This document shows, in pieces, positions 1-64,000 of a stretch of DNA of 64,000 bases. This DNA is from Lepidodermella squamata (taxonomy: Eukaryota > Animalia > Gastrotricha), in the NCBI GenBank assembly GCA_047495785.1, contig JBLDXI010000021.1, positions 1,364,001 through 1,428,000 on the forward strand. Reading direction: 5' to 3'. The first letter of the stretch is position 1, and every line of letters begins with the position of its first letter. The notes under the pieces were generated by a model. That model did no database searches and had not been told where the DNA came from. It was given only the letters and a program-made list of their open reading frames with translations. The position numbers and the translations under genes were made by a program.

Positions 1-3000
1 TTATCTTCGACAACAATTGACTTTGTCCTACCTGTCGGTTACGAATTGAAACGTCGCGAATTCATGATTGAAGAGCGCAAAATGTTGACGATAACTAATG
101 TTGGCCCAATTCCGTTAAGGTGGCGAATGGACCTGGCCGCGATTCCCGATACAGGGATATTCAAATTTTTCCGGAGTAACGGCGTTCCATTTTTGACGCT
201 TGGCGATTCAGGGACAGGCTTCATTGAAGATTCGCTCGAACCACAACAATCTCAGGAAATTTTAATCATGTTCTGCCCTATTGCGGCAGGTGAATGAAAG
301 TACGATGTCCCGATTTACCTTAATGAGCGAGAGCGACCCTGCCAGTCGTTGCATCTCCACGGCTGCGTTCGTCAGCCGAAATTGTCATTCGACCCTGAGG
401 CTATCATCATGGCGCCGGTGCCGCTTCAAACGAGGGCCGAGGCGAAACTCCAGATTTTAGCTTATGACTACCAACAGCAGACACCAATTAATGTTGACGT
501 GCCGACGATAGAAAGCGAGGCTGGGCCTGTTTCGCCGATTACTGTTTTCCCCTCTGGAAATGTGATACGGCCGACTGCTGTTGACTCGGACGATGGCTTT
601 AATGAACCAACTTTGTTGTCGTTAATGATTCTCTTCCAACGCGACCGCCCGATAAGTTTCTCGACAAAATTGGCTGTTTATGACGCTGAAGGGCGCCGAT
701 TTTCTCTGCCGATTCCCGCAACTGCTGACAACTTTTGGCGACCAACTACGCTTTCTTGGCTGCGAATCAAGAGGGAGCTAAAACTGTTTGCGAAGAAGGT
801 ATTTTCTTTGAAAATTAAGGTTGAACAACTTTAACTTTGCTTTCCTTGCCAGGCATGCGGTTGAAAGGTACAAAATCTGCGAGCACTGAAACCGTCAACA
901 TGGGAGAGGCGATAATCCTTCGAGTTCGTTCACACAACTCTCAAGAAGTCACAGACCATCGACCCCAGCGAAGTGCCGCGAGTAGCGGTGGCGACTACGG
1001 CACAGTCGGAGGTAGGATGAGGCCCCAAGCACTGGCCACAACTCCATCGGCTTTTGACGTTACCATGTCAAGCTACGAACCGTCGAACGACTCCTCGTCT
1101 GATTAGACGCGAGACGGGGCTGTCAATCGTAATTTAGCATCAATGCAGTCTGAAGTCCCACTGCTAACCCAGCCCGTGAGAGGGCTTTGGTCACGGCTGG
1201 TCAACTACGCCTTCAGCCCGACTGAGTACAAGCGCCGCTCAGCTACAAACACCCTGGAATCAGCGACAATCGCCGCTAATGCTCTAATTACCTTATTAGG
1301 CGATAAAGTCAGCTCATCTGAGCTGAATCAATTGCTGTCGACGGCGTCGCCAAATAAATTTCACGTCGATAAAACTGATTTGGAGCATTTCATCATACCT
1401 GATGATGTGCTGGTATGTACCAGGGCACCAGTTCGGGACGAAAACGAGTTCGATCCCCACCCATCTTGAACTTCCCATCACCTTCGTCGCCCAGACGCCC
1501 GGTGTTTACAATTGCGATATCTTGCTCGCCTCTTCCACCGACTACCGCCTACTACGCCTTTCTGTCTCCGTCACACCGCCTGGTCAACAGGCTGATATTT
1601 TGTTCCGAAGCTCCGTCGGCCAGGTTGTCAATCAGTTGATTCCGATATCGAACCCGACCAACTTCCCGTGGTCGCTCAGGGCCACGATTATCGGCGACGG
1701 CTTCAGCGCGCCGAGCCGTCTTCAAGTGCCGGCGCTTCAGGTTGCCAACTTCCCGCTGACTTTCCACCCGACTAAGCCGGGTGAAAGCGCCGGCGAACTG
1801 GGTTTGACTTCAGACGATACTTCGGTTAACGTCAGATTCTCATTCCTGGTTAACGGCGTTGGTGAAGACCCACCGGCTCGGGATGCTGTCGTCATAGATT
1901 GCCAAGCAAATCAAGTGTAAGTTGAAAAAAGTTAGAATCTGCATATCTTATTTTTTTATTTCAGGATTGAACATACGGTAATCGTGACGAATCCAACACC
2001 CCGCAAACTGACTTTCAAGGTCTCTTGCGACATCGACTGCGTTGTAGGCCCTTCGCTTCTCAGCATTTTGCCGAATCACTCGAGACCGTACACGTTTTCT
2101 TGCCGACCGCTGAGTCGCGGCGTGATAAAAGGAGCGCTGGTTTTCGAGGCGCGATCGGACGTCCTCCTACCCACATATGATAGCGACGGCGATGAAATTC
2201 CGGATCCGTATTCTCACGAGGCCATTGACTACGACGGCTTCAGAGTTTGGTTTGACATGAAAATCCGAGTCTCGCCGCCCCTGCCAGTTCAACACCTTGA
2301 TATCACCGCATTTTGCCTGGTTTGTTTTGAAAATCCTCCTTAAAATCGTGAATTTTATTGTTTTTCACTAACAGCAAAGTTCAGTGTTGGAAATTGCCAT
2401 TCGGAACCCTACTACGGAACATTTGACAGCGGCTGTTGAAGGGGATCATCACCTTTCCGGCGTGAGCTCACTCGAGATCGAGCCGCTCCAAACCGCTGTT
2501 TACGAGGTTGTTTATCGCCCGCGACGTGTTGGCCAGTCACGTGGAACCGTCACGCTCTACAGCCCACTTTGTGGCGAATTCTGGTACGACCTGACCAGTG
2601 TAACACCCCTACCAGTCAAACTGCAGTCGATGACTTGCCAACTTGGCCGGTGGACGTCACAGGTCATAACGCTTGAAAACCCAATTTCAGAGTCGATTGC
2701 CTTCACTACACGTCTGACGAATACCCTCAATTTCCGAGTCGACGTAGATCCAACGAGGCCTCTTATCGTCAAGCCGAAAAAATCGGTTGATGTCACGTTG
2801 ACATTTATACCTTCCGCCCTGGGAGTGGGTGAAGAGGGTCAAAACTGCACTCTCACGTTCAGTTGCCAGCAATTTTGGCGAATTGGTCTACAATGTAGTG
2901 GGTGGAGGAACTTTGCCCGAGGTTCAAGAGCCTGTTCTACTGATCTCGGAAGTCGGCGCAGCTGCTACAGTGAACATCCCATGGAAGAATCCGTTCGATC

Positions 3001-4255
3001 ATCCTGTCAATCTCGATAACATTGATTGGTAAAATTTAAAAAATTTACTTGAATAGCTGTAGAAATAATTTTGAATTAAACGAATTAAAGAACAAGTACC
3101 AGCGAATGAGATCGCTTGTAAGTTTGGTCTCGTCATTCACCCGGGAAAAATCACGATAATTTCATTTCACGCCCATCTGAAATCACAATCCTTTAATTTA
3201 TCGTTTAAAGTATATGCAAACAAAATTTTGCAGATCTGGATGAGGAAAAAGCGCGAATTTATGGGAAAATTCATAGCACTAATAAGGAAGCGGCTAGTCG
3301 GCTGGCTGCTTCTGGCGTTGTTCCTTCGTCGGAAGATAACAACCGAGCCGGAGCGGTTTCCACCTCAATGATATTAGCAGATGGAGCTTTCAGGGTTCTT
3401 TCTAGACCTATAACTGGCGCGTTTGTTTCGCAACGGGTTGCACATTCCATCACCGTTGCTTTCACACCAGTCGTTCGGCGAGTTCATGAAGCTACGTTGG
3501 TTGTGAAGGTGAAACGAGCTGATGGCCAGCCGTGGAGAATTCCTCCGAATGTTTCACCCTACGGAACTAGCGAGCTGCAAGATTTGTCATGGCTGTTCCC
3601 GCTGAATGGTCTGCCAGACCTTGGCGAACCGGACTGGAGAAAGGCGACGATAATTCGAGGGACTGTGGGCATGCCCCTGGCTTGCCGACTTGAGGCTGCG
3701 TTATCTGGTGTCGCCACTGGCCGGGGTCAGCCTGTGACGATGGGATTGTGGCTAGAATCAGATCGCAGCGAAAATTTGGCGCTCACAGAGGGTAGCAGAG
3801 GGTTACCGCAGACGAGTTCAGCTTCAACCTGCTGTATCGAGACCCTGGATCAACAGCGCTACTGAGCCGAATTGTCTCTCTGAAACTAATCAACCAGTTG
3901 CAAGATCGGTTGACTGGTTTAGTCGTGCTACGTTTTGAGATTGATTTTATCGCGGAGAATACTTATACTCACCGGGCTGAGCTTTTGATCCATTCGTCCG
4001 GAGGCGGAATGTGGAAATTCCCGCTAACGATTGCAGCTGATTACCCGCAATCTATCGAAAAAATTAGTCTGCCAACCTTGGGAAGTGGCTTGGAGTCCGC
4101 GGCAACCATCGTTTTGTCAAACGTTTATGAAAAGTATTTTTCACTTATTCGATGAGATTTAACACCTGAGAAATTGCCTGTTTAGCAACACGATTCCTTT
4201 CACGGTCAAATTCGAGCCTCTTGATCCGTCGTTTTCTGTTCATCCAGAATCTGGG
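1..4255 (+). pseudogene. CFAP47: CFAP47-like ciliary protein gene (tandem ASH/Ig-like domains), 3' part, with several disablements
   Basis: ORF pieces resemble recalled CFAP47 motifs (LSFDPEAIIMAPVPL, FSLPIPATADN, GEFWYDL, GGMWKFPL) and are separated by short GT-AG introns. In-frame stops at 295-297 (TGA), 1104-1106 (TAG) and 3863-3865 (TGA). Frameshifts near 735, 1460, 2875 and 3880. Confidence 0.7.
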
Positions 4256-5238
4256 TAAGTTGGATTTTGATTTCGTTGGATCCGGTTATGTTGGATCTTT
4301 TATTCAGATTGCTGGGATCCAGTTGAGTCCTATAAAAGGCGCCTGTTTATGCAAAAAGTGGACAAAAAAGCCTTCGTCGTCTTTGCCAAAAATTGCTGAT
4401 GGGAAATCACAACAGTTTTGATCATCTCATTATTTTAAATTCAACTTAATTTCTGCTAATTTTATTCACATGATTTATCGGCTTGTGATAACAAAATCAT
4501 TGTTTTTCCCAATAAAACGTTACCTGTAGTTTTGAGAATGAGATGATTGACTCCATTCTCAATTTTCATTACCGCGCCGCAGAAATAAGTTTTAGGCAGG
4601 TATCTCCATTTGAGATATGTGCGATTTCGGGCATAGTGAATGTCATTTAGTAGTGATTGCGCGCATGTTTTATGTGCTATGTTGTGCAGCGCCAAGCGAA
4701 AAATCAATACTTGCGTAATAATGAGGCGCCGTTTATTCGGGCGCGTGTGTTCGCGAGCGAATTTCTTTGTAACTCGCGGTTATTATTGATAATTCTTGGA
4801 TAACTCAGCTAAAAACTGGTCAACAATAGAAACAAGTATTGCAACAGACCAATATTAAAACGGCGAATGCAGTGGACGCTTGATTGGGAAAATTTCACTG
4901 AGGAGAAACAATAATATTTACAAAATACATAAAGAGCGCCAATGTGGTTAACCTCAGGTAAATTGATATTTGTCTGATTTTGTTGCGCCAATGCCTACTA
5001 CATTTTATTCCCGTATTAAGTAAACTTTTGAGAATGACACAAGAAATCACGGTTCTACCAAATGTGTGGTAAGACCTGAAAGTACCGAAAATTTCACGTC
5101 GGCGAAGTAAGTTAATTCTTCTGCGAATTTTTTTTAGTTAAAAAGCTCAAACGGCTGTTTCCTTTAGGTAAAAGAATGATAATATGAGGTCCGACTTCTT
5201 TTAACGACCTAGGCAGACTCGTCAATTATATCCAATGG

Positions 5239-5578
5239 AAAATTACCAAACCATTTCCATCGGGTTATTTCGGATTATTTCCGGTTAATTTCGATTTTCC
5301 TTCGGTGCAGCGGTAGATTAGAGGCAAGACAGTATTTTCATATCTGTCATTCAAATAAAACTATCTCATTTTTTCGAAAAAAATAAAATATTTAGAACAT
5401 AACTTACTCACCCCGAATTTACCGATTTCTTTCAGTCGTGCAAACAATTCGAGTGTTATTCCCAAACAAATGCCATCAAAGGCCTTTTACATCAATTATC
5501 TAGGATTTCACGGAAGAAAAATATAAATTCCCCGAAAAACTCCCGAAAAAAACCCGATGGGAATGGTTCGGTAATTTT
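5239..5578. repeat. Inverted-repeat (foldback/MITE-like) remnant
   Basis: aaaattaccaaaccatttccatcgggtt (5239-5266) pairs with aacccgatgggaatggttcggtaatttt (5551-5578) with 2 mismatches. Confidence 0.55.
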
Positions 5579-6419
5579 TGGTAATTTGCTTTATTCGACC
5601 GGATTTTAGCTGTTTTTCGTTCTGCTCGACAACGATAGTTCATTAGCATTCCCATGACAGTGAGAATACCCTAATCCCATAAGATTAGTAAGTATCGCTG
5701 GATCTTGGCTTTTTCATAAACCCGAAATACGGATCAGTCTTTCCGTCCGCTCACTAGTCGTAAATTCGTCGGTGAAAATTTTTTGTTTTCAGCTCATAAG
5801 ATCAACTTGTAGTTTCTTTCAGTCATGGGGGTGATAATTTTAGGGGTGACCGAAACGTGGTCATTGGCAGACTCGCGAATTACTCAATAGAAAACCCGGT
5901 AATTTTTTACTGAAATACCGAAGGCAAACACGATGTAGTCAGCTGGCGAAATTGAATTTTTTTCGATAGAAAATGTGAGCTTTCCTATTCCTCACAAATT
6001 AATAATGTTTCAGCTTTGAAAAAGGGAGCCGGAAGGATCAGGATCATGCCAATAAACCACGTGGCAGAAATAACCCGAAATAATTGTTCGGTTGTCTGAT
6101 TCAATGCCTACCATCCACAATCCACATATTGTCACGGGAACGATGCGTCAAACTGGGCAAAAACAATAAGTAATATCGATTAGTTAAAAGTCATGAAGAA
6201 ATTTGTGTTTACCACCGGCAGGGTACCTAATAAGGGTAATCAGGCAAACAACTTCGGGTTTCAAAAGGGTTTGGCGATGACTAGTAGTTCGGTTACTGTT
6301 GTTATAGCAAAAATTACACTTTTCGCTGACTTGTTGTACAGAAAATTGTAACAACTTTTGATGAAGAGAAAATGCTGATTATAGAACAGTCTGAGTAAAA
6401 AGATTAGCGCGTACAGTCG

Positions 6420-7120
6420 AACTTTTTTATTTCTCGAAGACGACGTTTCGGCACAAGCGGGTGCCATCATCAGGTCATATATAAGGAAACAAAAATCTAA
6501 ACAAAGATAGTATAGTTAAAGGCTACAACAATGAGATAGGGTTAATCAGTGTAAAGGCTACAACAAGGAAAACGACTAGATAAATAGTTTAGCTTTGATA
6601 GAGTCCTTTTGCTTATTCAGGTTAGGCTTAATGGATTTGATGAAAAGCATCTCGAATAGTAGGCATGCCCATTTGGTGCGACACTTTTTGAGGATGGTGA
6701 AGTTTTTGTGCAAGGTGGAAACATCTGCTCCATGACTCTTGACGTGCTCATTGAGAGGGCCTTTCTTCATGTGCTCATCAATGCGTACGTGTAGATGTCG
6801 GCCAGTACAGCCAACATAAACAGCATCACACTGTTTACATTTGAATTGGTACACTACGCACTGCGAGTTGATGATGGGTAGCTTTTGCTCCTTCGGCCCG
6901 AAATAGTCCGCAATTTTCTTGCTCGTGAAGACCGCCTGGACGTTGGTGTTCGCTTTGTTGTTCAGGTCGTGCAGCTGTCGTCGGACAACTTGGGTTCCTT
7001 TTTCGTCTTTGAACGGAAGCACAATTCGAACCGGCGCGTCCGGCTTCTCGGTTTTCATTGTGTGAGGCGATTGCTTCTCAGAGAGAAATCTGTCGATGGT
7101 CGAATCCATTCGCATCCGAT
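6420..7120 (-). mobile_element. 5'-truncated Penelope-like retroelement (GIY-YIG endonuclease end plus 3' UTR)
   Basis: ORF 6576-7115 contains CVVYQFKCKQCDAVYVGCTGRHLHVRIDEH ... LFEMLFIKSIKPNLNKQ, the PLE GIY-YIG pattern. It is followed by the hammerhead and a polyA signal. Confidence 0.9.
6439..6476 (-). ncRNA. Minimal type I hammerhead ribozyme of a Penelope-like element
   Basis: Minus strand reads gac-CUGAUGA-u-ggcac-ccgcuu-gugcc-GAAA-cg-UC-guc. Core, helix I (gac/guc), helix II (ggcac/gugcc) and palindromic ACGU helix III are all present. It lies downstream of a GIY-YIG ORF and just before AATAAA (6426-6431). Confidence 0.85.
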
Positions 7121-8239
7121 GCCGAGCCCTATCTGCTACAACGCCTACCAGAATGCGTACTACGCAAAAACGCTTCAGACAATTTCTCCGTTATCATGGC
7201 TAGATTCTAAAAATCAACCAATTTTATCCTCTTCCTCCTTATTTCATTCTCAAGTTCATTCTCAAGTGATACTTTTCTGTCTCTCCGTGTAGTCTTGTTG
7301 AACCATGACCATCACCACTTGTTGAAACATGACCAGAGTCTGCGTTCGAACGGGCATACTTTTTATTGATTTTTTATTATTCCCGGAGCAACGCTTCATG
7401 CAACCCATGCAGTTATCATCACGAAAAATGCATATTATGGAATTATTACTAGATGAGCCAATTTTTCTACTATTCAGCCCCTAAATCCTGAAAATGCCAA
7501 GAAAGCTCCTATTACACTATTATTTATAATCTATTTCCTTCTCCATTATCTTGCCGATATCCTTCGATATCCGCTCTTAAGTTTTATTACATGAAAAGCG
7601 ATGACATATATTTTTCTGTGCCGATCACAGAATCAATCGCCTTTCATGTTTTATCACCCCTTTATGAGCCGTTGAGCTGTTGCACCAAACTGACCTACAA
7701 CCTTGCGCGAAGCTGGCGGACTCGCTTGAAGTAGATTCGCAGCCGCATGAGGTCAATAGTAGAATCGCACGAAATTTACGAAGCTGGTAGCATTCGAGAA
7801 TTGCTAGGAAGGAAAATATTTTTTTGTTTTCCTTATTCGGCATGTACAGTTCATAAATTTAAAATCAAAGCAAGACCAACATAGAAATACATGACAAACA
7901 AGGCGCCGGAACAACGGGGACTCGCGCTTGGCTTACTCTATACTATTGGGGAGGCGAATGGACGTAAGGTTTATCGGTCACGGTGAATGCGAAGAAGAAT
8001 GCTAGCGTTAGATGAGGTGAGAAGACAGAAATCACCGCCACTTTCGAATGAGTGCAGGGCGAACTGGCTACCCAAACACATTGTGGAGAGCTAGATGACT
8101 TGCATCCCTCCATCCTAAGAAAAATAGCGGATGGTCTTGGTATAATGTCATCTGGTTAGCGATTTAGCGATGACTGATGATTAGCAATAAACAACGATTC
8201 CGCCGTATTCCAGTAATGCTTGACATGCAACTACTAAAC

Positions 8240-9190
8240 GTCTACTAAAGAAGCTGAAAAACTTCAAAGCGCCGGGTCACGACAATGTGTCTAACGTGCT
8301 GTTGAAAAACGGCGGCCGGATTCTGAATTCTCATTTAAAACGACTCTTCGAACTCAGTCTGAACTGCGGTTATCTGCCAAAGGCATGGAAAATTGCCATA
8401 GTCGTCCCTCAAGGCTCGCCTCTGAGTCCTTTGCTCTTCATTTGTTTACACAGCCGACATGGAGCCCCGTGAAGTTAAACCCGACGACGGTAAGCGTCGC
8501 GTTGCAAACGGCACCAACGCAGACGACGCCCTCAACTGGGCGTACGGCAAGTCGCTTTTAGATTGCTCTCGGCGACTGCAGCTTCAACTCGATAACACTG
8601 TCAGTTGGTGCGTGCGTTGGCGCTTAATACTGCACCCTGAAAAATGCGAAACAATGATTTTTGGTTTTTATAATTCTCTACCTTCGATCCATATCAGGTT
8701 AGGTCCACGAAAGATTAAGCAGGTGCAACAGCTCAAATATCTTGGTCTTCACCTAACCCCGCGCCTGAGTTGGGACAACCAATTTTCAGCAATTTCGGCT
8801 AAAACCAGGCCGAGAGCTGGCATGCTAAGGGGCATTATGGCTCGGAAAGTCTTACCACCCAAGCTCGGAATCATGTTTCACAATGCGCTATCTCAAAGCG
8901 TGATGACTTACAGCTCGCCGACATGGTCTTGCCTCCCTAAGTCTTCACGTGACCGGTTGTTTGAGATGCAAGCCAATAGCCTTCGCGCAGCCCTCGAACG
9001 TACGACGCGGACTCGTTTGGGGCACTTTACCTGTCGGATGTCAAGTCAATCGAAGACGTCTTCCACGATCGGCTTATTAGTTATGGGGAAAGGTGCCTCC
9101 GTTCAGGTGACGTGATGGCTGATTACTTAAGATACGTCTGGCAGCTGAGCTTTGACGACTTCGGCCGAAATGTCATGCAGCAGCATTCGC
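8240..9190 (+). mobile_element. Degenerate non-LTR retrotransposon (LINE, Jockey/I-like) reverse transcriptase fragment
   Basis: Motifs KAPGHDNV, LPKAWKIAIVVP, PQGSPLSPLLF, ADD, KYLGLHL, with frameshifts and an internal deletion. Confidence 0.85.
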
Positions 9191-12050
9191 CAGCTTGGAA
9201 CATTCGTCACTTAGCTCAGGTAAAAACAACGCCTTGCACACAACGCCTTGGTATGTTCGCTTGAGACAAGAAACAGACGAGAAGCGCTCAACCGCCTCGC
9301 AATGGTCGGGTGAGAGCGTCGTCTCGCAATGCCCGATTTCTAAAATATTTTTGGAATCTTATTTCACTCAAAAATAATTCATAATCCTTTATCTGAGGGC
9401 AGATGAAATAGACCCAAAATGTGCATCCTATTACCTGCTGTAGTGCATCCTATTAAATTTTAAATTCTGCTTTGTTGATAGATTATTTTACTTCAACATT
9501 TACTCGAAGTCGCCTCTTTAGTTATAGCTGATTGGATATTGGATACTGATTGGGAATCGGAAATGGAAAATTGGCGAAATTCTGGCAAAAGATCGCTGCT
9601 ATACTATTGCTGAGTGCTGGCTATTTCGATAATATATTCAACCTGTTATCGCCATTTTTGTTGAAAAAATGTGATGAATTATTCTCTTGCTTTACTTGCT
9701 TTGTTCATTTTCGATTTATTTCGGTGCGTTGAAAATAAAGGTGTACGGTAACGGGTCACGGCAGCAGTCGAGCAGGTCTAGCCCTACACTGGGGTTTCAG
9801 GGCTACAACGTCCTTGTGGCAGGGCCAGAATTCATGGCTCCTGAGCCTGATCAGGTTGCTGAACCTTCAACGGGGCTACTATGAAAGGGCCAGAGAGAAG
9901 GGCTGGTCTAGGGCTACTATGCTGGGCCTATCAATCTCGGGTCATCATAGACCTGAATCACAAAACTTAGCGAATCGGCGAGATAAGAATCAGAAACACG
10001 AAAACCCAGTCGAACGCCGGTGACATTGGTGGAGACGTAAGGGTGAGCTACTGGTCATATCAACGGTGTCACGATGATATCAACGCCAAATTTAAAAAAG
10101 TTCAAACTAATTTTTTTCCGGGTCCAGAAAATGGTGACTCCAAACTGGGGCGTGTCGATAGCGGGGATGCATTTTAAGATCTATTTGCATAATTTCAAAA
10201 GATCCACCTTAATGGTAATTTTTACAACATTTGAATGATGCATGTTCGAATTTTGCACTTTTCTCCTAATTTGGAAGAAGAAATTCTTAGTCTTTACGAT
10301 CATCTATTTGTCGTGGGTTAGGCGCCTAAAATAGAAACAAATGGCGAAAACCTATGCATCTTTGCTTCTGCGCCAAGTCAGTCGCGTGCCAAATCGCTGA
10401 AAAAAACTAAACGACAGATTTTCTTCTCAAAAAAAGCATGAAGCCATTTGCTTTTATTTCTGGCAACCCACCCAACGACTAATTATAGCCTCCTTTCAAC
10501 CTTCTTTATCTCAATCGGGTTTTAAATTACAACTATGGGTTGAAAAATCGTTATAGGATGGGTTGAAAAATTCGTAGGCTTCACACGTCATTTGTTCATT
10601 TAAATCTGCCATGCCTTCAGCAAATTCTTTACTTCTTATTGTAAAAACTGCCACGTCTGGCGAGGGTCGTTATGTGCCACGGCCTTTACGCATTTTTTGG
10701 GTCGGCGGTGCGCATTATTAGGGGGTAATAAAAACATTTGCACGCGCGCACTTGCAAGACACGTTGCTCATTATTACTTCATTCGCTTGTCGTCGACATT
10801 CTTTCATAACATTCAAAAATTACGTTCGCTAGCCAGAAAGCTTTACGTTATTATTTTCCCTATTTTTGCGTTGCCTATGGCGATTGATTAATTTCTGATG
10901 TCTATTTTCAGAATTGTTTTGTGAGTTCATTTAAATTGGCCATTAATAAGATGTGCATGCCGAGGCGCATTAAGAATTCTCTTGGTAATTTCTCCGAAGT
11001 TTAAACCGTCGCATCTTGACTTAGTTTTAGCAGGAAACCCAGCGAATTTTGAGCCGTTTCAAGTTCCGATTACACTACGTCTTTCGCTCTGGTAAGCAGA
11101 GTTGTACTCAAGTTACGAGTTTTTCCTTGCTACTTTTCTTGCCATTCGAAGGTTGAGCGAACTTGGCATTCGATTGGCATTCGATTGTAAGCTTTGAGCT
11201 TTTAATTTTTGTAGTTGACCTATTTTTTGCTTTCAGATGATGCATGTGATTCATTTCCGAGGATCGGCTGGCAAGGCTTGAAAATCGTTGACGCCCCATC
11301 GTGTTTTTGACCGGAACTATGGGAAAGAAGCTGTTGGGCTGGCAAGGCCTCTTCTCATGGTAAGCTATTATCTCATCTGAACGGTTCAATCGACTCGTTC
11401 AACAACTGTTTCATTGCTTTCCGATTTTTAATCAAAGCTTATTTTCCGGCCTAGGTTCCACAGTTATGGCTTTTGCCGAAGGAGGCGGCTTTGCCGCGAA
11501 GTTCGGATGAAGGTTCCTGGCAATGCCTTGTTGATTTGGTCTGGCTCTAATTGGCGATGGACTGGGCAGAGTTGTTGGTGAAATCAGAGCTGGCGATGAA
11601 TACGACCCTGTCAGTTGCGTTGGTTGCGACGGCGGACATGACGGCAACAACAACAACTTGAACCTGATGAGCTGAGCGAGTTCCGCGTTTTGGTCGTACG
11701 CGACTCGGTGGTGAAATGGTGAAAAAGCAAGGACAGTGACGATGAACAGAGCTACGATGGACAAAGAAAGAACAGAATCGAGGTCTAATCTTATCCTTCT
11801 CTATCTCTCTCACCTCTCAAAGTTATTATTTTGACTCGTTACTCGCGCTAATTTATGATCGCTAATCTTCTAATCTATCTAACTCTTGTGATTTGTGCCT
11901 TAATCTCTTATTTGTGACATTGCGACATTGCTCATGTCTGCAGTATTTCCGATCTAAATTTCCAAATAATCAATTTTTATTATGTTTCTCGTGCCTCTGT
12001 CTCTCGTTCACTAATTATGATTTGTTGTGCCTCAATAACTCGATATATAC

Positions 12051-12253
12051 TGTGACCGGCGGTCACTTGGCTGGCACGCGCCCGTCGCTGCACCCGTGCC
12101 AAGGGTCCACCTGTCGCATCCCGCCAACCCGGAGTCGCGTGCCCTCAGGTTATATAAACTGGCCCTATGTGGCCCTGAACGACAGTTATCTAGTTGCTAC
12201 GAATAAAGCTGTTTGGTTGCTATTTTGTGTTAGTTAAACCGGGGACCCTCACA
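12051..12253 (+). repeat. 5' LTR
   Basis: TGTGACC...CCTCACA, containing TATATAAA and AATAAA. Direct repeat of 18630-18832. Confidence 0.97.
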
Positions 12254-12254
12254 C

Positions 12255-12272
12255 TGGCACCGAGACCCGGAA
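12255..12272 (+). other. Primer binding site (tRNA identity unresolved)
   Basis: TGGCACCGAGACCCGGAA starts 1 nt after the 5' LTR; TGG complements the tRNA CCA end. Confidence 0.8.
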
Positions 12273-12343
12273 GTTGGCTGTAATCGTAGCAATTTTTTTT
12301 TCTCTTTACTTGGTTGATTAAGGTTGAAGGTTGATAAAGGTTG

Positions 12344-13411
12344 ATGGCTAGCTTTCAAGGAGCTACGCTGAAAACCCTGCCCACGGAGGATTCGACCATT
12401 CCTCAGGTTGGAAAATTCGTGCTTGGCAGGCAAACGCTCACGGATTTCTTAATTGAAGCCGAGAGTGTGTGGTTGGCGCGCAAGGTCCCGCCTTTGGCGT
12501 GGATAAATGCGCTAAGGTTGGCACTCCCTGGCCAGCTCATGCTGGACATGGACCGCATAATGGTTGACGTCGACCCTCGTACTGCGTCGTACGAGACGGT
12601 CAAAAGAGCGCTGATCAAGGCGGTCGACAAGCCACCCACGAAGGAAGAACTCATCACGAAGGCGGCGACAATCAAGCAAAAGCAGAAGCAGCCGGTTGAC
12701 GAACTGATCCGCGAGGTCAGGTTGTTTGGCGAGAAGTTGGTTGAACTAGATGTGCCGCAAGCGCAAGTCGACGGGCACATGGTCGAGACACTGCGCCGAG
12801 CGCTCGCATGCCAGCGCACGCAAGAGAAACTCGCCCGGAAGGTGGTCGCAGGCACTCTAACGTGGGAAGCCGCGTGTGAGATCGCCAGAAGCCAGGAGAA
12901 GGTCGCTGAGAGCATGTCAGAAGTCAACGCCAGGACGGCGAGGGACGAGGAGTTGGAGAAATTACGCAGCATGGTGACTGACCTGGGGTCGAAACTGCAA
13001 GCCCTGGCAGACATGAAGTCGAAGGACCAGGAGCTGATCGCGTTTCAAGACGTGAAGATCCAACAACTTAGCCAGCTCTTACACGTCGCGCAGCAAACGA
13101 GTCGCCAGCCAATCAATTCGAACGTGGGCGCTTGGGGCGGGCCAAGTCCCAGACCGCAGCCGGAAAGCGCCAACAGGCAGCCACCAAGCACGGCGCCGGG
13201 TAGACCGACAACAAGGAGCGCGAGCAACAACAAGCCGGTCTCGGCAACGCCAAGTCGCAATTTCACAGGTTGTTACGCCTGTCGATATCAAGGTCACGTC
13301 GCGCAATACTGCCCGACCACCAAGGAAGGAGCACCGATGGACTCGTGCTACGGTTGTGGGGAGCCTGGTCACGTTCGTCGTGACTGCCCCAAGCCGAACC
13401 AAAATTTGTGA
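12344..13411 (+). CDS. gag: Gag with two C-terminal CCHC zinc knuckles
   Basis: Open ORF with ATG at 12344, a coiled-coil-like middle, CYACRYQGHVAQYC and CYGCGEPGHVRRDC. Confidence 0.93.
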   Translation: MASFQGATLKTLPTEDSTIPQVGKFVLGRQTLTDFLIEAESVWLARKVPPLAWINALRLALPGQLMLDMDRIMVDVDPRTASYETVKRALIKAVDKPPTKEELITKAATIKQKQKQPVDELIREVRLFGEKLVELDVPQAQVDGHMVETLRRALACQRTQEKLARKVVAGTLTWEAACEIARSQEKVAESMSEVNARTARDEELEKLRSMVTDLGSKLQALADMKSKDQELIAFQDVKIQQLSQLLHVAQQTSRQPINSNVGAWGGPSPRPQPESANRQPPSTAPGRPTTRSASNNKPVSATPSRNFTGCYACRYQGHVAQYCPTTKEGAPMDSCYGCGEPGHVRRDCPKPNQNL

Positions 13412-13445
13412 AGAAGGCCCAGCAAGCCAAGGCGGGCGCTGGACC
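13402..13445 (+). promoter_or_regulatory. Putative -1 ribosomal frameshift signal
   Basis: A AAT TTG heptamer (13402-13408) in gag frame directly before the gag stop. After a 7-nt spacer comes the stem ggcccagc/gctggacc. Pol is in the -1 frame. Confidence 0.65.
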
Positions 13446-16400
13446 GAAGTTGGCGGGTTCAGCGCAGAAGACGGAGGAGAAGAAGGTTGAAGAGGTTGAA
13501 GGTAGAATGAAAGCAGCTGAGGTTGACAATAAGGTTGTAAATAACGGCTGGAGTGACAAATTTCCAAGAAATTTCAGTGGTTGTGTGGTAAGAAAGCTTA
13601 AGGACGGTAAATACGTCTACGCGTTAGGTGACGGCTTCAAGTGCGTTCCTTCGGATACATTCCTGGCAGTAAACGTGCTCATGAAGAACGGTCAGAAAGT
13701 CCTGACGTTGGTAGATTGCGGCTCTACGATGTCTCTGGTTAGCGAGGAGGTGGCAAAGGCGTTCAACTTGTCCGTCACCAAAGCCATCACTTACAAGCTG
13801 ACCACGGCTGACAGTGGCCGTTTGAACACGATGGGTTGCGGAGAGGTGGACTTTCATCTTGGAAATTTGAAGTTCAGCCAAAACGTTCAGGTAGTTAAAA
13901 ATCTCAGCTGCGGGTTGTTGCTGGGCCTTGATTTTCTCATCAGGAATCGGGCAATGGTTGATTTCCATGAAGGCAGGATCATTTTTCAGAACCGTCATAG
14001 CAGCAGCTGGAGCGTTCAGATGCCTAAGGTTGAGAAACACGGAAACGTCATGACCGTGCTCAATGCAGAAATAGGGTGGGAGCAACCGGCTCTACCTTAC
14101 TTGCGCAAAAGGTCGGAAGAATGGTTCCAGGATTGCGAAGACGACGAGCCACGAGAAGAAGGTGAAGATGATAGCGCACTCTTTCCACCAGACGGGTCGA
14201 AGGTTGAAGAATTGAGCGCGGTTGAAGTAGGTAGCGAGATATCGGACGAGGCCAAGGCAAAGCTGTTCAAGCTGATTGGGGACTACAGCGACTGTTTCTC
14301 GTTCGACGGCAAGGTGAAAGAGACCAAGTCGGCAACGTTTTCGATCAAGATAACGAACCCAGCAGCAAAACCGGTCAAGGCCGAGCCTCGAAGGCGGTCC
14401 GAGAAAGACCAAGAATTCATCGCCAAGAAGTTCAAGCAACTGGAAGAACAAGGAATTGTCGTCAAAACAAACACACCCTGGATAAGCGAGGTTGTACTCG
14501 AAAAGACGAAGGATCCGGAGAATCCTAGGGTAGCAATCGATTTGACGCCGATCAACGATTTGACGGAAGATGAGTCTCAAGAAATACCGCTGATGGCCGA
14601 CTTGTTGGAAAAAGCCGCTGGACACAAGTTCTACTGCGTACTAGATATGCAAAGCGCTTACTGGGCCATTCCGGTCGACAAAGAATCGCAAAAGTACCTC
14701 GGGGTAAGGACCAGAGACGGCCACTATGCGTTTACGCGCATGCCTTTCGGGTTGAAAAATGCCGGCACAGTCTATTGCCGAATGATCAGCAAGGTTCTGG
14801 ACGGGTTGACTTACAAGATCCTGGTCTATTACATGGACGATGTTGTTATCTGGGGTGACACCGAGGAAGAAATGCTCGCGAGGTTGAAGGAGACGCTTGA
14901 CAGATTTCGCAGCCACGACCTGCAGATCAAACCGTCAAAGTGTAAGTTGTTTCAGCGCAAAATCAAGTTCATCGGGCACGAAATCTCTGAGGATGGTATC
15001 TGGGCGCTGCCGAAGCATCTCGAAGCCATTAGAAACTATGAGTTACCGACAACGCCGAAGAAAATGCGCGCTTTTCTAGGATTGGCGAGCTTCCTCAGAG
15101 GCTTCACGGCCAACATCACTGAGATGACCGCCCCTCTGCGGGACGCGGCGAATGAAAGTGGTAAACAGATCAGGTGGACAGCAGAAAGGTTGAATGCGTT
15201 CAATAACGTCAAGGAAGCGTTTCTGAAAGCTCCAGTTCTGGGCGTTCCAGATCTCAACAAACCGTTTGTCGTTTACACGGACGCTTCAAACATTGGCATC
15301 GGCGCCCTATTGTGTCAGGAGCAGGAGGGAAAGCTAAGGTTGATTTCGTCGGCGAGTCGGTCTCTCGACAAGGCCGAACGCCGCTATTCGACGATTCATC
15401 GCGAAGCATTGGCCATCTATTGGGCGGTCACGAAGAGATTCAAGGTCTATCTGCATGATCGTTTCGAGCTGCGAACGGATCATCGGCCACTAACCTGGCT
15501 AATGTCGTTCAAAGACCCTCCCCCGAAACTCTGGCGGTGGATACACGAACTTCAGCAGTTCAAATTCGACGCAGTTTACGTACCAGGCACGAAGCAATAC
15601 GCCGATGCCCTCACGAGATGCTTTCCGGAAAAGCTGGAAGAAGAAAGCCACGGTTGTTGTAACATGATTTCCAAGGAGTGCTTCCAAATCGACATGAAAG
15701 AATTGCGGAGTGAGCAGTTGGTTGACGACGAAATCGGACCCGCAATAAGGGCGAAGTCGGGTGGTCAAAAGGTAGAAAGTGGCGACTGGCGCACGCTTTT
15801 GGTGGCCCGAGAGGACAACGACTTGGTTGAGGACGCTGCAAGGGAAGGCGTCTGGTGCAAAAAGTTGGCAACGGGTGAGTTGGCCATTGTTGTACCAAAG
15901 AAATTGCGCCCTCTGATTTTGTACCATTCGCACGACTCACCCAACGGTGGACACGTCGGATACCGCAAGGCTATCAGACGAATTCGGGATCAGTTTTGGT
16001 GGCCAGGAATGTTGTCTGACGTCAAAACGCACTGCCAAGGTTGCGCGACATGCCAACTCAGGAAGGCGAGTACGGTAGCGACGAAAGGCCCGCTCAAGTC
16101 ACTGGATGCGAAATCCCCGTTTGAAATGATTTCGATTGATTTCGTCGGACCGCTACCCCGAACACGGCGTGGCAACAGGTGGATACTTACAGTGGTCGAC
16201 CATTACACGAAGTGGGCGCAAGCTTATCCCACACGTAATCGAACAGCGGAGACGGTTGCCAGCTGCTTGAAGAAGTTCTTCGCCGATCATGGTGTGTGCG
16301 AGAGGTTGTTGTCGGATCGAGGGGCCGAGTTCGAATCGGACCTGATCGACAAACTGTGTGACGCGTACGCGATCAGAAAAGCACGTACGTCAGCATACAC

Positions 16401-17220
16401 GCCATGGGCGAACGGTGTGTGCGAGCGCTTCAACCGCACAATCGGGGACATGTTGGCGACAATGGCGGTTAAGTGGCGCAAGGACTGGGACGACAACATC
16501 TCGCAGGCGCTCAGCGCCTACAGGTCGACGCCGCACGAGGCGACGGGCAAAACACCTTACATGATGGTGTACGGCCGCGAAATGCCACAGCCTCATTACT
16601 GGTTGGCTGGATCTGGCTCAGTGGCGACTAGCAGCCCTAACCCGGTGGACTATGTTCAGACGCTGCAAGAACAGCTACGACAAGTATGGGACGAAGCAAC
16701 GTTGGCACTTCAGGCGGCTAGGTTGAAGCGGGAACAGCACTACAACAAGGCCATTGCCGATCCAAAACGTTTCGCGGTGGGCGACAAAGTCCGCAGGTTG
16801 ATTGATGTCCGAGAAAACGGAAAATGGGCGGACAGATTCGAAGGGCCATTCGAAATCGTGCGCGTCCCGGAAGAAGGCAACCACGTCTGGCTTATCGACA
16901 AGGCCGGTAACGAAGTTTCGGTAAATGTCCGCAAGCTAATCCACTGGCGTGAACGGCCGAGCAACGTGTGTGTCTTCGGAGAAACGGTTGCACCACCACA
17001 ACAGGACCAAATGCAGCCTGCGGCGACGCATCAGGTAGAAAATCGCCAACTGGCATTGGTCCCGGTCAACCAGGTCGACAACGCAGAGGTGCCGGTAGCA
17101 GTCGAAACCCGAGGTAGACGAACTCGCAGTCGGCCAGCGTGGATGGACAACGGCCAGTGGGTCCTAAGTGTGCTGAGTCAAGTAGCGAAGGTGTTCTTTC
17201 AAGATGAAGTGCCGAAATAA
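13408..17220 (+). CDS. pol: Pol polyprotein (protease, RT, RNase H, integrase)
   Basis: LVDCGS protease, MPFGLKNA and YMDD RT, YTDAS RNase H, HHCC plus IDFVGP/SDRG/ERFNRT integrase, GPF motif. 1270 codons uninterrupted. Confidence 0.97.
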   Translation: MKKAQQAKAGAGPKLAGSAQKTEEKKVEEVEGRMKAAEVDNKVVNNGWSDKFPRNFSGCVVRKLKDGKYVYALGDGFKCVPSDTFLAVNVLMKNGQKVLTLVDCGSTMSLVSEEVAKAFNLSVTKAITYKLTTADSGRLNTMGCGEVDFHLGNLKFSQNVQVVKNLSCGLLLGLDFLIRNRAMVDFHEGRIIFQNRHSSSWSVQMPKVEKHGNVMTVLNAEIGWEQPALPYLRKRSEEWFQDCEDDEPREEGEDDSALFPPDGSKVEELSAVEVGSEISDEAKAKLFKLIGDYSDCFSFDGKVKETKSATFSIKITNPAAKPVKAEPRRRSEKDQEFIAKKFKQLEEQGIVVKTNTPWISEVVLEKTKDPENPRVAIDLTPINDLTEDESQEIPLMADLLEKAAGHKFYCVLDMQSAYWAIPVDKESQKYLGVRTRDGHYAFTRMPFGLKNAGTVYCRMISKVLDGLTYKILVYYMDDVVIWGDTEEEMLARLKETLDRFRSHDLQIKPSKCKLFQRKIKFIGHEISEDGIWALPKHLEAIRNYELPTTPKKMRAFLGLASFLRGFTANITEMTAPLRDAANESGKQIRWTAERLNAFNNVKEAFLKAPVLGVPDLNKPFVVYTDASNIGIGALLCQEQEGKLRLISSASRSLDKAERRYSTIHREALAIYWAVTKRFKVYLHDRFELRTDHRPLTWLMSFKDPPPKLWRWIHELQQFKFDAVYVPGTKQYADALTRCFPEKLEEESHGCCNMISKECFQIDMKELRSEQLVDDEIGPAIRAKSGGQKVESGDWRTLLVAREDNDLVEDAAREGVWCKKLATGELAIVVPKKLRPLILYHSHDSPNGGHVGYRKAIRRIRDQFWWPGMLSDVKTHCQGCATCQLRKASTVATKGPLKSLDAKSPFEMISIDFVGPLPRTRRGNRWILTVVDHYTKWAQAYPTRNRTAETVASCLKKFFADHGVCERLLSDRGAEFESDLIDKLCDAYAIRKARTSAYTPWANGVCERFNRTIGDMLATMAVKWRKDWDDNISQALSAYRSTPHEATGKTPYMMVYGREMPQPHYWLAGSGSVATSSPNPVDYVQTLQEQLRQVWDEATLALQAARLKREQHYNKAIADPKRFAVGDKVRRLIDVRENGKWADRFEGPFEIVRVPEEGNHVWLIDKAGNEVSVNVRKLIHWRERPSNVCVFGETVAPPQQDQMQPAATHQVENRQLALVPVNQVDNAEVPVAVETRGRRTRSRPAWMDNGQWVLSVLSQVAKVFFQDEVPK

Positions 17221-17804
17221 GGTTGAGAGGTTGTTTATGTGGAAAGATGGTTGTGGAAAGGTGGTTTTTCCTGCGTGAAGAAGTCGGTTTCCTTTGGTGG
17301 CCAGTTGGGGCCAGGGCTCGCTATCTCAGCGGGACATGAACTTACCGACTAACATTTCTTTGTCCATTTACGTTTTCATTGTCATCATGCTTCCTTTTTG
17401 GTTGACCTAATCAACAGTTCACGGGATCGCCCTGAACACTTTACGCTATCGATGGCATTAAATTTTTACGCGTTGGTTGTGCCGTAGCAATGTTGTTCGG
17501 CGTAATTAGTCGTTTTAAAAGTTGTGATATAGCTGTTGTGTGTGTGTGTGGATCCGGTGGTATTACAATTCGAGGTTGTTTACAACATTTTCCAACGAAT
17601 CAAATCGATTTTGAGCGTACGTTACATCAATGGCGGCCCGGCAAGTGTTAGTAAACAGGCCGTGAAGCGCGCGAATAGCAGAAACGCGCGCCTCAGGTTG
17701 CATAACATTCGCAGGATAGGCGCGTGGCGGTGTCGAGTATATTAAACACGGAAAATCAAGTGATTGGCAATCGCTACTCGTCTGAATTAACTACTGCCCC
17801 AGCA

Positions 17805-18326
17805 ATGAACGCGAAGGTAGGCCGGCTCACCGAGAAACTAACAAACGTTATCGCCGACAACATAGGTGAAGTTTCGGCGTTCGACCTCAGCGAGGTTTTT
17901 GAAAATCTCTCAGCGAAACTCGCAGAGAAAGCTAAGTCAATACAAGCCAAGGTTGAAGAAAAGAGAGCCGCAAAGCCGGAAGTCGCGTCGGTAATCTATC
18001 AAATTAAAGTCGAAAGAAAACCAGCGACCAAGCGTCTCGGGCCGAAGCAAGGGTCAAGCCGTCAAGCTGCGCTGGATCGAGCGAGCAAGTGCCGCTTCTG
18101 TGGAGCAGGGTGGCACCGCCCGATATTCTGTCGAGTCGCCGCCAAGACCACCAGGTGCGACTTCTGCAAGGAGAAGGGGCACTTCAGCTGCAACTGCCCA
18201 AAGAAGATATGCAGAGGGTGCGGCGAGCGTGGCCACATCGTCAACAATTGCCCCAAGGACGCTAACGCCGGCAAGTGTTTCAGATGCGGCAGAACGGGCC
18301 ACTTCAAACGTGAATGTCGAGGTTGA
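17805..18326 (+). CDS. ORF3 of the LTR element: basic protein with four CCHC zinc knuckles
   Basis: CRFCGAGWHRPIFC, CDFCKEKGHFSCNC, CRGCGERGHIVNNC and CFRCGRTGHFKREC. First ATG is 17805 (frame open from 17724). Lies between pol and the PPT. Confidence 0.85.
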   Translation: MNAKVGRLTEKLTNVIADNIGEVSAFDLSEVFENLSAKLAEKAKSIQAKVEEKRAAKPEVASVIYQIKVERKPATKRLGPKQGSSRQAALDRASKCRFCGAGWHRPIFCRVAAKTTRCDFCKEKGHFSCNCPKKICRGCGERGHIVNNCPKDANAGKCFRCGRTGHFKRECRG

Positions 18327-18616
18327 ACGGTCGCAACATTTCTGGTCCTGACGCCATCGCCATCGTCGAGGTAGAATTGCCGTAACACTTCTGGTACGCT
18401 ATAATTGGAAGTTGATTTTTTCCGTGTTGGTATTGCAGTAGGCGTCTTATTCGTTGTAATATAGTGTTGTACAATTTGGTGATATAACCGTGTTGTGAGA
18501 ATATTGTAATATAATTTGGCTGTTTTTTCCGATGATTTGTTCTCACTCGGTTTTTTTTTCCTGCTGATGCTTCTTTGTCAGGTGAATGGGCGAAAATTCG
18601 TAAACGAATTTTGATT

Positions 18617-18629
18617 GGGGTGGGGGGTG
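18617..18629 (+). other. Polypurine tract
   Basis: GGGGTGGGGGGTG immediately precedes the 3' LTR. Confidence 0.8.
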
Positions 18630-18832
18630 TGTGACCGGCGGTCACTTGGCTGGCACGCGCCCGTCGCTGCACCCGTGCCAAGGGACCACCTGTCGCATCC
18701 CGCCAACCCGGAGTCGCGTGCCCTCAGGTTATATAAACTGGCCCTATGTGGCCCTGAACGACAGTTATCTAGTTGCTACGAATAAAGCTGTTTGGTTGCT
18801 ATTTTGTGTTAGTTAAACCGGGGACCCTCACA
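18630..18832 (+). repeat. 3' LTR
   Basis: Identical to the 5' LTR except A18685 versus T12106. Confidence 0.97.
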
Positions 18833-19357
18833 TATACTTAACAATAAATAAAAAGAATGCAACTGCAACTGGACGTGTTTTCGGCCAGGGTACCGGGGTA
18901 AAACGGGGGTAACCGAGATCCGGGAAAAATCTGGAGCAAAAGTCCTGTCACAGGCCTAGACTAGGTCTGTACCCTGCTGGGCCCTTTCTGGCTAGGCCTA
19001 CGGCACGGGAAATCTTGGCCCTGCGGTAGGCCCGGTAGGTAAAATGCCGCTGGACCTAACCCAGGCCTAAACCCTCCCGACTGGATCGTTTTCTACGATC
19101 GAAGAATTCCCAAAAAGCGCGAGAAAGAATTATAGAAAGGATAGGCGAAGAAGCTGACTTTCTCTTTTCTCTTCAAGAGTCCAAGAACGCAAGATTAGCA
19201 ATCGCAGCTAATGGCAATTTATAGCCCTTGAACCGAAGATAGTAATTTGGAATGCAACCGCTCCGCAGTTGTAAACACCGCAACAAATGTGGAAAACTCA
19301 TTTTTCAAGGGGTGTCTGAAGATTGTCTGGAGTTAAAGCTTTGGTTCTATGCCAATT

Positions 19358-19480
19358 GAGCAAACGAAAATTGAGCAACGAAAATTGAGCAAGGGCTTTT
19401 GAGCAACGAAATGAGAGCAAACGTTAGAGCAAAACGACTTTAGAGCAAAATGAGATAAGAGCAAAACGACACGAGAGAAA
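19358..19480 (+). repeat. Degenerate minisatellite with a GAGCAA core (about 8-9 units of 12-16 bp)
   Basis: gagcaaacgaaaatt gagcaacgaaaatt gagcaagggctttt gagcaacgaaatga gagcaaacgtta gagcaaaacgacttta ... Confidence 0.7.
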
Positions 19481-20101
19481 ATTTAATAATTAATTTTAGC
19501 TCTTATTTCGATGGTTTTACGCTATAATAGACCGATCGCGTACACGCTCAAAAAACTCTGCGGCATACATAAAAGTATGCAGGGTTACCATAGATAAAAA
19601 AATACTGAAGATATGACACTCGCGCGTGCTTCCTGTTATGCTTTTTTGCAGTCAAATACACAGTATTGCAATTATTTCAAAAATTAATTAAAAATAAACA
19701 TCGTCCTCAAAAAATTACGGGAAAATTACAGCTTACTACTTGATTTTTTTTGACACCCGCTGATATAATTTGTATGCAGCGATTCCTCATATAACCTAGG
19801 GCTATAATTTTGGGTTTTGTTACTATTTTTAGCCCTGTTGCCATGGCAACGCTTGGAAATCCGGCGTGCGACTTGTGTTTTTTTCCTAAATTAATTTTTT
19901 TTTCTGATCAATCGTTCGCCCTGGAACTATGAACTATGGTAAATGTATTGGAAACCAAATCTCTGATTATATTGTTGCCACGAATCTGTATCCGAATCGA
20001 AATGAATTCATGCTAGTCAGCGTCGTCTTCACCAGCAATCAGTGTTGCTCAGTGTTTTACTCTGTGTTGTATGCTGCTATGACTGATGCTGGTTACATAT
20101 A

Positions 20102-21038
20102 CCGTAATCCGGTACAACTTTGAACACTCACGTCCATGCAAATTTAAATGTGCTGTGTAAGTTCAACAGATGCGATTTTGGTTGGGTTTTCAACGTAGTT
20201 CGATAGGGGCCGCCTTGCGTAACATCCTGATATTTTTTATTCTCGGAAATTCGCAAGCGTAAGGATTTGACGAGGGGTACCCCAAAAGTACAACTTTGAA
20301 CAGCGGAGTACAACTTTGAACACCAAGATTTCGTGTAATGAAAATCCACCTTTATTCGTGCACAGAGAATTTCGCGTGAAATTTGCGATTTTCACCTTCG
20401 TAGAGAACGGAGTGCGTGAAAATCGAAAAATAATAAGCTGTCAACATTTTTATGGTGGACTTTTTGCTCGGTATTTGAAATTAATTTGTTACCATTACGA
20501 GAAAAGAAGTCTTTTTTCTGATCACTACGTTCTCTATGGAGCATAGTGGAGTTCGGTAAATGCGAGCGAAGTCTATAAACAACTTGAAACATTCTCCTCG
20601 TAGTGAAAATAATGAATTTTTATCGTGTTCAAAGTTGTACTGGTGTTCAAAGTTGTACTTTTGAGTGTTCAAAGTTGTACCGGCTACCCTTGCAACTTTG
20701 AGCACATGCAATTCGAAAACCAATCTATAGAAGGGCGTGCCTTTTTGGCTACTTCTTCAGAAAAGTATAAGCTTGAATTCGCCAAGTTGGACCTCGCGGA
20801 TATCTGCTACGGTTTTCGCAGGACATCACTTCAAAGTAGACCAAAAACGCTGTTTTTCGGGAATTTTTAAGGAAGAGACCGTGGGGGCTATGTTGATGAA
20901 ACTTGGCAAAATGTTAGATCTCAACGAGACCTATATTCAGTAAAATTCCCAAGCGGTAGATCTCCTTGGTTTCAGAGAAAGGCTGATTTGCGTGAAATGT
21001 TCAAACTTGTACCTGTTCAAAGTTGTACCGGATTACGG
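20102..21038. mobile_element. Non-autonomous Tc1/mariner-pogo (Tc2-like CCGTA ends) element
   Basis: Perfect TIR CCGTAATCCGGTACAACTTTGAACA, TA on both flanks, and internal GTACAACTTTGAAC copies in both orientations. Confidence 0.88.
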
Positions 21039-21457
21039 TAAGCATCGGGATGAATGATCAAAGAATTATTTTTATAAGATCAGCGATTAGATCCAAGTTA
21101 AAGCTCAGGCTCGTTTGATGTAACTAAGGTTTCGTGAGTTGATGGACATGTCTTTAACTTCGACAAAAAGAAACCAAGGCAGGTCCAATGACTTTTGAAT
21201 TGCCACTGGACAAACTGGGATCCCCCATAAAATTTATGGTTGTGAACAGCTTTTATGAGCAATGGAGTCGAAATTATACCTTCAGAATCAGCCGACTAGA
21301 GAATCAGGCAGTTACACTAGCAGCTTATTTTATAACAAGCTTCTTCACGCATCAGTTTTTAATGTTGCAAAATGTTTTGGACACCTGTAGAAGCTTTCGT
21401 AATAGATGAGACACTTTCGCAAGAATTTTGCAAAATTATAAGAAACATGATGTTTTA

Positions 21458-22041
21458 CAGTGAAAGTTGTCTAAACCGGACTCGGGTCACGCCAGTCGAA
21501 ATGGTCCGGTTTAGAAATGGGAAATATGAGGGAAATATAACCCTAGGATTTTTCACATTTTACGAACTTCATTTAAGCTATACCTTTCCATATAAATAAT
21601 TGAACTACAAAGACTCCAGATGCTAGATCCGGGATGATTGGCCGATTAAAAGATTTAAAAATTTGTCGACAGGCAGGTGCCTGCTTTTCCCCCAAATCCC
21701 CTACAAAATTGGCAACTTTTATGCGTAAACTCAGACCCCAAAATCCGTCCGGTTTATACCACCAGTCCGGTTTAGATAGTCCGGTTTAGACCTGTAAGGA
21801 ACTCGGGAACACTGTTATGTTTATTGTACTGTGATTATGTCTTGATTATTGCGTTGTTGTTGATACGTCATCGTTCAGTCCTTTTAAAGATCCTGGTTGT
21901 ATTATTTAGTTATTCTGGTTATTTTCAAAGTAACAAAGCAAGCGTTGCCGAAGTTCATGACAAGACCGTAAAATTATAATGTAAAGTCCACACTTTTGGA
22001 TCGAGCCACCCGAAAACGTCCGGTTTAGACAACTTTCACTG
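21458..22041. mobile_element. pogo/Tigger-like MITE
   Basis: TIR CAGTGAAAGTTGTCTAAACCGGAC, TA TSD, internal TCCGGTTTA repeats. Confidence 0.88.
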
Positions 22042-22194
22042 TATTTCTAAACATATTTCATTTCCGACCCATCGTTCAAGTTAAAAGCATTACTAGTTTT
22101 GACAATGTTTCAAATGTTTTATTTACAGAGAGGGTGCTTCTTTACAAGGCGAAAACCTCGACGAGCTCAAAGCAACAAAACAAAGAAAATAATA

Positions 22195-23383
22195 TTATTT
22201 CAAAAGTTCCATCAATTTTTCTCGTGGTGGTACTTTGGTTAGGTTGTGCCGAATAACTAGCCCGATTGCCGGAGTAGCAGGAACAAGAAAAAATTCTCCA
22301 TTCCGAAACACCTTGCGCAAGACCTTATCCGGATCGGGGCGTTCAATCTTCTTGCTCACCAACACAGCACATGGAACTTCAAGGGTTTTTTGTTCGAGCA
22401 ATTTCAAAATCGTTTCCATTTGGTTATGTTTCACGAATGCAGAACCAACGGTATTGATTGCCTCGGCAATTTGACCCTCCAAAGTCTCCCAAACGACATC
22501 TTCTAACATCTTCTTTCCCGCATCGGTCAACTTGCCATTGTGATCTCTTTCCGCGAGTGCATAGTTTGCGAAAATTATCTTGTGTAAATGTGGGAAGCCT
22601 CCAATCACTGACCATACTGTCAACTTCAAGCCTATAGCATCTAGATCAGTGAATAGAACCTGAAATTCAGGAATCCTCCACAGTTGGTCTTGATCGTAAG
22701 GCTCAACATTTATCACATACTGTCTCCCCGTTTCCAATAGTCCAGGAGGTAACGCGTTTGGAGAGCCATCCACAATGACGTGAAGCCCAACCTTTTCTGT
22801 AAGGTTACGAACGGCACCAATAAGCTTTGCGTGAGGTTCCTTATCCCCAGGCGTCCGTTCGCTTGCACGAATCACAAGTAATGGCGATTTTCCAGTCAAG
22901 CGCTTGAATAGGTAAATCGCCCACAAAGCGCGATATTTAAGAAATAATTTGTCATTGAATGACAATTTCGTCACTGCACACAACGCCTCGTTAATAATCT
23001 CCTTCTCATCAGTTCCCGCAGGAATCTGTAACAAATAAAATCAACAAAAATATACAAAAATTGGTAACAATGTTACTTACAACGCATTCAACTACTCCGC
23101 GTTTACAGCTTGTAAACGTGTCTATCAAACACGATTTCCCAACACCTTTGGCTCCCGTAATAACGATGTATCTTTGATCGACCCAGAAACAGTTTTGAAG
23201 CAGTTCAAGTTCTTTTGTCCTAATAGAGCGCGGACGCATATCAGGAGACTTCAACAGCAGACCAAGTGTCGGCAGCGCAGAGATGCCAGCTATTCCTACA
23301 ACACTTCCAACAACCCATTTGACAGATGGTCGCTGAAAGACTCGTGCCACCGGTCTCCAATATTGTCGCAGTTTGCTAAGCAT
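22195..23383 (-). CDS. Two-exon P-loop NTPase (AAA/STAND-like) with an N-terminal basic leader and hydrophobic segment
   Basis: Exons 23383-23081 and 23025-22195, 55-bp phase-0 GT-AG intron, 377 aa. Walker A motif VITGAKGVGKS. Confidence 0.75.
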
Positions 23384-23706
23384 AATAGATCTATAGGGAG
23401 CAGAAATTAGATAAGAATTAGATACAGATAAATCCATTAGTAAGAATAGAAGAAATAGTTTTTTATCAAAAAATTAAATAAATTAAATTATTTATTAAAA
23501 TTAAATGCAAGAGCGAATAGGTTCATAGGTTGTATTCCCATACAATCATAAATGTTATCTGTTTTTTTTTACCAAACATTGCTGCATAAACTGCACTAAG
23601 ATGAGTAAATCGCGAGTTCAGATATGAACGATTTACGAATGTTATGTATTATATTATTTTATAGAATTTTATAGAGAATACTGCCCGATAGCCACGGTTT
23701 ATTTGA

Positions 23707-24262
23707 TATAAACCACCGATGCCGCCAGACAGGGTTGACAGCTGGGCCATAAAATTTGAATTTTCAAATGTTATTGCGGGCAATCAATTGCGTGCGCGCG
23801 CGCTTGACGGTATTGTGCTCACTTCGACTAAACCAGCGATGTCGTCTCCGGCGCCAAAGAAAACAGCGTGATCTCGGCGATTTCTCAAACTACTACAACG
23901 GCCGTTTCGATCTCACAGCGTCGCCCGCTTGGCGCTCCCGTTCAGCCCGTGCGGTCATCCGAAGACTTCACCACGGTTATCTTGAAGTGCCCGCGCCTCG
24001 ATTCGAAGGGCATTACCGTCATCGTTAAGAGCAACGAATGATTTTGTGTCTAGCATTTTCAGTGTTTGAGTAGAGAGAAGACAGTACGAAGAAGATTACT
24101 TGAGGTTTTTGTGGTGTAATAAAAGCGCGCGCATCCGGTCTAACCGTCTTTTTCTTTTATTGCCTATAATTTAAAGTAAGGTCCTCCCAATTTGACAGGA
24201 GTGCATCATAAGAAAAGTTGTATGGATAATGCACTCAGATAACACGTCATCGGTGGTTTATA
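23707..24262. mobile_element. MITE-like element
   Basis: 15-bp perfect inverted termini TATAAACCACCGATG / CATCGGTGGTTTATA. Confidence 0.6.
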
Positions 24263-24324
24263 CCGTAAAATATCGAATTGGCCAAGCTACTCGACCTATA
24301 TTTTTGAGGGCAAATCTATAGTTC

Positions 24325-25613
24325 TATAGGTGTAAAGTCGCACAATTTAGGACAAAATTCGACGCGTTTTCGTAAAAGAATTCAAATCATCCAATTCGAG
24401 CGCTATATAGACAATTTTTATAGATATTATAGCCAGATGCGTCCGCTATAATTTGACACCTTGCGCGCGCATGTACGCGCTACCGTTGCGTCAGTGCGCG
24501 CGCTCGAAACAATAAAAACACCCCGTCCCACATTGCGTGCCGGGTTTGCTATTCGGGACAAGAGCGGCAATTTTGGATGCTTATTTGGGACAGGCTGTAG
24601 TTTGCTCAATTTTATCGATAATGATTTGAAATGTTGGCAACAATGACTTTCGATTATGCTCTTTCATAATATCTCATTTAAAATTTGCCGCGCACAAGCA
24701 CAACCCGTGGAATTTGACTGCTGTTAATACCCCATTAACGCGCATTTTGTGGTGCGTGGCCAGCTACAAAATCCTTGAGACAAAATCCTCACATTTGCGC
24801 GCTATTAATACTATGTTTCTGCTTGAGTCGCGCGCTTCTTAAATTTGACTTTGTAATTGTGATGAATAAATAGAGCACAAAAAAGTATACATTTTTGCAA
24901 AAACTGCATCGAAAACGGATACAGTGATCGTGAACTGCACGCTGTCCCAAATAGCGTAGTTTAACTAGGGTAGTTTAACGGGGAAAACTTTTTTATCCGA
25001 CCAATGTCTTATTTCATCCGACAACCAAAAAGTTGACTAAAATCATCCGACTTGCTTTTTCATATTTTCAAAAAATTACAGTAAAAAAGTGACAACTCGG
25101 ATCGCCATAAATCTTTCCCCATAAAATCCTGCCGGTTCAGGGGCCAAATAAGGCGGCATAAAAGGGGTACTTTCCTACGTACAAATCGATTTCGGGAAAT
25201 CCGAGAAAATGGATATTTTCATGGCGGAGGATTTTAGTCACATTTTTGGTTGTCGGATGAAATAAGACATTGGTCGGATGGAAAAAGTCACTCCCAGTTT
25301 AACGCGCCGCACACGCTGGTGTTGTCACCTTCTCATTTGCCCGCACCCGCAAAACAGCATTCGAGTTCTAAATTCAACACCTTGCCTTAAGTTCTCACAA
25401 TTATTTGACACCTCCCTAGCAATCAGCGCCCCATAATGGCGCGCGCGCGTCATATTTGAGTTCCGCGTTTTACTATCATGTTGAGCGCATAAAAAATGCA
25501 GCGATTGACACCGCCCTCATCTAAATGCGATGTACAGAAATGATACAAATTTCAATAAACCTTAACTTGTCCCACATTAGGAGCCGTCCCATATTGTGCG
25601 ACTTTACCCTATA
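24325..25613. mobile_element. Non-autonomous TIR element carrying a nested MITE
   Basis: tatagg(t)gtaaagtcgcacaatttaggac pairs with gtcccatattgtgcgactttaccctata. Confidence 0.7.
24981..25295. mobile_element. Mutator-like MITE nested in the preceding element
   Basis: About 65-bp TIRs with GGG...CCC ends and a 9-bp TSD AGTTTAACG (24972-24980 and 25296-25304). Confidence 0.85.
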
Positions 25614-25769
25614 TAATAGGCTAATTAACTATCGCAACCTAAGCACCAATTCACACTTCTTTCTTTTACAAGAAACTAGTTCTTATCAATAGAAACGAAT
25701 ATACGAAGAAGTTGATTAAATATGCAGCTTTAACATATGAAGTTGCGATTACATAGGAATGACTGCGAT

Positions 25770-26000
25770 AATCGAGAGGTGGAACGGCCTGCAAAAAGAC
25801 GTTTTCCCTAACACTGTTGACCCTAACGCTTTCAAAATATTGGTGAATGATCTAGGCCATGCCTTTTAACAACAGCAACAGCCGAAATTTCTTTGTAAAT
25901 AAAAAAAATGGAACAATTCATCTCATTATATGGATAATATAGATGTTATTTGCTTTACCGAGGAGGAACTCATGGATAAGTTGCCCACAACATTGTTTGA
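25770..26000 (+). mobile_element. Possible heavily decayed non-LTR RT fragment
   Basis: DVFPNTVDPNAFKILVNDL followed by SHYMDNID loosely resembles RT motifs 4-5. Stops intervene. Confidence 0.3.
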
Positions 26001-28426
26001 GGATGATATTCGAAAAACAATCGACAATGCATCGAAAAGAGATACTTCGCTCATAACAAAATGCCTAAACTGCAGGAACTATCAGAGAAGGAACTACTCT
26101 TAATGGACAAATTGGCTAGATCAAATGTATACTATTATCCGTAACGCGAGCGAAGCGAGCTTTAGCTGGCGCTATTTTTCGAAGTTTTCCGCAGGAATAG
26201 TCTAAAAATGCTCAACATTTGGGTTGAGAGCTGAAAATTTCCAGGGGGACAAGCATCCGAGAAAAATATTGTCAGCTCGCCCCCTCCTGGCGCGGCTACT
26301 GCTTGAAAATAAGCATAAAAAATTAATGCAAAAAGCTAGAACCATCCAGCTAAAGCAAGGATATTCCAAAATCCACCCTGCAAATCTCTACGTCGCTAAA
26401 TCGACACTAGACACATACGAAGAGCTTTTAATTCGTAAGTATTATGGACATGAATGATGCATAAATGCTGTAAGTAGAGGATTTTCTTATGAAGAGAATG
26501 GACTGGTGTATTTTACGTTCTTTAAACTGAACCCAGGGCAAAATTGTGGGGGCATGGTAGTGCCCTCCGATGGCTGGCCTTTTACTCTTAGAATCTGAGG
26601 CAAATACCTATTCATAAATATTGAAGGAACTAAGGCTTTCCAACTTTTCTCAGACTGCAGAAATTTCAATCATTTGCAAGTTGGATAGTCAGTTCTCAAG
26701 TTGGAAAGATTCTTCAGTAGAATGTGTTGCCCGTTTAATTGGGAATATCTTGAACGCCGAGCCGAAATAAAGGATAGAAATTAAGTAGGGTAAAGAGGAA
26801 TATTTGAGAAAATACGGGGCACTATACAGAACAAAATAGACGGCTGATTTATGTCGCTAAATAAGCCCCACGGAAATGTCGTAAAATCGAAATTTTCTTC
26901 ATTTATCGGTGTTGCAGCAAGCTAAACTGAGGGCCATTACGCTGAGCGTGTGGCAAGCTGAGCTTGCTACTGGTATATCGCGCAACTCAACGGTATTTCT
27001 GGTATCCAAAAAGCCGGATTAATAATAGTGAGCGATATTTGAATAGCTACTGGTAGGGTTGGTAACTCTCTCCCAGGGTCGCAGAAAGGTCGCAGAGATA
27101 TTTAAAACCATCGCGGCTGCCTCGTGACTCGCGATTTGCAGCCAGAATAGTTGAGCTGCTCTCAGTTGAAGGTAAACCGTGAACTCTCAAAATCTAGAGA
27201 AACATCAAGGCTAAATAATTTGTGACTTTTTCCGACTCTGGACCTAATGATAATGATCGAAAAAGATTTATTTCTAAGGTGATTAGTCAAGTTCCAAGTT
27301 GGGAATTCATTATAATGTGAGGTTTAACTAATCATGTTCCTTGGAAGTTGGATGAGCGCTTCAAAAAATTCACTAAAGAGAGGTGTTTCCCAAATACCCC
27401 GGTCCGAAACCGATGAAATCAATTGGTTCACCCAGGTAAAAACGATCGAGACGAAGTGGGGTAACTTGGCCGCATGACCATTTCTCTCGAGGAGAGAACC
27501 ATCTGGCAAAAACTAGATAATTCATCGGTCAGCTTTACGCCAAGCGCATCTTTAAGTGAGCAGTCTACACGTAGAAATCGGCCAAGTTCTCTATGGATAC
27601 GCTCTATGGATACGCAAGACGAAGAGACCATCGATTCCCGCAACAGATTTAAAATTACAAATCTGTGATGTGCTTTTAGTCTATCCAGGCTGAAACTTTA
27701 CTGTATTTCCGAAAAAATCATTTGAGTATAAGCACAACTGAACAATTCTTAGGAGGAAAGGAAACTAGTCCAATTTGTAGCTTATTTTCGCTATTTTCTT
27801 AGGATGATTGGGTGAAATTTGACAGCGACCGACAATAACTCAATAAAATTAAATTATTTTCACGATTTCGAACAATAGTTTTGGCAACAAAGTATTGAAA
27901 TTCACATGGCTAGATGGGGCTTTTCGCGCTGATTCTGGGTATATTTAATTCACCTGAATCGAAATTGAAATGGGTCTAAAAGCGACAATAATGACTTTTT
28001 CTTTGTCTAGACTCGCAGGCCTAATCAAATAAATGGTGTATTCTGGGTAAAAATAAGAAGAAAAGGATGAAAATGTTGTTTATGAGCAGCAGCTTCCTTA
28101 TGGCGGCTTCGATTTGTGCGCATCTGGAGCCATTTATGCCGGTAACGCGTCTACTTCGCAGTACATTCTTTGCAATAATGTGGCCGATGAATCACGCGCA
28201 ATTTATATAAGAGAATTACTGCGGCGGAACTAATACCGGAATTGTGTCGCGATTCGCGATTCGTGTGGTTGTTGCAATTTGAACGCATCTCGGTGATAGC
28301 GCTGCACTAGACACGTCGATCCCTGTTTTCAGCTAAAAAATCGATATTCCAAGTTATACACGAAATATACAATCATCGTCTTCTTTCGCTGGATCGGGCT
28401 CAGTTCGCAGTTCGCAGGACTATGAT

Positions 28427-28548
28427 GGGTGTGATCTAAAGATAAACCGTAGCTAACTATAAGTTAACTATGAACTTTTGTATGTGAGAGATGGCCTAAC
28501 TACTAGTTAAACTTATAGTTAGCTACGGTTTATCTTTCGATCACACCC
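28427..28548 (+). mobile_element. 122-bp palindromic MITE, copy 1 (AT TSD, ISL2EU/PIF-like)
   Basis: About 38-bp TIR GGGTGTGATC(T/G)AAAGATAAACCGTAGCTAACTATAAG, flanked by gAT...ATc. Confidence 0.85.
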
Positions 28549-28907
28549 ATCCCTGCGACTAATAAGGGGGTATAATAAAAAAGCAAAATCAAATTTTCAC
28601 ATTTTTTATTTTGAGAAATTAATATTTATTTTTGTATATTTTTTATATCATTATCGAAAAAATTCAAAATATAAGCGGCAAGCGGCAAATTTGAAAATGT
28701 AAGCCAGCGACTTCACCTGCTGGGTTTTCACTGTAGCGAGCCGCAATCTGGGTGCGAAGAATCGAAGAATCGACCATCGACCGTGTTAACACATTCTTTC
28801 CTAACCCCGAAACCGTCCCGCGTCTCAGCGTTGGACGTCAGCGTCAGCGTCAGCAATAACTGTAGCGCAATCTGGGTTCGAAGAATCGAATTGACCGTGT
28901 TAACTTA

Positions 28908-29500
28908 CTGCAGAAGTGAAAATTTTCGCGTGGTAGAAGTTTTCGCGAGAAGAAGTTTTTCTGGTTCATTTTCTATCTCACGCTGTAGAACCTATTTTTC
29001 ACTGTTTCCAGCTGTATGGGGTTGAGCTCGCGAAAACTAGCTTGCCAGCTCTTGACTGTGAGACTTCTATCTAGTGATTTGTGACTATATTCCATCGATT
29101 TTTCACGTCTAGCGCCTCGCTAACCATCAAATGTTGTTACCAGGCTGCTGCTGACGGTCGTTTTGGGCTTCGGTCGGCCCAAAGACCCTCACTTTGGTAT
29201 AGCTAAAAACTAAACCACCTTTTCATGCGGCTAAAATAAATAGTTTTTGTCAAGCATCCAGTTTATTTAAACATAGTTTGAATAAGTTGATAATTACTAC
29301 AAGCTAATTTTAATTAGAGGGGGAATTGGAGTGCAATCCCAACCAAAGCAGCAATGTGTTATTTTCAAATTGATTAATATTCCGCGAGCCCATATTTTTC
29401 GCGAGTTCGAAATTTTCGCGTGGCTAAAATTTTCGCGGGTATAATTTTCGCGATGAAAAAAATGACCTCGCGAAATTCGCGAAAATTTTCACTTCTACAG
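28908..29500. mobile_element. TA-flanked MITE with TTTTCGCG subterminal repeats
   Basis: TIR CTG(C/T)AGAAGTGAAAATTTTCGCG with TA on both sides. Interrupts the second unit of a local duplication. Confidence 0.8.
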
Positions 29501-30035
29501 TATTCATTCTCAATCTTAACCCGTCCCGCGTCCTTCGTCAGATTAATTTCTTTGTCATCCGAGTCACGAAATCAACGACTCTCTACCGTGGCACGGCAGC
29601 GTGGAACAGCGCAACCGACTTCATCCGGCAAATGAACTCGTCAAAAAGCACGCGTCAAGCTGCCTACGTCGTCGAATTTGCTAAAGAACAACTCGAAGAT
29701 ATTATTTTATTAGATCCGTAATCTATTTTTCTAATTTACTTTTTACTTCTTGTGCCAATTGACTAGTGTAAAACATCGCCACGGCGGTGAATCGAGTTGT
29801 TACTTTCAAACTAAAGCCCAAGCATATTGTCGGGCAACCGGCGACTGGGCTTATTAATCCATCCATCCATCCATCCACGTGGTTTTAACTAAAGAAGAAA
29901 TAACCAACTAGCGAATAGCGAAGTTCGATCATTAAGTGCGGTGGACAGTCAAATTGCCCATCAACACTGACGCCAAATGTGTCTCTACGCTAACATTAGC
30001 CAATGTCCCGGGTTCATTGTATCCGTGACTTGGAT

Positions 30036-30157
30036 GGGTGTGATCGAAAGATAAACCGTAGCTAATTATAAGTTAAACTAGTAGTTAGGCTATCTCTCAC
30101 ATACAAAAGTTCATAGTTAACTTATAGATAGCTACGGTTTATCTTTCGGTCACACCC
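30036..30157 (-). mobile_element. 122-bp palindromic MITE, copy 2 (inverted relative to copy 1)
   Basis: Near-identical reverse complement of 28427-28548, again flanked by gAT...ATc. Confidence 0.85.
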
Positions 30158-31358
30158 ATCTTGCTCTTTCAAGTAGCTGCAGCTAAGGGGGAGGCTCTGG
30201 GGGAGTTGCTGCAGTCGTTGCTCAATTCTTCTGGTTGCGCAACTAAATTTAGTGCGCGATGCTATATTACCTCGCATTTTCACTTCTAATTACTGTATAC
30301 GCGATATTATTTCGCGAGTGAAAATGGAGTTCGCGAAAATAAAATTCGCGAAAATTTTCTCATCAACAATTTATCAATCATTATTTATCAAGCCCTAATC
30401 CCTCTTCAAAACCGGAAACGGTAACTGACGACAGTCTAGAAGAGGCTAAATAAAACTATTATTAATATAATTTATCAACTACAATTTCATTTATTTGATC
30501 AACATCCGCCCTGCCTCATTACAAAGAATCAGCGATAGCTTCTAACTTCATACTTTATCCTTCGAAAAGCTGTCAACATTATTACCCTTTTTCGGTTAAT
30601 TGTTTCGTATGACTTATGTGTCAACCCGTTTAAATTATGAAAACTGCTGTGTTACTGTTGCCTGTTGCCTCGGTTTTTATATCAAATGTCATGCCCAATA
30701 CCCAAGAAACAAGATGATAGATGAGCGACTGAGAAGTCGGTTATTGGTTAATTAATTCTTTCGCCCATTGCCCATCCGGCATCTTGCAAGTTGAATGAAC
30801 GGATGTTTAAAATTTGCGGTGATCGACCGAAATCGCTTCCCCATAGCTGCTGTGTTTGGCGATCGCAGCCCGCCTTCTAAAAGAACGGTTTTTCAATTCA
30901 AAGCCGCACTGTGGTCATTTATGATCCAGGCTAACAGCTGACGACGGTTTGACTCGAAGCTCATCGCAGTATAATAAAGTGTAAAAATAGTGCATACATA
31001 AATCAAAGCTCTAACATTCAAGCGCTAAAATGTTGCTCAATATGCATGCAGCATCAATTAAAGCTTTGGTCAAATATCTTTTCTTTTTGTCATGTATTTA
31101 CTTGAATGTAATTTGGAATGAATTTTATCTTTGATTTGGTTGTCTTGTAGTTCACTGCATCTTGAAACGCCTGCTTGACTGTTACAATCATCATAATTTA
31201 GGCATCAGCTTTTTATACTTTCATCGTTTTATCAAGCTAAATTCTTGTCTTCGCATATTAGCTTTACCCTGCTTTCGGTTAAAGGGGAAACTTGCTTATT
31301 GTTGAGACGTGCGTTCATGCTTCATGCTAAAACCCACAATTTTCAGTGACGGGCATTT

Positions 31359-31495
31359 AATGCGCGTGTTCGCCACGGGTCCCCAAAACGTCACCATGAC
31401 GTCAAAACAATTGATATGACCAGAAAGGGACACATTTATTTCATTATGATGACGTTGTGGGGACCCGATAAACAATGGTGGCGAACGGGCACATT
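31359..31495. repeat. Imperfect hairpin / small foldback element
   Basis: aatgcgcgtgttcgccac-gggtccccaaaacgtca pairs with tgacgttgtggggaccc-...-gtggcgaacgggcacatt. Confidence 0.55.
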
Positions 31496-31790
31496 GGTGC
31501 TGTCGGTTATCGGTTCATCGTTGACTTCAACTTCATGGCTGATTATAATGTATCGTTTTCTGGGTTATATTAATCGCAAGTGGGTTGTCATGTGTATATA
31601 GTCTTTCGTTTTTAGTTGATAGTTTGAGACTGCGCGATTTCTGTGACATCGACTGATTATTACGGATTGATTCAAACGGGAATTTGGAAAGTAATTTGTA
31701 CAATTAAATCTTGTTTCACCTATGAGATTGCAACTGAGGGAACACTGCCACAGCAGAGACACCAATGTAGTTGATAAAGGATGATTTCTA

Positions 31791-33145
31791 CTTGGGACTA
31801 ATAGTAGATGGACTCGACACTCCTCAAAATCATTCGGACGGGAGCAAAAAATGGCGATTCAGCGATTTTTTCCACGCTAAATTTATGATTGAAAATAATC
31901 TTTTTTTACACCAACACGCAGCCTTTCTCCCATAAAGCGGCGAAAAATTGCCAATCTTGGGCAATGGGGTCACGATTTCTCCGCAGGTATAAGCGATATG
32001 AAAATAATTCTTGAAGATTCAAGAAGAGCAACTCAAGACGCATGCGGCGATGCTAAACAGGGGCAATTTTGTTGCCCAATTTTGTGATTACATCAAAACT
32101 TCCTAAACAATACCATCTTTTTAATAGTTCAGAAGAACGCCTGGAAATCAAGGAATAATCACCAATTTTTCTAGGATTTTTCTGATTTCTGATTGCAGAT
32201 TTCGGCGTTACATTATTTCAATTTTCAATTTTGGTTCAGCTTTTCTATCCAATTTTGCATTACAACAATGTTTCATTTGCGAAGGTTATGGTTAGGATGA
32301 GGGTTAGTTTAGGGGTGGGTTCGGGTTGATTTCAAAATAGAATTCGCAAAAGAAACAGTTAAAATGTACCTCATATTTTTGTAAAAACCCTCGTATCCTT
32401 TCGTTTGAATATCGGCTCAAATATGTTTATCCACCTTCATTATTATATTCCTTTGTTATAATTTTTTTTAACACAATCGACAAGCAGAACATAGTACTCT
32501 GGAGGAAGCTAGATAATTTCAATTGGCCTTCTATAAAATGCCTCCTAAAATCTTGCGATTTCTGCAGTATTAGCCGAACAAAGTTTTTGCCAAATTACAA
32601 GGTAAATTGATATATTGAATGATTGGGAACCGTTTGGTATTTTATTCGCCGCGTGATCTGGGAACCCTGAAATTCAATTTTATCGGCAAATGAGTCGGGT
32701 AACTAATAAGCCTTATCGTGCGTTTTCACCCCAAAAATCAGTTAGAATTTCAGGGAACAGCGTTAAATATTATGCGCACAAGGCGCAGGCCTGAACCGGT
32801 AGCTTATAATCAAAGTAAAATTTCAGTGGCTTCTAACGGTGAATACTAAATAATTTTTTCATCGCTGCCTTCCTCGAACGATGATCTATGCGGCGGTTCA
32901 ATTTTTTCAAGAAAAAGGTGTGTAGTTTTGGAGCAATCATGTTCCCCGCGTAAAATCGACGACAGAAATTTCGCGTAATGGTGGGATGCTGGTTTTGTTG
33001 CTGAAGTTTTTGTTAATCGGCTATTTTTTTCTGTGATCAAAGCAACACGCGATCAATCTCCACGTTTTTTGCCTCTCAGGCCTCCCCGAACGATTTATTA
33101 TGCGTTAGATAGGAAGTGTCGAGTCCATATACTATTAGTCCCAAG
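31791..33145. mobile_element. Non-autonomous DNA transposon, 1355 bp, with 8-bp TSD (hAT/P class unresolved)
   Basis: TIR CTTGGGACTAATAGTA(G/T)ATGGACTCGACACT and TSD GATTTCTA (31783-31790 and 33146-33153). Confidence 0.9.
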
Positions 33146-33725
33146 GATTTCTAGGGTTAAGAAGATATGCGGTTTGATACATATGCAGAATGGCATTTGG
33201 TAAAATTTAATACGACACTATTTGCTTGTTCAAGTAATTTTGTCACTGATTTTTGTTATTAACGGGTCAACAGTTACTATACTCGGTAATTATAACACTG
33301 ATTTCGCGCAAATGCGAAAAATGTGCAATGATTCGTTTAATTTGAATGGACAGAGACGCGTGGTCTTTTCCGCATTACGCATCGCGTGGCCTGTACTGTG
33401 AATCTCCAATCTGTGCACCTTGATTATGTGTCGTCTTAAATTATTCACATTCTGCACCCTGGCGTTTGTTGTGCGCGCCTACGCCTGTTTACACCTTTAT
33501 TATTACCGCCATCATTATTGTTATCTTGTCAATCAATCGCCGTTAGAAATCTGCCGCTCTTTTCGCGCTTTATCCGACGCGCGGCGATTTGTTATCACAA
33601 GAAACTATATCTCTCCCCGCGCGTCGAAATGATCATTCAGCCTCACGCGCCTCGAATTAAAGGCGTTGCTTTCACCTTCATATTATAATTTCTTTTTCTT
33701 TAAAGTAGGCAGGCTTTTTAATTCT

Positions 33726-35515
33726 ATGTCCGAGTATCCGAGCGCATTTGCGGCTCCTAAACTTGAAGAATGTGACATTTCGAGACATCCCTTGTTTCCA
33801 GTCATCAAATTTCTGCTCGAAAAATGTGACTCGGCTACGGAAAAGTTTGGCAACGCTCATTTCCCAATCAATTCGATAGATGCTGAAATCGAAGCGATGG
33901 TGCGAAAATGCGCCGGCGAGAGTGGGTCAATCACATTTCCTGACGTGGAAACGCACAATCTGGTGATCTTAACGCTACAAGTTTTACGAATTCACATCCT
34001 CGAGTTGGAAAGAGTCGGCGAGCTCAGCGTTGATTTCTCTACTCGTTATATCAACTGCCTTAAGCAAAAAATGCAAAATGAGCTGTTGTCGTCAGATATT
34101 CTTCAAGATGGGAATGAAGACATTTCTAATGTAAGCGAGTTATCCGAATTTTTTTCAGATTTATTTTTGTATTTTTCTTATAGACTTCCGGGGATAGTAT
34201 GTTTGAGTCGTATAATCAGCATCGGCAAACTTCTCCCGAAGATCCTTCTTCATCGACGCCGCTGTTTTCGTCCCATCCTAGCGGTTCTCTGCATTACAAC
34301 AATTACTGCGACCCAAATAATCCTAACTTGACCCCTCAGTACCCGTACGGCGGCAGGTCTAGTTCATCCAGCCGGCGGCATTCTGTTGGCTCAGCCGCTA
34401 ATTACGATTTGGATGGAAATAACCGGAAACGCGGCGTTTTACCTAAACAAGTAAGCTCACAATTTTTCCTTGTTGCGAGCTTCAAGGTTAATTTTCTAGG
34501 CAACGCAAGTTATGCGCCAATGGCTTTTCCAACACCTGATGCATCCTTACCCGAAAGAATCAGAAAAGCAAATCATGGCTTCGCAAACTGGCCTGTCATT
34601 GTTGCAAGTGAATAATTGGTAGGTCTCTCAATTTTTTATCTAGGTTCCTAGTTCAGGACTGTTTGACGATTAAGCCCATGTCCGAAGTTGAATTATTTGT
34701 CGTAGAATTGAGAATTCCAATCGTGAGATATATACCTGTTCGGGCTATCTGATTATCGATACGTCGGCTAAAATCGATATCTTTAATCAGCCCTGATCAT
34801 TGAATCGAAACGTTTCGAAAATACTACAGCTCAAATCGAGAAAGTTCAAGCTTTTAGTCACGCGATGTCCGCCCTAATCTCTTATTTTCCTATGCCTTTT
34901 GTCGTGTTTGTTATTCTAATCAAGGAAGAATTAGGACTGGCGTTTTGTCCCCAAAAAAATTGATTGATTTCACGACTAAATTACACAAATTGGATCTTTT
35001 CTTGTCTCAGGTTCATTAATGCCCGGCGAAGAGTGCTTCAGCCAATTATGGATCGCTCAAATCCCCCGCCGAACGGGACATCAAGTTCGGGTGGTAAAGA
35101 CACCTCGAGCGGTCCTTCGAAAGCGAAACACAAAAAATCGACGAGCCAGAGCGGCAGTTCGACGACGAATGGCGCCGCTAATCGTTTCTGGCCCGAACAG
35201 TTGCGAAATTCCAGCACGACTACGGTGCCATCAGCCGACAGCACGGCTTCCTCAGCTTCATCGAGCGGGTCTCAAATTTGCCCGGATTTGCAGCAGCAGC
35301 AACAACAGCATTTACAACAGCTGGGCCATTTGCAGCAAATGCAGCCGAATCTTCACCCGCAACATCATCACTTGTTAGCCCATCACGCCCTGTCAGCCTT
35401 GCTACCCGGAATGGGGTTCGGAGGTACCAATGAAAATCACCTTCTTCCCCTCGGCATGAAGGACGAACACGCGTGGATGATGGCGGCAGCGGCGAGTGAT
35501 TCGATGGCGCACTGA
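33726..35515 (+). CDS. PKNOX: TALE homeobox transcription factor, PKNOX/Prep class
   Basis: Exons 33726-34130, 34184-34450, 34500-34618 and 35011-35515. MEINOX motif HPLFP..LLEKC and homeodomain [26 protein letters not shown]...[18 protein letters not shown]. Confidence 0.92.
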
Positions 35516-36002
35516 AATTGACTTGAAAAATCCTCCTTAAAAAAATTGCCTCGCTTTATTTACTTTTCTCGGTGAACTAGTCTGAACTCACCAATTTCTA
35601 TCGATCAAGGTGTTACTTGCTCATCTCTTTTCCATCATCTTGTTGTTGTGTCATTGTGTTTCTATTTTCTAAATTTCTCGATCTTGTTGATTTCTTCGAA
35701 CGCTCTTTCCTATTGCTTAATAACATTGATCATATTTAATCTCAGCTTTGTTTTGTTAGACGCTGCTCGCTTCTCTAGGCTTGAAAGAGCGAATTTTGAA
35801 TAAAAAAATCAGAATTTACCCTAGTTTAACCGCCTGTTTTTATTGAAGTGTCGAGCGAGAAAATTTAAGTGGGATGATAGGCGAGGGGGCAGGTTCAACA
35901 CAAAATAGCCGCTAAGTAAGAGTGGGTCGTAACAAAATGTCACATTATCGAAATTGATGTGTTAATGTCATTATTTAACTCGAGATGATTGCTGCCGGCT
36001 TG

Positions 36003-37211
36003 TTAGACGGCTGATGGGATGACGCCTGTCATGTCGCATACAAACGAGTGCAGCAGACATTCGGCCGTCTCCGGCTTGTAGATGTAGCCGCGACACTTTT
36101 TACGCCCGCCGAACCCGTACGCGCCGTTCATGCACAAATTCGTGCACTGCTCGCTTGTTTTGTTCGTGAACGTGAACTGCGGCTTACTTTCGTCCTGGTC
36201 TGAATGATATCAGAATATTAAAAAAATCTATTTTTTAAGGCACACTTACAAGCCTTCCAATTATTGGCAAAATATTGGCGACTTTTCACTGTGCTGGAAT
36301 ATTTAATCATGTAGATCGTGCCGGAAAACAGCTGCGAGCTCAGGCCTGAAACTGTTTTGCCGCCAATGGTCACCTGGGGCGTTGAGATATCCGTAACTAG
36401 ATTTTTCTGGATCAAAGGTTCGCCCTGGGCGTAGAAATGGAGCTAGAAAGCTTGAATTCAATATAAATGCGGAAGCTAACCACGACGGCGCCATTTAGGT
36501 ATATAGCATAGTTGGTTCCATTGTACGAAATGCCGGTGTATTGGAACGTTTCGGAGGTCGGAACGGTATAATTGACGGCCAAAGTTTGAGCGCTTGCTAT
36601 TTTTCGTTAGGAAATAAAATAAATCGGTTATTTCAAAATGTAGTCACCATATCTTGACAGAATTTGGACAGTTGTCTTAGAAGTTCCGTACTTGGGGAAT
36701 CCGAAAACCATTTGCTGTTACAACAAAATTTACGTCATTCCTGGGTGATTTGTCTGAAAACTTGCTTCATAATAGGCATATCCTACTCCAGTGCTGGCAC
36801 CAAGCCACAATTCAAGGGTGAAGGGCCCCGTGCTACCCCACTCGCTTTTCGTCGGGTAAAACGTGAAGCCTCCGCCGTTGGACAGAGTAACGCCGACTAG
36901 GCAAAACGGGTTTGTCGCTACGCTGGGGTCGCTTGAAATATTGACCGGTGCATCGTCGGCTTTATTACGTAAGGTTATTATTGTAAAAAAATTAAAAATC
37001 GAGTTTTATTACGATGGAAGTAAGTTCCAGGAACGCCATTGATTCCCCAGCCATCTACTGTGTCGCCTGGATTAAACGATTCAACTGGAGTTTGGAAGGT
37101 CAGCATGAACAAGGTATCTGGCTCTTCATAGGCATTCACCTCGCCTCGGATGGGTTCAAGAAGCGAAGCAAATAAAAATATTACAAAACTGAATTTTTGC
37201 ATCTTGTTCAT
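36003..37211 (-). CDS. Multi-exon secreted protein with a LamG/concanavalin-like domain and a C-terminal PAN/apple domain
   Basis: Signal peptide MNKMQKFSFVIFLFASLL, then YTGISYNGTNYAIYLNG and TIGG...FSGTIYMIKY. Last exon CTNLCM...CRGYIYKPETAECLL. Internal exon edges approximate. Confidence 0.6.
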
Positions 37212-37394
37212 TTTTTATGTTTAACAAAAATATTGCGTGAGTCTGAACCGGCTCAACGTTCGATTCGCAGCGCTTGGCAACAATATAAACAATTTTTCTC
37301 ATCAGTTCACAGGTTTATTCCAATAATTTGATTGACAACTTGAAATCGCGAAAAAAATCGAAAAAATAGCAGGAAATATTTTATCGCAGTTTTT

Positions 37395-38866
37395 CTACTC
37401 TGATTGACTAGGCAGGTGTGCAGCTAGAGTCGAGCGAATATTTTCGATGCACCGCCATTCGCCTGCGCTGGCTGTTTCTTTCGTGATGAAAGCCGCGCCG
37501 AGACCGGATTCAACGAGCGAGCAAACGCCCGCGTGGCTGATCGCATCATTGCTACCAGCGAAAAGCTGCCGGTGGGCTATGTGAAGCTCCTTCGACAGTG
37601 AGGTGCGAAATGCACCTTTGTCATCAGTCTGAAAAAAAAGATTCATTCGAGTTCATACGCCTGTATTATTGTTTTATATAAAAACGTTTAACATATTTAG
37701 TTGTTCAAACGAAAATCAAATTAGGGCTAATTTGTAGTGCCCATTTTCAATTTTCAGCCTCATTGCCTGACTAAAATAGTTAATTGACACTTTTTTAAAT
37801 AAAAGTGAGATTGAAGGAAATGGACTGTCAACTGGGGTGAAAAAGTTAGGTCACATGATGAATAAAAATTTCGAAAACCAGCATACACAGATAGCAACAG
37901 GGTGATCGATTCCATGCCAAAACTTGACGTGATGATCATCGTAGGACGGACATGTCAAGCCAGCCACATTTGACGTGATGCAAAGCTCTGCGAAAACGAA
38001 TTTTCTAGTTCAATCGAAAAATAATTTTAAGGCAGACCGAGAGGAATTTTGTTCTCGTGAACTTTTTCGGCCAGCGAATTTTTTATAAAAGTGCCATGGC
38101 CAATGCGATCAGGCCGCAGCGCTGCTAGAACCGCTTCCGTTTCTTCCTCTTGGCTTTCGACCTCAGCTAAATGGAGGGCTAACCGCCAGCCGGAGAGTTG
38201 AGCCTCGCGTAAAATCGGCAAATAAGTTCGCGCATCATTGACGCGAGGATCGCCGCTCAAATCGATGCCGACAACGTGGCGACGGAATTGCGCCGCCAAC
38301 TTCAGCGCAGTGTTAGCCGCTTCCAATGACCGGCGCCGGTCTATCGACATGATCAGCTTCACTACCATACTCTGCCCGGTTTCGCTGTTCGTATTCGCGT
38401 ATTCAGCCTCCTCAATCGCTTTCACAATTGTTTCGATGTGTTCACTAGGGCTCATTGTGTAGTCATTTTTCGGCGTTGTCCGCAGCTCCAGATAGCGAAC
38501 GTTATCGGCCTTGAACTCGTCAATTACGTCACGAGCTCCGATATACACAGCCTCTTTAGAGCAAGTGGTCGCCTGGGCTAGGGCGAAATATTTGAATACT
38601 CTGTATAAAAATTCCTTTAAAGGTCCCCCTTAAAACTTGGTCTGCAAAATTACTCGTCGAATCCGAAATTGTCCTGTGTGATCCAATCTAGGTCTCCTGA
38701 ACTTTTCCCAGACATTGCGCTCAACTTTTTCACCGTTTCACCCGAGTAGGATCCAGTTAGATGGGCATGTAGCTCCTGCATACCGCAAATATAATTATTG
38801 CAGATATCAGCTTTCAAACTTTCCACTTACAACTTTAGGTATCGATTGGCAAAAATCACACGCCAT
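37395..38866 (-). CDS. ADAL: Adenosine deaminase-like protein (N6-methyl-AMP deaminase family)
   Basis: PKVELHAHLTGS, YLELRTTPK, VVGIDLSGDP, LHLAE, PDRIGHG, TDDKGAF across GT-AG exons. Confidence 0.9.
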
Positions 38867-39124
38867 ATTTGGATATAAAATTATTAAAAGAGTCAAGCCT
38901 ATCAACAAATCAAAGCAAGTTTATTGGCAAGTTGTTATCGAAAATCATTTAAAATTATTTCGTTTTTTTCAATCGATCGGGAATTCGAATCACAATTTTG
39001 AGTACCGTATTGAAACAATTGCAGCAAAATTAACAATCAACAATATTTTGAATATCCATGTAAAGCAGTAAGAAAAGACGGTATAAATACTAGGTAAGAA
39101 AACGAGTCGTTTCACTCTGTTGTT

Positions 39125-41319
39125 TTAGTCTTGAATCGAGACGACTTGAATCTCGTTGGCATTATCAACAAGTGGCGGTATTATTTTGACGTTATCGAAT
39201 TGCGCGAGGCTGAAATCTCGAGTGCCCATGCCAACGAACCCGTTTTTAACGTCCCTGGCCTCGTTTTTCAACTGGCAATTCGAGATAACTTTAGCGTTGT
39301 TCACCAACAACGTAGCTTGCGGTCCAGACAGAGAAATGCCCAGGTTAAACCAGCCATTTTTACCGCCTGGTAGAGAATCAAATGAAAAGTTGGCCTTGCA
39401 CGTCGGGTTTAGCGCCATCAAACGTTCGGTAATGTAAACAGTATTGTCCTTAGGCGAGGCCCAGGCGAAAACACCGGCTGTTGTGAAAGTCATGCAGCCG
39501 CCGTGTTGAATTCTAGCACCAATATACGCAGAATCGGTGGCGTTAACCGCCGGGAACATCATATCTGACGAGTAGTAAATATCTGACCAGTTGTAATTTC
39601 CGAAAACGGCAAGGGGCCGTAAATTCGGAATCGTGCACCACGTAACCGGCGGTTGAAGTAGCATTTGCTGCAACACTCGGCCGTGCTTCGCATCAGCAGC
39701 TTGCTGGACCTCGAAAACGCCAACTTGCTGCTGAATGTACCGGCCCTCGGCATCAATCGGGGTCGATTCGAAATCGTCCGAATACGGGTACGGGAAGTCT
39801 TTAGACGGCAACGGGCCGTTGAGATCATCGCCCTCAAGCGACCCCTTCCGACCAGGGGCAACCGTGGTGAGGGTGATCAACTGATTAGCAGCAACTGCGA
39901 CTCTGAAAGTCAAATCCGTACCGACTTGAATCGCGGGTTTCGAGACAAACATCTCGCCCGTTGACAAATCTGAAAGTCTGACGTAAAGTTTTGGCGGTGA
40001 TTGAAATTTCCAGTTAGCCAATGAAAACGCAAGGGTTTGATTCGTAATAGTCGGGTAGGGATTAATCGCAGGCCTAACGCAGGCTGATTGGTAGTAATCG
40101 ATTGTTTCAATGACAACAGTGAAGAATTGTTGATCGGGTGAAACCAGGGTGACATAACTACCGCCACCCCCTGGCAACATGCCAACACCACTTCCGTGGG
40201 CAAGGTACACCCAGCCGGGTTGCGTGAATTGGGTAGTATGAGCTGTCAACCAAACTGGGTCGTCAATGTTGTACCAACCACCCCACGGCTGGTTCGCAGT
40301 CAATAGGCCAGTCCTCGGGTAGTCCAAATTGTCGTAAAATGCCGAAATAATATTGAAAATATACGTCGTTGTGAAGAGGCCCGTCACGTAATTTCTGTTC
40401 AAAATCCGAGCAATGCAGCCATTTTTTGTCGTCCTAGCATCCGTACTGTCGTCCTCGCTTGAAACAAGGGCTTGAGGCAAGTTTTGAGCTCGAGGCGGCG
40501 CGTAACCTCCCGGGTAATGGATCGCAATTTTCGAGATCATCTTAGCTAGATCGGCGTCTGTGGTTAAATAATCGATGATTTCCCAGTGGTTATCGCCGGC
40601 TACGATTTCGGTTTTCAAATTATTCTCCTGGATGCGATGGTACAGTGCTTTCATGTAAGGGACATGTTCTGGTTTTTCATTCCAAATACCAACGTAATCG
40701 ATATCGAGATTCCAGTACTTTTTAGCGCCTTTGATCCAGCTTACAATGCTAGAAAAATAAAGAGAAAATAGCTATAATTAACGATATTAAGGTGGGACGT
40801 ACTAATCAGCAGTTTTATTCAAGCTGGCGAATGGAATGAAATGAGACCCATTACCCAGCCAGCCTGGGAAGCACCACGGCAAGCCATACAGCTTGATATT
40901 CGGATTTCGTTTCTTCGCCTCGGACATCATCCAAAATTCGTAGCCGCGCTGGAAGTTGCCTTCAGTCTCCCATTCGTAGTGGCGATGGGAACTCTCGACC
41001 CCTTGCGTTGTCTGGTCATCTCCACCGATTTCGACCTTGAACAATTGGAGCGAAGCGCCGAAACGCGGCTTGAATAAATAGTCGAGAATTTCGGAGCGTT
41101 GCGGCTCAGGATAAAGGGGCAGCATTCTAGCCACAGCCTTAAAATTCACATTTTAAATATGAAAATCAAGAAATATTTAATACCTACCCCTCCACCGCTG
41201 ATGGCGCCTACTCCTTCGAAAACTCTACCACGGCTCGATAGATCCACCTTAAAGGTTGTTGCATCGATAAATCGAGCAGTAGCACATATAGCAAATATAC
41301 TTAAAAGTAACTGCCGCAT
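39125..41319 (-). CDS. GALC: Galactocerebrosidase (GH59), three exons
   Basis: [72 protein letters not shown]. Confidence 0.95.
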
Positions 41320-41434
41320 TTCTAAACGTAAAAATTGACACAATATATGAAAAATCTGAGGTTTAATAATAATTCGATGTTTTTGAAACGGTAAAATTGA
41401 AAGCCACACAACAATTAATTTTTTGAGCACACAT

Positions 41435-43102
41435 TTAAGCAGGAGCTGAAACAGGTAGGGTGAAATTATTTTCGCGTTCGCAAAAATATTCAACAGCAGC
41501 CAGAATTTTCTGCTTATCACCGCGCCATTTTTCGTTGTACGGCGCCATTTCTTCTTTGCTCGGCAATTCATCAAGATGCTTCGCCACAGCAATTTCGTCG
41601 TGGAGTAGAATCAACGGGCATTTTCGAATATTTTCCACCGAAAACCCACGCGATTCTAGAAATTTTATTCGTTTTTGAGCGGTGAAATAATTCGGAATCG
41701 CTCGTTTCGTTTCAACAGGTATGAGATTTGTCAACTCACTCGCCGGGCATTTCAGCGCTTTCGCGAGGCCCATAACTCGCGATATCGTCGCGTAGGGTCG
41801 AACCAGCCGACCGTCGATTGATAATTTCTCCAATTGGGTCAACGTGAACGGGGTTAGGCCTTTCGAAATCAAGTACTCAGCGGCATCCAGCAATCTTGGA
41901 ACGGGCCGGTATTCGAAAACGTAAGAATGAGACAGCACTTCTGAGGGTTTCACTCCGTTGTCAAGTAACAACCGAATCAGCTTATCCAATTGAGCTAAAT
42001 GCCGAGTTCGAATGTAATTTATCGGTATCACGTGATCGCGCGAAGTTTGAAGCAATTTCGCAAATAGGTCAAAGCGATCATTCACATTTTCTGATATTCT
42101 AGCCTCTTTTCCAGACTTCCCTAGTTCATACCAGTGTTTAAAAGCCGTATAGGTAGATAAAACAGCAGCTAGATCGAGGCTAAGCTGCGCCGATTCTAGC
42201 ATTTCACATCTTTGCTGAATTGTCGTCAATGATCGCATAAAAAAGTTTGACAGATTAACCGATACTTCCTCTACGGGAATTTTTTTCTCGCGAATATATT
42301 TCAGCTTACTGTCCATCAGTAGAATGCAGTGACACGTGCGCAGAAAATGGCTTGAGACAACAAATGAGCCGCTCTCTAGGCTAAAAATGCTCACAGGAGT
42401 CGATAGGTTATTCGACACATAATCTGCGTGAATTTCAGCCCCACTTGAAGCCATTACATCCAAATACGTGGCACATTCTTTTTCGTAAGGTCTTATCCGA
42501 TTTCCTTCCATTAGAGAGTGGTGCAACATAGCCGGAAAGATTGTTTCCACCCCTCGGCGCCTCAAATATGCAATGCGCCGCTCGATTTGCTGTTACAAAA
42601 TGAAATTTAGAGCATTTTTACTAATAAATTAGACTTTTTGTACCTCAACGTTTTGCAGTAGGAAATCAGGTATTTCGACAACTTGGCGCATAGTTGCTTT
42701 ATTCTTCAGCAAAATGCCAACTTTTTGCTCGATAGTTTCTTTCCGAAAATCAAAACAAGCTCCGCCTGTGTCGAAAAATGGACCAATTTTCAGCTCGAGG
42801 TGCTTAGCAAAGTCGGATACATTCGGAGCGGGCTGCGACGGCGGAAATCTCAAGCTGGTTTGAATGAGTTTGTAAATAACAGGTTCACTTCTAGTCGACA
42901 GCGAAGGCCGGTTGCGTTTCTTTTTAGTCACCTCTCCCTCGTTATCTTCGCTATCTTTTTCAAAGTTATTTTCATCGTCCTCATCAATTATTGGCACGGC
43001 TTTTCGTTTCGAGCTCGGAATCACCACTTTTGACGGTTTTACCTTGGGAGTTTTCGTCGATGACGCAAAAAACCGTAAAATAATTCCTGGTTTGAATTTC
43101 AT
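41435..43102 (-). CDS. mTERF-family mitochondrial protein (mTerf5/mTTF-like), two exons
   Basis: Basic N-terminal leader and repeated helical units such as RIKFLESRGFSVENIRKCPLIL and LLLDNGVKPSEVLSHSYVF. Confidence 0.65.
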
Positions 43103-43410
43103 TTATATAAAATCTAGTTAAAAATTGCACATCAATCATCCATACTGTCAAATACTTTTACTCACAGATATCGTAACTCAAGAATGAGAAAAGTTAAAAA
43201 TTGCGGCGTGTTTTCTCAAATATCGCGGTGTCGAATAAGAAATAAATACTAAAATATACACATCATATGGCGCCGCTATCGTCCTCAGCGCTATCACCAC
43301 TATCATCTAAATTGCGCGAATCCGCATGCAACGACGGAGAGGGAGGATTCAATTTGAAACTAGAAAAAAAATCAAATTAATTGATTTCAATTTTTCCCCG
43401 GAAATTTGTA

Positions 43411-46127
43411 TTACTTTTCGAGGTTTTGCAGGATGTCGCTTGACAGTTTTTTCGACAATTCTCGAGCAGCACGCCATGATGAGAAAATCCCGCCAAACTG
43501 CCGAACCCTCATCTCATACGCTTGATCGTCGACCTCTGCAACAATGGCGACCAACATCGGCACTCCGCCATCTCGTTCCAACATCGGAATGTATTTTTCG
43601 GGGTTGGAAGTCGTTAGATTGGCCAGCGCCCAAATCGCCCACAGCTGGACAACTGGGCAATGAGAGCACGGCACTAGTCGCAAAATCGGACCAAACGATC
43701 GATAGTTAATCTGGCGAGATGAGTCCAACTTCCAACGCTCGGTTATCACACGGTAAATTCGCTCGGAACAAACATCGGGCTCGATATTGGCTTCAATGAA
43801 GCCAGAATATCCATCACACATCATATGGGCAAGTATTCCGATCGTATTGTACGAAACCTCGAGGCATTCGTCCGGGCTATCGATGAATCTATCCAGAATT
43901 GCGAGACATTCTTTCGCCCTCAGCTGGTCACGCAATTCGTGAACCTCGGCGACATTGCCGATTAGCCCGGTCATATTTCGGTACAAATCAATATTCTGAA
44001 AGTTCTCGTAACACTGAGCAAACGCTGTTAGCCCACCGGCCTGCAAAAATCGCTCGCAGTTTGCCGGCGTTTCGTCGGTAACGTTCCAAAGAATCGAAAA
44101 ACAACATTCCAAAATCTCGCCGGAATGCCTCGTCGCAACCAGCCGAGATACGACTTCAAGTAAGCACTCAACCACGCCCAGTTCCCCTAGCAAAGCCTTG
44201 CAGTCCATTTCAATATTGCAGGCTAGACCATTGAGAACGTGGAGAAAATATCGCTCGACAAAGGCGTCGAGTACCCGCGTTAACATAGTGCAGATAAGCC
44301 GAACGAAGCGACGGCAAACAAATAAAAAGTGCTCAGCCTCGGCGAAAACGTGTAAAATCAACACGCCGTTTCGAAGAACAGTGACATCGCGCCAATGGTC
44401 TTCTAATACGGTTAAAATGATCCGGATGATATTTTTCCGTAAAACTGTAGAGATGATATCTCGATCCCGACATTCTCGCACGACGTAGAACAAACTAGCG
44501 GTTGCTGGGATAAGGGTGAACAGGTTCGCCTTGTTTTTGAGCAGAATATCAAGAAGAAGTGAAAGAATTTCACAAGTTGCAACGGTCCCTTCGCGACGAA
44601 TCTACAACATATTACTTTAATGAAATTCCCAATGCAATAACCGAATGTCTCACTTTCAAAAACAGAGCATTCAGTGCTTTGTTGACAAGAATAGGCCTTT
44701 TCTGATACCTCCTTAGGCAAGAAACCAATTGATTTTCGTCCGCTAAACCAGAAACCTAAAAATATATATTTCAATTTTTGCACCACAAGAAAATTCAAAA
44801 ACAACCTCTGCAGCGGATAGGGTGAGATCGAAACACGGATCCGATGCACAGTCCAACAAGCCGAGAAAATCCATTGGGTGGTTATGTTTGAGATACAGCC
44901 AAATACTTTTAAACGATTCTTCAACCTTCGGCTCGACATTCGACGTGCCAGAAGTGAAATGAGGGGATCTTGAAGTTCCTTTCGAGTCATTATACAGCAA
45001 ATTCGTGCCAGATATGTCTAGTGAAGTAAGAAGAGGCAGGTTTTCCAGCAAAACAAGCAAACTGCCATCCGCATCTTCGTACATCACGGGGTTGTCTTCA
45101 GCAACAGAAATATCGAGATGTCTAAAAAGAATTCGGGAAGGTATAATCAATACAAATCATTAGTTAAATTTACCTTAAATTTTTCAATTGCTTCAATATG
45201 TCGAAGGTAGCTCTGCAGCTTTCCATCCTGACGTTATGCAGGTTTAAAAATGTCAAACGAGGTACAAATTCGATGCAGTCGATAAAATCGATATCAATTT
45301 CACTGTTCTCAAGAGCGAGATGAGTAAGATTCGGACAGCGTGAAATCAGTGCAGCCACAAAGGACTGGGCTTCTCCGCCGAGAATCGTTACAGAAACTCG
45401 TTCCAGCTTCGGACAGTCGAATAAATAATCCTCACCAAATCTAAGCTGCATTCGCTCTATATCTTCATCTTCACCTGAAAAGAAAATGGTGAATTCGCAA
45501 ATAACAGATTCTAGACACATACTAAGCCCAGGTGGATTGAAGTAGTTTTTACGGAAACGGCGATGTTCGATTACATTGACTGATGCGAAGTTGATAACAG
45601 AACCGATGACAAGAGACTTCAGGTCCCCGCAATATTGGTTAATTGCGTGGAGAGTGTTGGTATTCAAACCGGTAGTTTCGCTTATATCCAAGTGTTTTAG
45701 CGGATGCTGAACAATCCAGAAAACCTCGCAATCTTTCAGGTGGCCTCTCAGTACGGCAGAGTATAGCTTTGTCGCTGATGTATCCTGAAATACAAGTCAA
45801 TTGAATAACAAATTGAATAAGAAATGTATAAAATATTACTCTAAACGCTTCCAAGATTTTGTGAACATCCAATTTACGTCCAGTTTCTTCTTCGAACCTC
45901 TGTTGAAAAAGAGTATCCGTGCAATGTTGCAATATTGACTGGCAGACAGAAACATCTAGGGCTGAACAATCCATAGAATAAGCACAAGAGTTTTCAAGAG
46001 GACTGTAAAACTTACATCTTCTAAGGGTAATGATTTCAGTCGAGTCGACGCAAAGAAACACATATTTGTGGTTAAGCAAAGTTCTGGTTGCAAGTTCTCG
46101 AAGCGTGAATGACGTGTACGCATTCAT
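43411..46127 (-). CDS. ZER1: ZER1/ZYG-11 family CUL2 substrate receptor (LRR + ARM)
   Basis: SLDISGTNL, WNVTDETPANCERF, RNMTGLIGNVAEV, EVSYN, INYRSFGPILRL, WALANLT across GT-AG exons. Confidence 0.88.
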
Positions 46128-46449
46128 TGATAATGTTTCACTATCCAATAAAACATTTGCTCTATAGGAGAACAAGGAGCGTTTAGATTACCAAAAGAGT
46201 TTCGTCAACTGTTGGCTAGTTATGGCAAGCTTTTCTTCTAGATACACTTTTCCTGTACTAAATCTAAACCTTTCCCGTAATAATATGCTTTCCGTTATAA
46301 TTGTCCAGCTGTCCTCATTTGGTCGTCAGAGCTCGGAAAGAATAAATAAACGAAGCATACGGTGTATAATGTCCTCGAGGACCCAAACTTCTATCTATTT
46401 ATAAGCCGTATATTTAGTCATAGGCCGGCTGCAAAATATGAAAAACAGC

Positions 46450-47440
46450 AAATTAATCAGCTCACGCACCAGTTTCCTACCAAGAATTTGAAAAACTTAA
46501 TATCCAGAGTAGGAAATAGGAAGATTACGCTTAGGTGCAATACCAACAAATGCACTCCTAGTTGATACCCATTAAAAGCATGTAATTGAATCTAAGATGA
46601 AGACCAGCATCTCATTTTGATTCGGGGCAATTAAAACAGTGTTACCTAGGTCTTAAACACGTTTTTCCACCGGATGATCTTACGAATACTCAATCAACAA
46701 GTGAGGTTCTCAGCGGTAATTAATGCACACTCAAGGCAAAATCTTCCCTTAATACCAAGTTAGTGGTTACTGTAAACTAGCCCAACGAGCGGATTGCGGC
46801 TTGGCAAATGACAAGTTCTTTGAGAACGAATTCACTGTTCACTTCCTTCACCGCGGGGTGCAGTGAAGCCAAAAAATAAGTCGCCACTCCAGCACTGACA
46901 CTTAGCGCGCTTTCAATCCTGGACAATTTACTGCGACTAAATTATTTCACTAAATCAACTTTTCAACATTCAACTCACTGTATTTTGCCGTAATTTTGAT
47001 TTCAACCTTGACCTTATTGTTGCCGCGAGTTTCAAATACCTGCCCTGCCTGCCCTCGTACCTGAGGCTCCCCCAGGAAGCAAATTGAATCACGGGCGAGT
47101 TTCAAATGCGGGAAACGACAGGTCGGATTGAGATTAGCGATTGCTAGCGGTTGTACAACGGATATGAACATTAATGCTACGCTCTGCCTACATTATATAA
47201 ATTTCATTACTTATATGCCATGTAACATACGATTGAAATCACTTCAGACCATATCAAACATATTGCTGTGTTGCTTGAAGTTCCTGGAAGAATCACTTGC
47301 ATAAGGGACTAAGTTGCCCACCCGTTTCGACATTTGTCATGTGACAAACTCATCATTCTAGTCCACTGCTACAGGATTTCAGGAAGCCTGCGCTTTTAGG
47401 TGTGTATTCCTAATTGCCATGTATTTTCCTCTTGTCATGT
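46450..47440 (-). pseudogene. Possible decayed XRN1-like fragment
   Basis: Colinear weak matches to recalled XRN1 C-terminal domains (FLGEPQVRGQAGQV, ELNVEKLI, DAGLHLRFN, VGNWCVS), broken by stops. Confidence 0.3.
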
Positions 47441-48097
47441 TAATTCGAAGCACTGGTCACAGTGATTCAGTGAAAAATCAACAATAAAGTACCGAGAAGA
47501 AGCATGATAAGATGCGGAAGTGTGCGATTGCTGAATAAATGTTGAATGAATAAAATACTTATTTAATTTTCTACTCCGCACATCACTGCAAGAAAATAGC
47601 CAATCAATCCCTAAATTTTGTACTCTTTCAGTTCTTTCAATTCTGGAACCAAACCTATTGCCTGTCGATAACTCAATGATTAACGCAACGAAATTTTGGA
47701 CTTGGAAATATGTCGAAATCATATGTCGAAAGTGGGTATGCTATCAAAAGTGGTTTTCTATGAGCATAATTTCTGATCGAAATATGACAGAGCGTAATAC
47801 AGAACTAGACACAAAGCAGCCGTGGATTTATTTTATTGTTTCATGTTTTAAGCGGCGGGCGGCGGCATGTTGTTGAGCTTGAGAGATGCGCAAGGTGGTG
47901 CGCGCAGCACGTGTAGCAAAACGCCACAACTTGTTTACTCTGATCAATGAGATTTCGATGTTTCTCCGTAATTCTGATAATCCGCAAACGGCTGTTCCGG
48001 TACTCCAGAACATTCCACGTGAAAAATTGAAGGACCAACTATTCATTCATTATAGAATTTATCTGAAGAAGTAACCTTCATAAATATAGTTCGATCG

Positions 48098-51000
48098 ATG
48101 AAAAACACCTTGACGCCGCGAATGGCGATTCCGATAATGGAATCCCTACCGTGGCTCGGTTTTGTGTTGCTGTTATTGATGTCTTCGGCGACAGCAGCAC
48201 CCATTGGCTCCACACAAAACAGCAAATCTATCGACCCTGTTGATCCTAAATACGCCGAGCTGGTTATGCAAGCGCAATGCCAAGCTCAATGCCTCGTTAA
48301 GGTAGCTTTGAAATTCTACAAAAAACTTACGTTAATCACGTTTTATTTAGACAGGGGAGCTTACTCGCTCGATCGACATTTTACTATTACCGATCTACAC
48401 TTGCACGAACGAGAAATGCCGGCAATGCTCAGCGCCATGCGACACTGACATCATCAACCTCGTTTCGCCTGCGACCTGCAAAGCTTCGAAATGCGTGAGT
48501 TTTCTGCTAAAATTGAGAAAATAGCGTCAAACCGTTTCTTCAACAGTCGCCGAGGGATAAATTGTGCCACGAAAGTTGCCAGCTGAGATTTCGATTGAAG
48601 CAGCAGCATGTGGAAAGCCAACAACTACCTGTTGCGGCAAATGCCCTAAATTTACAGGTTCAACCGCCGGAAATGCTGTGCGTTGACGATTCAGGCTCGC
48701 CAACGGCTGCGGCAAACTACGACTACGACGCTCAGTCTCTCAATGCGTTAATGGGAAAACCCAGTCGCCAACCGGCACATCACACCCAGAGAACAGGTCG
48801 TTCTCTCACCCTCCGCTGGTTGGCTCGATTCGACGACGGGGATCAAAATAATTCAACGTCGAAACTGTCAACCCAAGGTCAACCGCCGGCTGTTGTTTCT
48901 GTCGTCACGATGCGGCGGGTTAACAGCAAAAAGACGACAATAATAGGAAAGGCAAGCTATACAAAATATTTTGTTTGCAATTTTTAAACCTTTTTTGTCT
49001 AGAATGTTGGGCAGGTAATTACGCTGACCTATTTAAAGCCTGGGCAGTCGTACATTTTCGAAGTAACTTCGGTTACGGCCGACGGTATTCTGCTGCCTCC
49101 AGTATCTAGCCAACCAATCGAAATCCCAGCAAGTCCGTGGCAAGGCGACGAAAAAGTTTCTCTGTTCGCGCCAAACACTGGCAGAATCGTCACCAACTAC
49201 TTTCTTGGCACAGCTTCGAAGCCCAGTCTTGGTGTATACGTCGACTGGAAATCCGATCCGAAAATTCAAAGCTGCTACTACGAAGTTTTCGTGCTGAAGA
49301 ACGAGGTTGAAAACGCTGTCAATGATGGTTCGAACTCGCCACCGTCCAGCAGTTACCATCACGTGAGGGCCCGAACCAAAGAAATGCACAACGTCCTGCT
49401 TGTCGACGGCCTCGATTTCAACGCCAACTACACCGTTAGAGTTTTCACATCGGACCGTCTTTATCGATATCAGAGCGAGTCTTCTTTGGACCTTCATCTC
49501 GTTACGCCGTCGTGTCTAGAGGCAACGGGGCATAATTACACCCTATGCGGGCCTGAGCCGCCAGTAAACGCGACAGGCGAATTTTTCTGCTACCAAGAGC
49601 CTGTAATTGTCGCGAATTCAACTTCGAATTCAACAGCTGGCAACTCGACTGAAATCGCTGAAGTTCGATCGCGGCTTTCTCTTCTCGTCAACTGGACGAT
49701 GTTTCTCGAGGGTCAAGCCGAACCTAGCTCGGATTTCGGCTTCGAAATCAACGTTGCGAATGACCCGATTCCTGAATTAATTGGCGCGGTTGAAATGCCG
49801 AGCGACTGGAAAACGTTCACGGTTCAAAACACGTCCTCGTTGATAATAGACTATGTTTTGCCGAACCAGCTGTACTTCGTCGAAATTCGGACATTACTGG
49901 CGGGCAAACGCAGTCGCGCTTTGATTCTACGCCTCACATCTCCCGGTTCCAAGTCGTCGCTGTGCTCAACTAGCGAATCTATGGGCCAATCTAGCGACTA
50001 CGTCGATGCAGCTGTTTCGACTATTGGAGAATGGGCCTTGGGACGGGGAATCCAGAAGCCGATTCAGCGATCCAATGTCGCCAGAGAGTTGACGATATCG
50101 TTCACGGTGCTTCTTGTTTTCGCCATTGTCTTCATCGGTCTAGCTTCCTATTGGCTCAGACGAGCTCGCCTTGTGAAACAGGCCAAACACATAGTCGAGG
50201 TATGTTTAGTATAGCTGTCACCTGTATTCAGGAAATTAATTTTATTTTAATTAGCAGACTGTGCCGATGAAATGCTCTGCCCTCTACGAGATGACCGCGG
50301 CTGTCAATCAAAAGTTCGATCGTTTCGAAGTAACGTGGACCGAACTGACTCTACTGCCTCACGTCTTGGGTGAAGGCGCATTCGGTAAAGTGATTCATGG
50401 CCAGTTATTGGCACCCGAACTGACAAACTCCGATGGCGCCGTTGACGTAGCCGTTAAAATGTTGCGAGACAACGCCACCGACGAGGAACGAGTCAATTTA
50501 CTAGCAGAAATCGAAACGATGAAACGTGTTCGGCAGGTTTGCGGTGAACATCCCAATGTTGTCTCTCTCGTCGCCTGCGTTACCCGAAACGGCTTGTGCA
50601 CCCAACCGGCTTTAGTCATGGACCTATGCCCGTTCGGCTCGCTGCGTGACTATCTGCGCCAACTTCGCGGGAAAGGCCCTCGAGAAATCGCGAGTCTTTG
50701 CGGTGGGAAGGCGAATGCTTTGTTCAAAATGCCGCACAATTACCCAGCCATGCGTGTCACCGCAACTGCGCAATCAATCGATACCGCTCAGACTATTGAT
50801 GGCATCTCGCAGGCTGAACGAATGTTGCTGCTGACCTTGGAGAAGCAAGGCATCGGACCACAGATTCATAGACCAAAGTCTGGTTCTTGCTCGACAACAT
50901 GCACAATGGACGTTGGACCTGATCAAAATCCGCCGCTTTTCATGCTTCTGTTGTCCTTTGCTCGTCAAATCGCTGCTGGTATGGAACACCTTGCCATTCA

Positions 51001-51799
51001 CAAATTCGTCCACCGTGACCTGGCGACGCGAAACGTTCTAGTCTACGATTTCGATCAAGTCAAAATAAGCGATTTCGGGTTGTCGCGTGACATCTATGAA
51101 GATCAGAAGTACCAGAAAAGCACGGCAGGTCGGTTGCCAATCAAATGGATGGCGCCTGAGGCGATTATCGATCAAACCTACACGACAGCGAGCGATGTTT
51201 GGTCTTATGGAATTGTTCTATGGGAATTGGTCACCCTAGGTGCGACGCCTTATTGCCTTGTCCTGAATCAAGACTTGCCGAGACTGTTACGAGGTGGCCA
51301 TCGCCTTGAACGGCCTGATAACTGCCCGGATGATTTGTACGCCCTAATGTCGGCTTGTTGGGCCATGCAGCCTGATTCTCGGCCTAGCTTCACCACCCTC
51401 CTCGAACAGGTCGAATCGCTGCAGTCGAAGGCCGAGCGAAACCTGGCTACAAGTGTCTACGAACTCGAAGATTACGTGACGATGAAAACGCGACTTGCAA
51501 GCATCGGCAGTGGTCGGTTGGCCAGCGATGATACGATGCGGCCGCCTACCCTGCGCGGTTTAGACAAGTCTAAGCGATACTTTTTCGCCGATGACGAAGA
51601 CTCGACTACGCCGAAAGATGCGGAAAAGACCGCACCTCGGCACGTGACCTCGTTGACTGCGCGTGCTCCTAGCAACGCCTACACGCGCCTCGTGGCCCCG
51701 AACGGCGAGGTCAGCGATTCTGACGATGCGGATGATTCGGCTTTCACCGTTCCGGCAAGTGACGATTCGTGCCTCGTGAAATCACCAGCCATGGTTTAA
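48098..51799 (+). CDS. Receptor tyrosine kinase with Cys-rich N-terminus, FN3-like ectodomain and split kinase (Torso/RET-like)
   Basis: Signal peptide, AQCQAQCL and CHESC motifs, TM segment near 50095-50155, then LGEGAFGKV, VAVKML, HRDLATRN, DFGLSRDIY, GRLPIKWMAPE, with a long kinase insert. Confidence 0.85.
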
Positions 51800-53272
51800 A
51801 TTCAACCGCTTTTTTCTCATGATCTATATTTTGTTGCTCAATTTTTTTCCTTCATTGACCTAAAGAAGTTTTTGTTTATGTCTTCGTTTATATAGCCTAA
51901 GAAATCTCGACGTTTGAAATTTAAAAGTATAAATTATTGCGCTTTCGAATATAGTTATAAAAAAGAAAACTATCAAAATCTGAAGTGCTAATCGAATTAT
52001 TTCTAACTTTTACGTTATTATGACTTTGTTGCATTTTTCTGACCTGAATGGCAATCAATTACTTAACTGTTGTTGTTGGTCTTCTTTTTTTCTTTGTTGG
52101 GCCGATCTATTTCCGAATAAAGTTGAAGATCTTGTATGCAATTTCCGATGGCTTTTCGATTTTGTTTTGGGCTTACGATTACGCAAGTTACGTGTTCTAA
52201 TGAATGGATGAAGACATATTCATTATTTACATGCTGTTTTGAAACAGCTTACTGTCTTTGCTGACAAACTGACAGCAAGATGGAGGCTATAATGTGTTTT
52301 GCATGATTTAAATTGAGGTTCCAGCACCATTTCCAGGCTATTCTACGCCATAAAAAGTAGGGTAATTTTTTCGTTTTTGAGCATGAATCCAGATAAACTT
52401 TGAAAATCGGTGAATTAAGATGCTCACTGGGCCCTAATTGAGGGGATTTCACAAGGTAAAAACCCGATTTTTATCACCCCAATTTTTTTCTGGTGTAACA
52501 TTAAATCGTCCCGAATTTTCGTGATTTCGACTTGGTCGCCCATTGAAAACTCTGGGTTTTTTATACACATCTGCTACCCTCAGGAAGATCGTTGAAAATA
52601 TCAGTTGAAAATCAGTCAATGTGAATTTTTATTGAGAACAAGTTATCTCTCATTTTTTGTATAACAAAGGCAAAGATAATACCCGTTATGCTGAATTCGA
52701 AAAGAAAGAAAACTCACACACCACACGATTATCGATCGCAGCGCATCATCAGCAGCAGCAATATAATTTCATTATATTTACAGCCATTTCGTATACAATA
52801 TAATAAGATCTCTCGTGATGTCGACGTATAGTTATAAAAAGCCGCGATTTTTTTCGAAATCATTTTACAAACATTTCCAACATTTTCAACGAACAAAAGC
52901 GGAAAGGAAATGTGCGCGAAAATCGAATATTTTCGGTAGAAAAAATTCATCTTAGGGCGATTTGAGCAGAGCAGAGAAGTTCGTGCTGCAATATTATTTA
53001 AATTTCCTTTCTAATATTTCCACAACATAGCACAACTTAACACCAGAGCCGAGTGATTAGAGAGCAATAAAGAGGCGAGAGAAGAGACACCGCGAACAGT
53101 CATGAAAAATTATCGTTTTTTTACCTCATAAATCGCCTCTATTTACGACTAGAGCTTGATGGCCATGTTGAAAAGCCACAAATATCAACATATTTATATC
53201 GACAGATATTTACAATATTTTTTGAGCTTTTTTATGATATAATTCTATCGACTGAATACTGAGCGACTCAAA

Positions 53273-54502
53273 CTACAGTGAGACGAGAATGATAGACGAA
53301 AAAATCAGGAGTGCAACGTTGAATTGTGAAACAGTTGAGGAGGATGAAAGTTGGGACGAGCGTTGAATGACAACTTTCGCGCTCTCGCTTTCGAGGTCTT
53401 TCTTCGAGCTGAACAGACCGTTGACGCCAGTTCGCATTTTGACAGCGCCCGCCGCGTCCTCGCCGAAAATTTTCTCGCTCATGCCAGCAGTGGCGTCGAC
53501 TGGTTGCCACGCTTGAGTATCATCGGCGCTGACTGAGTTCTCGGCGGAAACCATCGACGGGTCCTCTTCCCACTCGTCAAATGGGCGACGTTGGTAACCA
53601 GCTGGTTGCGTAACACCCTGAGTTGTTGACTGTTCGACAGGCGCGGCAATGTCGGTCATAACTAAACAATAAAAATGTGCAATAATTAATTTCGAACTAG
53701 TTAACGGCGAACTTCAAAAAATTGTTAACCCTAATGAAAAAATTATCAAATGATAGATAAATTTTCTCACCTGCAACGGGGTGCTTGAGGGTGAGGTAAA
53801 TTGTGCTAGGAGTCGATGGCAATACGGGCGTGTTAGTCACCGAGCCAGCCGCTTGAACTGCCGATAATTCCTCGAAATTCGTGGCTGTCTTGGAGTAATC
53901 CGAAATGGTTTCATCTACGGTTTCCTCCTCCTCACCCTCCCAACCAAGGTTGTGGCGGTAGGACGGTAATGTCGGCTTCGAGACCAGGAAAGTAGTAGTA
54001 ACCTGAGCGGCAGCGGTCTTCGTTGTCGTTGTCGAAGCCGTTGTAGTCGATGGCGCCGATGTTGTGCTCGACGTTGATTGACTCTCGCTGTTCGGCGTCG
54101 AGCAGCGAGGTACTTGGCAGAACTGGACGTTGCCTAGTAAATTAACAAAGCACCAAACGCCGCGGCTGTCATTGTTCGGGTTTCGACAGAAATTTTTCGC
54201 GTTGCTTGCATTCCGGTCGGGCAGCGCCAGAAACGTGATGCGGATGTAGTCGCGAAACGCGCCTTGAACTTCGTCCCACCGAACGCACGCCCGTCCGCCC
54301 GAAGTCATGTTCTGCTCACCGAGGTATTCACTTCCGGTTTCACTCCGCAGACAACCAACACCAGCTATGAATAAAAAAAAACCGGCGATTATTTCGAAAT
54401 AATTTGAGGAATTCTCAATTAATTACCTAGGGCGTAAAGTTGCTTCACCGAAACGACACAGGCGAAAATTAGCCTGAAAATGAGGTTGATCTGGCGACGC
54501 AT
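53273..54502 (-). CDS. Kringle-domain cell-surface protein with a Thr/Ser-rich stalk and hydrophobic (GPI-like) tail, three exons
   Basis: Signal exon MRRQINLIFRLIFACVVS, kringle NFCRNPNNDSRGVWCF, C-terminal FNVALLIFSSIILVSL. Confidence 0.8.
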
Positions 54503-55749
54503 TTGATCGAAAGTTCGAATATGCTCGAGGCGAAATCGAGGCGATATAGATAGATCGATAAATAATAGTAAAAGCGGTCTAAATGTGTGAAAATCAACAA
54601 TGCGGGTTTTACAAGCGCAATAATTAGTTGTTCGGGGTAATTATTATTACAAGGCGCCGGCGCTATTGTCGGCGCGCGTGAGATGAGCATGGGCGCTGAT
54701 TATTGCGATGATTTATCAGCAGGTTGAACACGGCGAAGACAAAGGCTTAGCAAAACAAACCCGAAGCCGGGAGATTTGTTGTTATTTTATCATGGGCACC
54801 TTGCGGCTAATTCGTTTAGCATCACCACGCGAGCTATAATACCTACACGGAGGCAGGTGAAGACTATGGAAGACGATGATGATGGAGCGTATAACAATAA
54901 TAGTGATAATAGTAGTAATAATATCGAGGCAAATCGGCAGCAGATGATTTTGCAAAGTGGAGGAGCTGTACGCCCGAAACAACGACTTGCCGGTAAATGG
55001 TGTGGCGTTAGAGCGCGAAAGCAGCCAGACTGTGGTCGAAAGCGCGCGCGCGCGTCTGGCCGCGGATCGGAAGCGAGTCGGGTTGGTGATAATTTGGCGG
55101 GAGCGCGCGCACGCTGCGGTTTGACCCTAGCTATAAGCGCGTAATTCAAACCACAATTTAGCTCTCGCGCGTCTCCACCCGCCAGGCTGCATTGCGCAAC
55201 CCTGCGCCGCGCGAGTTATGATCGGCGCCTAATAGCTAATTCCGCGACCTTCAATCATCACGGCCGCACCCGTTCCGCGTACAATAAAAGTCGGTATAAC
55301 GGGATTTTCGACTACAGCTAAGCCTCGCTAACGATTTAGCGCTCGCGTAATAAGGTTCGAAAACATGACGAATAACACGACTCGGGCTTGTAGAGTTTAA
55401 ATATATCGACAGGCTGCCATCACGCCCGGCGGCAGGCGCCCGCACTTGATGTGGCTAAGCCGATGACAATCCGGCGCAAATTGGCGCGCTAGTCATTAGC
55501 GAGCGGAAATCGCCACTCGACCGCAACTGAGACTGGCAATCGACTCTAGGGCAACGTGACGCCTGGCCTCTTGTTTCCGGGCTGGCACATTTTCGCACCA
55601 TTCGCCGTGCGCACTTTATCACACCCTCTGAATTCCGAAAGATAAACACATCGCGCACCCTCCGATCGATGTTTATCTCAAAGCGGGCGGATCGCAGGGG
55701 TGGCAAACAACCACGTTACGATCCAACGCGCTCACCGCAGCAGGCTGTA

Positions 55750-56260
55750 TGTTGACACCTGACAAAAGGCAACCAAGTTGACTGAATAGTTCAATTTTAT
55801 TCAAATTCCGTGAGTAAACGATATGCGACATGATAGTCGATCTTTAGCACACATTTTGAAGAATAACGATGTGGTGCCGCTTCTGCGGCGTGACAGGTGC
55901 AAATAACAACAGTTGCAGGAGGGTGTCTTGAACGATATTGAATTGTGCCGTTGAACGAGTTGCTGTCGATGAACGTGTTGATGTTGAACGGGTGCTGCCG
56001 AACGGGAACGTGGGCTGAACTACCGTGAAATGGTGATTTCAGTGTTGAGTAGTGCGATGAACGTGAGCTGGTGCCAGCTTGGTGTTATCTGTAAAAGAAT
56101 CGAACGTAAACCTTGTAACCAAGAAAAAAATGATCAATTTACCTTATCGGTGACTAGACTAGGGTGACATCGGGTGACTGAGACCCGTCTACCCGATATG
56201 AGCTAAGACGATATCGAGAAGACTGGTGGTTTTTCTCCGCCAATCGATAGGTTTTATAGC
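55750..56260 (-). other. Spliced, apparently non-coding transcription unit or solo LTR
   Basis: Minus strand has TATAAAA (about 56255), a GT-AG intron (56142-56089), AATAAA (about 55800) and a GT-rich tail ending AACA. No ATG ORF of 60 aa or more. Confidence 0.4.
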
Positions 56261-58098
56261 CCGGTCGACGAGCTACGCAACGCGGCTAATCGCCTTCTGC
56301 CGGGATTTTCATCAGGCTTAACACTTGTCTCCCAGCGATATCCGCCTTGTTATCCGACAGGCGCGCGTAACTAAGTCGACACGCCTTATCCTTATTGCAG
56401 CTGCACTGTCCCAAGGTGCGCAATAATCCTGGATTAGCTCACAGGTGGCGATGAATTTAATTGCAATAGAATTTCCCACAATCACTAGATACTTGTAAAT
56501 TGTTCTGGTTTATTGCTTTAATGTGACAGCTTGTTGAATAAATCATTGGAATTTAGGTAATCCCACGCAAAATCACTCGCGTCAACTTGAACGACGGTAG
56601 GCTGCTTCATATTAATTAAAACGGAAATAATATTGGGAAAGACAATGACGGAATCGAGTAAAATAGATGTGACACAAATAGGTACCCCGCGAGGAATAGA
56701 ATGAAAACAAGGTTTATTACTGTCGTTTACTTTGAAGATTTCGACGGCAGCGGCGGTTCTCGAGCTATTGGGTTCTTCGTCTTCAATCATGATGAGTTCA
56801 TTTCCGAACGTTTGCTCATAACAAACGGGCACAAGAGAAATCGCCGAAAAGCATCACAGTGATCAACAATCAAAGCAAAATGAATATACTCAAGAGGTTG
56901 ATCAAAATGTAAGAAAAACTTATTTCATCAGACGAATGTCTTCTTTTATGTGAAATATGTCTATATTCATCAACAACAAACAAAAACAAAAAACTCGCAT
57001 GACCGAAATTGACTCAGGCTAAATTCTATTTTTTTCCCAATCTTTGATCTTTGCCCGATCGCTAAGCTGAGGAGCTTGAACAAGCCGTTCGTTTGATTTG
57101 ATTCGCAGCTCTAACCGACTCAAAAATATGGCAATTTCCAGCATGTACTAGCAGAAATCGGTACGTCGAAATGACGTCCAGTGGCGTAAAAAAGGATCCG
57201 AACTACTCAAAGACCTGACTTAGAACGTTCTTTTTAGAGCTCAAGGATATCCTCAACCAAACGGCCTTTTGCCGAATCAATGTTGACTTCGGGATTACCA
57301 CTTATTGATTACCACATATTGGCCACTGAGCCCAACAATTATACATTAACTTTGTATAACTTTGTTCCAAGTACAGCTTACTGTCGGATCCCAGACGGAA
57401 ATTCGTGTGGCCAAGAGGGCGTTAGGACCAAATCCTCGGCCAAAAATTTGGACAACATTTTGTTGTCGTAATATTGGTCCATATTTTTCATTTTTTTTTG
57501 CCGTGAACGTTAGGCCGTAAATTTTGTTGGCGATTTTCAGCCATAATGCGTTTTATTTAACATTGAACTAATTTTTGCCATTACATTTCTGATTTTTCTG
57601 TTTGAAGTTCACATCCGAAACATTAGGCGAGTCAGTTAGGCCGAAGAAATTTCGCCGTTATTGTGTGGTCGACGATTCTGGCAAAACTAACGTTGCCACC
57701 GTTAGTCGTAATTTTCATTAAAATTGCTCGTTAAAACGGGATCCCGTCGTTTTTACACACAGATTGGGCTATTATCTTTTAAACTAAATAATTCTCTCTG
57801 TAATGAAGCTGGTAAAAAAGACCTGCTCTGTTGAGTTAATTATCGCCCCAAAGGAAGATCAGCGGAACTTTTAAACACGTACGGCTGCCATTCAACAGGG
57901 TTATAAAAACATTAATAAATTCCACGTTTCAAATTCTTTATTTACCAATTTACCTGTAATATTTAAATAATATTGTAGTAGCTTGGCAAACTATCGTAAC
58001 CACGATTATAAAGCGCGCAGATGATCAATGGATTAGTGGAAGAGGCACGTGGAAGAGGCATTTATTATCAGGCATTGTTTCCAGCATTAAGCCGATTT

Positions 58099-60375
58099 TT
58101 AGAATGAAATCTCGATGGAGTTCGGATATGCAGCAATGTACTGCGTCTTATCGACGCTAAAGAGAACACATGGTAACACAGATGAACGTATTGCGCTGAG
58201 TTTGAATTCATCATATTGCGAAGAGTTTGTTTCATAATTGCCCTTTCGAATTGAAGCACATTTGATGTGGCGACGATCTTCGCGACGTCTGTTGAGAACC
58301 ACAGACCGCGTACGAAAAGTAACATCTCCATTTGCAAATTTGAAAGATGAAATTCGATAGTAACGCGAGTTGATGCAAACGATATCACCAGATAACAAGG
58401 TAACATCCCTACCCTTCTCTTGAAGAGGAGTGCGTAGTTTGTCATAAGAGGATCCTTCTGGGGTTATTTTGTCCATCAAAACCCCGCCGCCAAAAGAGTC
58501 GGAGAAACTGATCGCGCCATTAGTTCCGCAATCAACAAATCGCTTCACAATCGCAGAAAAAGAATGGTTTTTTGTGATAAAATTTCGCAATAAATCACGT
58601 TGGGCATTGACACGAGCGGTACAGCGACCGTCTTTGACAATTACAGATTGCAATTGATCAAGAATGAGAAAGCGGTCAGCCAGCTGATCACAGACTCCAT
58701 TAGGGCTTTGTAGTTGCCTAACAGCATGACCCAGAAACGACTCGAACTCGAATGCAGAGTAAAGATGAAGAGGTCCGTATTTGTTAACGAAATATGGAAG
58801 GTGTGATACGAGATGAACGTTAAGATCCATAAAGTGAATGCCGTACAGAGCCTCGCTTTCCCTCATCCAATCGTTAACATCTCTTTCCAGTACCGCAATA
58901 TCAGGTTTCAAGGACAGTGCGACGTGAATAATGCTACTGAGCAGTCGAAAGTGCCGTATCTTCCGGTCGTCATCCATTAGAAACTCCATCACAATAGGCC
59001 CGTAATACAAGAGAAAAGCGCGATACTCGCTGGCTTTTAAATCGCTATATTTCGAAATAGGGAATTGAAAACGATTACAATCCGCGGGCAGCTTGATAAC
59101 ATTGACCAGATTGTCGATGGTTCTCCAACGAGGAATCGCCGTTTTGCCCTTGAACCATATCTTCATTAAAGTTTTAACGACGCCCAAGCATACGAAGTGC
59201 ATGTAGTCGGGTGGGAAAGATAAAATGAGGTCAAAATAAGGAATCCGAAAAATTATAGTAAAACCCTTGGAACCGCAAAATTTGCGGTTTTTCGGATTCG
59301 AAATTTGATCCGCTTTCGCTCCTTGAGCCCGAAATTGCGCATCAGTTCGCATTTCGTAATGGCCACAAGGATAGACAATTTTGCGCTTCGGGCGCTTTAT
59401 GTGAACTCCGGGAATATTACAATAAGGGCACGCAAAGTAGCCACCATGGTGTATTGCGTTTCGAACGTCGGCTTTTGCGGGAGTATCGGTGATTGCGAAG
59501 ACACAAAACAATCGAACAACCTGACGACCAATTTTCACCCCAGTTGAACAAAGAGTGATGAGCTCGTCGACAAAAAATTTCAGAACGACAGATGGGTTCG
59601 GAGTTGATTTTACCGCACACCATGCAGTACTTAGTATTCGGTATTTCACGCCTTCGAACTGGACAACTAGGAGCCAGACTGAAGAGGCGTAGGGTGAAAC
59701 TCCGTCAAAAAACCACCTGAAAGGCAAGGTGATGTTGGTATCAACAACCGAGTGATTGACCAGCTGAAGTCGCTGAATAATTCGTGGGAGCCGGGGTGTC
59801 AAAGGTGAAAACACTCCAGCCCCACCATGCTGACATTTCTTACATTTCGATACCGATTTCATCAGTTGAGTATCTGTTGTCACAGTTGCTCCATTGCAAT
59901 TGCAGCCGGCGAATTTGATCAGCTTATCCCTGTCGAAAATTGTTGTTTTGAATAAATATTTAGAACCGCATAACTTTTCGAATAGCTTCTTTGGCAATCC
60001 GAGGTCGATCATACGTGTCCAATCAATCACGGCTTCCCAGCTCATTTTGTGGCGAACCATCATAGCCAAAACCAGCAGCACCGCAGTCACAAAGTAGACA
60101 GGAGTTTCCGGACTCAATGGAACATCCCACTTTAAAACATCACTGTAAGCCACAAAGTCTGAAAAATTATCAATCAAGTCAGCCGTGTAAGAGGTCTGAG
60201 GCCATTGAACTGAATCGCCAGAATCGACCCCTTCTGTGTAGCTTATGAAAAAGTCGTCGTCAACAACTTGAATAACTGGCTCAACATTCACGTTAGGCGG
60301 GTTTATGGCGGATTTTCGGTACTTTTTCAAGGTGTTGTAGGAGATTCGATCCGAGAACGTAACTTTTTTCGGCAT
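58099..60375 (-). CDS. CMC/EnSpm-type DDE transposase, intronless, 758 aa
   Basis: FFDG, ITDTPAKA, GGYFACPYC, DYMHFVCLG, KASEYRAFLLY, NVHLVSHL...GPL...SAFEFES. Confidence 0.92.
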   Translation of the reverse strand: MPKKVTFSDRISYNTLKKYRKSAINPPNVNVEPVIQVVDDDFFISYTEGVDSGDSVQWPQTSYTADLIDNFSDFVAYSDVLKWDVPLSPETPVYFVTAVLLVLAMMVRHKMSWEAVIDWTRMIDLGLPKKLFEKLCGSKYLFKTTIFDRDKLIKFAGCNCNGATVTTDTQLMKSVSKCKKCQHGGAGVFSPLTPRLPRIIQRLQLVNHSVVDTNITLPFRWFFDGVSPYASSVWLLVVQFEGVKYRILSTAWCAVKSTPNPSVVLKFFVDELITLCSTGVKIGRQVVRLFCVFAITDTPAKADVRNAIHHGGYFACPYCNIPGVHIKRPKRKIVYPCGHYEMRTDAQFRAQGAKADQISNPKNRKFCGSKGFTIIFRIPYFDLILSFPPDYMHFVCLGVVKTLMKIWFKGKTAIPRWRTIDNLVNVIKLPADCNRFQFPISKYSDLKASEYRAFLLYYGPIVMEFLMDDDRKIRHFRLLSSIIHVALSLKPDIAVLERDVNDWMRESEALYGIHFMDLNVHLVSHLPYFVNKYGPLHLYSAFEFESFLGHAVRQLQSPNGVCDQLADRFLILDQLQSVIVKDGRCTARVNAQRDLLRNFITKNHSFSAIVKRFVDCGTNGAISFSDSFGGGVLMDKITPEGSSYDKLRTPLQEKGRDVTLLSGDIVCINSRYYRISSFKFANGDVTFRTRSVVLNRRREDRRHIKCASIRKGNYETNSSQYDEFKLSAIRSSVLPCVLFSVDKTQYIAAYPNSIEISF

Positions 60376-61451
60376 GGAATTTTTTGATTTAAGCGAATAA
60401 TCGCTAAGTGTAATTCCAGTAATAAACCAACTACGTAAAAAATGCTGAAATAGTTAATCAAAGCATAAGTAACCTAAAGCCGTCAACTATTACTTTAGAA
60501 GATAAAATACTCGAAAGGCGCACTTACGGTATAAATTAAACGAGGGATTTTGAGAAATTTGAGGCTCGTCGATAAAAGAATGCTTAGAATTCTTCAATTT
60601 CTTGAAACCCCTCATTAATTGATGCGCAATCCATTCAATGAACTTCGCCCGCTACAGCTTTTTTTGGTCACCCAGTAGATGGCACTGCTTCATGGCCAAG
60701 CAGCGCCATTCATAAGAATTTACGCTGGCCCAACGGCTAATCGTATAGTATAGGCAGATTGAACGAAAATCGAGTCATCATGTTATATATTAATTTACAA
60801 GTAAAATTGATTAATGTGGGCTAAATTGTATCATTTTAGAATAAATGAGTTACATAATCGAAAAATCATTATATCCACTCAAGGGACACCTTTTAGAGGT
60901 TAGTGCATAAAATATACCGGGATAATGTTTACGTATATGAACCAGAAAAATTGAGAGAGAAACTAAATTTTAGGGTCCCAAAATTAACTTCAGAAAAAAA
61001 TCAGAAAAATCAGAAAAATCAGAAAAATCATTTTTTATTTCTATTTTTTTTAAATACGATAAGTGTGGATTCTTGGCTATAATTGCCAGCATGTACTCCC
61101 ATACAATTCGTGCAATTCAATATAATACAATGGTAGATGATAGTAAAACCAGGTGTTTGCATTAAAAAATGTTATTGTTAATTACTAGGGAAGGGAAAAG
61201 TCAAAGACGAACTTTCAAAAAGCCATTTTCTCCCGAAAAATTTCTCAAGCAACATTAATTTGTTGCGTAACTGAAATGAAGACAGCGCACAACAACAATT
61301 GAAAAAGAAATTTTTTTTCTCATTTGACATAATTTTTCTAGCTCGGATGGTAGTGTATTTAAGAACATTTACCACCTATAACTTTGCTGTGTTTATTCTC
61401 AATTGCATTTACCTGCTGGATCATAATCTTATACGATTTAATAATTAATAG

Positions 61452-63529
61452 ATGAATTCGCCTAGCCGTTCGAGGTCGAGGTCGAAATCAAAACAACCTT
61501 CCAGTCACTCTCATCATCGTTCACCCGATCGATCGCGCCACCGTACACGTCGCCGGTCGCGTTCAGCCTCGCGTCAGCGATATTCACGGTCGAATTCATC
61601 GCGGCGGCGTTATTCGAGGTCTAACTCATCACGGCGGCATCATTCAAGGTCAAGGTCGCGTCGGCGTTATTCAAGGTCAAGGTCACGTCGGCGTTATGCA
61701 AGGTCAAGGTCGCGTCAGCAACATTCCCGTTCGCGATCTGATTCCAGCTCACGATATGAGGCACGTAGCGGCTATAACCAACAGTCTCAGCGCCATGACG
61801 CAAGAAATAAAGGTACTTTTTCATGACGATTTCTTAGCCATTTCCGACTTCACATTTCAGGTTCACTCTTTTTAAAAGGCATAGAAAACCGCAGCCTATC
61901 AGTCTTATTCTGCCTCCCGCCAGTTAGATTTATGTTTTTATTGAGCCTTGAATTTTACAATTTTAGAAAATTTCAATTTTTTCTATTTTTTGCATTTTCG
62001 AACACCTAGATGCGCAACGGTCGCAGATCCACACTCACGTGAATCCACCTCATTCAAGCGTGACGAACAACCAGTCAAACAAACCAAGCAACGACCGTGG
62101 TAAGAAATCCGATAGCTATCATGAACCATCAAGTCAGTCTGCAAGTGTAACCGTTAATCCACCCGAAGTAAATTTGGATGAAGCTGACATCGGTATTTTT
62201 TAATAATTCTATTTCTTAATTAATTTCTAATTACCATAAATTTTTGAAAAATAGATGCGCCTCAATCACAGCATTTATTGCCACTTCCAAACTCGGCCGA
62301 AAGAGCTCGGCAAGCTAATTCCTCCAGATCAGAAAGAAACGAACAGCCTTCCCAGCGTGACGAATCACGATCGGACAACGAGCAACAAGAAAGTGATGAA
62401 ATATCTGTTTACAACACTGGTCACAGTCAACCTGGTTACAGGCCCCGACGTCTAATTGCCGAGAAAAACGGATGGGAAGAAAATCGCGATGAAGAAACAG
62501 AATCAATTCCTGATGGTCAACCTGAAAATCTAAGCGACGAAGACGAAGACCTCTCAAGTCAAAATGGCGAGGATGAAAATGCTGATGAGATCATAGCCCG
62601 GTAAGAAGCCTATTCAGCATTTTTTGCATATTTTATGGCTGATTTTCTCTGCATCAGGCAACTGCCGAAACTTGTTGCTGATTTCGCCGCAAGAGATCCT
62701 GCTGAGCGTATGTTTTTTTTATATGATTGATTAAATATATATTCTCTCTTTATAGTAGTTCACGTCGGTGAAATTGCCCCGGTGCTGAGGGCACTTGAGC
62801 AATATGTTTCCATCGGTAAATATATCTTTTTAAAATAATATTAGCTTACTCCTTAAATGTGTTTATCTTTAGGTGCTCCGTTGAAAACCGGTGAAAATAA
62901 AAAGGTCAAGGTAGGCAAATTTGGCCTGTTAGACGCCTCGGTTTGCAGTGCAGCGAAAAACGTCGGAGGGGCTGATGGCATCGCGTCAATAATGACAAAA
63001 GCATTGGATCAGGTCATTCCGCAAAATCAATTGGCTTACAAGACCCTCAACGGTCAAGTTCTTGGGGAGGGACGTACAGTCTTTCCCAAAATGAAACTCG
63101 ACGCGAGTCGAGTGGAAGCTTGCTGGGGTAAGAATGGTTTCGATCGATTTCAGCTTAGAAATTCCAACTTTAACAATACCGTAGATTTACCGTAGAAATG
63201 GTATCAGTAACAAAATTGTAATTTCAATTAAAATTTTCTGAGTTATATTTTATCGCATTTCGACAGGTCTTGCTGCCAACTACTTCCAATTCGAGGAGCG
63301 TCCCAACGGTACCTTGCGCCCCTCAAAGGCGGTTGAGAAGTTGGTCAATGTTAAGATCCAAAGCTGGCTTCAGACCAAGAGAAACAAGGCCGAGTATGAC
63401 GCAATTAGGCGTCGAATTGTCAGTGAACACAAAGCGGCGGTGGCTCAAAACAAGAAGGATCAAAGCACTAGCCGAGAACCCGGAGCTTCCGGAGTCTCCA
63501 AGCAACCGGCGGCCAAAAAGAATAAATGA
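61452..63529 (+). CDS. Transposon accessory gene with an RS-rich N-terminus, acidic linker and C-terminal BEN-like domain
   Basis: Seven phase-consistent exons: 61452-61812, 62010-62192, 62255-62600, 62658-62707, 62756-62815, 62873-63127, 63267-63529. C-terminus ALDQVIPQNQLAYKTLNG...KLDASRVEACW...KIQSWL fits the BEN pattern as recalled. Confidence 0.75.
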
Positions 63530-64000
63530 AGCACTGTCAGCATTAATCAAACTTTCTATCGATCAATATCCAAATTTAACTGTTGTTGTTGATTTTTATA
63601 TGTATTTCAAAATGATGTAAAATTAAAGTCGGTGATAAGTATATAAATAAAACTAGGCTCTGTTTCATTTTTCTTTTATCTTTCTTCGATATATGGCACG
63701 CAGGTTAAATGAACTAATGAAGTCCAGTCAAATAATTAGCAAACCACATAGGCCGAATTCGCTGCGGCTAAATCTTCGGCCAAATTTATCTTTTCGCCAA
63801 ATTTTTCGCCTTTCCTTTGGACGAAAACTATGCAAAGCTGAAAAGCCTTCTGGCGAAATTTTGGTCTAAATTTGATGTTCGACCGCTTGGCCGAAATTTT
63901 CGAGTAAAACTTTTGGACAGTTTGGGGGTATCAAATAAACAGCCGAAACATTAAGCCGAGATTTTGGTCTTAAATTTCCGTCTGGGATGCTTCCAGTCAC

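Follow-up and report, generated by a model that had tools for sequence, protein, structure and literature searches.

A strand-specific GGTTG word written by synonymous choice across an intact Ty3/gypsy retrotransposon with a zinc-knuckle ORF3

RESULTS

An intact Ty3/gypsy element with a four-knuckle ORF3

We analysed a stretch of 64,000 nt of the gastrotrich Lepidodermella squamata (the window; all coordinates below refer to it). It contains a Ty3/gypsy (Metaviridae) LTR retrotransposon that is structurally intact, with the following features:

12046..12050, no strand: TSD TATAC, 5' copy, read from the sequence (3' copy at 18833-18837)
12051..12253, + strand: 5' LTR, 203 bp with TG...CA ends, found by repeat search; TATA box near 12152, AATAAA at 12203 and one GGTTG at 12215
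12255..12270, + strand: PBS TGGCACCGAGACCCGG, adjoining the LTR end
12312..18325, + strand: distributed motif (49 GGTTG in the internal region, of which 27 AGGTTG, 27 GGTTGA and 16 AGGTTGA)
12312..12343, + strand: leader cluster of four GGTTGA between PBS and gag ATG, the last copy abutting the ATG
12344..13411, + strand: gag, 355 aa, two C-terminal CCHC knuckles (34% identity to the gag of the sister element)
13402..13408, + strand: candidate -1 frameshift heptamer A_AAT_TTG, from the sequence and three-frame translation
13408..17220, + strand: pol with protease, RT, RNase H and integrase (Pfam matches in the order PR-RT-RNase H-IN)
17221..17804, + strand: non-coding pol-ORF3 spacer with 7 GGTTG, a (TG)n microsatellite near 17537-17551 and a TATA-like GTATATTAAA at 17736-17746
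17805..18326, + strand: ORF3, 173 aa from the ATG (frame open from 17724), four CCHC knuckles
18617..18629, + strand: PPT GGGGTGGGGGGTG, abutting the 3' LTR
18630..18832, + strand: 3' LTR, found by repeat search and compared with the 5' LTR

The paired 203-bp LTRs are identical at 202/203 positions, the sole mismatch being at 12106 in the 5' copy. The heptamer lies directly 5' of the gag stop TGA (13409-13411), and the pol frame is -1 relative to gag. No Rfam families or tRNA genes were found in the window.

The only close relative in public data is a sister element (L001), whose pol protein (P0001) is 62% identical to that of the window element and which carries a homologous four-knuckle ORF3. 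In an exhaustive HMMER search only P0001 exceeded 37% identity, and among 1.8 billion representative proteins only two members of the clade were found. No further relatives came from protein-pattern scans of JGI metagenomes and IMG/VR, from a PPT-junction pattern in IMG/VR, from an ORF3 word search, or from exact look-ups of the pol, gag and ORF3 of the window element; a PBS-junction DNA pattern gave 9 matches in JGI metagenomes, all to unrelated bacterial DNA. The PPT-LTR junction 20-mer is identical in the two elements, and at the place of the PBS the sister element has TGGCGCCGAGACCCGG. This Ty3/gypsy clade, with its NC-like accessory ORF, is rare and apparently undescribed.

The N-terminal half of ORF3 is helical and basic. 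Of the solved structures, ORF3 matches HIV-1 Gag NC best, with which the two C-terminal knuckles align, and Air2 and Lin28 are also among the matches; homology to Rev, CERV or known export factors was not detectable. The ATG of ORF3 aligns with the ORF3 start of the sister element, and the knuckle regions are 50% identical. An RS repeat is found in the sister ORF3 and is absent from ours. A strong 3' splice-site-like (acceptor-like) tract precedes the sister ORF3 ATG; splice signals are indistinct in the window element.

GGTTG is enriched on the sense strand

An earlier note on this DNA had counted 27 AGGTTG copies on the sense strand, and every position that it listed is an exact match on the + strand (starts at 12321, 12328, 12338, 12405, 12515, 12719, 13267, 13484, 13493, 13520, 13532, 14027, 14201, 14489, 14881, 15187, 15337, 16038, 16303, 16720, 16795, 17220, 17228, 17573, 17695, 17950 and 18320). 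Its estimate of about two expected copies agrees with base and dinucleotide composition (1.7 to 2.2). The excess survived both of the shuffles that had been suggested as checks: 27 copies compare with 2.17±1.45 (maximum 8) in 2000 dinucleotide-preserving shuffles (z about 17), and the 19 copies in ORFs compare with 4.5±1.9 under synonymous-codon shuffling (z about 8). The Poisson tail is 1.4e-20, or about 1e-16 after correction for 8192 oriented hexamers. AGGTTG and GGTTGA are the commonest hexamers of the region (27 each), followed by GAAGAA (16).

The real core is GGTTG rather than AGGTTG, with 51 sense and 6 antisense copies in the whole element. A is preferred on both sides, and the preceding A is absent from about half of the copies. 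As a word of five to seven bases (up to AGGTTGA) it is about tenfold above chance on the coding strand. The antisense form CAACCT, of which the note had seen no copies, is indeed absent from 12311 to 18326, but this absence is not significant and is uninformative because only about 1.0 copy is expected. Two other words are sense-biased in both elements: AGGT (59/9 in the window element and 38/10 in the sister element) and GAAGAA (16/1 and 17/2, respectively). The sense strand of the window element is G-rich and T-poor.

Host DNA in the window carries AGGTTG at 0.25 per kb on either strand, as compared to 4.2 per kb in the element, and neither this DNA nor syntenic contigs of a related host show enrichment of the word or strand bias. 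The GGTTG enrichment is real, strand-specific and element-specific.

Distribution along the element

As had been claimed, copies of the motif fall in each of the three codon phases as well as outside coding sequence. Over about 6 kb of coding and spacer DNA, GGTTG has a density of about 8 per kb; it is denser in non-coding (about 12 per kb) than in coding DNA (about 6.8 per kb), and its spacing is near random (Poisson-like; CV 0.91, P=0.66). Of the clusters proposed earlier, a general 5' bias is present (11/49 GGTTG in the first 500 nt of the internal region, P=0.002 uncorrected), and the individual clusters are not significant: given the element-wide density, the leader cluster (4 copies in about 28-32 nt) is borderline (scan-statistic P about 0.06), and the post-frameshift cluster has P=0.28. 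The supposed concentration at the pol and ORF3 stops did not hold up; statistically, it does not stand out from the high density of the element as a whole, and the sister element shows nothing similar. The ORF3 stop TGA itself sits inside a GGTTGA.

The ORF3/3' region is motif-depleted in the window element (2 vs 7 expected, P=0.03) and not in the sister element. Such depletion would be expected if the motif marked only unspliced RNA.

The word is made by synonymous codon choice

In the ORFs, 37 GGTTG were observed vs 12.3±2.9 in synonymous-codon shuffles. Expressed as contexts, GGTTG is used in 37 of the 78 amino-acid contexts that permit it, where the codon usage of the element itself predicts 12.4, and in 13/20 [R/G/W]-Leu pairs. 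On the basis of this saturation and of the synonymous shuffles, we rejected codon or amino-acid bias. Copies in phase 2 coincide with x-Val-Asp/Glu, and the Val wobble base is T in 13/23 G_GTN_GA contexts vs 25/114 elsewhere (Fisher P=0.0016). In a codon alignment with the sister element, the sites are mostly lineage-specific and arise via synonymous codons (e.g. an Arg-Leu pair is AGG TTG in the window element and CGA CTA in the sister). Decay of GGTCGA to GGTTGA was likewise rejected, the CpG o/e being 1.16.

A related word in the sister element, and more distant elements

The sister element carries a related word, GGTNGA(A), in the forms GGTCGA, GGTAGA and AGGTAG. GGT.GA occurs 35 times (5.8±2.2 expected) and GGT[ACT]GAA 26 times (1.6±1.2 expected), with 28 copies in the ORFs vs 15.6±2.8 in synonymous shuffles. 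Its leader is included, with three AGGTAG between PBS and gag. GGTCGAA is often preceded by G or C.

The preferred central base is T in the window element and mostly C or A in the sister element, a difference that fits a fast-evolving reader. The central base of the sister element largely tracks its general Val codon usage, so it is chiefly the T preference of the window element that speaks for co-evolving specificity.

The earlier note had asked whether enrichment goes together with ORF3. Four of five more distant relatives that lack a knuckle ORF3 also lack the word; these are L004, the nearest available outgroup (the placement comes from a quick tree only), and three others. The fifth, L016, has no knuckle ORF3 either, and AGGTTG is in weak excess there (9 vs 2.2 expected). 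The link between ORF3 and motif amounts to one evolutionary event, because only one clade of two elements carries the signal. In a distant element (L003), an over-represented hexamer simply encodes Tyr-Leu.

RNA structure

No sign of stem-loop presentation of the motif was given by local accessibility or leader folds, and we rejected it: the motif is as likely to be unpaired as composition-matched (3G2U) controls (P=0.13), and the leader folds no better than shuffles. Motif regions are predicted to be weakly structured.

DISCUSSION

The element carries an oriented word that arises through synonymous choice and recurs in related form in its sister; stem-loops, splice sites and composition do not account for it. 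Enrichment beyond shuffles, use of all phases and recurrence in the sister element fit a selected signal on the sense RNA. Tentatively, we favour the possibility that GGUUG copies are dispersed signals in single-stranded RNA to which a CCHC protein of the element itself (Gag NC and/or ORF3) binds. The full-length sense RNA would carry a selected, dense short signal, GGUUG (mostly (A)GGUUGA), as its own variant of a GGUNGA(A) word common to the clade, with copies in the 5' leader, in the spacers and in almost half of the permissive codon contexts. Each copy would serve as a single-stranded site for a guanosine-recognising CCHC zinc-knuckle protein of the element, the candidate readers being Gag, through the two knuckles of its NC end, and/or ORF3 with its four knuckles. 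Individually weak, the many sites would jointly mark the genomic RNA for selective capture, leading to its packaging into particles, or to export or chaperoning of the unspliced RNA. We infer three things here: an action at the RNA level, a knuckle protein as the reader, and the outcome of the reading. CCHC knuckles bind exposed guanosines (PMC7599994), which the predicted lack of structure at motif regions would suit. Weighing against this reading, motif copies are no more accessible than the matched controls, L016 has its excess in the absence of a knuckle ORF3, and the depletion of the ORF3/3' region has no parallel in the sister element. A G-recognising CCHC protein is a sensible reader; no result points to ORF3 in preference to Gag NC or to an RNA-binding protein of the host, and an ORF3-specific claim is not established.

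The same pattern could be read by a host RNA-binding protein recruited by the element (such as a factor that enhances or silences splicing, an adaptor for export, or a protein that acts on translation or localisation in the germline), with the knuckle proteins of the element not being readers. We consider this rather unlikely, although it accounts for several observations: strand-specific, distributed words at synonymous sites resemble exonic regulatory motifs, the sense-biased GAAGAA is a classic purine-rich enhancer-like word, L016 has its weak excess without a knuckle ORF3, and the RS repeat and acceptor-like tract of the sister element imply that splicing control matters in the clade. Host DNA in the window and in the syntenic contigs is free of enrichment and strand bias, though, and the preferred central base differs between the sisters; to our knowledge, no known host RNA-binding protein motif matches the word. 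A more specific form of the knuckle-protein reading would make the four-knuckle ORF3 and the genome-wide GGUNGA(A) a self-recognition pair private to the clade, in which the reader multimerises on its own unspliced RNA via dozens of weak sites and serves export or packaging as an adaptor akin to Rev or SR proteins; the base that it prefers would have shifted between the sisters (GGUUGA vs GGUCGA/GGUAGA in L001). This we regard as unlikely; if true, the RNA of one element would escape recognition by related elements of the same host lineage.

Other readings place the word in splicing, in reverse transcription or in no process at all. Its AG/GU core could form weak U1 snRNP (5' splice-site-like) sites that act as decoys or guard against premature polyadenylation, with the leader copies perhaps serving as donor for an ORF3 mRNA. 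The sense bias of AGGT, leader copies reading AAG/GTTGA (window element) and AAG/GTAGT (sister element), the good acceptor-like tract before the sister ORF3 and the lack of AATAAA on the internal sense strand of the window element all fit, yet the host intron in the window has the canonical donor GAG/GTATGT, which AG/GTTGA(A) does not match beyond AG/GU: N-G-A-A after GU mismatches canonical +3 to +6, the preceding A is missing from about half of the copies, GGTCGAA of the sister element often follows G or C, and the consensus-like donors GTAAGT and GTATGT occur only 0-1 times. We rejected a splice donor as a general explanation and consider the U1 reading improbable. An action in reverse transcription (RNase H cut sites, internal plus-strand priming or NC-assisted strand transfer) seems very improbable. 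Strand specificity and even spread would suit a process that tracks along the genome, and the motif flanks are purine-rich; the word itself, unlike the PPT of the element, is not purine-only, its excess density in leader and spacer has no obvious priming role, and literature searches gave no precedent. Finally, it is hardly credible that the word has no function and results from base composition, from the use of codons or amino acids, from CpG decay or from duplication within the element. The G-rich, T-poor sense strand, the x-Val-Asp/Glu of phase-2 copies and the Tyr-Leu hexamer of L003 show how such a by-product might arise, but both shuffles, the use of all three phases and of non-coding DNA, the CpG ratio, and the absence of the word from four of five outgroups and from host DNA speak against it, as does the fact that the LTR is the only long internal repeat and that flanks differ among motif copies.

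Likenesses to known RNAs were also noted. All literature matches to AGGUUG are let-7, and the likeness to let-7 (GAGGUAG, AGGUUG) is on the same strand, not complementary. This likeness, and those on the same strand to 18S rRNA (its 5' end and its GGUUCGAAGA stretch) and to the tRNA T-arm/B-box GGTTCGA, we take to be coincidental.

If the word is a protein-binding tag, a retroelement would write an RNA-selection signal synonymously across its whole coding sequence, not in one structured leader element. The sister pair, with different preferred variants, would then be a natural specificity-swap experiment for CCHC knuckle recognition. Saturating oriented words are detectable by simple k-mer statistics, which may offer a handle on cis-signals in other retroelements.

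Comparison with known systems

Retroviral Psi signals recognised by Gag NC knuckles (UCUG in MoMuLV, GGAG/GGUG loops in HIV-1) are also short G-containing words with exposed guanosines. Retroviral NC-binding packaging sites lie in the PBS-to-gag leader, the same interval that holds four GGTTGA in the window element and three AGGTAG in its sister, and HIV-1 has more than two dozen NC sites (PMC7599994). Unlike Psi, the word of the window element spans about 6 kb at synonymous sites, has no predicted supporting RNA structure, and is accompanied by a second knuckle protein (ORF3). A similar layout is that of the dispersed, degenerate packaging signals of ssRNA viruses: in STNV, MS2 and parechovirus, many weak copies of a short word dispersed over the genome act jointly (as cited in PMC6475782), and many short copies are likewise spread along the element here. 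Those viruses show stem-loops to coat proteins, whereas the present motif is not preferentially looped or unpaired and its carrier is an LTR retrotransposon.

Like HIV Rev (acting on the RRE) and CERV of Cer1, which is required for gRNA export (PMC10309623), ORF3 is an extra protein downstream of pol. It may be made from a spliced mRNA (an acceptor-like tract precedes the sister ORF3) and could act on unspliced genomic RNA. Rev uses one structured element, whereas the motif here is dispersed, and CERV, unlike the ORF3 system, lacks CCHC knuckles, nor has a sequence motif been described for it. Among cellular proteins, CNBP/Gis2, Air2, the Lin28 ZKD and SRSF7 share with ORF3 the tandem retroviral-type CCHC knuckles and bind short G-containing single-stranded RNA; we know of no motif of theirs that is GGUUGA. 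The RS repeat of the sister ORF3 recalls SR proteins, a repeat that the ORF3 of the window element does not have, and ORF3 differs from the cellular knuckle proteins in being element-encoded and without RRM or cold-shock domain. Bacterial Chi and KOPS are likewise short oriented words, strand-skewed and over-represented, that are written synonymously in coding sequence. They are DNA signals for bacterial translocases, whereas the word described here lies in a eukaryotic retroelement and most likely acts as RNA.

Structure of the retrotransposon and the surrounding host DNA

The Ty3/gypsy retrotransposon that carries the word AGGTTG looks intact, and has the following features (window coordinates):

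12051-18832 (+), complete Ty3/gypsy retrotransposon
LTRs, 203 bp each, with a one-base difference between the two
Target-site duplication, TATAC
PBS, TGGCACCGAGACCCGG
PPT, GGGGTGGGGGGTG
gag, with two CCHC knuckles
13402-13411, canonical-looking -1 slippery heptamer A_AAT_TTG with the gag stop, the heptamer lying directly before the stop codon
pol, in the -1 frame, in the order PR-RT-RNase H-IN
Spacer between pol and ORF3, 584 nt
ORF3, ATG at 17805, its start aligning with that of the homologue in the sister element L001

The four knuckles of ORF3 are of the retroviral CCHC type; the final pair aligns with the NC of HIV-1 in a solved Gag fragment. The pol-ORF3 spacer contains a (TG)n microsatellite (17537-17551), which accounts for an excess of TGTGTG, and a TATA-like GTATATTAAA (17736-17746, ~60 nt 5' of the ORF3 ATG) that could be an internal promoter. 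Long antisense ORFs (90-200 aa; e.g. 12403-13014, minus strand) overlap gag and pol and probably arise from the skew in base composition of the sense strand.

The host, an animal other than human, has GALC-like, ZER1-like and tyrosine-kinase genes in the window. The galactocerebrosidase (GALC)-like gene (39083-41137, minus strand), whose best named matches are from molluscs (~40%), is nearly intronless, with one short intron-like stretch containing in-frame stops. The order ZER1-like gene, unknown gene and GALC is kept in two ENA metagenome contigs (L005 and L006), in both of which GALC is tandemly duplicated; these syntenic contigs show that the host lineage has relatives. The tyrosine-kinase gene (49291-51799, plus strand) contains a 59-nt intron (GTATGT...TTAATTAG, about 50201-50259), which shows that introns of very small size, with canonical donors, occur in this host. 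A 758-aa ORF (58099-60375, minus strand) with a weak match to Transposase_21 (tnp2), under the Pfam cut-off, may be a DNA-transposon remnant.

Sense-strand excess of AGGTTG and its core

All 27 AGGTTG positions listed in the earlier note are exact plus-strand matches. AGGTTG and GGTTGA (27 copies each) are the top hexamers of the region 12311-18326, followed by GAAGAA (16 copies). The enrichment survives 2000 dinucleotide-preserving shuffles of the region, from which 2.17±1.45 copies are expected (maximum 8); the Poisson tail for the observed count is 1.4e-20, or ~1e-16 when corrected for all oriented hexamers. It also holds against host DNA: the rest of the 64-kb window has 14 copies on the sense and 15 on the antisense strand, or 0.25 per kb on each, vs 4.2 per kb in the element. 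The observation is solid and stands. The antisense word CAACCT was said to be missing, and 0 copies are indeed found in 12311-18326, but this zero is uninformative because about one copy is expected; the CAACC count matches expectation (4 vs 6.5).

The true core is the pentamer GGTTG, of which the element has 51 sense copies, 49 of them in its internal region, vs 6 CAACC, with 8.3±2.8 expected by shuffling. An A precedes the core in 27 copies; it is followed by A in 27 copies and by T in 13, and AGGTTGA occurs 16 times (0.6 expected). Single-base variants of GGTTGA are practically absent at positions 1, 2, 3 and 5; position 4 accepts A, C and G less often (GGTAGA 7, GGTCGA 8, GGTGGA 6). AGGTAG is likewise in excess (8 vs 1.0), and the general form GGT.GA occurs 48 times vs 8.3±2.8 in shuffles.

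Copies are spaced almost at random (CV 0.91). Among the clusters proposed earlier, the one in the leader (4 copies in 28 nt) is present and borderline given the high density (P ~0.06), the one after the frameshift site is not significant (P=0.28), and those at the stop codons of pol and ORF3 lack a counterpart in L001. A 5' bias holds, with 11 of the 49 copies falling within the initial 500 nt (uncorrected P=0.002); ORF3 and the 3' UTR are poor in copies (2 vs 7 expected, P=0.03).

Composition, coding and duplication as sources of the excess

GGTTG occurs in all codon phases (18 copies in phase 2, 13 in phase 1 and 6 in phase 0) and in non-coding DNA (14 copies), and is denser in the non-coding than in the coding DNA of the element. 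Synonymous-codon shuffles of the ORFs, which change neither the encoded protein nor the codon usage of the element, leave the enrichment standing (AGGTTG 19 vs 4.5±1.9; GGTTG 37 vs 12.3±2.9). By context, 37 of the 78 permissive amino-acid settings encode GGTTG (12.4 expected), including 13 of the 20 Arg-Leu, Gly-Leu or Trp-Leu pairs. At the wobble position of Val, T is found in 13 of 23 G_GTN_GA contexts vs 25 of 114 other Val codons (P=0.0016).

Internal duplication is not the source of the copies, since the LTR is the only long internal repeat and the copy flanks differ. Decay of GGTCGA to GGTTGA was likewise rejected, given a CpG o/e of 1.16.

A related signal in the sister element

When 1.84 billion representative proteins were searched exhaustively with a profile, P0001 was the one close relative, at 62% (remainder <=37%), and a word search agreed that P0001 is the sole close relative. 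This pol protein comes from L001, an ENA metagenome contig of 7.15 kb in which a gag-pol-ORF3 element is present as a circularly collapsed copy. The two elements have the same PBS type and an identical 20-nt PPT-LTR junction, with identities of 34% in gag and 50% over the knuckles of ORF3.

The GGTTG excess is not found in L001 (13 sense, 13 antisense). Sense-strand excesses are seen there for GGTCGA (17-18 vs 1 antisense), GGTAGA (10-11 vs 1), AGGTAG (11-12 vs 0) and GGT.GAA (28-30 vs 1). GGT.GA occurs 35 times vs 5.8±2.2 in shuffles (28 vs 15.6±2.8 in synonymous shuffles), and GGT[ACT]GAA 26 times vs 1.6±1.2 expected. AGGTAG is found three times in the PBS-gag leader of L001, and GGTAGA twice just 5' of the ORF3 ATG; three copies lie 3' of the ORF3 stop. 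Together, the enrichments in the two elements define a clade-level signal, (A)GGTNGA(A), in which N shows a strong context-specific preference for T in the window element and is mostly C or A in L001, where it partly tracks general Val codon usage.

In a codon alignment of pol, 12 GGT.G sites share a column vs 0.5 expected. Most of the sites (55 + 33) are lineage-specific, often with identical amino acids coded differently (e.g. Arg-Leu as AGG TTG vs CGA CTA, and Trp-Leu as TGG TTG vs TGG CTA). Such turnover is the pattern of many interchangeable weak sites held at high number, and not that of a few fixed structural elements.

ORF3 of L001 contains RSRSRSRSRS (residues about 100-115; L001:6100-6150) directly ahead of its four knuckles, in an SR-protein-like layout; the window ORF3 has a basic, non-RS stretch at this place. 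A strong 3' splice-site-like tract, TCTTTTTCATTTTTTAG, lies ~30 nt 5' of the L001 ORF3 ATG (L001:5745-5800), with the two GGTAGA copies between tract and ATG. This tract suggests that L001 ORF3 may be translated from a spliced subgenomic mRNA.

Distant Ty3/gypsy elements

Five distant Ty3/gypsy elements (L002, L003, L004, L016 and L017; pol identity <=36%) served as controls. None of the five shows GGTNGA enrichment, and a knuckle ORF3 was seen in none, noting that the contig of L004, the nearest of the five (on a long branch in a quick tree), stops right after pol. The third ORF of L016 (248 aa) is unrelated. L016 does contain 9 sense copies of AGGTTG vs 2.2±1.5, with 1 antisense (L016:596-3555), but their flanks are unlike those in the window element (mostly C-AGGTTG-C/G), and the pentamer GGTTG shows no excess there (15 vs 11); L016 is thus either a weak case of independent origin or a chance result. 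The whole contig of L003 has 9 sense-strand copies of GTACCT vs 0.5 expected, mostly as xxG TAC CTx; this excess is explained by Tyr-Leu codons, an instance of amino-acid content driving up the count of a hexamer.

Possible roles of the signal

The word is strand-specific, indifferent to frame, denser where coding is unconstrained, maintained in number as positions turn over, and concentrated in both PBS-gag leaders, all of which points to a signal under selection that is read from a single strand. Its obvious carrier would be the sense RNA. Motif regions have no predicted structure or special exposure, which argues against stem-loop-type packaging signals but is suited to a reader of single-stranded RNA. 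Short words such as GGAG, GGUG and UCUG are bound by CCHC knuckles at their exposed guanosines, and retroviral leaders contain many such sites (PMC7599994). Six knuckles of this kind are encoded by the element, two by gag and four by ORF3. The mechanism that we infer, and tentatively rank first, is that distributed putative knuckle-binding sites would mark the genomic RNA. Present evidence cannot separate Gag NC from ORF3 as the reader, and the ORF3-specific part of the earlier note's idea is treated as hypothetical. ORF3 may also have a Rev-, CERV- or SR-protein-like role in export or splicing (PMC10309623), a possibility left by two features of L001, the RS repeat within its ORF3 and the acceptor-like tract ahead of that ORF.

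A host RNA-binding protein is an unlikely reader, though the next candidate after the knuckles. Much less probable is a U1 or 5' splice-site-like site, as host donors read GTATGT and the motif departs from this past GU; a function of the word in reverse transcription is rated lower still. That an excess surviving both kinds of shuffle is a neutral by-product seems barely credible.

Neither an LTR retrotransposon with a saturating oriented word nor a Ty3/gypsy clade whose third ORF is NC-like turned up in the literature searches. Recognition of RNA by capsid or NC-type proteins through multiple weak sites is already known; what is new here is the scale, the use of synonymous sites to encode the word, and the presence of an accessory knuckle protein.

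Follow-up and report, generated by a model that had tools for sequence, protein, structure and literature searches.

A CCHC knuckle-array gene in the env slot of a gastrotrich Ty3/Gypsy element, probably encoding an undescribed RNA-binding helper protein

A Ty3/Gypsy retrotransposon in the genome of the gastrotrich Lepidodermella squamata carries a third open reading frame (ORF3) downstream of pol, the product of which ends in four CCHC zinc knuckles. This raises the question of whether ORF3 is a genuine gene of the element and, if so, what its protein would do. Extra genes set “complex” retroviruses apart from “simple” retrotransposons. Among Gypsy elements, a role is known for very few extra genes other than env, the main studied case being CERV of the element Cer1. 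The DNA analysed here, referred to as the window, is a stretch of 64,000 nucleotides (assembly GCA_047495785.1, contig JBLDXI010000021.1, positions 1,364,001 to 1,428,000 of the forward strand), and coordinates given without a contig name refer to it.

The element occupies positions 12051-18832 of the + strand and is complete, with long terminal repeats (LTRs), a target-site duplication (TSD), a primer-binding site (PBS), a polypurine tract (PPT), gag, pol and ORF3. Its features are as follows:

12046-12050, + strand: 5′ copy of the TSD, TATAC, a pentamer repeated at 18833-18837
12051-12253, + strand: 5′ LTR of 203 bp, TG...CA, with a TATA-like box and AATAAA; direct repeat with 18630-18832
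12255-12270, + strand: PBS-like 16-mer that begins TGG, 1 base past the 5′ LTR
12312-12344, + strand: four GGTTGA in tandem in the leader, past the PBS and up to the gag ATG, which the fourth overlaps
12344-13411, + strand: gag, 355 aa from its ATG, intact, with two CCHC knuckles at 13271-13312 and 13346-13387
13408-17220, + strand: pol, 1270 codons, intact, in the -1 frame relative to gag, identified with Pfam
17221-17804, + strand: spacer of 584 nt between pol and ORF3, with stops in all three frames
17805-18326, + strand: ORF3 (173 aa and a stop codon), located after the pol stop (17220) and before the PPT
18090-18317, + strand: four-knuckle array of ORF3 (K1 18090-18131, K2 18156-18197, K3 18210-18251, K4 18276-18317)
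18617-18629, + strand: PPT, abutting the 3′ LTR and conserved in the relative described below at L001 261-285 and L002 2441-2465
18630-18832, + strand: 3′ LTR, direct repeat of the 5′ LTR
18833-18837, + strand: 3′ copy of the TSD, TATAC, directly after the 3′ LTR

The element is intact and young, having been inserted recently. The two LTRs are 99.5% identical, with 1 mismatch over 203 bp, and gag, pol and ORF3 are all free of stops and frameshifts, with gag leading into pol through the usual -1 frame change. The Pfam domains of pol run in the order protease, RT, RNase H and integrase, without a chromodomain. The PBS-like 16-mer matches the site of the relative (L001 527-542) at 15 of 16 bases. 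The 3′ UTR resembles nothing in the window or the relative except at the PPT. Likewise, the 584-nt spacer has no similarity to that of the relative, which is 116 nt long, or to anything elsewhere in the window. It may represent either an internal promoter or an old insertion.

Within the 64-kb window there is no second copy of the element and no solo LTR, Rfam gave no match, and no tRNA gene is present. About 540 nt downstream of the Gypsy element, at 19371-19481, is a run of short, degenerate tandem repeats whose periods are 14-16 nt. Further along, on the - strand, a 758-aa ORF (58099-60375) has a weak match to Transposase_21 (tnp2; E 4e-4), and an array of 27-nt tandem repeats lies ~1.2 kb from it at 61569-61716. 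The two may represent a DNA transposon with subterminal repeats. Host exons of a Meis/PKNOX homeobox gene, galactocerebrosidase, ZER1 and a tyrosine kinase reside at 33666-34331, 39125-40654, 43411-44493 and 50261-51799, respectively. The exons of these four genes lie within 20 kb of each other, which suggests a compact invertebrate genome.

The open frame of ORF3 spans 17724-18326 on the + strand, corresponding to 200 codons from a GTG, with the first ATG at 17805 and the stop at 18324-18326. An earlier sequence-only reading of this DNA had proposed an intact sense ORF of 173 aa from this ATG, in the slot between pol and the PPT, and both the coordinates and the open frame are confirmed. It had also described four tandem knuckles of the form CX2CX4HX4C. 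These are exact by regular expression and are the only domain that Pfam recognizes in the protein (zf-CCHC, E 7e-9). They occupy residues 96-171, are separated by linkers of 8, 4 and 8 residues, and are followed by a tail of 2 residues. All are canonical knuckles of the nucleocapsid (NC) type, with the aromatic residues and Gly-His positions. When all six frames of the 64 kb were searched with the same expression, only six knuckles were recovered, four in ORF3 and two in gag; a chance origin of the ORF3 knuckles is therefore excluded.

No transmembrane (TM) or signal segment is present in ORF3, as the sequence-only reading had also held, the highest Kyte-Doolittle mean over 19 residues (KD19) being 0.61. 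The protein has no RRM, cold-shock domain or RGG box, zf-CCHC being its sole Pfam match. The N-terminal half had been described as helical and basic. The helical part of this description agrees with the AlphaFold (AF2) model, in which helices span residues 3-22 and 28-56 at modest pLDDT; the basic part holds only in part, as residues 1-60 are charge-neutral (pI 6.2) and it is the Arg/Lys-rich linker of residues 61-94 that is basic (pI 11.1). The knuckle array has a pI of 9.6. The model, which was built on a two-sequence alignment, has a mean pLDDT of 66, with values of 70-83 in the knuckles, and residues ~59-94 are disordered. The ORF3 product is thus predicted to be small and basic, with a module of two helices at its N-terminus that leads through a disordered linker rich in Arg and Lys to the four knuckles at its C-terminus.

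Comparisons with known proteins lead back to the knuckles. Foldseek searches with the model gave knuckle-only or insignificant matches. The best matches in a PDB sequence search were retroviral Gag/NC chains, via the knuckles only, and Air2 (2lli, E 2e-5) and Lin28 also matched in this way. When ORF3 was aligned with the gag of its own element using hhalign, only knuckles 2-3 aligned to the gag NC (39 columns, probability 94%), with 33-36% identity by BLASTP, and no CA-like region was detected. As the profile comparison matches knuckles 2-3 only, ORF3 is not a copy of gag. Nor is it a displaced Gag NC, a point that had been made from the window alone and that now extends to the relative, since gag retains its two knuckles in both elements.

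A word-index protein search with pol yielded one close relative, P0001, with 58% identity over 97% of the query; all subsequent matches are at ≤34% identity. P0001 sits on an ENA metagenome scaffold (L001), together with gag and a third ORF, P0040, of 189 aa with CCHC matches. The sample label suggests that this scaffold derives from an environmental metagenome. Contig L002 is 100% identical to L001 and circularly permuted, and the order pol, ORF3, PPT, LTR, PBS and gag can be read from it directly. Compared with L001, positions 1-6716 of L002 show the permutation pol-ORF3-LTR-gag-pol, a pattern that a collapsed multi-copy element would produce, as would tandem or one-LTR-circle forms. The stretch at L001 6631-7150 diverges from the element. 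Four contigs, each from a different assembly, encode the P0040 protein without any change. Its ORF is intact, follows pol and precedes the PPT/LTR, and from the coordinates it has the same frame with respect to pol as ORF3 of the window.

The two elements have diverged widely, with amino-acid identities of 58-61% for pol, 34% for gag and 31% for ORF3, and synonymous sites between them are saturated (pS 0.79-0.83). The third ORFs nonetheless share a common build: ~95-110 non-knuckle residues, then a four-knuckle array with 8-4-8 linkers, then a tail of 2-3 residues. An ungapped alignment of their knuckle halves spans 78 residues at 50% identity, against ~15% for the N-terminal halves. The linker of P0040 is an Arg-Ser repeat, which the ORF3 of the window lacks. 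The first 27 codons of P0040 (L001 5800-5880) encode a moderately hydrophobic helix with a KD19 of 1.74, compared with 0.61 in the window protein.

The saturation of synonymous sites means that dN/dS cannot be computed for whole genes. For the knuckle half of ORF3 it is ~0.25, with dS near saturation. Both ORFs, of 173 and 189 codons, have stayed open at saturated divergence with their knuckles ungapped, which argues for selection on the protein, the comparison resting on n=2 elements (the window element and L001/L002). Thus, the absence or neutral decay of ORF3 that had been contemplated for sister elements was not seen, as the sole relative found keeps it intact with the same architecture. 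Its presence in both elements is likewise at odds with a recent passive capture, their synonymous sites being saturated. The claim that the element truly possesses ORF3 as an additional gene, and that this gene is not env, is borne out by its retention in the relative and by the lack of any env match.

Searches for further kin returned mostly generic arrays. A two-sequence ORF3 profile was run with HMMER against 1.84 billion representative proteins and gave 2710 matches, among which P0040 is the only full-length one; the remainder match via the knuckles only. Pfam analysis of 20 of the best or longest-aligned matches revealed generic proteins with multiple knuckles, some of which also carry RNase T, IBR, VWA or GIY-YIG domains. 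The 8-4-8 knuckle spacing occurs in none of the best 150 of the 2710 matches. When the window ORF3 was compared directly by BLASTP, P0040 scored 94 bits and the generic CCHC arrays among these 150, which reach 40% identity, scored ≤75 bits. This margin is modest, so the homology of ORF3 and P0040 leans on synteny and knuckle spacing.

Word-index protein searches with ORF3 alone or with the two-sequence profile gave nothing beyond P0040, a blank that means little because the two ORF3s share no exact 5-residue word. The window ORF3 protein is not on record by exact look-up. Scans of JGI metagenomes with ORF3 and with pol gave no further member, and a scan of IMG/VR gave one generic CCHC match (L003). 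Two small proteins of loosely similar build were set aside: P0100 lies on a 2.2-kb contig with no pol nearby, and P0184 is the sole listed gene on its 1.6 kb contig. Six other Gypsy contigs recovered through pol matches (L004-L009) carry no third CCHC ORF. In two of these, L004 and L007 (the contigs of P0002 and P0004), the Pfam integrase domain precedes RT, and the gag region of L007 has a SCAN domain. From their domain order, these two would belong to a different Gypsy arrangement, with the integrase upstream of RT, and they served only as controls for the motif described below.

The sequence-only reading had not recognized ORF3 as a described Gypsy gene, and neither protein databases nor the searchable literature yielded an account of a Gypsy ORF3 built from a CCHC array. 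A review of extra ORFs in plant elements leaves zinc knuckles unmentioned. Extra genes in the env slot of LTR elements are already known, and the knuckle-array version is a variant of these.

A second feature of the element concerns its RNA. The heptamer AGGTTGA occurs 16 times in the sense orientation of the window element and never in antisense, where a first-order Markov model predicts 0.65 occurrences and the maximum in 2000 simulations is 5. Relaxed to GGTNGA, the motif has a sense to antisense ratio of 48:9 in the window element, mostly with N=T, and of 36:7 in L001, mostly with N=C or A. Host DNA of the window (57 kb) has a ratio of 44:57, with no strand bias. The sense density is 7.1/kb in the window element and 5.7/kb in L001, against 0-2.1/kb in the six Gypsy contigs lacking ORF3. 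Overall, the dispersed motif is ~30-fold over-represented, as AGGTTGA in the window element and as GGTCGAA/GGTAGAA in the relative (L001 286-6630). In the window element, the leader and gag both contain sites, pol has them in two codon phases, and others fall at the pol stop and across the stop codon of ORF3, for example:

12312-12344, + strand: motif sites
13485-13526, + strand: motif sites
17220-17234, + strand: motif sites
18320-18326, + strand: motif site

The excess in coding regions survives the shuffling of synonymous codons (z 4.6-7.3), the observed count being reached in 0 of 500 shuffles. Among 26 motif sites in pol, 8 have the motif at the aligned position of L001, 7 of them letter-identical, against a background of 8% for aligned 6-mers. 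Selection on the motif at the nucleotide level in the ORF3-bearing lineage is indicated by the strand bias, the excess over shuffled codons and the partial conservation of position. In predicted accessibility the motif exceeds composition-matched 6-mers (p 0.0015 and 0.014) but does not exceed positions overall, which lends it weak support. The reader of the motif could be ORF3, the Gag NC or a host factor. That ORF3 itself is a sequence-specific reader of GGUNGA, recognizing its own RNA for export or packaging through ~35-50 sense sites in coding and non-coding regions, is a tentative and rather doubtful proposal.

Judged from these comparisons, ORF3 is very probably a real and conserved accessory gene, and its product is probably an RNA-binding helper protein that has so far gone undescribed. 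The preferred reading, to which a probability of roughly 0.55 is given, is that it is a selected third gene of a distinct, rarely sampled Ty3/Gypsy lineage, and that its product is a trans-acting RNA-binding adaptor. The predicted build of the protein, in which a helical module of an oligomerization type is followed by a basic or Arg-Ser linker and a knuckle array, fits such an adaptor. Binding to single-stranded RNA that contains G is a property of the CCHC knuckles in retroviral NC, Lin28 and CNBP.

In the genomic RNA, ~5.5 kb and many AUGs precede the ORF3 ATG, and the spacer before it has stops in all frames; translation of ORF3 would therefore need a subgenomic RNA. The likeliest route is predicted to be splicing that joins a donor in the leader, or at the beginning of gag, to an acceptor just 5′ of the ORF3 ATG, in the manner of errantivirus env and CERV. 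The candidate acceptor in the window is the AG at 17801-17802, 2 nt before the ATG, and that in L001 is located 33 nt before it. Both follow a pyrimidine-rich run, neither is separated from the ORF3 ATG by another ATG, and both ORF3 ATGs have an A at -3. The two leaders contain several weak GT candidate donors, with 6 of 9 matches to a generic splice-site consensus.

Once translated, ORF3 would bind single-stranded RNA through its knuckles and act in trans on the unspliced RNA of its own element. The preferred role is that of an adaptor resembling Rev, CERV or an SR protein, which would stabilize and export the full-length RNA or else pass it to translation or packaging. The dispersed sense-strand GGUNGA motif would be the candidate recognition mark.

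The main rival to this adaptor is a second NC-like chaperone supplied in trans, which would coat or anneal the genomic RNA for dimerization, packaging, primer placement or strand transfer, in addition to the two-knuckle NC of Gag, rather than regulate export or expression. The knuckles are of the canonical NC type, knuckles 2-3 resemble the gag NC of the element itself (hhalign 94%; BLASTP 33-36%), and the best PDB sequence matches, through the knuckles only, are retroviral Gag/NC. The four tandem GGTTGA also lie in the leader, the usual place of packaging signals. However, gag already carries an NC in both elements, and a separate gene would provide neither a fixed stoichiometry with the capsid nor an obvious way into particles. 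ORF3 also has no CA-like region. In the relative, the Arg-Ser linker is more suggestive of nuclear RNA processing than of particle assembly. Weighed together, these points make an NC-like chaperone unlikely, if less so than the other alternatives.

It is also conceivable, and improbable, that ORF3 counters host silencing or restriction by sequestering small RNAs or their precursors, or by shielding the element RNA from a restriction factor. Such a role has a generic plausibility for a basic single-stranded RNA-binding protein of a young, intact transposon, and the fast-evolving N-terminal half (15% identity) is of the kind seen in host-parasite conflict. No similarity to a known silencing suppressor was found, however, with Pfam, PDB, HMMER or Foldseek searches, and the conserved knuckle spacing and element-wide sense motif are better suited to recognition of self RNA.

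Passive capture of a functionless CCHC array from a host gene or another transposon is more improbable still. Such arrays are abundant, as the 2710 database matches through knuckles attest, and generic ones reach up to 40% identity. Yet no donor stands out among them, and the capture would have to predate a split at which synonymous sites are now saturated, while both ORFs remain open, their knuckles are ungapped and the dN/dS of the knuckle half is ~0.25. Finally, a degenerate or re-purposed env remnant is barely credible, as the slot between pol and the PPT speaks for it and nothing else does, whereas the protein has no signal peptide, TM segment or env-family match, and its whole C-terminal half consists of knuckles. 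One reservation is the moderately hydrophobic N-terminal helix of the relative (KD19 1.74), which is not conserved in the window ORF3 (0.61).

A conserved accessory gene built on an NC-type knuckle array would give an LTR element a new means of managing its RNA. The co-occurring motif, strand-specific and partly conserved in position, provides a concrete candidate ligand and thereby makes the marking of unspliced RNA addressable from descriptive data alone. If the GGUNGA-ORF3 system proved true, it would be an independent invention of regulation of the complex-retrovirus type in an invertebrate Gypsy lineage, with a dispersed motif in place of the single structured response element. Annotation pipelines that expect env or nothing 3′ of pol would miss or mislabel such a gene.

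Several known systems may be compared with ORF3. The env gene of errantiviruses, which are insect endogenous retroviruses of the Gypsy type, occupies the same slot and is translated from a spliced RNA, its own ATG following closely on the acceptor. ORF3 differs in having no signal peptide, TM anchor or env homology, being a soluble basic protein. With the NC of retroviral and LTR-element Gag it shares CX2CX4HX4C knuckles in a basic context. The Gag NC is cut from the Gag C-terminus, downstream of the capsid domain, and has one to three knuckles, whereas ORF3 is encoded on its own, 4.4 kb further downstream, has four knuckles and shows no gag match outside them.

Among cellular proteins, CNBP/ZNF9, Air1/Air2, Lin28 and SRSF7/9G8 likewise contain knuckles, of a type that binds single-stranded G-containing RNA. 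CNBP has seven knuckles and an RGG box, Air1/Air2 of the TRAMP complex have five knuckles along with poly(A)-polymerase-binding motifs, and SRSF7 combines a knuckle with an Arg-Ser domain. The relative's ORF3, with its knuckles and Arg-Ser repeat, is similar in composition to SRSF7. ORF3 is unlike CNBP in having four knuckles and no RGG, and the database matches are generic arrays with other spacings. It also differs from the cellular CCHC-array proteins in being encoded by a transposon, and no specific relationship to them past the generic knuckle was found. Of the comparisons that the sequence-only reading had put forward, that with CNBP shows no specific relationship, and those with Air1/2 and the Gag NC gave matches through the knuckles only.

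The likeness to Rev and Rex of complex retroviruses is a proposed functional one only, that of a small basic RNA-binder made from a spliced RNA and directed at an unspliced target. ORF3 has no sequence or fold relationship to either protein. Rev and Rex recognize one structured RNA element, whereas the candidate mark of ORF3 is a short motif spread along the whole RNA.

The remaining comparison is with CERV of the Caenorhabditis elegans Gypsy element Cer1, a non-env ORF in the env slot (PMC10309623). CERV is translated from a subgenomic mRNA that arises by splicing, and nuclear export of the unspliced genomic RNA depends on this protein (PMC10309623). It is a lineage-restricted, fast-evolving protein with no homologues outside nematodes (PMC10309623). 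Its 517 aa include N-terminal exons in common with gag, and the paper reports no zinc knuckles in it (PMC10309623). Compared by description only, ORF3 is unlike CERV in that it has 173 aa, starts at its own ATG and is half made up of knuckles. The slot is the same, as confirmed in the window and in L001/L002, and by analogy CERV may be the best guide to how ORF3 works.
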